The notes under the pieces were generated by a model. That model was not told the origin of the DNA and ran no database searches. It was given only the letters and a program-made list of their open reading frames with translations. Of a DNA stretch of 20,046 bases, positions 1 through 20,046 are shown one piece after another. The stretch covers positions 1 through 20,046 of the forward strand of contig CAZYLT010000028.1 in the NCBI GenBank assembly GCA_964648855.1, written 5' to 3'. Source of the stretch: an uncultured archaeon. GTDB lineage: Archaea > Asgardarchaeota > Thorarchaeia > Thorarchaeales > Thorarchaeaceae. How positions within the stretch are numbered: the stretch's first letter is position 1; every line of letters starts with the position of its first letter. Both the position numbers and the translations under genes were made by a program.

Positions 1-61
1 GTAACGGTAGCATAGGGGATTGTGGACGTCACTTTCTGCGGCAAAACTCCCCTGACGCGGG
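1..61 (+). pseudogene. Partial tRNA-His(GUG) copy with a 21-nt BHB intron; 5' end cut by the window edge, 3' end truncated after the 5' strand of the T-stem
   Basis: Positions 1-25 and 47-61 match the exons of the complete tRNA-His (10161 to 10101, minus strand) at 40/40 nt. Anticodon GTG is at 22-24 and the intron at 26-46. After GCGGG (57-61) the sequence reads GATACTC instead of TTCAACT, so there is no T-loop or acceptor 3' strand. Confidence 0.88.
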
Positions 62-298
62 GATACTCTCTTTGAGGTCATAATGATTAAGGATTTTTTC
101 CAACTCCGGATTGTAAATCTGGTTATTACCACTCTTTACTCTTAATGTCTAATGAGTATTAACTATCTTTAAATTCACAACAAGCATGCATTTGCATAAG
201 ACTACTCCGTCCATTCCAGTCTGTCTCCATTCAGTTTGAAACAAAAGACGCTGAGGAGGAACATGTAGTCGTAAAATATGAAAAAGGAGCAATAGCAA

Positions 299-496
299 AT
301 GCCACTTGAGAAAATCGATGAAGGATTGAATACATTGAAGGCTGTATTGAGCACTTTGGACAGGTTTAATGCTGATAATCTTGTTTCTTTAAAGGAAAAA
401 GATGAGAAGCTTTACGGAGATGTGATGCTACGAATTGAAACCGCAATAGAAGTAATAAACGGAATTATCAAAGATATGCATGATAATCGAAGATAA
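299..496 (+). CDS. Small hypothetical protein (65 aa, predicted helical)
   Basis: ATG start with AAGGAG just upstream; amphipathic helical composition; no recognisable motif. Confidence 0.6.
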   Translation: MPLEKIDEGLNTLKAVLSTLDRFNADNLVSLKEKDEKLYGDVMLRIETAIEVINGIIKDMHDNRR

Positions 497-702
497 TCAA
501 AATAGATTGTGCTTTGGAAAGGGCAAGGTCAATTGCAAATATGATTCCACTGACAAAGTGAATCCAATCAGCGATAACATCGAATCTCGTTCTAAACGAA
601 GAGGTGTCTTTCCTTGGAGTTGATTTTAGCACAATTTATGAAGAACTTTTTAAGAGCAGTTTCGGACTGTGCTATAGCATTCTGGGTAGGAGCTGTTTGG
701 AA

Positions 703-1656
703 ATGGATAACTTCGATTGGCTGAAAGACAAAGTTGAGAATCTCGCGGGAGTGAAAGAAGAAATAGCGGACCTGTGTGAGAAGGGTGAGTACATAACATA
801 CGACAAGGGGCTTTGGGCATTCTGGAAGCTGCTCATTCATTCCTATTATGTGGACATATTCACTCTAATCACGAAGAAGCGTATGAACAATGTAGTATAC
901 ATCGATCTATTGGCAGGACCCGGCTTTAATTATTTGGCGGATATCAATCTCACTGTGGCAGGCTCACCACTGATTGCAAAGTTGCAGCCCAGAGTAACAA
1001 AAGACGGAAAATCAAAAGCCTTTGATGAAATGATTCTTGTGGACTCTGACAGACGTAATTGCGCAAGCCTCGAAAGAGTATTGAATGAGAGAGTAATTTG
1101 TGCGGACTGCAATTCGTCTGAAGTAATGTCAGCCATTGAAGATGCAATGAAGCCAAGAAAGTCCATATATCTAGCATTTATAGATCCCGAGGGGGTGGAA
1201 GAAGTCCATTGGAATACAATGATGAATCTTTTCAAAATGCCAGGCGACCTAATAATTAATTATCCATGGTCTGGAGCTGCGCGACTAGTAGGAAGCTATC
1301 GCCATACTTCAGGTAGTACCAAAGAAAACATCGGACTGCTAATTGACAAATTCTTTGGAGATGAAACGTGGAGGAATGTTCCAGAGGACTCAGTAGCTGA
1401 TTGGCTCAATGATTTCTATTTAAAGCGTGTAAGAAGATATCGAAGTGAGATTGTCGAATTTCCTATAATGATGATTGGTGGGGCACAGTATCGTATACTA
1501 ATTGCGACACGCCAAACAGAATCAGGTTCGCCTTGGCTCAAGCCGGTTTACCGACTTAGGAATCACCATCTTAACAGGTTGACCGACGAGGACCTAAAAC
1601 GTCTCGTTGAAATTTACAAAGGAGATCAAACAACCCTTGATGAATTCTGCAGCTGA
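703..1656 (+). CDS. tcmP: Three-Cys-motif partner protein TcmP-like SAM-dependent methyltransferase
   Basis: Family-type motifs W..wKL...Y, YIDLLAGPG (SAM-binding), GSPL, ADCN, AFIDPEG, DLIINYP, FFG...W and Y.ILIAT. The ORF is open from 604, but ATG 703 follows a TAGGAG RBS. Adjacent to a three-Cys radical-SAM gene. Confidence 0.85.
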   Translation: MDNFDWLKDKVENLAGVKEEIADLCEKGEYITYDKGLWAFWKLLIHSYYVDIFTLITKKRMNNVVYIDLLAGPGFNYLADINLTVAGSPLIAKLQPRVTKDGKSKAFDEMILVDSDRRNCASLERVLNERVICADCNSSEVMSAIEDAMKPRKSIYLAFIDPEGVEEVHWNTMMNLFKMPGDLIINYPWSGAARLVGSYRHTSGSTKENIGLLIDKFFGDETWRNVPEDSVADWLNDFYLKRVRRYRSEIVEFPIMMIGGAQYRILIATRQTESGSPWLKPVYRLRNHHLNRLTDEDLKRLVEIYKGDQTTLDEFCS

Positions 1657-1718
1657 ATACAAAGAGTCTATAATTTCATACCGTGTGGTTCATAATAGTA
1701 CGTGAAAACAAATAGGAG

Positions 1719-2789
1719 ATGCGTCTGATGGACCTAGTGGAAAAAGGGAATGCCCTAAAGGCAAATGAATTAATCCGACAGAAAGAAGGCCAATCAATAC
1801 GAGTTATAGATTTGATTCAAGACGAGAATATTGTTATTGATGTAAATAGTCTTGTTAAGGCACTCAAAGAGCTAGAGCGACAAGGCGATATCTACATCGA
1901 GAGGCACCCAAGGTTAGAGAACGGAATTATCAGAAAGGATATCCGTTCCTCGGATATTGTTTATTTCAATTGTTTTCCATCTATAGATAGAAAGTCCCTG
2001 CTGTATCAGACGAAGGTGGAGTATGGCGATTATACTATAAATCACATTCTTGGATGCGCGCATGGATGCCAATACCCTTGTTATGCCATGAATATCTCCA
2101 AGAGATGGGGGCGCATATCTGATTATGAAGACTGGATGCATCCCCGAGTTGTAGGAAATGCCCTCGATTTATTGGAAAGAGAATTACCACGGTTGAATGG
2201 TGATATCCAATTTGTCCACATGTCATTTATGACCGATCCGTTCATGTTCGATGCACCAAACAATCGGAATTTTCCTTGGATTCAAAATCTCACACTCGAG
2301 TTGGTTGAGAGAATAAACCAGGAAGCGATTAAAGTTACAACTCTGACAAAGGGGCTTTCTCCTATTGAGCTGACAGCCGGTCGTTTCGACAAAGAAAATG
2401 AATATGGCATAACGCTTGTTTCATTGAGTGACGAATTTCATGCTCAATTTGAGCCATTCTCTGCTGAGCCATTGGCCCGCATCCAAGCACTTGAGAGATT
2501 GCATCAGAATGGATTGAAGACCTGGGTTAGCTTAGAACCATATCCTACTCCAAATATAATTGAGCAGGAACTCTCTGACATCCTTGCTGAAGTGGCATTT
2601 GTGGATAAAATTGTATTCGGAAAGTGGAATTACAATGCATTGATTAATGGACATCCAGATGCAGAGAAATTTTACGTGGAGGGGGCGGGGGAGATCATTC
2701 GATTTGCAAAAGAGAATGGTATCGACTATCATATCAAAGAGGGAACGCCCCGAAATTCAGCGGAAACGGAGAAATTGTTCCTATCATAG
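1719..2789 (+). CDS. Radical SAM protein (SplB-like/three-Cys-motif type) with N-terminal winged-helix-like extension
   Basis: GCAHGCQYPCYA Cys triad (Cys codons 2055, 2067, 2079; Cx3Cx3C spacing), SFMTDPF, LTKG, GITLVS, FEP...P..RI.AL, and TWVSLEP, all typical of SplB-like radical SAM enzymes. Confidence 0.85.
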   Translation: MRLMDLVEKGNALKANELIRQKEGQSIRVIDLIQDENIVIDVNSLVKALKELERQGDIYIERHPRLENGIIRKDIRSSDIVYFNCFPSIDRKSLLYQTKVEYGDYTINHILGCAHGCQYPCYAMNISKRWGRISDYEDWMHPRVVGNALDLLERELPRLNGDIQFVHMSFMTDPFMFDAPNNRNFPWIQNLTLELVERINQEAIKVTTLTKGLSPIELTAGRFDKENEYGITLVSLSDEFHAQFEPFSAEPLARIQALERLHQNGLKTWVSLEPYPTPNIIEQELSDILAEVAFVDKIVFGKWNYNALINGHPDAEKFYVEGAGEIIRFAKENGIDYHIKEGTPRNSAETEKLFLS

Positions 2790-2805
2790 CGGGCAAATGC
2801 TTATG

Positions 2806-5800
2806 TTAGCAGTATTCCTCCTCATATAATGAAAGGCCTCTGTCCTCAATTATTTTACCAACCTCGTCACTAATACACTCTAAATCCCAATTAGAGATGG
2901 TGAGGTGACCTATTCGATGGTCAATCTCTTCCCAGATGGAATTGGACACAACATCCCCCTCTCGTATATGCCGGCTGAGATCTTCAACAATGACAAAGTC
3001 ATCGTAGTTGTCCTGTTCTGCTTGTAGGGCTAATCTCACAATAATCCTAACTAGCCCTCGTCTTCCGACCTTGATGTGAGAGCATAGAAACACTAGGTTT
3101 TCATCAGTACCCCACCCATCTTTAGATTCATCAAGTTCAGGGTCGTACTCGTACTCATCGTCAAGCTCTTTCGTCAGGATTCTGCCTTGAATGGCTGCGT
3201 TAAATCGCTTATACTCTGAAACATCTGGAATCTTGGAAAGGTCAATATCGCCTAATCCTATATCTACTGGATGGCATAACCCCCTCCTACTATCAACAAG
3301 TTGCTTGCAGTCTGCGAGAAGAACGACATCGTATATATGCATAAATTTCCGCTCGAACTGCTTGAAAGGAGAGTTTTCCTCCAACTCTCTGAACTCGATT
3401 CGGAATCGCTTGAATCTGCGTCGTTCAGCAAGAAACTTTTCTTCCTGAATCATCAAGGTGCATCGTGGCCCCTCCTGCATATCTAAGAGTTCTTCGCACG
3501 TTTCAGGAAGTGAGAGAATTTCAGGATAGAAACTGGACCTCTGAACGAACGGTTTCAGAAACGACATATTGATTATAGGTATCTTGTCTTCGCTCTTGAT
3601 TTCAAGGTCGGGGTACACGACATCAGTGACATGGCTCCACACCATCCTCACCCCGTCTGCACTTGATGGGAATTTCCCAGTCCTGAAGGGAGCTCTAATG
3701 TATTCGATAACCTCTTGGGTATATTCTGTTTCAATCCCAATGTATGACTGATTTCCAGCTCTATGCATTACCCGATACACTTCTCTCTCATCGTCAATGG
3801 TGATGTAGCAGTCAACATGTTCAGATTCCACTTCAAACGAAGAGATCTCTCTCAGTAAGTCAACCACTCGTTCATCAGGGTTGTCGGGTAGCTGAACATT
3901 TTCTGGTCTTCTAATAGATAACATAACCTCCTGGGGTGGCCAGGTGATTCTGATCCAGCGAATGGGCACGAACATTCCTTTGGAAGGAAATCCATACTGT
4001 AGCATTCCAAGAATTTGCCATTCATTATCCTCCGCATCCTGCATCCACAGGATTGATTCACCAAGTACTCTCGTTAAGATAATAGGCGTACTCTCATGGT
4101 TCATTAGTGCCTTTTCAGCCTTGGATGCTAGTTCACTCGGGTCAATAACGCAGGGATGAAATCCTGTCCTCAAATGCATGCTTTCTTGATCGGTCAGAAG
4201 GGCAGCTTTCAGAGAGAAGTCTTCTTCAGAGGGCAGAAAAACCCACAGGTCTAGCGGGTAGCTCGGTTCTATACTCAAAATTGCACCAACTTGGTAGTCC
4301 ATTCTTTGGACTAACACATTGCTCGGTTGTGACTGAAGTTGTCTTGCTCGCCACTCCAAATTTGAGTACAGTGCCCTGAAATTGTACACTGATTGTACTC
4401 TGTTGCGTTCTCTTCTTACCGCCTCAAATCCCATTTGTATCGGTATCCAATAAGAAATAGAGTTCCATAGTTTTGCAGTTCTTGGATCAAATGGATGGTC
4501 GAAGTTGTTCCGAGCAGCCACATAAACGGCGAGAAATAGGTTCATTCCGTATAATTGCAGCAGTTGGGGATTCTTGGCTATCGCATCCCTTAGGTTCTTT
4601 TTATTTATGGGATTGAGATTCTGTAGCACCTCTTCTTTTTGCTCATCAATCAGTCGCCATGTCTTTGCTCGGTCATCTCTTTTGAGAATCTCAGCCCTGA
4701 TTTTTTGAAGTGCTTGAAGAAGTACATCAGATGTGCTATTTCCCGATAAAACGCGATTGCATGTCTTCATTATCTTGTGCAAATCAACGTAGAGGTCGTC
4801 GCCCGTGCTCACGGATTTTCGAAGAAATCCCGCAGCCTTCTCTAGTCTTCCAAGCTCCTTTCTTCTGATTATGGTCGAGTCTATAGTGCTGGGAGCCGTG
4901 ACGCCTGTTGGAGGTGGACGAATCGTGGTTCCCGTCACATTTTCTGGACGCCTCTGGTATGACGGCATCGTATCATAAGCCCAAGGACGACTGACAAGGT
5001 CTAGTGAATAGATGTCTTTCTGAGAATGCAATGTTATTGGCATCAACTCATTTTGGACAAGTGTCAATCGCGTTGTAAGTGGCACAGGAGAACCCGGATT
5101 TGATAACGAAGAGATTTCATTCAGGTATTCTGGCAGTTTAGATGAGTGGTCTTTGTTGCTTTCCTGTTGGAAACCCCTGTCAAGACTTGGAAGGAGAGTC
5201 ATAGCGCTTTCTTCCAACTTTTCGCAATCAGAAATCGTGGGAGGAATCATGTTGGAGAGTGTGACCAACCGCCCGTGCATTGTCTGGCTTTTTGTTTGAA
5301 GTTCTGCTAACTCGGAAGTACTCAAAGCGCCTCCCCAATCCTTCAGACCTCTGAACTTACGACCCCATGCCTTCAGACATGGTACATGGATTGCGGTCCG
5401 CCATGGCGGAATAGGGGAGGCGATTTCTTGCACAATCACTCTTATGTCAGAATGTCTAGGGGAACGCCATCCAAATATTCGTGGACTTGTAGGAAGATTC
5501 CAGATTATCTCATCTACTTGCTCCAGCCTAGGCGAGTTGTGATGAAGAGCTTTCGCGCAGCTCCTTTGATAATACGGATTCATTCTATTGTGGTTCCTGG
5601 GTGAATCAATCCAGATTATCTCAATATTCTGATTTGGAAGAACAGAGAGAATCAGTTTCTCAAGAGCTATAGGAACATCCTCCGGTTTCTTTGGCATCAT
5701 CCTTCGAAATTCAGTCCAACCGTCAATGACAAAGATTATGCCGCTTTCATCATGGAAAGAAGCTTGAATTTTTCCAATGAAGTTCCTTAATCCCTCATCA

Positions 5801-7878
5801 ACTCTGCCCGAAACAATTTTGTTGATTTCTGTTTCAAGTGGGAAGAACTCGATACTATCAAGAGTGGCTATCGAAGCGTTTCTTTTTTTCTGGGATAATT
5901 CACCTCTATGATACATTGCTTCAATGCCCATTCTCTTTTTCCGTAGATGCTTTGTGGAGAAATCTCCGAGCAAATCAAGCCAAACAACTCTATGGATGTG
6001 CTGTGAGTGTTCAAGACACTCTTGCAGATGATGGAGAAGGTGCCAGTTCTTCGAAATCCACGCCGCTGCTTTACCAGATGAAGTTGGAGAATCCACCGGC
6101 ACATATACCGTTAATAGCCGTTCATCAGAGATTCGCTTCTCGAAAGGATTATATTCAGGTAGTTGATCAGGTGGAATACATTCGGCGATTAGGTGATGTG
6201 GGCCTTCATTAGAATGCACTAACATAGCAATTCGTGGAGAATTGCTCGTCGCATTTTTCGGTTTCTTCAATCCCACTCTCTTCCAATGGTAGACATCATG
6301 GTTCAAGGTGGCGAGTTCGTCACACAACTGAGAAACCAGTATTTGTGCTGCATCAAAGACCTTCTTGTGATCTTCTTGCGAATCCAGAATCAGTACTCCT
6401 TTCCAGAGCTTTTCAGGAGCTTTAGGGTCGCTTGGCACGAGGTTTTTGTATTCCTGAACTATGTTCTGTTCATACAAGACCAACTGGTCCATCGTGTTGC
6501 CCCGAGGTAGGGAGTTCTCAAGCATATTCCATTCGTGAGCTGTGAACGGCCGCTTGCATGCAAAGAATTCGGGAAGATAGTCGTTACCGCTTCTAGATTT
6601 AGTCGAAAAAAGAGCGAAGTCAATCGAGGTCTTGGTCTTCAGTTCGATCACCATTATGGGCGTAAATACGATTCCCTTTGCGACCTCCCGTCGTACGAAG
6701 ATGACAATGTCTGAAGATCCCCCAGCAATTGGCACCTCGCTGGCAACTAGAATCGGGGACTTGGTGTCCAGAAATTTGTCGCCAGCAAAAACAATCTCTT
6801 TGAAACTGGTAGGTCTGTTGAATCCAGAGAGTAGTATTCTGTGCCACGTATTCCCCTCTCCCACGATGATTCTATTGATTTGTTCTCGTAGCTTCTCCGC
6901 ATCCCTCTCCACAACTATACCGTTGTCAATCATATCTAGGAGTTGACCCAACTTCTTTCGTTCTTCTTTGTCGGTTGTGATGTTTCGCAAATCAATTGCC
7001 TTGCTTCGGATATCGCCGATACTAAGCGAAATTGACTCAGCATCGAGCAGTTCGGTGGTACGCATTCCGCGACCAATTCGCCGACCATAGATGGTTCGAA
7101 TATCCAGAACAATCCCTCGCAGTATCTTATGTCCTTCAGTGTAATAGTCACTACGTCCAGTCTCACCGCCTGTATAGACGTAGTCCAAAAAGGGACGCAG
7201 TCGGTGGATGAGAAGGCGAATGTACCGATGCGATTCGTTTCTGGGAACACTATGGATGAAGCACTGGCGGACTAGTTCAATGATATGAGCACGAATCATG
7301 TCCACGAATTCCAGAGATGGAAGAGAAGAGTGCCTCAAGATGATTCTCGGGCATTTTGAGTTTCCTGGATACCCTGCTCTCCAGTATGATTTGATTGAAT
7401 CGTCATCCGGCACCGCATTAGCCATGCTTTCAGTGAGAACTTTCCTAGAGTCATCAGCGTATACTCGTATTTGATAGAGCAATGGGTCCGGAAATGGGTA
7501 GCGAGTGACAGCAAGGTCACGCAATCGAGCACCGGCAAAATTCAGTAGACCATTAATCGGTCCAACGGTCCCCTCTTCCCAGTTCCGAACTCTCTTGAAT
7601 TCCGTATTCCCGTATTTTCTTGTTGACCACCACAGGATCTGAAGATACATAGACCGCAGATTGTTCTCAGCAGATTGTATTGGCCATATGTCATGTTGAG
7701 TGAAGGACTGTATGTCATTGGCTCTTGTCTGTGCCTTTTTCCATAGACGCTGTGTAGCCTCTACAGCACTCCGTACCTCTTTCTGTCTAGAGGCTCTTGC
7801 TCTAGCCAGGCGAACAAGGACAGCCAATCCTGTATGGATTGAATCTGCTAGCACCTGCGCAGCATGAAAACCTCCCAT
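2806..7878 (-). CDS. Giant hypothetical protein (1690 aa): PD-(D/E)xK nuclease motif, degenerate P-loop NTPase-like region, long acidic C-terminal module
   Basis: Uninterrupted 5-kb ORF with an AGGTGG RBS and TTATAA upstream. SEVPIAGGSSD...VIELKTK...DQLVLY (6472-6738) matches the RecB-like nuclease pattern. SPTSSGK (6070-6090) and IIFVIDG (5719-5739) resemble Walker A and Walker B. Confidence 0.85.
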   Translation of the reverse strand: MGGFHAAQVLADSIHTGLAVLVRLARARASRQKEVRSAVEATQRLWKKAQTRANDIQSFTQHDIWPIQSAENNLRSMYLQILWWSTRKYGNTEFKRVRNWEEGTVGPINGLLNFAGARLRDLAVTRYPFPDPLLYQIRVYADDSRKVLTESMANAVPDDDSIKSYWRAGYPGNSKCPRIILRHSSLPSLEFVDMIRAHIIELVRQCFIHSVPRNESHRYIRLLIHRLRPFLDYVYTGGETGRSDYYTEGHKILRGIVLDIRTIYGRRIGRGMRTTELLDAESISLSIGDIRSKAIDLRNITTDKEERKKLGQLLDMIDNGIVVERDAEKLREQINRIIVGEGNTWHRILLSGFNRPTSFKEIVFAGDKFLDTKSPILVASEVPIAGGSSDIVIFVRREVAKGIVFTPIMVIELKTKTSIDFALFSTKSRSGNDYLPEFFACKRPFTAHEWNMLENSLPRGNTMDQLVLYEQNIVQEYKNLVPSDPKAPEKLWKGVLILDSQEDHKKVFDAAQILVSQLCDELATLNHDVYHWKRVGLKKPKNATSNSPRIAMLVHSNEGPHHLIAECIPPDQLPEYNPFEKRISDERLLTVYVPVDSPTSSGKAAAWISKNWHLLHHLQECLEHSQHIHRVVWLDLLGDFSTKHLRKKRMGIEAMYHRGELSQKKRNASIATLDSIEFFPLETEINKIVSGRVDEGLRNFIGKIQASFHDESGIIFVIDGWTEFRRMMPKKPEDVPIALEKLILSVLPNQNIEIIWIDSPRNHNRMNPYYQRSCAKALHHNSPRLEQVDEIIWNLPTSPRIFGWRSPRHSDIRVIVQEIASPIPPWRTAIHVPCLKAWGRKFRGLKDWGGALSTSELAELQTKSQTMHGRLVTLSNMIPPTISDCEKLEESAMTLLPSLDRGFQQESNKDHSSKLPEYLNEISSLSNPGSPVPLTTRLTLVQNELMPITLHSQKDIYSLDLVSRPWAYDTMPSYQRRPENVTGTTIRPPPTGVTAPSTIDSTIIRRKELGRLEKAAGFLRKSVSTGDDLYVDLHKIMKTCNRVLSGNSTSDVLLQALQKIRAEILKRDDRAKTWRLIDEQKEEVLQNLNPINKKNLRDAIAKNPQLLQLYGMNLFLAVYVAARNNFDHPFDPRTAKLWNSISYWIPIQMGFEAVRRERNRVQSVYNFRALYSNLEWRARQLQSQPSNVLVQRMDYQVGAILSIEPSYPLDLWVFLPSEEDFSLKAALLTDQESMHLRTGFHPCVIDPSELASKAEKALMNHESTPIILTRVLGESILWMQDAEDNEWQILGMLQYGFPSKGMFVPIRWIRITWPPQEVMLSIRRPENVQLPDNPDERVVDLLREISSFEVESEHVDCYITIDDEREVYRVMHRAGNQSYIGIETEYTQEVIEYIRAPFRTGKFPSSADGVRMVWSHVTDVVYPDLEIKSEDKIPIINMSFLKPFVQRSSFYPEILSLPETCEELLDMQEGPRCTLMIQEEKFLAERRRFKRFRIEFRELEENSPFKQFERKFMHIYDVVLLADCKQLVDSRRGLCHPVDIGLGDIDLSKIPDVSEYKRFNAAIQGRILTKELDDEYEYDPELDESKDGWGTDENLVFLCSHIKVGRRGLVRIIVRLALQAEQDNYDDFVIVEDLSRHIREGDVVSNSIWEEIDHRIGHLTISNWDLECISDEVGKIIEDRGLSLYEEEYC

Positions 7879-7901
7879 TCCACCTAAATTGTCAAATCCA
7901 C

Positions 7902-7910
7902 TTATAAGTT
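7902..7910 (-). promoter_or_regulatory. Putative archaeal BRE/TATA box for the giant gene
   Basis: Minus strand reads AACTTATAA about 25-30 nt upstream of the ATG at 7878. Confidence 0.5.
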
Positions 7911-8003
7911 GTACCGGAGTGAATCAAATATATAATAAGCATTATGGGGCTTTTTTTCTTCATTTAGAAGTCTAATAGTGCTTTATTTCAATAATTGCTT
8001 AAT

Positions 8004-8112
8004 AACCTTAAATACTGCAGTACATACAATTGTACGAGTTCAAAACCCCCTGTCGGTATGGATATGGGAGTGAACTCAGCTGACCGAGACAGGTCAGAAC
8101 CTTAAATACTGC
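8004..8112 (+). repeat. 15-bp direct repeat AACCTTAAATACTGC (8004-8018 and 8098-8112), each copy containing a BRE/TATA-like box
   Basis: Exact match read directly from the sequence; 79 bp between the copies. Confidence 0.85.
8036..8097 (+). ncRNA. Candidate structured small RNA or 5' leader upstream of tnpB
   Basis: Stem GAGTTCA (8036-8042)/TGAACTC (8071-8077) encloses an inner stem, followed by hairpin CTGACC-GAGACA-GGTCAG (8080-8097). It begins 28 nt after the first TTAAATA box, where an archaeal start site is expected. Confidence 0.4.
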
Positions 8113-8118
8113 TAGGCG

Positions 8119-9792
8119 TTGAAGATGAACAAAACCGACACCGTGAACATTGCTGTTAAGATCCCCATCAACACTGAAGTAATGACTGATAGGTCGTTGC
8201 GGAGGTTGAGGCAAATCACGGGAAGGGACAGCAGGATCATCCGTGCGAACCTTGGAATCATCGAGGACAATGAGAAGGACCTTCTTCAAGGGGGGCCTAG
8301 GAAACGCATTGAGGAGAATAGGCTGCGAGAAATGACACTAACTGCCTTGAGAGTGAAGAGTGGCTACAAGCAGAGGTTGACTGTTCCCCATGACTTGAAG
8401 GAACGTTTCCCACGTACTTCAACCAATGAGCTTGACCAGTGTCGCAAGACTGCAGTCATGTTGTACGATGCATATCTGACATTGCGACAGAGGAATCCAA
8501 GGATGAGGAGACCGTGCAAGACAAATCCTGACGGCAAAATTCCCCGTTGGGTTTTTCTTAAGTGCTTCAGGTTGAAACATTCACCCACTACGATATCTCG
8601 GTGGTGGCTTGATTTACGAGACGCTCTCGATTCTGTTCCAGAAGGCAGACCCACACACGACCGATTGAGACTTCCCCTGAAAGTCACTCCATTCCATGAG
8701 GATCAACTCAATAGGGGAGAAGTGAAGGCCGTCCAGATCTTCTGTGATAGGCATGGCAAGTGGTGGACTGCCTTCGCCGTGACACTATTGGTAGCAGTGC
8801 ACGATTTGAAGGATGACTTACCCTTTGCCATACTTGGTATCGATCTCGGGGTGAAGAAAGCAGTCTGTAGTGTTCTCCTCACAGAGCACAAAGTGTCCGA
8901 AACAAGATACTTCATCCAAAAGGAAAAGCGGGACTCAATGATGCAGTATGATGCCAGAGTTGCCGACCTACAGCAGGCAATAGAGAAGAAGAGAATCAGT
9001 GGAGATGAGGGCAGGCTTCTTATGAAGCTCAAGAGTTTCAGAACAAAACGGGAAGATGTATCCAAGACCCATGATCGTATTCTGGTCAGCAACCTAATCT
9101 CATACATAGGGGAACTCGACCAGAAGTGCAATCTCTTTGTTGCCATCGGGAAGCTCAAGGGGATTCGTTATGCTGCAAGAAGAGGCAACTACCGAGGTAA
9201 TCGCTACCGTGGCATGGTACATAGATGGTCTTACTTCCGGATCACAGAAGCCTTGAAGCACGGACTCGCACAACTTGGCTGGCCGGTTGAAGGAGGCAAG
9301 GCACGAATCCGAGCGGTGCCTGAACAATGGACCTCAATCAAATGCTGGAAGTGTGGACAGAAGGGATATCGCCCGAAGCAGTCCCTCTTTGTCTGCCACA
9401 CGTGTGGCTTTAGAACCAACGCCGACCGAAATGGTGCGCTTAACATAGCGCGCCGACTCATTACGCTCATTCCTTTACTACAGAATGAGACCGGACTAGG
9501 GCGGTGGGTGTCCCCCGAGCGGGCCCCAGCCCCGAAGGCTGTAAGGAAGACTCGTTCTTCTAAGCAGAAGTCCTCACTCAACAAGATGGAAGTTTCGTCA
9601 ACCTCCGTTGAGTCCGCGGCCGTTCATCATGTCCAATTGGATGTTCTCAGATTCAGTGATGGCTCTGAGATGGATGATTATGACCCTGCCGTGGCAAAAG
9701 CTGTGGAAACACTTCCTGCGGCCAGAAGTGACGAGCTGGCGAAATCGCAGAAGACAGAAGCCAGGTCTGATGGAGGGACGGTGTCCCGATGA
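8119..9792 (+). CDS. tnpB: TnpB-family RNA-guided endonuclease with rearranged RuvC-II and C-terminal extension (557 aa from TTG 8119; ATG 8125 or GTG 8143 also possible)
   Basis: RuvC-I ILGIDLG (D242); RuvC-II strand LFVAIGKL with G344 at the usual Glu position; WSY motif; VPEQWTS (E402); Zn finger CWKC...CHTC; RuvC-III NADRNGALNI (D436). Confidence 0.93.
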   Translation: MKMNKTDTVNIAVKIPINTEVMTDRSLRRLRQITGRDSRIIRANLGIIEDNEKDLLQGGPRKRIEENRLREMTLTALRVKSGYKQRLTVPHDLKERFPRTSTNELDQCRKTAVMLYDAYLTLRQRNPRMRRPCKTNPDGKIPRWVFLKCFRLKHSPTTISRWWLDLRDALDSVPEGRPTHDRLRLPLKVTPFHEDQLNRGEVKAVQIFCDRHGKWWTAFAVTLLVAVHDLKDDLPFAILGIDLGVKKAVCSVLLTEHKVSETRYFIQKEKRDSMMQYDARVADLQQAIEKKRISGDEGRLLMKLKSFRTKREDVSKTHDRILVSNLISYIGELDQKCNLFVAIGKLKGIRYAARRGNYRGNRYRGMVHRWSYFRITEALKHGLAQLGWPVEGGKARIRAVPEQWTSIKCWKCGQKGYRPKQSLFVCHTCGFRTNADRNGALNIARRLITLIPLLQNETGLGRWVSPERAPAPKAVRKTRSSKQKSSLNKMEVSSTSVESAAVHHVQLDVLRFSDGSEMDDYDPAVAKAVETLPAARSDELAKSQKTEARSDGGTVSR

Positions 9793-10070
9793 TTCCAGAC
9801 AAAGCCCATGCTGCCTCATGCCCACCCAGTATGAGATCGGTGGCGACACCAGGTATGGGAAGGGTGGAACACAGAAGTTTCTTGCAGATGACGTTCACTC
9901 ACATTCTAGGAGACAGGTCAGGGCGCGGGAATCGAACCAAATGTATTGTGAAGAAATGGAGAATTCAATATACTGCAGCAAGGCGAGAGGACGTAGGGAA
10001 CACAATGCGATTGCGGAACCCACATGATTTTCTTATTCATGAGGAGGATATCTTTCTTAATTCTATAAAG
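9766..10070 (+). ncRNA. Putative omegaRNA (reRNA) scaffold plus guide; boundaries approximate
   Basis: Dense stems around the tnpB stop: CCCATGCT/GGTATGGG (9805-9859), CTCATGC/GTATGAG (9815-9835) and GGTG-GCGA-CACC with a GNRA loop (9839-9850). Possible pseudoknot CCACCC (9822-9827)/GGGTGG (9862-9867). Terminal hairpin at 10020-10044. TnpB omegaRNAs are known to lie at this position. Confidence 0.65.
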
Positions 10071-10077
10071 GAACAGA

Positions 10078-10173
10078 TGGGGCCCGGGGCGGGAGTTGAA
10101 CCCGCGTCAGGGGAGGTCTGCCGCCAAGAATGGCGTCCACAATCCCCTATGCTACCGTTACACCACCCAGGCC
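10078..10173 (-). tRNA. tRNA-His(GUG) with encoded G-1, C73 and CCA, and a 21-nt intron at 37/38 (10116-10136)
   Basis: Full cloverleaf: acceptor GCCTGGG/CCCGGGC, anticodon stem GGGGA/TCCCC, anticodon 10138-10140, T-arm GCGGG-TTCAACT-CCCGC. BHB motif: TTGT pairs with GCAG, two 3-nt bulges, intron hairpin CGCCA-TTCT-TGGCG. Confidence 0.97.
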
Positions 10174-10276
10174 ATGGTTTGGTGGGTAGCATTTCATCGC
10201 ACAACCGATTGAACTTATTAGCTTATCCATATTCCTACTCTATGAAGCCAACCAATCACAACAGCGAGGTTATTAT

Positions 10277-11926
10277 TTGAAGACTTCCATCCAGAAAAAA
10301 GAACTCGGCGCGTACTACACAGATCCCCGAGTGGCGGAGTTCTTGGTTCGCTGGGCGGTGAGAACCCCCAATGACAGAATACTCGACCCTTCTTTTGGAG
10401 AGGGTGTCTTTCTGGAAGCGGCTCTAAATGTAATGGGAGAATCTAAGGAGGTTGGGGAGCAGATTTATGGTGTCGAAATAGATGACTCGGAATATGATAG
10501 GGCGATAGAGAAATTCTCTGAATGGATTCCAGAAGAAAATCTCATTCACTCCGATTTCTTTGAAGTGATAGGGGGCGAGAATCATGGAACACTCGCTGAA
10601 ACTCAAGTGCCCGCTGTAGATGCGGTAGTTGGAAATCCTCCTTACATAAGGTATCACAGATGGAAAGGGAAGACTCGGAAAAGAGCGCAGGAAAAGGCCG
10701 AAACTCTAGGCGTTGAAATCAACGGGTTGAGCTCATCGTGGGCTCCCTTTGTGGTGTATTCCACTTCATTCCTTAAAAAGGGTGGACGCCTGGCCATGGT
10801 ATTACCCGCCGAAATCATGCATGCCTTCTACGCGAAACCGGTATTGGAGTACTTACATCAGACATTCAAGTTAGTGCGTCTGATTGCATTTCGCGAGAAG
10901 CTTTTCAGCCAGTTGTCAGAAGACACCTTGCTGATTCTCTGTGATGAAAAGGGTTGTGGGCCTTCTGAGATGTTCTTGACAGAGCTGCAAAACGTCTCAA
11001 AGATAGACGAGGAAATACCGACTGGGACCTCAGTTGAGTCGAAGTCCGTATTGGCTGGCGAGTCAAAGCTGATTGAGTATCTTCTGCCTGACAAGATCCG
11101 CCAGCTCTATTCGAGAATAAAGCAGGATGCACGTTCAGTCAAGCTCGGCGACATTGCTGATGTCGGTATTGGATACGTCACAGGGAATAATGATTTCTTC
11201 CACCTCTCACGATCTGAAGTAGAAGCCTTAGGGATCCCTGAAGAAGCGCTTTCAAGATGCCTTAGAAATAGTAGGCACATCCAAGGCCTTGTTGTAACAG
11301 ATGATGATTGGGAAAAGCTGAGAAACAAGGGTGAGGCCGTATTCCTGCTCAATCTGGCAGGTCTCGAGCCTCTGGCTGATGCAATTGAGGAGTATCTAAG
11401 AACTGGAGAAGAACGTGGTGTCCATCAAGGGTACAAGTGTAGAAATCGCAAGCCTTGGTATGTAGTTCCTCATGTCTACAAGTCTGATGGACTTCTCACC
11501 TATATGAGTGGAAAACGGTCAAGGCTCGTAGTCAATAAGGCTGGCATCTATGTTCCGAATACTTTGCATACTGTAAGACTTAGAGAACCGCATAATGACA
11601 TTATGCTTCAGCTTTCTCTTAGTTGGCTCAGCAGTTTCACAAGACTTAGTGTTGAAATAGAGGGCCGGAGCTTAGGGGGAGGTATGTTAAAACTTGAACC
11701 AAGTGAAGCTCAGAGGGTTCTGGTGACACTGCCGGAGCTGGCACCAAAGCCATTGAATAACACTACAAACAAAATAGACCATCTTCTTCGTGACAATAAA
11801 TGGACTGAAGCCATGTTAGTCGCAGACCATGCGGTTCTTCGGCAAACCCTGGGATTGGATGATGAAGAAATACAATTGCTAAGGCAAGGGGCTAAGGAGC
11901 TTCGAGAGAAGCGATATTCTCGTTAA
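10277..11926 (+). CDS. N6-adenine DNA methyltransferase, gamma class (type II restriction-modification)
   Basis: GAYYTD, motif I LDPSFGEGVF preceding motif IV VGNPPY, LKKGGRLAMVLP, and a C-terminal TRD with KCRNRKPWY and EGRSLGGGMLKLEP. Confidence 0.92.
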   Translation: MKTSIQKKELGAYYTDPRVAEFLVRWAVRTPNDRILDPSFGEGVFLEAALNVMGESKEVGEQIYGVEIDDSEYDRAIEKFSEWIPEENLIHSDFFEVIGGENHGTLAETQVPAVDAVVGNPPYIRYHRWKGKTRKRAQEKAETLGVEINGLSSSWAPFVVYSTSFLKKGGRLAMVLPAEIMHAFYAKPVLEYLHQTFKLVRLIAFREKLFSQLSEDTLLILCDEKGCGPSEMFLTELQNVSKIDEEIPTGTSVESKSVLAGESKLIEYLLPDKIRQLYSRIKQDARSVKLGDIADVGIGYVTGNNDFFHLSRSEVEALGIPEEALSRCLRNSRHIQGLVVTDDDWEKLRNKGEAVFLLNLAGLEPLADAIEEYLRTGEERGVHQGYKCRNRKPWYVVPHVYKSDGLLTYMSGKRSRLVVNKAGIYVPNTLHTVRLREPHNDIMLQLSLSWLSSFTRLSVEIEGRSLGGGMLKLEPSEAQRVLVTLPELAPKPLNNTTNKIDHLLRDNKWTEAMLVADHAVLRQTLGLDDEEIQLLRQGAKELREKRYSR

Positions 11927-11948
11927 TCTCTGGTTCCGAGTGTTGTGA

Positions 11949-12827
11949 TTATTCATACTTTTCGTCATATTGCGCCGCAATTGTTTCTAGTGCGTTTTCG
12001 TACCGGACAGCTTCATATTTTTTATCTTTGAAAACCAAGGGGTCTTCCAATCTCGGGCGGTCAATATTGTCAAGATGACAAAATTGAATCGCGAATCCAT
12101 CGTAACCACCACCGCTTAACTGCTTAATAGGCACGTCTTGGATAATAATGTCTAGTGTCTTCTCGGGTTCGTCGGGCTTATTCCTAGATATCATTGTTTC
12201 GGGTAATGCTGGGTCTTCAACGAATTCTCTTATCTTCTCGTTGCCCGTACCAATCATTCCCTCCAATTCTTTGAGATTGAATTTCGATTCAGAACAGAGA
12301 TGCGATAATACGTCCCGGGCTCTGATAAATGTTTCATAATTCAAGAACTTATCTGCAGTTCCGATAATAAAAGTCCCTACAAGAAGCACATGTCTGTGTT
12401 GGCCATCTCTCACTGCTTCGGCTAGATCAGCGAGAATTCTAGTTCTATTGTATACATTTCTATGAGCAGTTATCAGGCTCTTGTTTTCCATGATCAAACG
12501 AATGTCCTTCGGTTCGGACTCTCGGATTCGTTGAAATCCCTGATTCTTTGGATCGATACTAGTCTGTTGTGATGAATCTTCTCTTGTTCCCAGAACCAAG
12601 TCTAGGACATGTTGCCTTCCGCCGAGGCCAAGCCGATGGTTTACCTTGTAACAGATAGTTCCAGCATCAACATCAGACTTGAAGATTGAACTCACATGAT
12701 ACAAATCCCTGAGGAATTCCTTGCTAAGGTAATCAGAATGAAATCCGGTTCTTGGATGGTGTATTCTCTCTCTTTCTAGATAGCTGACCAGTCGCTCAAA
12801 TGCGGTCCTATTTAGTCCGATATTCAA
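11949..12827 (-). CDS. Putative type II restriction endonuclease (PD-(D/E)xK fold)
   Basis: HVLDLVLG...IRLIMENKS catalytic-type motif; convergent with the methyltransferase, 22 bp between the stop codons. Confidence 0.7.
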   Translation of the reverse strand: MNIGLNRTAFERLVSYLERERIHHPRTGFHSDYLSKEFLRDLYHVSSIFKSDVDAGTICYKVNHRLGLGGRQHVLDLVLGTREDSSQQTSIDPKNQGFQRIRESEPKDIRLIMENKSLITAHRNVYNRTRILADLAEAVRDGQHRHVLLVGTFIIGTADKFLNYETFIRARDVLSHLCSESKFNLKELEGMIGTGNEKIREFVEDPALPETMISRNKPDEPEKTLDIIIQDVPIKQLSGGGYDGFAIQFCHLDNIDRPRLEDPLVFKDKKYEAVRYENALETIAAQYDEKYE

Positions 12828-13040
12828 TACTAACTAACCATTGCAATCAGTAGCAATACACGGTAATAATTCTTTATCAGTCTACAAAACTACAATCGAG
12901 AGCTAAAAAATCATTGCACAATAGAGCAATTGTATTTTCCATGCAAGTTAGGTGCGGGGAGATATGCCAAATAAAATAGCCTGCATTCCAAATTCCAAGA
13001 GGCGACCTGATAACCGTTATTCTTATCTTAACAACAGTCA

Positions 13041-14261
13041 TTGGAAACACTAAGCAAAGGTAGGAAGGCGCCAGTATTGGTTGACTTGGAAAAGGGAGAA
13101 GGTATATGGAATTTCATAGAAATTGATGACAGTAAAATAGAAACAGACATCAGCTCCAACCCTCTAAAGTATATCGATAAACTTACCGAAAAATTGGATG
13201 GGGCTGATTTGGAAACAGTCGGCAAAGGAGTCATATCAGGCAACAAACTAAGAATTGCTTCAGGCGTTGAGGAGATATATAACCAAAGTCCGGACAGATT
13301 CATGACATTGGTTTGCATTATGGAGTTTGTAAATCGAAAACCCAAGGCGGTCTATGAAATAGCGGAGGAGGCATTCGCCAAAAAGGGGCAACCGAATATA
13401 AGCGACAATGGGCCAATCGCCCATGCATATAAATTATATGAGAAAGACCCGAAACTGCTTTTCGATGTCTATCTGAGAAATCAAGTGATCAGAAAAGGAT
13501 TTGATAGCTACAAACTGATAAGCAAGAAAAAGTCGTTCCCGCAACACCCTCTGCAGAAAATAGATGAGAATAGAATCAATACCTTTCTCAAAGATGTAGA
13601 CTCGCAGTTCAATGATGGTCTAGAAAGCAAATGCTGGCATGTTTCACATTATGGAAGTACAACTGAAGTGTACCTTAGAAGACAAGATGAACCGATTCTA
13701 CTGAAGAAACTTCTAAGAAATATTCGCCAAACCATGGCAAGTTCGACAATTCTACGCTTTGACAAACACGGCCGGAATGTAGACCTTTGGTCAGAGAAGC
13801 ATTCGGTCGCGGAAAAGCTACTTAATCATCTTTCTAAGAAGATTTTTGAGAAAGATGCAAAATATGAGCCAGAAGTATACAGAAACAGTAAAGCCGATGT
13901 TAAAAATTGGCTTGGAGCAATAATGCATGGTCAGGATAGTGACATGAAACTACTCAAAATAAAGAGGAGAAATGCTCCAATCAAAGGCAGTCCAAAAATA
14001 ACCATAGAATCATCAAGGTCGATTCATGTTTCATTGAACTCGTTGAAACAAGCTGGTATTGATCTTAGCAAAGATTGCGCTACTGAAACAGAGGAGATTA
14101 GCATTGAGTACAAATCAACCAAGTATTTATTTGGATTAAGAATCAGCAATGGGTCCATTGTTGTTTATAGCAAGAGACAAAGAGGGACAAAGAAAGCAAT
14201 GGAATCGATTATCACATATTTGAAAAAAGAATATAGCATCAAGATATCACTGAGCAACTGA
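13041..14261 (+). CDS. Hypothetical protein (406 aa, Lys-rich), first gene of a two-gene operon
   Basis: Long ORF in AT-rich DNA, 5 bp upstream of the next gene; no catalytic motif recognised. Confidence 0.8.
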   Translation: METLSKGRKAPVLVDLEKGEGIWNFIEIDDSKIETDISSNPLKYIDKLTEKLDGADLETVGKGVISGNKLRIASGVEEIYNQSPDRFMTLVCIMEFVNRKPKAVYEIAEEAFAKKGQPNISDNGPIAHAYKLYEKDPKLLFDVYLRNQVIRKGFDSYKLISKKKSFPQHPLQKIDENRINTFLKDVDSQFNDGLESKCWHVSHYGSTTEVYLRRQDEPILLKKLLRNIRQTMASSTILRFDKHGRNVDLWSEKHSVAEKLLNHLSKKIFEKDAKYEPEVYRNSKADVKNWLGAIMHGQDSDMKLLKIKRRNAPIKGSPKITIESSRSIHVSLNSLKQAGIDLSKDCATETEEISIEYKSTKYLFGLRISNGSIVVYSKRQRGTKKAMESIITYLKKEYSIKISLSN

Positions 14262-14266
14262 TCATA

Positions 14267-15394
14267 TTGCTACCAAATGGCTATATTGTTTATCCTGATA
14301 ATGATTATGCGCTAGAGAGATGCAAAGTTCTTTGCAGGTTGGGATTAGCTGATGCCTTGGAACAAGAAGTTGTCAGTTGTGTAAATCATAGGGATTGGGA
14401 TTATGATACCCTTTCTACTGAAGAAAAGCGATGTTCTTCATGGATATTCGTCAGTTCATTTGAAGAGGGTTCGGCGGTATGTGAAGAATGTGGACGAAAA
14501 ATAAATCGGAAAGAGAAGAAGAACAAATACAAGGCTTGGGAGGTAAGCCTAAATCTTGATAAAATCTCAAAATACATTGTGGAGAGGCTGAAACCGGAGG
14601 TAGACCACATAGAGGAGAGAGAATACTCATGGGAAATTCTACTTAATCGAAGGCATTCATTTCTTGTACTTATTGGATATATGCCAATACAGTTCAATCA
14701 GGATTATTTGTTTGGAAACGTAGGGAATACTATTGGATTGGCAATTTCTGACTATGAATATAACCAGTTCATTCAATCCTTTCCGTTACAACCAGCCATA
14801 ACCCTGCAGAATCTGATTCAAGATCCTAAATCAGTCATTCGGCTGATTAACGCATCTTTCACTGAACAGCCCAGAAAACTAGAGGTGGATTCATGCAAAG
14901 ATCTTCTGCTTTCATTTGCTAGCTCGTTCAACTCATCAGGCTCTGATTTCGAAAATCTCTGCCTTGAACTCGAAAGGAATATTCGCGACAATAAACAAGG
15001 AATGGAGCAAATTCTCAACCAGCTCAAATTGAAGCAAGCGATATCATACAGAGTCCTGCATCTAGGTGGCTCTGGAATGCCAGATTTGCTGCGGATACCG
15101 CTCTTCCCCTATTTCAGAGATTACTTTACTCATAGCGGTGTTATAGAGTCCAAGCAGTATCTGCAGAGCAAACTTAGGCCGACACATCTCGGACAAGCAA
15201 TACGACATGCAAGGCATTATGGCCAGAAGAGAATTCTCATCTACGCTCTGACAGAGGATGTTGCTCCAAGTGTGTGGAGTGATGTCCTTAGCGTCAGAGA
15301 AGCTGATGGGGGATTTCTCAATATCGTGATGGATACTACATTTATTGCATACTTGATAGTGGCTTTTGATTTGGTTGAAACTATGTTGACCTAA
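14267..15394 (+). CDS. Zn-ribbon plus C-terminal Mrr-like restriction endonuclease domain protein (375 aa)
   Basis: Cys cluster SCVNH...RCS...VCEECG; C-terminal DFENLC...LGGSGMPDLL...VIESKQY...HLGQ fits the Mrr/type IV pattern FE...G..PD...ExK. Confidence 0.78.
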   Translation: MLPNGYIVYPDNDYALERCKVLCRLGLADALEQEVVSCVNHRDWDYDTLSTEEKRCSSWIFVSSFEEGSAVCEECGRKINRKEKKNKYKAWEVSLNLDKISKYIVERLKPEVDHIEEREYSWEILLNRRHSFLVLIGYMPIQFNQDYLFGNVGNTIGLAISDYEYNQFIQSFPLQPAITLQNLIQDPKSVIRLINASFTEQPRKLEVDSCKDLLLSFASSFNSSGSDFENLCLELERNIRDNKQGMEQILNQLKLKQAISYRVLHLGGSGMPDLLRIPLFPYFRDYFTHSGVIESKQYLQSKLRPTHLGQAIRHARHYGQKRILIYALTEDVAPSVWSDVLSVREADGGFLNIVMDTTFIAYLIVAFDLVETMLT

Positions 15395-15401
15395 TGGCGA
15401 T

Positions 15402-15716
15402 TTAGAACTCTAGGACTCGCTCCTCATTATTTGTGTTTCCCGGGTTCACTTCATCCATCAATTCTACTATTTTTTCAGTCTTTTCTGAGCAAATCAGTTC
15501 CTTGAATTCCTGCAAGTCATTCATGGATCGGATGTAGAGATCGTTTTTCTTCTTACGTTTTCCAGCTTCGTCTACTGGATTGATAACCACAGCCAATGAG
15601 GGCGGGCCGCCTTCGTTTCGGGGAGGCATTTTACAGATTTTCAATCCCGCGATGTTAGTTTTAACTTTCTCCCATGCTTTTGCATCTCTCAATATTTCTT
15701 CAAGCTCACCCTTCAT
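15402..15716 (-). CDS. Small archaeal-type hypothetical protein (104 aa)
   Basis: AGGTG RBS upstream; protein-like charged composition (WEKVKT.I.G..I.K.P...LAV.INPVD..G). The resemblance to conserved archaeal hypotheticals is from memory only. Confidence 0.75.
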   Translation of the reverse strand: MKGELEEILRDAKAWEKVKTNIAGLKICKMPPRNEGGPPSLAVVINPVDEAGKRKKKNDLYIRSMNDLQEFKELICSEKTEKIVELMDEVNPGNTNNEERVLEF

Positions 15717-16090
15717 GAAAGCAACACCTTACAAATAGAACAAAGAATTGGAGGAATTTAGTTGTTTTCCTGCAGAAGCTGTCTTCTCGTATGCTCTTGA
15801 TACAATTATAATTAGCATAAGGCACATCGCCCGCCCCGGGCCCTTTACTTCAATATATATTTCATTAACATTTCACTTCGGGCCATAAAGAGGACTTGCA
15901 CTCCGAACTTCACTCATCCAATACTTTCAGAATTTATTTCTAACGGTTCAATGTGATATCTGCTGGTCGAGCCAAATGTAGTATCTTTATCCAAGCCAGA
16001 GTGGCTTATATACGAGGAATGAGTGAAAGTCACCCCCATAAGAAACGACCATCCCTTAATTAGAGAAAAAGGAATGTGAGGGCGAAGTAA

Positions 16091-17605
16091 TTGGCAACGC
16101 AGAAGAAGATGGATTATCAACTTGGGGCCATATTGAGTATCGAGTCGAATTACCCACTGGATATGTGGATTGTTCTTCCTTCTCAAAGGGGGACATCACT
16201 AAAGGCGGCTCTACTCTCAGAACAAGAGAGCGTCTATTTGAGAGCTGGGTTTCATCGCTGCGTCATTGACCCCAATAAGCTGGCAGATATGGCAAGAGAG
16301 GCAATAAGACATCACCAGAGAGTGCCCCTTGCTTTATCAGAAGTACAGCGGGAAACAATCCTTTGGATGCAGGATGAGGATGATGCAGAGTGGCAAGTGA
16401 TGGGGTTGCTGCAGTACGGCCGTCCTCCCCGGGGCATGGTTGCACCGATTCGCTGGATTAGACTCAGTCGGCACCATCCAGACTTCATAGTATCTGAATC
16501 ACGTCCTAAGCACGTTACAATCCCCCCGGACTTCGATGAACAGGTGGACGAGCTGCTCAATGAGATTGCTTCTTATGAGGTGGAAACTGAAGAAGTTGAC
16601 TGTTACATCACCATTAACAACAAGAGAGACGTGTATCAAGTCATCCACAGAAGTGGAGATGCATCATGCAGAGGCATAGAGACCTCCTACACACAGGAGG
16701 TCATCGAGTATCTCAGATCTCCGTTCGGGACTGGGACATTTCCCTCAAATGAGGATGGGACTACCTTAGTGTGGGATCATCTAAAAGATGTGGAGTATCC
16801 CGACGTTGAGATTGGAACCAAAGATAATCCCCGGACGGTCAATATGTCCTTTCTGAAGCCATTTGTTCATAGGTCCACCTTCTATCCGGATGTCTTTTTA
16901 TTACCCGAAACTTGCAGGGGCCTGCTGGATATGAGAGAGGGGGAGGAATGCACCTTAATGATCCGAGAAGACAAATCTCTTGTCGAACATCGCGTATTCG
17001 ATAGATTCCGGGTAGAGTTCAAGGGGCTGGAAGGCGATTCTTCTCTCAAACGGTTGGAGCAGGTGACTATGCACATATTCGATGTCGCTCTTCTAGCCGA
17101 GTGCAAGCAGCTTGTCGATACCAGGGCAGGAGGTTATCATCCGGTGGAGATAGAATTGGGAGAGATTGATGTCTCCCGACTTCCGCATCTCTCAGAGTAT
17201 GAACGGCTGAACTCAATCATTGAAGAAACCATCCTTATGGCTGAGCTTGACGATGACTGTGAGTATGAGAGGGGACCCGTTTCTGATGAGGATGCGTGGG
17301 GCGTGGATGAGGAGTTGGTTTTCCTAAGCTCTCATATTAAGGTCGGAAGAAGAGGTCTCGTCACAATCATTGCTAGATTGGCACTAGAATCAGATGAGGA
17401 CAATTATGATGACATTGTCATCGTTGAGAATCTGAGCCAGCATGTACGAGAGGGCGATGTTGTGTCCAATTCGATCTGGGAAGAGATAGACCATCGACTA
17501 GGACATCTTGACATCTCTAGTGTGGAGATGGACCGCGTTTATGAAGAAGTCGAGGAGATAATAGAAAAGAGAGGTCTCTCGCTGTCAGATGAGGAGTTTT
17601 TCTAG
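16091..17605 (+). CDS. Stand-alone paralog of the C-terminal 498 aa of the 1690-aa protein (ATG 16109 possible); may be a 5'-truncated gene
   Basis: 16109-17605 (+) and 4302-2806 (-) are both 1497 nt from MDYQ to the stop codon. 41 of the first 60 aa are identical, with shared blocks to the end (e.g. REGDVVSNSIWEEIDHR). Confidence 0.88.
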   Translation: MATQKKMDYQLGAILSIESNYPLDMWIVLPSQRGTSLKAALLSEQESVYLRAGFHRCVIDPNKLADMAREAIRHHQRVPLALSEVQRETILWMQDEDDAEWQVMGLLQYGRPPRGMVAPIRWIRLSRHHPDFIVSESRPKHVTIPPDFDEQVDELLNEIASYEVETEEVDCYITINNKRDVYQVIHRSGDASCRGIETSYTQEVIEYLRSPFGTGTFPSNEDGTTLVWDHLKDVEYPDVEIGTKDNPRTVNMSFLKPFVHRSTFYPDVFLLPETCRGLLDMREGEECTLMIREDKSLVEHRVFDRFRVEFKGLEGDSSLKRLEQVTMHIFDVALLAECKQLVDTRAGGYHPVEIELGEIDVSRLPHLSEYERLNSIIEETILMAELDDDCEYERGPVSDEDAWGVDEELVFLSSHIKVGRRGLVTIIARLALESDEDNYDDIVIVENLSQHVREGDVVSNSIWEEIDHRLGHLDISSVEMDRVYEEVEEIIEKRGLSLSDEEFF

Positions 17606-17779
17606 ACTAAACTTATGTTTATTGAATCTTAATCAATCAACGAGAAGGAATGACTCTATTCGACTAAAAACACGGCTTTAGAAAATAGCTTGCTGCAACT
17701 AGAAGATATCAAAGGTAACGAAACTTGACCAAATAACCAAATATCACATCCCATAATGCAGATTCTATGATTGCAAGAA

Positions 17780-17801
17780 CTGTCATCCTGAAGGATGGCA
17801 G
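17780..17801. terminator. Hairpin between convergent transcription units
   Basis: CTGTCATCC-TGAA-GGATGGCAG, a 9-bp stem with one G-U pair on the + strand. Confidence 0.3.
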
Positions 17802-17835
17802 AAGAATCTCTCGTTCTGTACCACCATCAGATTGG

Positions 17836-18099
17836 TCATCCAATTAGGCAGAATACGTGGACCCAAATGGCTACAACAAACAGTAGTGTTAAAGCAGCTG
17901 TGGAGAATGTCAAATAAAACCACATTTCAATGGCACGGAGCCTATTGGTCACATTCAGCAAAGACAGCTCGTCGTTGTCTTCCAACGACAAGTTGGTCAG
18001 CTTCTCTTTCGCCCATATGACGAAACCACCATGCTGTATTGTACAATCAAGTTTTCTTGGATAGCAGTCACTGTGATAGTTGCCGGCAGAGAGATTCAA
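17836..18099 (-). CDS. Possible small membrane protein; start uncertain
   Basis: Hydrophobic C-terminal segment (WFYLTFSTAALTLLFVVAIWVHVFCLIG); directly downstream of the flavodoxin gene on the same strand. Confidence 0.35.
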   Translation of the reverse strand: MNLSAGNYHSDCYPRKLDCTIQHGGFVIWAKEKLTNLSLEDNDELSLLNVTNRLRAIEMWFYLTFSTAALTLLFVVAIWVHVFCLIG

Positions 18100-18100
18100 G

Positions 18101-18574
18101 TCACTCTGTTAATTCCCGGGCAAATAGCTCACCGAACCTTCTGCCATGTTCAAGCTCATTTGTACCTAACGGCCCTTTGGAGCCAACTACTAGAGAAGTT
18201 AGCCCGGGGGCGAAAATCTCGGCGCCCGGCGCATTATCTCGAACCATATTCTCAATCTGCTCCACAGCATTTCCCTTATGGGTGTCAGATTGGTAGGTTT
18301 CGAAGGCACCAACTAGCTTTCCATCTAGCTCTTTCTTTGCCAGTTTCTTGACAGATCCCTTGATACCTCGAGTTGCTCTGAAAAAGTGTATTGGACAGCC
18401 AAACAATACTCCATCATATGCTGACATGTCCACCGGATCCAGTTCTCTGATGCCCAGAACCGTTGACTCAGCCTGTTCATTCTCATCTATTCCAGCAGCA
18501 ATCTCTCTTGCGAGCTGCTTAGTATTTCCATATTTCGTGTCACATACAACCAGAACCCGTTTCATATCAACCAC
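18101..18574 (-). CDS. Flavodoxin domain protein
   Basis: FMN-binding loop VVCDTKYGNTKQLAREIA, YDGVLFGCP, GKLVGAFETY. Confidence 0.9.
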   Translation of the reverse strand: MVDMKRVLVVCDTKYGNTKQLAREIAAGIDENEQAESTVLGIRELDPVDMSAYDGVLFGCPIHFFRATRGIKGSVKKLAKKELDGKLVGAFETYQSDTHKGNAVEQIENMVRDNAPGAEIFAPGLTSLVVGSKGPLGTNELEHGRRFGELFARELTE

Positions 18575-18625
18575 CGACTAGCATAGTTTACAAATTATCT
18601 CAAAAACATGATGGCATCCAATTTG

Positions 18626-19732
18626 TCAATTCCAAATATCGATTTCTTGATAGTCACTCAGGCATGGAGGACCACGAGATATTAGCAGAACTGAGTTGCT
18701 CATATCGATGACCATCGAAGCGTTGGTCTGTATCTGGTTAAGCTTCGGCAGCTTCTCATCAGGATGACGGCAAATTGAATGAGGGCGACTGAAATGATCC
18801 TTGAGAAGATTCTTCACACTATCCATCGTCGAAGGCTCTTTCTCCGAAGATAGAATCTTATCAGCACGATGTTTGCGAACAACTGTATCCGGCGATTGTT
18901 TCACCTTGTAATCGGTTATCTGGGGATTTTTCGATACAAAATGATTGGTATGCGTCAAGAAACCATCTTCAGGAAAGAGGAAATCAACCGTATGCGGTGC
19001 CGCTTCAATATCAATGCACTCGCCATCAACATGTGTAATCAGATAATTATGAGATGAGCATCTTTTTGGTGCTGTGATTGCTCGTATCGCATCCGCGTAG
19101 TTTGAGCTATTGAGGACACCCCGTTTGAGCACAAGATGAGGTACGCCATTCATGGACCACCCACCTGAGAGCAACGAATTCGCACAGAGCCCAATTCCCG
19201 CTGAATTGACCCCATTTCCACCGATGGTTCCAGCCTCAGAGAATTGTAGGATATTTGGTCCTACATCCTGTTCGATTCTTAGAAGGATATGGAAGGGTTG
19301 GAAGAGCTCGTTCCAATCATCATTTTGACCAATGATGGTGTTCTTCTTTTCGGTCCGAGTAGGAAGCATAGAAACAGTGGTACATCCACTCCATACTCCA
19401 TCTATACTCAGACTGAAGAATTCATATACTACGTTTAGGAAGAGCACAATCTCAAAAGCAATATCTGCACCAGCAGCGATGCCGCGCATCTCTTCTATGA
19501 TGGAAGAATCATATGCTTCAATATATGAATGGAATTCTTGGGCTTTTTCAACAATCTGAGCCCAAGAATATCCAAAATACCCCTGGTCCTTTACGAGGCG
19601 TTGTAAGGTATCTATTCTTTTTTGGATAATCGTCCTGCAGTTTGAACCATATTTTTTCCCTCGCTCATATGAATCTCCATTTATTGTAAAAAGGGGAAAT
19701 GAAGTCAAGGAAATCATGGCATCCTGAAACAC
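18626..19732 (-). CDS. C45-family peptidase / acyl-CoA:6-APA acyltransferase-like Ntn hydrolase
   Basis: G.SYERG..YG, EEMRGIAAGA, autocleavage site GCTT, GQNDDW, GVNSAGI, HTNHF, SICRH. Confidence 0.92.
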   Translation of the reverse strand: MFQDAMISLTSFPLFTINGDSYERGKKYGSNCRTIIQKRIDTLQRLVKDQGYFGYSWAQIVEKAQEFHSYIEAYDSSIIEEMRGIAAGADIAFEIVLFLNVVYEFFSLSIDGVWSGCTTVSMLPTRTEKKNTIIGQNDDWNELFQPFHILLRIEQDVGPNILQFSEAGTIGGNGVNSAGIGLCANSLLSGGWSMNGVPHLVLKRGVLNSSNYADAIRAITAPKRCSSHNYLITHVDGECIDIEAAPHTVDFLFPEDGFLTHTNHFVSKNPQITDYKVKQSPDTVVRKHRADKILSSEKEPSTMDSVKNLLKDHFSRPHSICRHPDEKLPKLNQIQTNASMVIDMSNSVLLISRGPPCLSDYQEIDIWN

Positions 19733-20046
19733 CTATACCAGAGTATGAACTGTTTTATCTGTTTTCCCACTTTGCTCTGTCGTTTTTTCTGGATGTCTAT
19801 GTGCAAATAAAACAACTACGAGCCCTGCAAGTTCGATGACTCCAGCTATCATGAATGCCAGCACAAAACCATTGGAAACTAAGATAGACCCCAAAATCAA
19901 GGGTCCTGTAATCATTCCAAGGTTCCCCATGAAATTGAAGAAACCCATTCCAGTTGCGGTATCCTTGGTTTTCGTAACATCTCCAACCCAAGCAAGAGTG
20001 GGTGGAGCAGTCAGTCCAGAGAAAGCGCCCAGTAGCATGAGAGCAA
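19733..20046 (-). CDS. MFS transporter, C-terminal part (runs off the window)
   Basis: Hydrophobic helices with A.VGD......ATGMGFFN...NLG...GP..LG, typical of the MFS C-terminal half; the stop codon abuts the C45 start. Confidence 0.85.
   Translation of the reverse strand, partial: ALMLLGAFSGLTAPPTLAWVGDVTKTKDTATGMGFFNFMGNLGMITGPLILGSILVSNGFVLAFMIAGVIELAGLVVVLFAHRHPEKTTEQSGKTDKTVHTLV

Follow-up and report, generated by a model that had tools for sequence, protein, structure and literature searches.

The tRNA-His locus described here is, in the reading that we favour and hold to be somewhat probable from its sequence, the scar of a mobile element of the aCas1-TnpB type that targets tRNA genes: the resident gene would have been broken under RNA guidance and replaced by a resistant allele. 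The window (the whole stretch of DNA analysed, 20,046 nucleotides) is an entire contig, C28, of a thorarchaeal genome. Below, this genome is referred to as G000 and that of its sister species as G001; other G numbers denote further genomes of the comparison. The features of the window are the following.

1–61, + strand: left tRNA-His copy, read as the dead 5′ remnant of the host's original gene (nt 12–53, intron 26–46; promoter and nt 1–11 on contig C46)
62–78, + strand: possible, weakly supported remnant of a second, 53/54 intron, resembling the 53/54 intron of the G093 tRNA-His
604–1656, + strand: cargo gene, TcmP (three-Cys-motif partner; TIGR04474, 72 bits, cut-off 53)
1719–2789, + strand: cargo gene, radical SAM (weak PF04055 and NF033668 matches, below cut-off)
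2806–7878, − strand: aCas1 fusion, 1690 aa, with a Cas1 helical catalytic domain (~1–250), a Cas4-like nuclease (weak), a RecA-superfamily ATPase (~585–880) and a C-terminus without assignment
8030–8118, + strand: upstream RNA element, presumably tracr-like; it contains a copy of the end motif as well as a segment complementary to the scaffold motif that lies downstream
8119–9792, + strand: TnpB nuclease (NF040570, PF07282)
9793–9920, + strand: 3′ RNA scaffold with the end motif of the element; conserved among 109 TnpB ends
9921–9938, + strand: putative guide, antisense to tRNA-His nt 52–69, directly after the TnpB RNA end
10081–10173, − strand: replacement tRNA-His, complete, with G-1 and a 37/38 intron at 10116–10136 (Rfam, ARAGORN)
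10207–10230, − strand: promoter block of the replacement tRNA-His
10277–11926, + strand: type II N6-adenine methyltransferase (PADLOC MTase_II, E 5e-126)
11949–15716: further cargo, four ORFs without family matches
15830–15843, + strand: tRNA-His 3′ piece of 14 nt (nt 61–74), in the orientation opposite to that of the complete copy; it marks the right border of the locus
16091–17605, + strand: stand-alone copy of the C-terminal 500 aa of aCas1 (59% identity), probably a relic of an earlier element

A remnant of the N6-adenine methyltransferase gene is also found upstream of tRNA-His in G001 and G018, and the start of a 104-aa cargo ORF also adjoins the tRNA-His 3′ piece in G036.

The two copies of the tRNA-His gene

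The exons of the two copies, window 1–61 (+) and 10161–10101 (−), are identical at 40/40 positions, while their 21-nt introns differ at 7 positions and each form a canonical bulge-helix-bulge at 37/38 (a 4-bp central helix with anticodon-loop nt 32–35, and two 3-nt bulges). These observations of an earlier sequence-only reading are reproduced by direct comparison, as is the end of the likeness between the copies at G53. The resemblance of 62–78 to an intron of G093 (p about 0.005 in one comparison out of three) is weakly suggestive of a remnant of a 53/54 intron, which would give an alternative reason for the left copy to stop there.

The right copy scores 49.6 bits with Rfam and is found by ARAGORN when introns are allowed (no tRNA gene is detected without that option); it is the sole complete tRNA-His in the 3.1-Mb genome. 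Contig C46 shares a 55-nt overlap with C28, an assembler k-mer break, and continues it leftwards. The left copy thus has its own promoter and its own 5′ acceptor strand, which is altered at nt 5 and 7; these are two of the elements that the sequence-only reading had proposed to look for left of position 1. A 24-nt promoter block is identical in both copies. That of the left copy, on C46, adjoins the usual neighbour genes of tRNA-His. Judged by this synteny and by the leader sequences, the left partial copy is the original gene of the host, now dead, whereas the inverted copy, which is complete, came in later. The earlier proposal that the left piece had come in from another lineage is therefore turned around, although its other half, that there was no recent local duplication, holds, and the two copies are different alleles.

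Position 7 is G in 29/29 complete tRNA-His genes, but C in both left copies. The 14-nt 3′ piece, whose sequence occurs twice in the whole genome and has a degenerate counterpart in G001, carries C66, which indicates that it does not derive from the C7 allele, a point against the mechanism proposed below. The intron alleles and nt 5 are crossed between G000 and G001, while the leaders follow position, and a past exchange between the two copies is therefore likely on this pattern. Searching JGI metagenomes gave no exact match to the intron-bearing 5′ exon, which does not imply its absence.

At its local junctions, the layout does not result from misassembly. Public unitigs hold 1–2170 in three runs and are unbroken over 9281–10146 (X1) or 6317–10146 (X3), which shows that the local junctions are not chimeric; a strain in which 55–9316 is deleted accounts for the break of the contig. 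None of the RNA runs searched contains the locus.

The aCas1 fusion, TnpB and the putative guide

The sequence-only reading overlooked both the nature of the giant gene and the piece of tRNA-His that occupies the guide position of TnpB. Sequence searches of the giant protein (Pfam, NCBIfam, PADLOC, PDB sequences, Atlas) gave no identity, and folds alone named it: in a comparison with 48,161 chains, the best 12 are all Cas1 or casposase (Z 9.0–12.5, next 5.7). The catalytic domain aligns with Cas1 over 176–195 residues (rmsd 3.8–4.0, best Z 12.5), with Glu71, His183 and Asp193 invariant; the match of this domain by Foldseek alone is below significance. By its fold, the product of the giant ORF is thus a fusion protein of the Asgard Cas1 (aCas1) type, and TnpB is its partner. 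Homologues are present in 56/86 genomes of the family, where the elements are multi-copy and sit at many tRNA loci; no relatives were found in viral contigs, which does not imply that there are none.

TnpB (NF040570, E 1e-19) is followed by the published conserved downstream motif, at 9893, and its translation has the RuvC catalytic triad (RuvC-I Asp, relocated Glu, RuvC-III Asp); the nuclease is apparently active. The motifs of the upstream RNA element lie at 8066–8075 and 8086–8096, and its duplex with the scaffold amounts to −51.5 kcal/mol, a raw value with no null comparison; the scaffold (9800–9945) folds no better than shuffled sequences (z 0.69). A sigma-70 promoter scan returned chance-level numbers, the model not being applicable to archaea. 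Conservation among the 109 TnpB ends falls off past the end motif, and in the window it is followed by the 18-nt piece antisense to the T-arm region of tRNA-His. The far end of this piece is G52/53, where the left copy stops, and it contains G66, the complement of C7 in the left copy. The complete allele lies 146 nt beyond it, inverted and with its own promoter. On the other hand, 30 guide targets show no common motif upstream that could be a shared TAM, which counts against guided cutting, and neither a terminal inverted repeat nor a clear target-site duplication was found at the locus.

Comparison across genomes and tRNA families

Inward-facing tRNA-His pairs were seen in six genomes, which belong to three genera (G000, G001, G022, G066, G036 and G093, that of G022 being based on a 22-nt overlap of two contigs), and aCas1 and/or TnpB lies between the copies in 6/6; the same-contig direct pairs of G075, G082 and G002 have neither in the DNA examined. 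The three-part layout (5′ piece, complete copy, 3′ piece) is shown for G000, G001, G036 and G093. All five inward pairs with TnpB have a His-derived piece directly behind the end motif, three registers being represented among them, and in both antisense cases the host remnant ends 1–2 nt from the far end of the guide (53 vs 52 in G000, 37 vs 39 in G093). These genomes are related, so that counts of genomes overstate independence.

Family-wide, 39/109 TnpB ends match a tRNA at a score of at least 12, against 3.1% of random windows; the other 70/109 have no match in the tRNA set compared, which is incomplete and His-rich. Of 35 tRNA matches, 30 begin between −1 and +2 nt relative to the end motif. 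Detached pieces share a length of 13–19 nt, and the same piece precedes different downstream DNA in several genomes. At two loci (His in G066, Asp in G008), two units, each a repeat plus a tRNA piece, are aimed at two alleles. Several apparent pieces turned out to be other multi-intron tRNA genes and were dropped.

A split host gene together with an inverted complete copy is also seen at Arg, Asp, Tyr and Ala. The complete tRNAs adjacent to guides mismatch them in all cases compared: four tRNA-Tyr copies have a compensatory acceptor swap within the guide target, and two tRNA-Pro copies have an intron within it. It counts against this reading that the total mismatches of the His replacements are not extreme, as 4–89% of other alleles match the guide better. 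For Ala, Arg, Asp and Pro, the piece is in several loci the abutting half of the broken gene, which means that flank retention alone can yield such pieces.

Proposed mechanism and alternative explanations

In the mechanism that we propose, the 18-nt antisense piece would be the guide of TnpB and would have matched the old tRNA-His allele (C7:G66), which TnpB would have cut at the far end of the match, G52/53. The break may then have been healed by homology-independent joining, probably via aCas1, leaving the element and its cargo in inverted order, either by an inverted insertion or by an insertion at nt 69/70 followed by an inversion from 53/54. The cell would survive because the incoming allele (G7:C66, with a different T-loop) mismatches the guide. 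This mode of action would resemble that of a cleave-and-rescue system or an intronless homing system.

The alternative that deserves most attention, which we nevertheless consider unlikely, involves no guided cutting: aCas1 would insert at tRNA genes by protein–DNA recognition, like a casposase, the tRNA piece would be a leftover of the target, and the second tRNA would have arrived by ordinary gene transfer, followed by inversions and deletions. Casposases do target the T-arm of tRNA genes without RNA, with a duplication of 14–15 bp (PMC5137440), the 3′ piece here has 14 nt, half a tRNA lies immediately next to several elements, and no TAM was seen. However, passive retention of the flank leaves unexplained the short detached pieces and their recurrence before differing downstream DNA, as well as the two-spacer mini-arrays, the recoded Tyr acceptor and the Pro introns that split the target. 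The idea of the sequence-only reading that the 10-kb segment is invertible, recombination between the copies switching the locus that makes tRNA-His, is a distant prospect, even though the copies share inverted identical blocks of 32, 24 and 15 nt, the crossed alleles of G000 and G001 are what two crossovers or gene conversion would give, and a crossover within the 32-nt block is not visible in k=31 unitigs. Searches of the genome (95% complete) turned up neither a tyrosine nor a serine recombinase: PF00589 has no match even at E 5, with controls at 14/14, and PF00239 has none. No joint between the copies is present in four runs, the orientation is the same in G001, and a flip within the gene would bring the left acceptor strand together with the right 3′ strand, with mismatches at 5:68 and 7:66 in the only tRNA-His.

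Even less credit goes to a classical integrase island with a 5′-half attachment site (of the pTN3 type or following the Caldiarchaeum tRNA-Thr model) that would have been inverted afterwards and would carry aCas1-TnpB as a passenger. Such 5′-half sites with element-supplied promoters are known (PMC8371274; PMC3293823), and a direct 5′ piece with a full gene exists in G075, G082 and G002, but PF00589 has no match in G000, G001, G036 or G093, and these models predict direct repeats. Here no direct attachment repeats restoring the host gene were found, both partial copies being inverted relative to the complete gene, and the inversion accompanies aCas1/TnpB in every inward pair. We attach hardly any probability to a tRNA trans-spliced from the 5′ and 3′ pieces: both are on the + strand and the former has a promoter, but the T-loop (nt 54–60) is missing, the acceptor would have the same two mismatches, 89% of random controls pair better than the flanks do and the break points vary among genomes; with an incomplete cloverleaf and flanks that do not pair, this possibility was rejected. 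An artefact of assembly or binning has an equally negligible chance. The left copy is at the start of a contig and strain variation is present, but the overlap with C46, the unitigs of three runs and the same layout within one contig of the sister species refute it for the local junctions, and with it the chimeric contig end that the sequence-only reading had considered.

Relation to known systems

By description, the locus resembles Cas1H-Asgard-1 and -2, the Asgard aCas1-associated TnpB loci proposed to be a transposon flanked by repeats (Altae-Tran et al. 2023, PMC10691335, which cites Makarova et al. 2020): the aCas1 and TnpB genes are divergent and a conserved motif lies downstream of tnpB. 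That article places a possible guide upstream of the motif, whereas here the variable tRNA-derived segment follows the end motif, and broken host genes and replacement tRNAs accompany the element. The word tRNA has 0 occurrences in it, and the literature searched gave no description of tRNA targeting by aCas1-TnpB elements, although Makarova et al. 2020 may mention tRNA sites.

Like casposons, the element combines a putative Cas1-family integrase with a location at tRNA genes, and its 14-nt 3′ piece is about the size of their target duplication, but inverted relative to the complete gene. Unlike them, it has no PolB (no ORF in 62–15829 matches a protein-primed family B polymerase in Pfam or NCBIfam) and no terminal inverted repeats were found (the window holds no inverted copy of the end motif); TnpB is present, the host tRNA is destroyed rather than kept, and Cas1, which lacks the N-terminal beta domain, is part of a fusion with nuclease and ATPase domains. 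With TnpB-omegaRNA homing in IS200/IS605 and IS607 (PMC13565253), it shares a putative guide of about 16 nt right after the element end, which is sometimes plain flank, and the RuvC residues; here, however, the window ORFs include neither TnpA (Y1) nor a serine recombinase, the targets are essential tRNAs, the guides may stand apart from the flank and in arrays, and a rescue allele travels along. In the homing of CAST I-F and V-K by delocalized crRNA (PMC11656645), a short guide directs a mobile element to tRNA loci, as is proposed here, but the present locus has no Tn7 genes, the nuclease appears to be active and the gene is broken instead of receiving an insertion beside it. The pTN3-type and Caldiarchaeum cases also have a 5′ tRNA fragment with the host promoter, next to a full gene whose intron set differs; their direct repeats are made by a recombinase, whereas in the present locus the copy is inverted and the searches gave no recombinase.

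Implications

For aCas1-TnpB loci, previously described only as putative transposons, this analysis proposes a concrete tRNA target and a life cycle. It may be, and we advance this more tentatively than the reading of the locus itself, that Thorarchaeota harbour a natural cleave-and-rescue drive on essential tRNA genes, in which an active TnpB with tRNA-derived guides (some in mini-arrays) destroys the resident alleles, and the element, integrated by the Cas1-Cas4-RecA fusion, brings along a tRNA allele that is recoded or protected by an intron. If the guides direct the Cas1-family integrase, this would be RNA-guided integration unrelated to Tn7, intermediate between casposons, TnpB and CRISPR adaptation.

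No general route of tRNA intron gain in Asgard archaea was found in a 2026 preprint (10.64898/2026.10.13.758758), where mobile elements were scored by homology to hallmark proteins and by published elements. Such scoring could miss aCas1, which has no Pfam match. Here, the intron alleles move with the replacement genes and some introns lie within the guide targets, which bears on that question. Should the cleave-and-rescue reading be true, the element would count as a Cas1-family transposon guided by RNA, and it would act as a selective cause of the turnover of tRNA alleles and of intron gain in Asgard archaea.

Organization of the tRNA-His locus

The locus consists, in order, of a 5' remnant (+), cargo, a complete copy (-), cargo and a 3' piece (+) of tRNA-His:

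1-61 (+), left copy, the 5' remnant, ending at G53
2806-7878 (-), aCas1, a 1690-aa Asgard Cas1 fusion
8119-9792 (+), TnpB nuclease gene
9916-9920, end motif after TnpB
9921-9938, putative guide, 18 nt antisense to tRNA-His nt 52-69
10081-10173 (-), right copy, complete
13041-15394, pair of coupled, AT-rich ORFs (406 and 375 aa)
15402-15716, 104-aa protein
15830-15843 (+), 3' piece, nt 61-74
16091-17605, intact stand-alone copy of the C-terminal 500 aa of aCas1

The right copy is the sole complete tRNA-His of the source genome (G000; 3.11 Mb, 95% complete), in which the 14-mer of the 3' piece occurs twice; the window is all of contig C28. Its tRNA set, rich in introns, and its aCas1-TnpB family suggest a member of the Thorarchaeota. 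The sequence-only reading described the two copies correctly: 1-61 (+) and 10161-10101 (-) agree at 40/40 exon positions, and their 21-nt introns differ at 7 positions and both form a canonical 37/38 BHB. It also called for a search leftwards: contig C46 overlaps the window start by 55 nt, a type of overlap that is common in this assembly, and supplies the acceptor 5' strand and the promoter of the left copy. Nucleotides 1-11 are present there, altered at nt 5 and 7, and the two promoters have an identical 24-nt block in common. At 62-78 there may be the beginning of a 53/54 intron similar to the one in genome G093 (p about 0.005), which would be a weak alternative reason for the stop at G53. 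In several genera, tRNA-His has non-canonical introns, located at 53/54 or within the T-loop (loci L038, L050, L122, L125, L130).

The feature is real and not an assembly artefact. Unitigs from public runs span 1-2170 (three runs) and 9281-10146 without breaks, contrary to what a chimeric assembly would give. In one run, 55 is joined directly to 9316. This deletion resembles that of the sister species (G001), and the contig starts at this point because of it. In G001 a single contig contains the same inward-facing pair. Its two copies are separated by about 770 nt that include a 3' remnant of tnpB; a remnant of a methyltransferase gene lies upstream of the complete one, and the 3' piece precedes a 504-aa gene.

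Host gene and newcomer

In other genera, the single tRNA-His promoter adjoins homologues of two C46 genes, which in G000 lie towards the left remnant. Intact genes in the genus of G093 have nearly the same leader as the 5' remnant of G093, and the inverted complete copies in G093 and G036 resemble each other in their leaders. This synteny and this likeness of leaders therefore argue that the host gene is the remnant, and that the complete copy is the newcomer. The idea that one copy came in from elsewhere is thus retained, with the roles exchanged: the incoming copy would be the complete inverted one, not the partial left one. Between G000 and G001 the leaders track position, but the alleles at nt 5 and at three columns of the intron are crossed between copies, which points to a past exchange between copies or strains.

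The block from mid-C46 to just before the genes of contig C10 (window 17836-20046 with C10) appears inverted in this genus relative to others. In genome G018, two contigs carry one tRNA-His gene each (L036 10055-10481; L037 4844-4917), and upstream of one of these genes lies a remnant of the same methyltransferase as the window locus (62% identity).

A flip of the 10-kb segment by recombination between the copies had also been proposed. Inverted identical blocks of 32, 24 and 15 nt could recombine, but the unitigs contain no joint linking the copies (they would not reveal a crossover within the 32-nt block), and searches of G000 (95% complete) yielded neither a tyrosine nor a serine recombinase. 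A crossover inside the gene would leave mismatches 5:68 and 7:66 in the only tRNA-His. Two runs contain a minor joint (depth 6 and 5.4) that links 9921 to 15843 on opposite strands and was placed at 88% likeness. A related strain with an inversion between the 14-nt piece and the 3' end of the complete copy would produce such a joint, which may also come from another organism.

aCas1, TnpB and cargo

Family searches give no match for the 1690-aa ORF, whose homologues occur in 56 of the 86 genomes of the family, often several in each, and usually divergent from a TnpB gene. The predicted structure of residues 1-330 (pLDDT 89) matches Cas1: the best 12 rows of the structure search are all Cas1 or casposase chains (Z 9.0-12.5, the next 5.7), and Glu71, His183 and Asp193 are invariant. 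A region matching RecA-superfamily ATPases (residues about 585-880) is preceded by a weak Cas4 match (Z 7.6). TnpB keeps its RuvC triad, with the Glu relocated. The gene arrangement is that of the aCas1-TnpB loci listed as a putative transposon, with a conserved downstream motif (PMC10691335) that is found here at 9893.

G001 has lost the full aCas1 by deletion and keeps the stand-alone C-terminal copy (84% conserved), which may be a domesticated or regulatory module. The 406- and 375-aa ORFs, near a methyltransferase and a 292-aa ORF, have no family match and are candidate defence genes. The 104-aa protein belongs to an archaeal and viral family without a name (Atlas 0.93), present in 25/86 genomes; in G036 the start of its gene also adjoins the tRNA-His 3' piece.

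tRNA-derived pieces after the TnpB end

The antisense piece directly follows the end motif, beyond which conservation falls. A His piece occupies this position in 5/5 inverted His loci with a TnpB end, in three registers. A tRNA match scoring at least 12 is present at 39 of 109 distinct TnpB ends, versus 3.1% of random windows and 13 in a downstream control window, the latter mostly where a whole tRNA gene follows; 30 of 35 anchored matches begin -1 to +2 nt from the motif. G066 and G008 carry two repeat-plus-piece units aimed at two alleles. These two-unit mini-arrays (end-motif repeat plus tRNA-derived spacer), with a different allele matched per unit, lie at L121 (near 900-1000) and L254 (near 2940-3000).

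In some elements the tRNA piece is that half of the broken gene which adjoins the element; this is the same logic as in IS605 TnpB, whose flank serves as guide (PMC13565253). One and the same tRNA piece also precedes unrelated DNA in different genomes. We consider a passive flank model rather unlikely.

The break point was compared with the end of the putative guide. Cleavage by TnpB enzymes falls about 15-21 nt from the TAM, where the guide match ends on its far side. This far end is G52 in G000, where the remnant ends at G53, and 39 in G093, where the host remnant ends at 37; no shared TAM is visible at the tRNA targets. Position 7 is G in 29/29 complete tRNA-His genes collected and C in both left copies, and the putative guide carries G66, which would pair with C7 and mismatch the replacement allele. 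The remnant and the guide piece thus describe one allele, C7:G66, from which the replacement differs at guide position 4 and at two T-loop positions. The 3' piece has C66 and is of the other allele type.

In two TnpB subgroups the motif is followed, in many genomes, by a constant non-tRNA sequence (L115, L116, L120, L175, L237; also L242, L244, L245, L248, L255 and G000 contigs C4, C16, C19, C52), and G000 has no clear second site for it. The target of some guides may be a tRNA promoter or flank, because a recurrent piece (L193, L205, L218) matches G000:C4:107783, about 140 nt upstream of tRNA-Leu(TAG). A multi-copy IS-like family of G000 (C1, C2, C6, C8, C11, C31, C34, C45) has the TnpB 3' scaffold in common and another conserved end, without tRNA piece.

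Recurrence at other tRNA genes

Halves of tRNA-His (5') occur in 49/86 genomes, with at least two copies in 11. Inward-facing pairs are found in G000, G001, G022, G066, G036 and G093 (three genera), and in every case the copies enclose aCas1 and/or TnpB. Neither gene occurs in the regions examined for the direct pairs of G075, G082 and G002. G036 and G093 also contain the 3' piece, in host orientation. Split host genes with an inverted complete copy recur at other tRNAs:

tRNA-Arg: G071, G083
tRNA-Asp: G036, G005, G086
tRNA-Tyr: G017
tRNA-Ala: G026

Split-gene loci with a direct complete copy involve tRNA-Asp, Pro, Leu and Gly. A further aCas1-TnpB element of G000 (C21:12210-22187) abuts tRNA-Gly, carries Mre11/Rad50-like genes and terminates in a direct 3' tRNA-Gly repeat, without integrase. 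Minimal cassettes (L268, L269, L270) consist of a complete tRNA gene, TnpB and a tRNA-derived piece, without aCas1; that of L268 has an 89-nt direct repeat, intron included.

Mismatched replacements and proposed mechanism

None of the adjacent complete tRNA genes matches its putative guide perfectly. What would be resistance is clearest in four tRNA-Tyr copies whose acceptor carries a compensatory swap within the target, the target itself matching the standard Tyr allele, and in two tRNA-Pro copies whose intron at 21/22 lies within the target. All His replacements mismatch at guide positions 2-4; resistance is suggestive only for His, because 4-89% of other alleles match the guide better overall.

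Makarova 2020 aside, our literature search found no paper joining aCas1-TnpB elements to tRNA targeting. The analysis establishes the anatomy of the locus, the protein folds, the recurrence and the constant position of the tRNA-derived pieces; that these pieces act as guides, that TnpB cuts, what aCas1 does, that the replacements resist and in which order the events took place are inferred. We favor, with some reserve, the reading that the locus is the scar of such an element, in which TnpB, guided by RNA, would break the host tRNA gene, aCas1 possibly taking part, and the element would bring a mismatched replacement tRNA gene.

Follow-up and report, generated by a model that had tools for sequence, protein, structure and literature searches.

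A giant Cas1-like protein encoded head-to-head with TnpB in Asgard archaea is probably the integrase of a mobile element

We analysed a 20,046-nucleotide stretch of DNA from an uncultured thorarchaeon (hereafter the window) and found that the 1690-aa protein encoded on its minus strand is one of the giant Asgard Cas1 homologs (the aCas1 family) and not a new defence effector. The study reported to have defined aCas1 is that of Makarova et al. 2020 (CRISPR J), and we infer the match to that family from shared locus features. Our preferred reading, to which we give a probability of about 0.6, is that the locus is a mobile element carrying TnpB and that aCas1 serves as its integrase or transposase, together with the divergently encoded TnpB and a guide-RNA region. 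The aCas1-TnpB class is already in the literature, where it is described only computationally; its loci, the groups Cas1H-Asgard-1 and Cas1H-Asgard-2, were presented as a probable transposon, with a variable stretch and then a conserved GTTCACTCA downstream of tnpB (Altae-Tran et al. 2023, PMC10691335). To this published context, we add a domain map and an association with tRNA ends.

The protein is encoded by a single minus-strand open reading frame, noted in a preliminary description of this DNA, and this frame is real. Its extent and domains are as follows.

2806–7878, minus strand: giant ORF of the aCas1 family (P0001), 1690 aa
7069–7878, minus strand: Cas1-like alpha-helical catalytic domain, aa 1–270 (VIA, hhalign, PF01867, conservation)
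6304–6816, minus strand: predicted RecB-type PD-(D/E)xK nuclease domain, aa ~355–525 (invariant motifs, strand and helix order in the AF2 model)
5371–6129, minus strand: RecA/Rad51-paralog-like domain whose P-loop is degenerate, aa 584–836 (Foldseek, VIA)
4927–5370, minus strand: linker, aa 837–984, poorly conserved, with short conserved Pro/Arg motifs (low pLDDT, conservation lists)
4324–4926, minus strand: helical domain, aa 985–1185 (VIA, weak)
2809–4311, minus strand: C-terminal beta-rich module, aa 1190–1690, joined by a flexible linker (pLDDT >90)

The first ~340 aa, passed over in the preliminary description, are the best-conserved part of the protein and are Cas1-like. Homologs of the 1690-aa protein formed 106 full-length clusters, in nearly all cases from Thorarchaeota; the hosts are Candidatus Thorarchaeota, plus a single Heimdallarchaeota contig. 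Residue counts out of 70 refer to an alignment of 70 homologs that includes a subfamily of 25–30% identity, the alignments being built from domain slices cut out of the loci. The whole protein gave nothing usable against Pfam, NCBIfam or PADLOC, and HMM profiles of aa 1–870 and of the nuclease domain found only chance matches among PDB sequences. The AF2 model of aa 1–870 reached a pLDDT of 88.3 and a pTM of 0.87.

We then compared the model with known structures and found that aa 1–250 matched ten Cas1 or casposase structures (VIA, Z 12.8–9.4), with other families absent from this region. The best match was 8flj_A (rmsd 4.2, 178 residues aligned), whose Z of 12.8, as VIA itself remarks, is a borderline value where a domain is helical, followed by 4n06_B (Z 12.3, rmsd 3.9, 193 aligned) and by eight further Cas1 or casposase entries (Z 11.7–9.4), including the casposase 6opm_A (Z 10.4). 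These alignments span only the C-terminal domains of the Cas1 chains (residues 84–345 of 4n06_B, for example), and the canonical N-terminal beta-sandwich of Cas1 is absent, as the AF2 model opens with helices. Conservation points to four candidate metal-binding residues.

7666–7668, minus strand: E71, candidate metal-binding residue
7330–7332, minus strand: H183, candidate metal-binding residue
7309–7311, minus strand: E190, candidate metal-binding residue
7300–7302, minus strand: D193, candidate metal-binding residue

E71 and D193 are kept in 70/70 homologs and H183 in 64/70, and position 190, which is Glu in the window protein, is Asp in 69/70 relatives; N109 and R196 of the same domain are likewise conserved (70/70 each). 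The fold predicted for aa 1–250 is that of the helical catalytic domain in Cas1, with the Glu/His/Asp/Asp residues conserved. At the sequence level, the link to Cas1 is weak. Two hhalign comparisons with Cas1 were non-significant (E 0.007 and 0.09), with an agreeing register: in both, the conserved residues fall on the Cas1 Glu and on the NxLLSxGY and D-L-x-E-E-F-R motifs. PF01867 was the top-scoring Pfam family across 71 members, with a sub-cut-off E of 3.9e-4 in two of them; it did not match the window's 1690-aa protein, and a genome search by PF01867 misses the family. A profile of the Cas1-like domain run against 1.84 billion proteins retrieved only its own family. The large Asgard Cas1 proteins (1323–1363 aa, with a C-terminal Cas1 domain), considered as a bridge, proved unrelated by HMM.

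The nuclease domain follows. The preliminary description had placed a RecB-type motif set (E-x-P...D...ExK...QLxxY) here, and its positions were correct: E381 (codon 6736–6738), D390, K414, Q465 and Y469 (codon 6472–6474) are each present in all 70 homologs, position 412 is E in 48 and D in 22, and G387 is kept in 69/70. This invariance is far more than chance would give, and the motif set is live-looking. In the AF2 model, the motifs are carried by a strand-strand-strand-helix arrangement, the order expected of a restriction-endonuclease-like fold, and are placed as in RecB-family nucleases; the Foldseek and VIA matches listed for the aa 1–870 model are to Cas1 and RecA domains, with no nuclease among those listed. 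The domain has no conserved cysteines, and so the four-cysteine Fe-S cluster of Cas4 is absent; nor was there profile similarity to 13 Asgard Cas4 sequences (hhalign E 0.19). A Pfam search with 77 members of the nuclease domain found no nuclease family, and an ESM Atlas search with aa 340–575 gave no usable match.

As the preliminary description had suspected, the P-loop-like segment is RecA/KaiC-like: aa 584–836 have the RecA/Rad51-paralog/KaiC/DnaB fold (Foldseek E 1.3e-5; VIA Z 12.2–10), with Foldseek matches to Rad51 paralogs, RadA and DnaB. Its three motifs (SPTSSGK, VVWLDL and IIFVIDG) are all present, and the last two fall in conserved positions, namely W633-x-D635 (W633 67/70, D635 69/70) and D719-G720-W721 (48/70, 69/70 and 61/70, respectively), but the Walker A lysine is mostly lost. 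SPTSSGK lies at aa 597–603, with S600 in 61/70, G602 in 67/70 and K603 in only 15/70; the GxxxxGK[ST] pattern is missing, since its first Gly is Ser in 60/70 and its Lys is kept in those 15 alone. The residue after the lysine position is S, T or A among homologs, and Glu is never found at position 637 in the 70. The segment S-P-T-S-S-G resembles the P-loop G-P-E-S-S-G-K-T of RecA-type proteins. In summary, the suggestion that the NTPase might be inactive was well placed, and from these residues the RecA-like domain is probably inactive.

In the C-terminal half, aa 985–1185 matched 11 Cas1 or casposase entries at a VIA Z of 5–6.3, which weakly suggests that this region may be a second, catalytically dead Cas1-like domain; an hhalign duplication test against the first helical domain and against Cas1 gave no signal. 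The C-terminal ~700 aa had no confident match by Foldseek, VIA or ESM Atlas: the best Foldseek E for the C-terminal model was 0.014, VIA gave none with Z >= 8, and ESM Atlas with aa 1190–1690 gave no usable match. Two VIA matches, one of the last 90 aa to PSRP-3/Ycf65-like proteins (Z 6.8) and one of the C-terminal model to the LigD phosphoesterase (Z 4.7), were taken as noise. The C-terminal module also occurs on its own in the window, and intact 504-aa orthologs of this stand-alone form, 84–89% identical, are present in two other assemblies.

16091–17605, plus strand: separate gene for a 504-aa paralog of the C-terminal module (59% identity with aa 1188–1689)

We next looked at the neighbourhood of the giant gene, using ORF calls made on the loci themselves. 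The gene upstream encodes a TnpB-like protein and is followed by a conserved non-coding region.

7879–8118: divergent aCas1/tnpB intergenic region, 240 bp, with head-to-head spacing across loci
8119–9792, plus strand: TnpB-like RuvC nuclease, 557 aa (PF07282, E 2e-10; Cas12f/Cas12u models)
9793–9921, plus strand: conserved 3' non-coding region, a putative omegaRNA-like scaffold, with GTTCACTCA at 9893–9901 and AGGTCAG at its end
9922–9938, plus strand: 17-nt candidate guide or flank, an exact antisense match to a tRNA 3' end (T-arm and acceptor)
10078–10172, minus strand: tRNA-His (GTG) with an intron, convergent with tnpB (Rfam 49.6 bits, aragorn -i)

A divergent upstream tnpB was found within about 3.3 kb in 68 loci, and in 63 it stands head-to-head with aCas1 at a distance of 70–270 bp (241 bp in the window), an arrangement that holds in the 25%-identity subfamily and on the Heimdallarchaeota contig. 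There were no other conserved neighbours, as each non-tnpB cluster occurred in at most 9 of the 88 loci. The TnpB residues D242 and D436 and the CxxC..CxxC zinc finger are invariant in 41 partners, by which TnpB is predicted to be catalytically intact. The pairwise identities of aCas1 and TnpB gave a Spearman coefficient of 0.15, inside the permutation range, and co-evolution is thus unsupported. GTTCACTCA, which in the window lies 103 nt beyond the tnpB stop, was present in 26 of 54 tnpB 3' regions (25 loci), and it is confined to one of two TnpB length classes. In strain and paralog contigs, divergence starts after 9921. The 17-mer that follows is unique in the genome; 17-mers at this post-scaffold position are separated by point changes and correspond to flanking tRNA ends.

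The distribution of the family was then examined. Of 43 genomes searched in the window's Thorarchaeota family, 28 had matches, as did one of seven in a second Asgard family; the search of the other 150 Asgard genomes gave none. There are one to eight matches per genome, many of them truncated or stop-containing, and several of the 15 same-family genomes that have no match are >95% complete. Such patchiness, together with multiple and often fragmented copies, is more in keeping with a mobile element than with a defence gene. Between copies in differing contexts, DNA homology covers the two genes only and ends 2–135 bp outside them; at one locus, both homology stops carry an imperfect terminal inverted repeat. 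Of the flanking repeats that belong to the aCas1-TnpB class, clear examples were seen in few loci (an inverted repeat in L056; tRNA-derived repeats in L014, L020 and L006), and in most loci clear terminal inverted repeats and target duplications are lacking; in the window, the flanking repeats (z 2.4) did not rise above shuffled controls. The element ends are abutted by tRNA genes or tRNA 3' fragments, and T-arm motifs are over-represented in the flanking DNA, at 7/40 and 4/57 where 1.5% and 0.8% would be expected. Within a genome, no two copies are nearly identical; paralogs in the window's genome share at most 59% identity, and so give no sign of recent transposition. An empty-site search in four DNA metagenomes found no contig cleanly joined across the element; a joint from 55 to 9316 was discarded as an empty site, as one side has 30 letters and it ends inside tnpB.

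The same observations could be read as a domesticated host function, in which an immobile pair acts on host DNA, for instance by maintaining or rearranging tRNA loci under RNA guidance. The paralogs are indeed old and diverged, with recent copies absent, tRNA genes recur at the ends, and an inverted partial tRNA-His copy at 1–61 brackets, together with the tRNA-His gene, the window's 10-kb segment. However, a host function sits poorly with the same-family genomes that have no match, with flanks that vary and with the many pseudogene-like copies, and we consider domestication unlikely.

A further possibility is that the locus is a guide-writing module, in which aCas1 would capture short DNA and install or replace the guide by the TnpB scaffold, a one-spacer counterpart of CRISPR adaptation. 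A Cas1-like domain and a PD-(D/E)xK domain, the activity pair of Cas1 and Cas4, do occur in one protein beside a Cas12 ancestor, the variable stretch adjoins the repeat-like GTTCACTCA, which the published description likened to a CRISPR repeat, and the sequence past the scaffold end differs between strains. However, the window has no tandem CRISPR array, and no Cas2 was among its PADLOC and Pfam matches. The variable stretches flanking GTTCACTCA look mutually complementary by eye, and may therefore form a covarying stem instead of representing a spacer. Moreover, the point changes in the 17-mers and their matches to flanking tRNA ends are what is expected of ordinary transposon flanks, and guide writing appears improbable.

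The proposal of the preliminary description, an undescribed defence effector of the nuclease-NTPase-sensor type that would sense infection and degrade DNA with TnpB as an accessory, draws on the intact nuclease motifs, on a long C-terminus that could be a sensor and on the defence-like genes that the window does contain (a TcmP/radical-SAM pair matching PDC-M41 models and an Eco57I-type methyltransferase), but it is a poor candidate, since the locus matches the published class, the protein has no PADLOC, Pfam or NCBIfam defence match, none of the defence-like genes is conserved as a neighbour, the ATPase domain has a degenerate RecA-like fold and is not a STAND (NACHT or NB-ARC) module, the N-terminus is an integrase-type domain and one to eight diverged, often broken copies per genome would be unusual for a defence gene.

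Under the mobile-element reading, the Cas1-like domain would use transesterification to join the ends of the element to target DNA, as happens in Cas1 and casposases, and the PD-(D/E)xK domain would cut or trim these ends in the manner of Cas4 or TnsA, with the RecA-like domain, probably inactive, and the C-terminal modules holding the assembly and DNA together. TnpB, guided by its own 3'-end-encoded RNA, would cut target sites that are unoccupied, often the 3' ends of tRNA genes, and this cutting would lead to the element being kept or copied. In a bolder and doubtful version, the single-protein integrase and nuclease would either integrate the element where the TnpB guide directs it (here, tRNA 3' ends) or write the 17-nt guide beside the TnpB scaffold.

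Cas1 is the integrase of CRISPR systems and TnpB the ancestor of Cas12, and the two are supposed to have separate mobile-element origins; Asgard archaea are the archaea closest to eukaryotes. Here, a Cas1-like domain, TnpB and a RecB-type nuclease are found together in one compact unit that is abundant in one Asgard family. If the bolder version were true, then, either way, a Cas12 ancestor would have been working alongside Cas1-type integration before there were CRISPR arrays, and the aCas1-TnpB unit would be a living link from transposons to type V CRISPR. If aCas1 were shown to integrate DNA, it would represent a new transposase architecture, and its targets may be RNA-guided or tRNA-directed, which suggests a possible integrase-plus-guide tool.

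Among known systems, Avs/STAND proteins, to which the preliminary description had likened the protein, resemble aCas1 only in the loose order of a nuclease, an NTPase-like domain and a long C-terminus; the analogy fails, since aCas1 has a RecA-like NTPase fold, an integrase-type, Cas1-like N-terminus and a TnpB partner. The RecA core fold is common to aCas1 and to Rad51 paralogs and KaiC-like proteins (XRCC2, RadB, PH0284), and the domain in aCas1 resembles a non-hydrolysing scaffold of the XRCC2 kind. It differs from those proteins in being one domain of a giant multidomain protein and in retaining neither the Walker A lysine nor the catalytic Glu position.

Cas4-Cas1 fusions and Cas4/Cas1/Cas2 complexes (7mi4, 8d3p) likewise unite a Cas1-type integrase and a RecB-family nuclease in one assembly. 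However, the order in aCas1 is the reverse of that in the fusions, with the Cas1-like domain first, and its nuclease has neither the cysteine cluster of Cas4 nor similarity to the Asgard Cas4 profile. In casposases (6opm), a Cas1-type catalytic domain acts as a transposon integrase, a role that is presumed for aCas1, and some casposons carry Cas4-like nucleases (PMC8464041). Casposases are about 300–450 aa long and have an N-terminal beta domain, and their elements include a family B polymerase and are bounded by clear inverted repeats and target duplications, whereas aCas1 has 1690 aa without the beta domain, and its unit has TnpB in place of a polymerase, none being found among the conserved neighbours of the 88 loci.

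The closest likeness is to the published aCas1-TnpB loci (PMC10691335), with which no tested feature of the window is in conflict. As in the window, these loci have an Asgard host and a tnpB beside a Cas1-variant gene, their variable stretch and GTTCACTCA lie downstream of tnpB, as at 9893–9901 here, and their TnpB proteins fall into two length classes, only one of which has the motif, as in our loci.

The window spans an entire contig (C28; 20,046 bp) of a genome of 3.1 Mb that is 94.6% complete, and its locus is best read as an aCas1-TnpB element ("Asgard Cas1"), with the giant protein as its integrase/transposase. This reading rests directly on folds, conserved catalytic residues, a constant partner gene, a published motif and a patchy multi-copy distribution. 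The genes concerned are:

2806-7878, minus strand: giant gene, a single ORF of 1690 aa
8119-9792, plus strand: tnpB, the divergent partner gene (PF07282, E 2e-10; Cas12f/Cas12u models)
16091-17605, plus strand: stand-alone gene of 504 aa, with 59% identity to giant-protein aa 1188-1689

Pfam, NCBIfam and PADLOC scans of the whole giant protein matched no model. A search of 5.8 billion protein clusters gave 106 relatives, nearly all of 1300-1900 aa, which align end to end at 29-39% identity; those with names all come from Candidatus Thorarchaeota or related Asgard archaea. Since a profile search of 1.84 billion representatives returned 132 proteins, all from the aCas1 family itself, the family stands apart by sequence. 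The nuclease and P-loop-like motifs read in this ORF by the preliminary description were found in place, and their conservation among 70 sequences is far above chance. E381, D390, K414, Q465 and Y469 are invariant in these 70, including a subfamily of 25-30% identity, and only Glu or Asp occurs at position 412.

Two AlphaFold2 models were made, with homologous domain slices taken from the fetched loci as input. In the model of aa 1-870 (pLDDT 88.3, pTM 0.87), the nuclease domain shows the strand-strand-strand-helix order bearing the RecB motifs; it is not Cas4, as it lacks both conserved cysteines and any profile similarity to Asgard Cas4. The region of aa ~585-840 resembles Rad51 paralogs, RadA, RecA and DnaB in Foldseek (best E 1.3e-5), and XRCC2 (chain 8faz_X, Z 12.2), KaiC (11.2) and Elp456 (11.1) in an independent structure search. 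The "Walker A" string S597-P-T-S-S-G-K603 retains Ser600 and Gly602, but its lysine occurs in only 15 of 70 sequences; W633-x-D635 and D719-G720-W721 are conserved in the same 70. The position of the catalytic Glu in the RecA/RadA "IDTEG" strand, assigned by motif reading rather than superposition, is never Glu in the family. The two fold searches and the lost lysine thus bear out the earlier suggestion of a RecA/KaiC-like, possibly inactive NTPase.

The N-terminus, which the preliminary description had passed over, resembles the C-terminal catalytic domain of Cas1 in a structure search with the AlphaFold2 model, and no family other than Cas1/casposase was returned for residues 1-250.

Structure-search matches of giant-protein residues 1-250
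8flj_A, Cas1: Z 12.8, rmsd 4.2, 178 aligned
4n06_B, Cas1: Z 12.3
4w8k_A, Cas1: Z 11.7
7kft_D, Cas1: Z 11.3
6qxf_I, Cas1: Z 11.1
2yzs_B, Cas1: Z 10.7
6opm_A, casposase: Z 10.4
8d3p_A, Cas1: Z 9.8
7cr6_A, Cas1: Z 9.4

By the tool's own warning, helical domains need Z of about 13 for safety, and we therefore sought independent support. Invariant residues fit the Cas1 active site: E71 (in a helix), N109-x-x-L-N113-Y, H183 and D190-F-V-D193-M-I-R196 mirror the canonical pattern Glu ... NxLLSxGY ... His ... D-L-x-E-E-F-R from an alignment of 28 Asgard Cas1 proteins. Two hhalign runs against Cas1 placed the same residues in register at non-significant E-values (0.007 and 0.09), and when 71 members were scanned singly, the top-scoring Pfam family was PF01867 (Cas1), with E 3.9e-4 in 2 of them. 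The giant protein lacks the N-terminal beta domain that canonical Cas1 has. Separately, two other Asgard genomes (G041, G058) encode 1323-1363-aa proteins with a C-terminal Cas1 domain (PF01867, 29-40 bits; loci L118:4538-8626, L119:4769-8776 and L120:4474-8442), which are unrelated to the aCas1 family by HMM and constitute a separate group of giant Cas1 proteins.

In the C-terminal model (aa 985-1690; pLDDT 90.5, pTM 0.59), aa 990-1172 weakly resemble Cas1 (11 entries, Z 5-6.3) with no sequence support, hinting at best at a second, dead Cas1-like domain. The last 500 aa form a confidently predicted beta-rich module, for which structure and other fold searches gave no match. The stand-alone gene opens with Met-Asp-Tyr-Gln, as the internal module does, and is probably functional rather than a fragment, because intact 504-aa orthologs occur in two other Thorarchaeota assemblies (84% and 89% identity).

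To compare neighbourhoods, ORFs were called and clustered in 79 loci of species-representative genomes together with the paralogous loci of the window's genome. Besides aCas1 itself, only one cluster is recurrent: a protein of 550-730 aa, found in 72 of 88 loci. Of its copies, 68 are upstream and divergent, at a distance of 70-270 bp from the giant gene in 63 cases; where the cluster is missing, the locus is mostly truncated by a contig end. Every other cluster occurs in at most 9 of the 88. The TnpB nuclease is probably active, since all of 41 partners share RuvC D242 and D436 as well as the CxxC..CxxC zinc finger. Across 41 loci with both genes complete, aCas1 and TnpB identities barely correlate (Spearman 0.15, within permutations), which suggests that partners were swapped between elements; the 550-aa and 720-aa TnpB classes each pair with diverse aCas1 lineages. 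One sublineage (L018, L023, L036, L044) has a ~230-aa gene between tnpB and aCas1, in a gap of 1.1-1.3 kb. The preliminary description had proposed a defence effector; its ORF, motifs and possibly inactive RecA-like NTPase stand, but the absence of a PADLOC match, the Cas1-like N-terminus and the constant tnpB make that role unlikely.

Downstream of tnpB in published aCas1 loci, a variable stretch is followed by a conserved GTTCACTCA motif (PMC10691335). In the window, GTTCACTCA lies at 9893-9901, 103 nt past the tnpB stop. Of 54 tnpB 3′ regions, 26 (from 25 loci) carry it, and the 720-aa TnpB class lacks it, in agreement with the two groups described in print. An adaptation-like role of aCas1 in guide writing would give a meaning to such variable stretches, and we consider it improbable. 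As a side observation, the stretches on both sides of the motif (9870-9921; ~25 loci) look mutually complementary (CAGTTG/CAACTG in L023, CACAGT/ACTGTG in L004, CTTACA/TGTAAG in L041) and may form a covarying hairpin with GTTCACTCA in its loop, rather than a guide. A 163-aa ORF (9789-10280, plus strand) is probably not a gene, because it overlaps this 3′ RNA region and a tRNA-His gene.

Several observations favour a mobile unit. Within the family to which the window's genome belongs, aCas1 was found in 28 of 43 genomes; it was also found in 1 of 7 of a second family and in none of the other 150 Asgard genomes searched. Genomes carry 1-8 matches, many truncated or stop-containing; in the window's genome there are six copies or more, all paired with a tnpB wherever the contig reaches far enough. 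When copies from different contexts are compared, their DNA similarity is confined to tnpB and aCas1 (7.0-7.7 kb) and stops 2-135 bp beyond the genes, and one locus (L056) has an imperfect 21-nt inverted repeat at both homology ends. The conserved tnpB 3′ region ends in AGGTCAG (9921 in the window), beyond which sequences diverge, including between strains in the source metagenomes. There often follows an antisense tRNA 3′ end (a full tRNA-Gly in L010 and L011); in the window this is a 17-mer at 9922-9938, found nowhere else in the genome. L010 and L011 also carry a diverged direct copy of the tRNA 3′ half after the aCas1 stop codon, and in L005, L019 and L017 a tRNA gene begins ~20 nt past that stop. 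Both flanks hold more T-arm-like motifs than expected (7/40 and 4/57, versus 1.5% and 0.8%), with fewer independent cases because some loci share ancestry. Against mobility, no genome has near-identical copies, clear terminal repeats are absent in most loci, the metagenomes searched yielded no empty-site contig, and the identities of the two genes hardly correlate. Domestication of the pair as a host function would sit with the lack of near-identical copies; set beside the patchy distribution and the many broken copies, we give it little credence.

Around the pair, an intron-containing tRNA-His (GTG; 10078-10172, minus strand) and its inverted partial copy (1-61, plus strand; 89% match) enclose TcmP, a radical SAM gene and the aCas1-tnpB pair; in L014 (tRNA-His) and L020 (tRNA-Leu) the pair is flanked by similar inverted repeats derived from tRNA. 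TcmP (604-1656, plus strand; TIGR04474, E 6e-20) and the radical SAM gene (1719-2789, plus strand), both weak matches to the PADLOC candidate pair PDC-M41A/B, are convergent with the aCas1 gene, the stop codons being separated by 16 bp. In metagenome run X4, positions 10238 and 16066 are joined in one contig (depth 21, 30-letter side), so the 5.8-kb stretch 10239-16065, with an Eco57I-type methyltransferase and three unknown genes, may be missing or replaced in a related strain. Minor contigs of two runs (depth 5-6 versus ~100) link precisely the last position of the tnpB 3′ scaffold, 9921, to 15843 on the other strand, which may reflect a rearrangement or the flank of another copy.

In the aCas1-TnpB element, the Cas1-like domain would carry out integration, the PD-(D/E)xK domain would cut or trim ends, and the dead RecA-like domain and C-terminal modules would act as a scaffold, while TnpB may make guided cuts at unoccupied tRNA-end sites. 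The giant gene belongs to a kind already described computationally: "aCas1-associated TnpBs" comprise two Asgard groups, and aCas1 has been proposed as the transposase of a distinct transposon family (PMC10691335). From the matching locus features, we infer that the giant protein is of the same family as the aCas1 of Makarova 2020. The existence of the system will not surprise specialists, and it bears on how the ancestors of Cas1 and Cas12 came together.

Follow-up and report, generated by a model that had tools for sequence, protein, structure and literature searches.

The occurrence in an Asgard archaeon of a tnpB gene whose RuvC-II glutamate has been replaced by glycine raises the question of whether the encoded protein is still a nuclease, whether it has a bearing on the origin of the Fanzors, and what kind of element carries it. 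In this study, we examined these points for one contig (20,046 nt in all, hereafter the window) and compared it with related loci from other genomes. The host belongs to the same GTDB family as named Thorarchaeota genomes, so that the contig could be assigned to an Asgard host, a taxonomic check that had been suggested in the initial annotation.

The reading frame (8119/8125-9792, plus strand) is open and intact. The ATG at 8125 is a more likely start than the TTG at 8119 and gives a protein of 555 aa (8125..9792); an SD-like motif lies upstream of it at 8114-8118, and a database protein (P0002) is identical to the 555-aa product. The protein has a Cas12f-like fold, with a disordered tail of about 90 aa at the C-terminal end, encoded by DNA that overlaps the omega-RNA. 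All key residues (numbered from the TTG at 8119) were found exactly at the positions proposed initially: the RuvC triad is composed of D242 (codon at 8842), E402 (GAA, 9322-9324) and D436 (codon at 9424), the glycine is G344 (GGG, 9148-9150), and a C4 zinc finger is formed by C409/C412/C426/C429. These residues, from D242 to D436, were unchanged in all 120 homologs (52-59% identity). In the alignment, G344 matches the canonical RuvC-II Glu of AsCas12f, and E402 sits six residues ahead of the first CxxC of the zinc finger, which is the published position of the alternative glutamate (Ealt). Almost all distant relatives of full length had the same arrangement, among them archaeal TnpBs of 350-430 aa, and the two relatives that had a canonical RuvC-II Glu both lacked Ealt. 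In the AlphaFold model (pLDDT 75, pTM 0.70), D242 is located in the first RuvC strand, G344 terminates the strand that normally bears the RuvC-II Glu, and E402 directly follows the next beta strand, before the zinc finger. This topology fits the geometry described for rearranged (RIIr) TnpB clades (PMC10691335).

Because the catalytic residues are unchanged in the 120 homologs, the protein is, as far as can be judged from the alignment, most likely an active nuclease of a known kind rather than a dead TldR. [quoted passage not shown] The archaeal rearranged TvTnpB, which has the same Gly/Glu arrangement, cuts DNA, and so does ApmFNuc, in which the Glu equivalent to E402 is essential (PMC10530073). 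The protein would thus cleave DNA with E402 standing in for the lost RuvC-II Glu, like TvTnpB and Fanzors, and we consider it very probable that it does so. The initial proposal of a rearranged, active TnpB therefore appears to hold.

The proposed link with Fanzors fared less well. Glycine plus a downstream Glu had been taken as the Fanzor signature, but this combination is insufficient alone: Fanzors and pro-Fanzors are distinguished by DPG at RuvC-I together with the alternative Glu, a separate D-phi-G clade carries the same alternative Glu, and the proposed Fanzor ancestors are cyanobacterial IS607 TnpBs (Yoon et al., PMC10711439). The RuvC-I motif of our family was DLG in 120 of 120 close homologs, which fits the D-phi-G pattern, and DPG was found in none of the 120 close and none of the 73 distant homologs. 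The family profile matched Cas12f-type proteins with up to 57 bits versus 21 bits for Fanzor2; likewise, in structural comparison Cas12f (Z 21.8) ranked above ISDra2 TnpB (19.5) and Fanzor2 (ApmFz2, 17.7), and Fanzor1 was absent among the 50 best structural matches. In a RuvC tree of 77 sequences (with five outgroup rows and no Fanzor1), the query fell inside a 40-member clade (support 99/96) and the DPG set, 23 proteins of viral and metagenomic contigs, stood apart (100/100). Finally, the partner is an aCas1 protein and not an IS607 TnpA, and the host is a thorarchaeon, neither cyanobacterial nor eukaryotic. The idea that the Asgard TnpB is an archaeal precursor or close sister of Fanzors can draw on the Gly at RuvC-II plus Ealt, on the Asgard host, on the unresolved base of the tree, and on the fact that forcing the query and the DPG proteins together, at a cost of 40 log units, was only marginally rejected (AU p 0.0495). 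With DLG throughout, Cas12f nearer by both profile and fold, and separate branches in the best tree, it is nevertheless very improbable, and the sequence comparisons indicate that this Asgard TnpB family has no special tie to Fanzor origins. Assignment to Cas12f itself (type V-F CRISPR) was also considered and rejected, as there was no CRISPR array among the repeats around the gene and the protein scored below the NCBIfam cut-off.

The neighbor of tnpB identified the element. A giant protein of 1690 aa (2806..7878, minus strand) is encoded divergently from tnpB. Searches with Pfam, PHROGs, PADLOC, PDB sequences and Foldseek did not identify it, and an Atlas feature search gave a weak match (0.75); it was recognized solely by a wide structural search, in which a model of its first 330 residues was compared with 48,161 chains. 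The top 12 places were all taken by Cas1 or casposase chains, with Z 9.0-12.8 and rmsd 3.7-4.2 over 148-197 residues; the highest Z, 12.8, came with an rmsd of 4.1 over 178 residues, and the next unrelated match reached 6.3. The Cas1 C-terminal catalytic-domain fold corresponds to residues 1-250 (7129-7878, minus strand). Residues E71, H183 and D193 were invariant among homologs and, judged by their motifs, are probably the counterparts of the Cas1 triad, a candidate integrase triad; the similarity covers the C-terminal catalytic domain only, and the absence of the Cas1 N-terminal beta domain counts against an integrase. A PD-(D/E)xK-like motif was read by eye at residues 380-416 (6631-6741, minus strand), after the Cas1-like domain, and no family match was obtained for the remaining ~1250 residues. 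Homologs of this aCas1 protein were found upstream of tnpB in up to 47 of 80 loci, at a distance of 271-305 nt in 23 of the 24 loci measured. By phmmer, no canonical Cas1 was detected near tnpB in any of the 80 loci, and the two canonical cas1 genes of the source genome are located elsewhere, with cas2. A relic of a second giant aCas1 gene (16079..17605, plus strand), 58% identical to the first, retains its C-terminal third. Because a divergent neighbor with a Cas1 fold is accompanied by the published motif GTTCACTCA at 9893-9901 (plus strand, inside the omega-RNA scaffold), the locus is the catalogued Asgard aCas1-TnpB element (PMC10691335).

The omega-RNA could be delimited by its conservation. 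In the last ~105 codons of tnpB, which in the model encode a mostly disordered tail, synonymous codon identity was 0.75-0.80, compared with 0.44 in the rest of the gene. Conservation runs past the tnpB stop and ends sharply at 9921, and the scaffold region was accordingly placed at 9475..9921 (plus strand, 5' end approximate), overlapping those codons. In minor contigs of two runs, position 9921 was joined to another flank, and a third form carried a variant of the sequence behind 9921. Because conservation ends and the population joints fall exactly at 9921, the 3' guide most likely begins at 9922 (Y, the variable guide or right flank, 9922..9941, plus strand) rather than in the variable stretch that precedes the motif, where the passages of PMC10691335 on these elements proposed it. 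Here, this stretch seems to fold into a stem and to pair with the leader; the scaffold ends about 20 nt later. The 3' region folded no better than shuffled sequences.

A second guide-like unit was found upstream of tnpB. A TATA-containing 15-mer (X1, 8004..8018, plus strand), the presumed tnpB promoter P1, is directly preceded by a TAM-like TTAAT (7999..8003, plus strand) and followed by a structured 5' leader (8036..8097, plus strand; fold z -4.3). The leader comprises a long hairpin (8036-8077), in which an octamer (8068-8075) is complementary to 9893-9900, and a terminal hairpin (8080-8097) whose last bases, GGTCAG, also close the omega-RNA scaffold; in fact, the last 12 nt of the leader and of the scaffold are the same. 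No consensus structure was recovered for the long hairpin. In guide position directly behind the leader stands an exact 15-nt copy of X1 (X2, 8098..8112, plus strand), 94 nt downstream of the original. Of 59 loci, 48 had an X1/X2 match of at least 11 nt, compared with 51 of the 3422 cross-locus pairs (1.5%), although these loci are kin and the counts overstate their independence. The copy is locus-specific (44 different 12-mers) and the spacing is 92-105 nt, with a single locus at 118. The match begins right after the scaffold motif, spans 12-15 nt and fades at positions 13-15. Upstream of X1, TT(A/C)AT was present in 45 of 55 loci, compared with just 3 of 87 generic TATA-like sites in the source genome, and those three probably stem from the other three copies of the element.

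The leader could also be linked to the omega-RNA. Its octamer and the following bases can pair with the omega-RNA, compensatory changes on the two sides were seen in L011, L023/L025 and L012/L029, and the mean duplex energy was -22.6 for a locus's own partners, against -20.0 for foreign partners and -19.9 for antisense strands. Because the guide position of the leader copies the promoter of tnpB itself, we infer that TnpB represses its own gene. The leader RNA would pair with the omega-RNA and load into TnpB as a second, crRNA-like guide; a match of 12-15 nt would let the protein bind, but not cut, P1, and this binding would give negative feedback on tnpB expression. We regard it as probable that the leader RNA is such a second guide and represses P1, and the locus as a whole suggests RNA-guided autorepression, in which an enzyme switches off its own expression.

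X1 and X2 might instead be a tandem promoter, or a 15-bp target-site duplication of Cas1 type around a 79-bp leader unit with the octamers as terminal inverted repeats. A TATA box is present in both copies, and X2 might itself serve as a further promoter; the match is at most 15 nt long, which is the length of the duplication made by the A. boonei casposase; and flanking repeats are claimed for the published loci in the passages of PMC10691335 concerned. However, the unit occupies the same position in all loci although the proteins have diverged to ~55%, and yet the copies are identical within a locus. Moreover, mismatches are polarized to the TAM-distal end: no locus retained a prefix of 4-8 nt, whereas by our estimate about 15 such loci would be expected if a 15-mer decayed evenly. 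Nor is the 5-mer ahead of X1 a feature of promoters in general. No flanking repeat around both aCas1 and tnpB was found here, and because the inverted octamers enclose tnpB only, with aCas1 outside, their reading as aCas1 terminal inverted repeats was rejected. Thus, a tandem promoter or duplication seems quite unlikely, and a guide in the leader is preferred.

With regard to the 3' guides, 10 of 53 matched tRNA genes over 13-19 nt, compared with no match over 11 nt in 159 shuffles. TT(A/C)AT was not found at the tRNA sites matched, and for the guide at 9922, no target within two mismatches was found in the assembly, from which several tRNAs are missing, so that homing by cleavage is no more than a possibility. 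Over its first 17 nt, the guide at 9922 agrees with the antisense T-arm of the neighboring tRNA-His at 14 positions. This tRNA-His(GUG) gene (10078..10172, minus strand), intact and containing an intron, adjoins the element. A second tRNA-His is represented by its 5' part, which breaks off at the T stem and is truncated by the start of the contig (1..61, plus strand), and a 14-nt tRNA-His 3' end lies at 15830..15843 (plus strand), to which an omega-RNA end was joined at 15843 in minor contigs of two runs. This tRNA-His appears to be split, its 5' part and 3' end being about 15.8 kb apart on the plus strand, with the intact intron-containing copy in opposite orientation inside the island; the 21-nt intron is missing in a relative. 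One contig of run X4 fuses the tRNA-His 5' piece (window position 55) to 3' tnpB (9316), which would put the omega-RNA alone behind a tRNA promoter. In two other loci (L097:2814 and 10467; L093:3782 and 11058), the guide copies the 5' end of tRNA-Asp and an intact tRNA-Asp lies at the opposite end; in L097, the match is interrupted by an intron after the fourth base of the guide. The 3' guide was also examined for a direct target-site duplication at the left end, which was rejected as a general feature: the matches to tRNA-Asp are direct in L097 but inverted in L093, L113 and L132, and there is none here.

Between the tRNA-His pieces, the island carries several other genes. Positions 604-2789 encode TcmP (three-Cys-motif partner) and a radical SAM protein, which weakly match the candidate defense pairs PDC-M41/M30. 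A type II adenine methyltransferase gene at 10277-12827 converges with a gene for a 292-aa protein of no assigned function, probably the restriction enzyme of this methyltransferase. Two further genes of no assigned function lie at 13041-15394; the first matches phrog_21102, and the product of the second has a zinc ribbon and a C-terminus that may be nuclease-like.

Taken together, the data point to a two-gene selfish element of Thorarchaeota with divergent aCas1 and tnpB genes. A casposase targets the 3' end of a tRNA (PMC5137440), and the giant aCas1 would, like casposases, be an integrase favoring tRNA genes. If aCas1 integrates there, the omega-RNA guide would be the flank of the insertion site, a pair of assumptions that we favor slightly. 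No target-site duplication was found flanking this copy, and no left end of the element could be recognized, which counts against this view. Alternatively, TnpB may be a binding-only, TldR-like regulator, either nuclease-dead or restricted to RNA processing, in which both guides (12-19 nt) serve for binding. Such binding could include repression or a CAST-like recruitment of aCas1 to tRNA genes. Both guide types indeed give short matches only, no TAM occurs at the tRNA targets, the linkage to an integrase-like gene is constant, and the TnpB fold is related to both Cas12f and Cas12k. On the other hand, the three acidic residues are unchanged not only in the 120 homologs but also in deeper relatives, and the same arrangement cuts DNA in TvTnpB and ApmFNuc. 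We therefore regard the binding-only regulator as doubtful, and we are similarly reserved about its extension to repression or aCas1 recruitment. An equally tentative possibility is a split-guide TnpB, in which a crRNA-like leader unit represses the promoter and also uses the omega-RNA as its tracr-like scaffold, combined with an RNA-guided, Cas1-based transposon whose 3' guide steers the integrase to tRNA genes. On the whole, the best explanation is probably a selfish element with an active TnpB, an aCas1 integrase and autorepression through the leader.

The element is widespread in its host group. Named homologs and loci were nearly all from Thorarchaeota, and 50 of the 87 genomes available for the class carried the TnpB family, frequently as several diverged copies per genome. 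The source genome has four diverged copies and more than 10 further 3' remnants. Near-identical 3' remnants, which contain the omega-RNA region and no full gene, were located on contigs C1, C2, C6, C8, C11, C20, C31, C34, C43, C45, C48 and C56 of genome G000; their flanks differ, CTAGA comes next in many, and many lie at contig ends. They may represent a recently mobile non-autonomous form. In a divergent subfamily (L077-L080 and G000:C4), the scaffold motif is followed by one shared conserved sequence and no variable guide, and a different boundary or target may be used there.

The catalytic rearrangement is thus of a known type, occurs in an element already catalogued, and reveals little about how Fanzors originated. 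More is at stake in the leader. If the leader guide works, this TnpB would naturally operate with two RNAs, in parallel to the transition from an omega-RNA to a tracrRNA and a crRNA. The leader guide would also be a case of RNA-guided self-repression by a transposon TnpB, of which we found no description in a search of the literature on TnpB autoregulation and on Thorarchaeota TnpB that covered few of the subscription papers; known self-control in IS605 involves the Arc protein and no guide (10.64898/2026.09.24.754181). Neither a leader guide nor tRNA-matching flanks appear in the passages of PMC10691335 on Cas1H-Asgard elements. In addition, our results provide testable parameters for this element, namely TT(A/C)AT as the candidate TAM, 9921 as the end of the scaffold, and E71/H183/D193 as the candidate integrase triad.

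Several known systems resemble parts of this locus. Fanzor1, Fanzor2 and pro-Fanzors have the overall TnpB fold (Z 17.7 for ApmFz2) and probably the Ealt catalytic geometry in common with the query, whereas the query has DLG instead of DPG, no IS607 and a separate branch in the best tree. The D-phi-G plus Ealt clade (TnpB2/RIIr), which includes TvTnpB of Thermoplasma volcanium, shares with it the Gly at RuvC-II, the Glu six residues before the zinc finger, the NAD of RuvC-III and archaeal members, according to the corresponding sections of PMC10530073, PMC10691335 and PMC10711439; in contrast to these TnpBs, the query is larger (555 aa, with an RNA-encoding tail), has an aCas1 partner, and no Y1 TnpA was seen. 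The aCas1-TnpBs Cas1H-Asgard-1 and -2 (Altae-Tran et al. 2023) share the Asgard host, the adjacent divergent Cas1 homolog and GTTCACTCA downstream of tnpB after a variable stretch; within the passages of PMC10691335 on these elements, this stretch is the proposed guide, whereas here the guide more likely starts at 9922. Casposons also combine a Cas1-fold integrase with an association with tRNA genes (PMC5137440). In contrast to casposons, no PolB was seen among the ORFs of the window and no terminal inverted repeats or target-site duplication were found around the whole element, and the Cas1 part is truncated and fused to ~1400 residues without assigned function.

For the leader guide, the closest parallels are found among CRISPR effectors. 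The Cas9 long-form tracrRNA reportedly represses by means of a short guide that is partly complementary to the promoter of the effector itself. CreR-guided autorepression of Cas types I-B, I-E and V-A, which covers Cas12a, is based on a short partial guide to the own promoter, on which Cas12a is thereby held without cleavage, as would be the case for TnpB here (10.1101/2023.03.10.532045). However, the CreR systems and the Cas9 long-form tracrRNA belong to CRISPR loci with repeats, whereas the effector in the present locus is the TnpB of a transposon, with its putative guide in the leader of its own gene.

Follow-up and report, generated by a model that had tools for sequence, protein, structure and literature searches.

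A putative stand-alone paralogue of the C-terminal module of an aCas1 protein at the edge of a tRNA-linked variable region in Thorarchaeota

The window, that is, the whole stretch of DNA that was analysed, was the complete contig C28 (20,046 bp) of a genome bin that was 94.6% complete. A giant protein of 1690 amino acids, P0001, was encoded by the ORF at 2806-7878 on the minus strand. Its N-terminal 1190 residues (4309-7878, minus strand) were predicted to contain a Cas1-like helical catalytic domain (residues 1-250), a PD-(D/E)xK motif, a RecA-like domain (residues 585-880), and a helical domain (residues 1000-1185), and a linker then led to the C-terminal module (residues 1191-1690; 2806-4308, minus strand). 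The fold search was performed with an AF2 model of residues 1-1200 (pLDDT 85, pTM 0.87), and sequence libraries (Pfam, NCBIfam, PADLOC, and PDB by sequence) gave no usable match for either the giant or the stand-alone protein P0002 described below. Residues E381, D390, and E412-x-K414 of the giant formed the PD-(D/E)xK nuclease signature, of which E381, D390, and K414 were invariant across 41 aligned giants in an E...D...ExK arrangement. A TnpB/Cas12f-like gene was located head-to-head with the giant at 8119-9792 on the plus strand (Pfam Cas12f1-like TNB, 2e-10; PADLOC Cas12 models, to 5.5e-20). The same divergent pairing was present at all 15 giant loci, which comprised this window and 14 loci taken from ten related genomes and from three further contigs of this genome. 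Both a Cas1-like catalytic domain within a large protein and an adjacent TnpB gene were thus found, as in aCas1-TnpB loci, and on the basis of the models the giant is an Asgard “aCas1” with predicted Cas1-like, PD-(D/E)xK, and RecA-like domains ahead of the C module. The label “giant nuclease” used in an earlier note on this DNA was incomplete for a predicted aCas1 fusion paired with TnpB. Such aCas1-associated TnpB loci of Asgard archaea, with the TnpB groups Cas1H-Asgard-1 and Cas1H-Asgard-2, were described computationally by Altae-Tran et al. 2023 (PMC10691335), who cite Makarova et al. 2020 for them. As in the passages of that paper on these loci, the giant was Cas1-like, lay head-to-head with a TnpB-like gene, belonged to a multi-copy group, and was confined to Thorarchaeota. 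Matches to its family were found in 26 of 43 genomes of one archaeal (Thorarchaeota) family versus 0 of 158 genomes elsewhere in the phylum, and the family formed about 211 clusters at 50% identity among 1.8 billion representatives. The full-length P0001 shared only 34-40% identity with any other giant.

The stand-alone gene P0002 was located at 16091-17605 on the plus strand and its ORF encoded 504 amino acids from a TTG start. The AF2 model of the protein (pLDDT 84) contained four domains, D1 (residues ~6-130), D2 (146-267), D3 (268-388), and D4 (406-500), with an acidic linker (389-405) between D3 and D4. Two orthologues of exactly 504 amino acids were identified, namely P0003 from a JGI metagenome (89% identity) and P0004 from Candidatus Thorarchaeota TEKIR_14 (84% identity), which was the sole other species of the genus available for comparison (genome 90% complete). 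The earlier note had raised the possibility that relatives carry a full-length gene at this position; instead, contig L025 of TEKIR_14 carried a 504-codon orthologue at the same place with the same TTG start. The first methionine of the sequence MDYQ, six codons downstream of the TTG, had been taken as the common start of the two copies. This did not hold, since the MDYQ ATG is ATA in the TEKIR_14 orthologue and a stop codon directly precedes the TTG in both genomes; the true start is almost certainly TTG 16091. The internal methionine at the corresponding MDYQ of the giant was not conserved among giants either. Similarity between the window and L025 started at 15824, 267 nt 5′ of the TTG, and spanned the gene, 200 nt downstream, and a flavodoxin gene. 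The upstream region (15824-16090, plus strand) was 84.6% identical to that of TEKIR_14, whereas the third codon positions of the gene were only 69% identical. Its core at 15984-16023 was 97.5% identical and included a TATA-like TTATATA at 16006-16012. A GAGG-type candidate ribosome site was located at 16076-16082, 9 nt ahead of the TTG, and the stop directly before the TTG was an in-frame TAA. No signal of RNA structure was found in the 267 nt (z 0.07 and -0.21), nor did they match any Rfam family. We infer that this region is the gene's own candidate promoter and leader (5′ UTR). The flanks of P0002 were single-copy in the genome, and no additional locus of the gene was found in a scan of the metagenome.

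The region between the two copies was variable and was associated with a tRNA gene. This intron-containing gene (10081-10172, minus strand; Rfam tRNA, 49.6 bits), just downstream of the TnpB-like gene, was identified as tRNA-His by its TEKIR_14 counterpart; ARAGORN called tRNA-His(gtg) in L025 and missed the copy in the window. The ORF at 9789-10280 overlapped the tRNA and was probably not a gene. Two tRNA-derived partial copies flanked the variable segments, each precisely at a break in synteny. A partial inverted copy of 10101-10161 at the start of the contig (1-61, plus strand; inverted repeat I2, 89%) formed the left junction of a giant-bearing segment of 9.26 kb. The other copy (15825-15843, plus strand; inverted repeat I8) comprised 19 nt of the tRNA 3′ end in inverted orientation with respect to the tRNA gene; it marked the left border of the conserved locus of the free gene, and TEKIR_14 had it as well, where synteny breaks off. 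Besides the aCas1 giant, the 9.26-kb segment (56-9315) contained a TcmP-like gene, a radical-SAM gene, and the 5′ two-thirds of the TnpB-like gene. Both TEKIR_14 and a contig from a later (2021) sample of the same mats lacked this segment, while the free gene stayed in place. The deletion junction, ~55 joined to 9316 with 2-4 filler bases, was the same in both, and points either to a segment that is polymorphic for presence or absence or to a precise deletion that recurs and has one end within tnpB. Within the segment, the “three-Cys-motif partner” (TcmP-like) gene (TIGR04474, 6e-20) and a weak radical-SAM/DUF5131-like gene occupied 604-2789, ended 17 nt from the stop of the giant, and travelled with it. 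The cassette at 10418-15823 contained an Eco57I-like N6-adenine methyltransferase gene, with no obvious nuclease partner, and four ORFs without a family. In TEKIR_14 it was replaced (L025 2697-7499) by a gene for a 1202-aa β-helix surface protein, and of the methyltransferase gene only the initial ~140 nt were retained. This 1202-aa ORF, 5′ of the TEKIR_14 orthologue, had been considered as a split-off N-terminal part of a giant (1202 + 504, ~1700) and was rejected as unrelated. The acyltransferase gene next to the free gene was absent from TEKIR_14, and the ancestral state of the site could not be traced through it. The 7.7 kb upstream and the 10 kb downstream of the TEKIR_14 orthologue contained no giant, and the 90% complete genome contained no close orthologue of P0001; other, distant aCas1 fragments were present. 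The free gene lies on the stable border of a hypervariable region linked to a tRNA, and since the gene persists where the giant is absent, the giant and the free module are not an obligate pair.

BLASTP aligned residues 1191-1689 of P0001 with residues 5-503 of P0002 over 499 positions, of which 296 were identical (59%) and 79% positive, with zero gaps and E = 0.0. The earlier statement that both copies measure 1497 nt from MDYQ to the stop and align throughout was confirmed: 1015 of the 1497 nt were identical (67.8%), in register and without gaps. This equal length results from the absence of indels and not from a shared start codon. The identity given earlier for the first 60 nt (41/60) was corrected to 45/60. 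Identities of 75%, 79%, and 49% at codon positions 1, 2, and 3, respectively, are the pattern of conserved coding sequence. The reported abrupt end of the similarity was also found, with 28% identity, a random level, over the 300 nt 5′ of the junction. The dN/dS between the copies, which the earlier note had proposed to calculate, was 0.158 at a dS of 1.70 that was near saturation (Nei-Gojobori). The dS was 1.4-2.2 in every domain of the module, and the better conservation of D4 was due to a lower dN (0.18), not a lower dS. The junction, at residue ~1191 of the giant, fell within a stretch with pLDDT below 50 (residues 1188-1200) that varied in length among the giants: their alignment showed gaps at 1193-1195 and an insertion site of 27 columns. 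Because the junction is in this disordered, length-variable stretch and the first strand of P0002 begins at residue 10, the homology boundary is, according to the models, a domain boundary within a linker. The module of about 500 amino acids was accordingly upheld as a discrete unit, both by this boundary and by its occurrence in free form in several lineages.

The free gene was under strong constraint. Compared with the TEKIR_14 orthologue, its dN/dS was 0.118 at a dS of 0.67 (Nei-Gojobori), versus 0.13-0.30 for modules inside giants at comparable divergence, so that the constraint was at least as strong as that on the embedded modules. In the tree, the branch length since the split was ~0.24 for the stand-alone lineage versus 0.40 for the C module of the giant. 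No stop codon or indel was present in the three lineages over this dS of 0.67. The six family-invariant residues W101, W122, R209, W228, D233, and P272 were all present in the free forms. Relaxed selection, a broken frame, and restriction to a single genome, the marks of a pseudogene, were not found, and the same locus was present in relatives. With high confidence, the sequence comparisons point to a real protein-coding gene that purifying selection has long maintained at one fixed position in the chromosome, and, with the same confidence, to a putatively independently transcribed paralogue of the C-terminal ~500-residue module of the aCas1 giant.

In the phylogeny of the modules, the C module of P0001 was sister to the P0002/P0003/P0004 clade (SH-aLRT 100), with a long stem, and was nested among the modules of giants. 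This position indicates that the free gene derives from a P0001-like lineage. The sequences indicate, with high confidence, that a P0001-like giant gave rise to it, through either a partial duplication or a 5′ truncation, and that this preceded the split of the two species of the genus. The idea of a truncation remnant put forward in the earlier note may be right as to origin, but a recent break specific to this genome did not agree with the finding that a relative of the same genus carries the gene at the identical site with all 504 codons (dN/dS 0.12). A search of relatives for orphan C-terminal copies, also suggested earlier, recovered free modules from the same boundary in several lineages: P0007, P0020, P0025, P0039, P0045, P0048, P0066, and the loci L037-L042 started 5-28 residues ahead of it. 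At least six changes between the states “inside giant” and “free” were required on the tree of 70 rows, which suggests that free C modules have been released in this Thorarchaeota family repeatedly, at least six times. In one deep free clade (genera g6 and g11), the neighbors of the module gene included asparaginase and peptidase genes but no TnpB, and this synteny was conserved between two g6 genomes. At L037 and L039 (G075:C4 and G055:C12), the module gene was flanked by an asparaginase gene and by a shared, divergently oriented, unannotated gene of ~205 aa that had no Pfam match. Other short forms (L041, P0007, and the P0006-type) were very close to intact giants and may be truncation remnants.

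The free protein was strongly acidic (net charge -49, pI 4.6), as was the C module of P0001 (net charge -41), and the modules of most family members had a pI of 4.3-5.5. The N-terminal 1190 residues of the giant were basic (net charge +27, pI 9.4). P0002 matched only residues 1191-1689 of the giant, and the Cas1-like, PD-(D/E)xK, and RecA-like parts were absent. No convincing relative of the module fold was found by Foldseek against PDB and BFVD, in the ESM Atlas, or in PDB by single-protein and profile sequence searches. From its sequence, we infer that the module serves aCas1 in binding to proteins or surfaces, rather than to DNA, and may be autoregulatory. Since the free protein lacks the catalytic domains while the invariant residues and the negative charge are kept, it would most likely act in trans as the tethered module does in cis. 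The free module would occupy the docking or ligand site of the module on aCas1, or a site on TnpB or on the element DNA, and would thereby damp or tune the activity of the aCas1-TnpB element, as a decoy or regulator. Of the readings put forward in the earlier note, the nuclease-free decoy or regulator is the one favored, as a hypothesis. The best explanation of the locus as a whole, with a probability of about 0.4, is an old, selected paralogue that acts in trans on aCas1-TnpB elements. The decoy or regulator mechanism itself, which was proposed by analogy, is more tentative and could easily be wrong. The wider proposal that Thorarchaeota repeatedly release the acidic tail as a trans-inhibitor of these elements, an “anti-transposase” decoy, is somewhat unlikely. 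In TEKIR_14, where the gene has no cognate giant of the P0001 type, any target would be the distant aCas1 paralogues, with modules 30-36% identical, or something else. Since most giant loci have no free module nearby, the free module is not a standard part of the element.

Truncated inhibitors of transposases, such as Tn5 Inh and the KP repressor of the P element, are produced from the transposase gene itself by an alternative start or by an internal deletion, and catalytically dead transposase fragments inhibit Tn5 or P elements. P0002 likewise consists only of a non-catalytic part of a candidate transposase and could, by analogy, compete with or poison it. Unlike Tn5 Inh and KP, it is encoded by a separate, 41%-diverged paralogous gene that has its own candidate promoter region and is fixed in the genus. 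The free gene also differs from the aCas1-TnpB element in that it lies outside the element and survives without it. The class of aCas1-TnpB loci is already published, and the passages of PMC10691335 that deal with it describe the gene pair, but not the C-terminal module or its recurrent, selected free copies. The free gene is a naturally excised and selected form of the C-terminal third of aCas1 with a soluble size (504 aa); it defines the domain boundary of this third, suggests that the module can function as a separate polypeptide, and can serve directly as a construct in binding, inhibition, and structural studies. Should it prove to be a decoy or regulator, it would add a new case of a host or an element controlling an RNA-guided, Cas1-linked transposon. 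If it inhibits in trans, it would be the first known regulator of any mobile element of the Cas1 family; the C-terminal third of aCas1 would then be an autoregulatory module.

A cellular role unrelated to the elements, in which the free module is an exapted host gene and the giant is nearby only through a shared tRNA-linked insertion hotspot, is an unlikely reading with several points in its favor. The gene persists in TEKIR_14 without a cognate giant, its flanks are single-copy, and the deep clade lies in asparaginase/peptidase synteny away from TnpB. However, the protein family is confined to the archaeal family that carries the elements (26/43 versus 0/158 genomes), and the retention of all family-invariant residues suggests the same molecular partner as that of the giants. 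Domesticated transposase domains resemble the present case in that one module was repeatedly released and was kept in conserved chromosomal synteny, although the free module here has no recognizable fold relative. If the module is not a decoy or regulator, the locus would be a clean case of repeated domestication of one protein module of a mobile element.

It is quite improbable that the free module is a trans-complementing subunit that provides giants with the C-terminal function when the module they carry is short, split, or broken. Such giants do exist. Domain D4 was missing from many of them, and two further copies in the same genome (C21 and C4b) matched only part of the module. The sole close partner (59%), P0001, already has a complete module, however, and TEKIR_14, in which no cognate N-terminal part was found, retains the gene. 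The second giant of the same genome (L031, G000:C4) was split by a single in-frame TAG at 3099-3101, exactly at the linker between the N-terminal body and the C module, and a TTG-ATG start followed six codons after the TAG. This giant has its own downstream module, which argues against a need for P0002, and its nearest relative, P0054, was unsplit. The TAG may be a nonsense mutation or a site of read-through, or the split may represent a genuine two-gene form; it may be a recent mutation because the closest relative is unsplit.

Persistence as an inert, decaying remnant of a truncated giant is hardly credible: mobile-element genes commonly leave 5′-truncated copies, and short forms very near intact giants occur in this family, but the intact 504 codons, the dN/dS of 0.118-0.158, the conserved start and upstream region, and an evolution slower than that of the giant's own module exclude decay.

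The earlier note had also proposed that the free copy is an alternative C-terminal cassette, whose recombination with the inverted copy would swap the tip of the giant and flip the intervening 12 kb. The inverted orientation and the colinear, indel-free homology of the copies would suit such an exchange, which was found to be very improbable all the same. The nucleotide identity was even at 68%; a conserved handle was absent, and identical runs in register between the giant and P0002 reached at most 17 nt. The giant was as near to the copy of the other species as to that of its own genome (68.5% to the TEKIR_14 orthologue and 67.8% to P0002), and where the two orthologues differed, it sided with P0002 at 79 sites and with TEKIR_14 at 89. 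The free gene has its own start and a conserved upstream region, and no site-specific recombinase was found among the main ORFs of the window. A second module was present only in this window and at none of the 14 other giant loci (flanks of 6-8 kb). The 9.26-kb giant segment was absent from a co-occurring strain and from TEKIR_14, in which the free gene remains. No boundary handle, exchange or conversion, or recurrent association with an orphan was established. Joints between the two copies were not found in contigs of four microbial-mat DNA runs, which proves little since contigs drop rare variants. Orphan C-terminal toxin cassettes are carried by Rhs/CDI loci, and shufflons have invertible tips. 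This locus resembles them only in that a very large gene has its C-terminal part, and nothing more, present a second time nearby; here no high-identity handle, array, immunity-gene partner, recombinase, or toxin-like domain was found, and the orphan is a conserved gene with a start of its own. The only stretch in which the giant was nearer to the free copy of its own genome was a marginal run of 10 informative sites at nt 1261-1380 of the module (2923-3042, minus strand, and 17369-17488, plus strand). This stretch holds identical runs of 17 and 14 nt and may be a tiny, old conversion tract or a result of chance.
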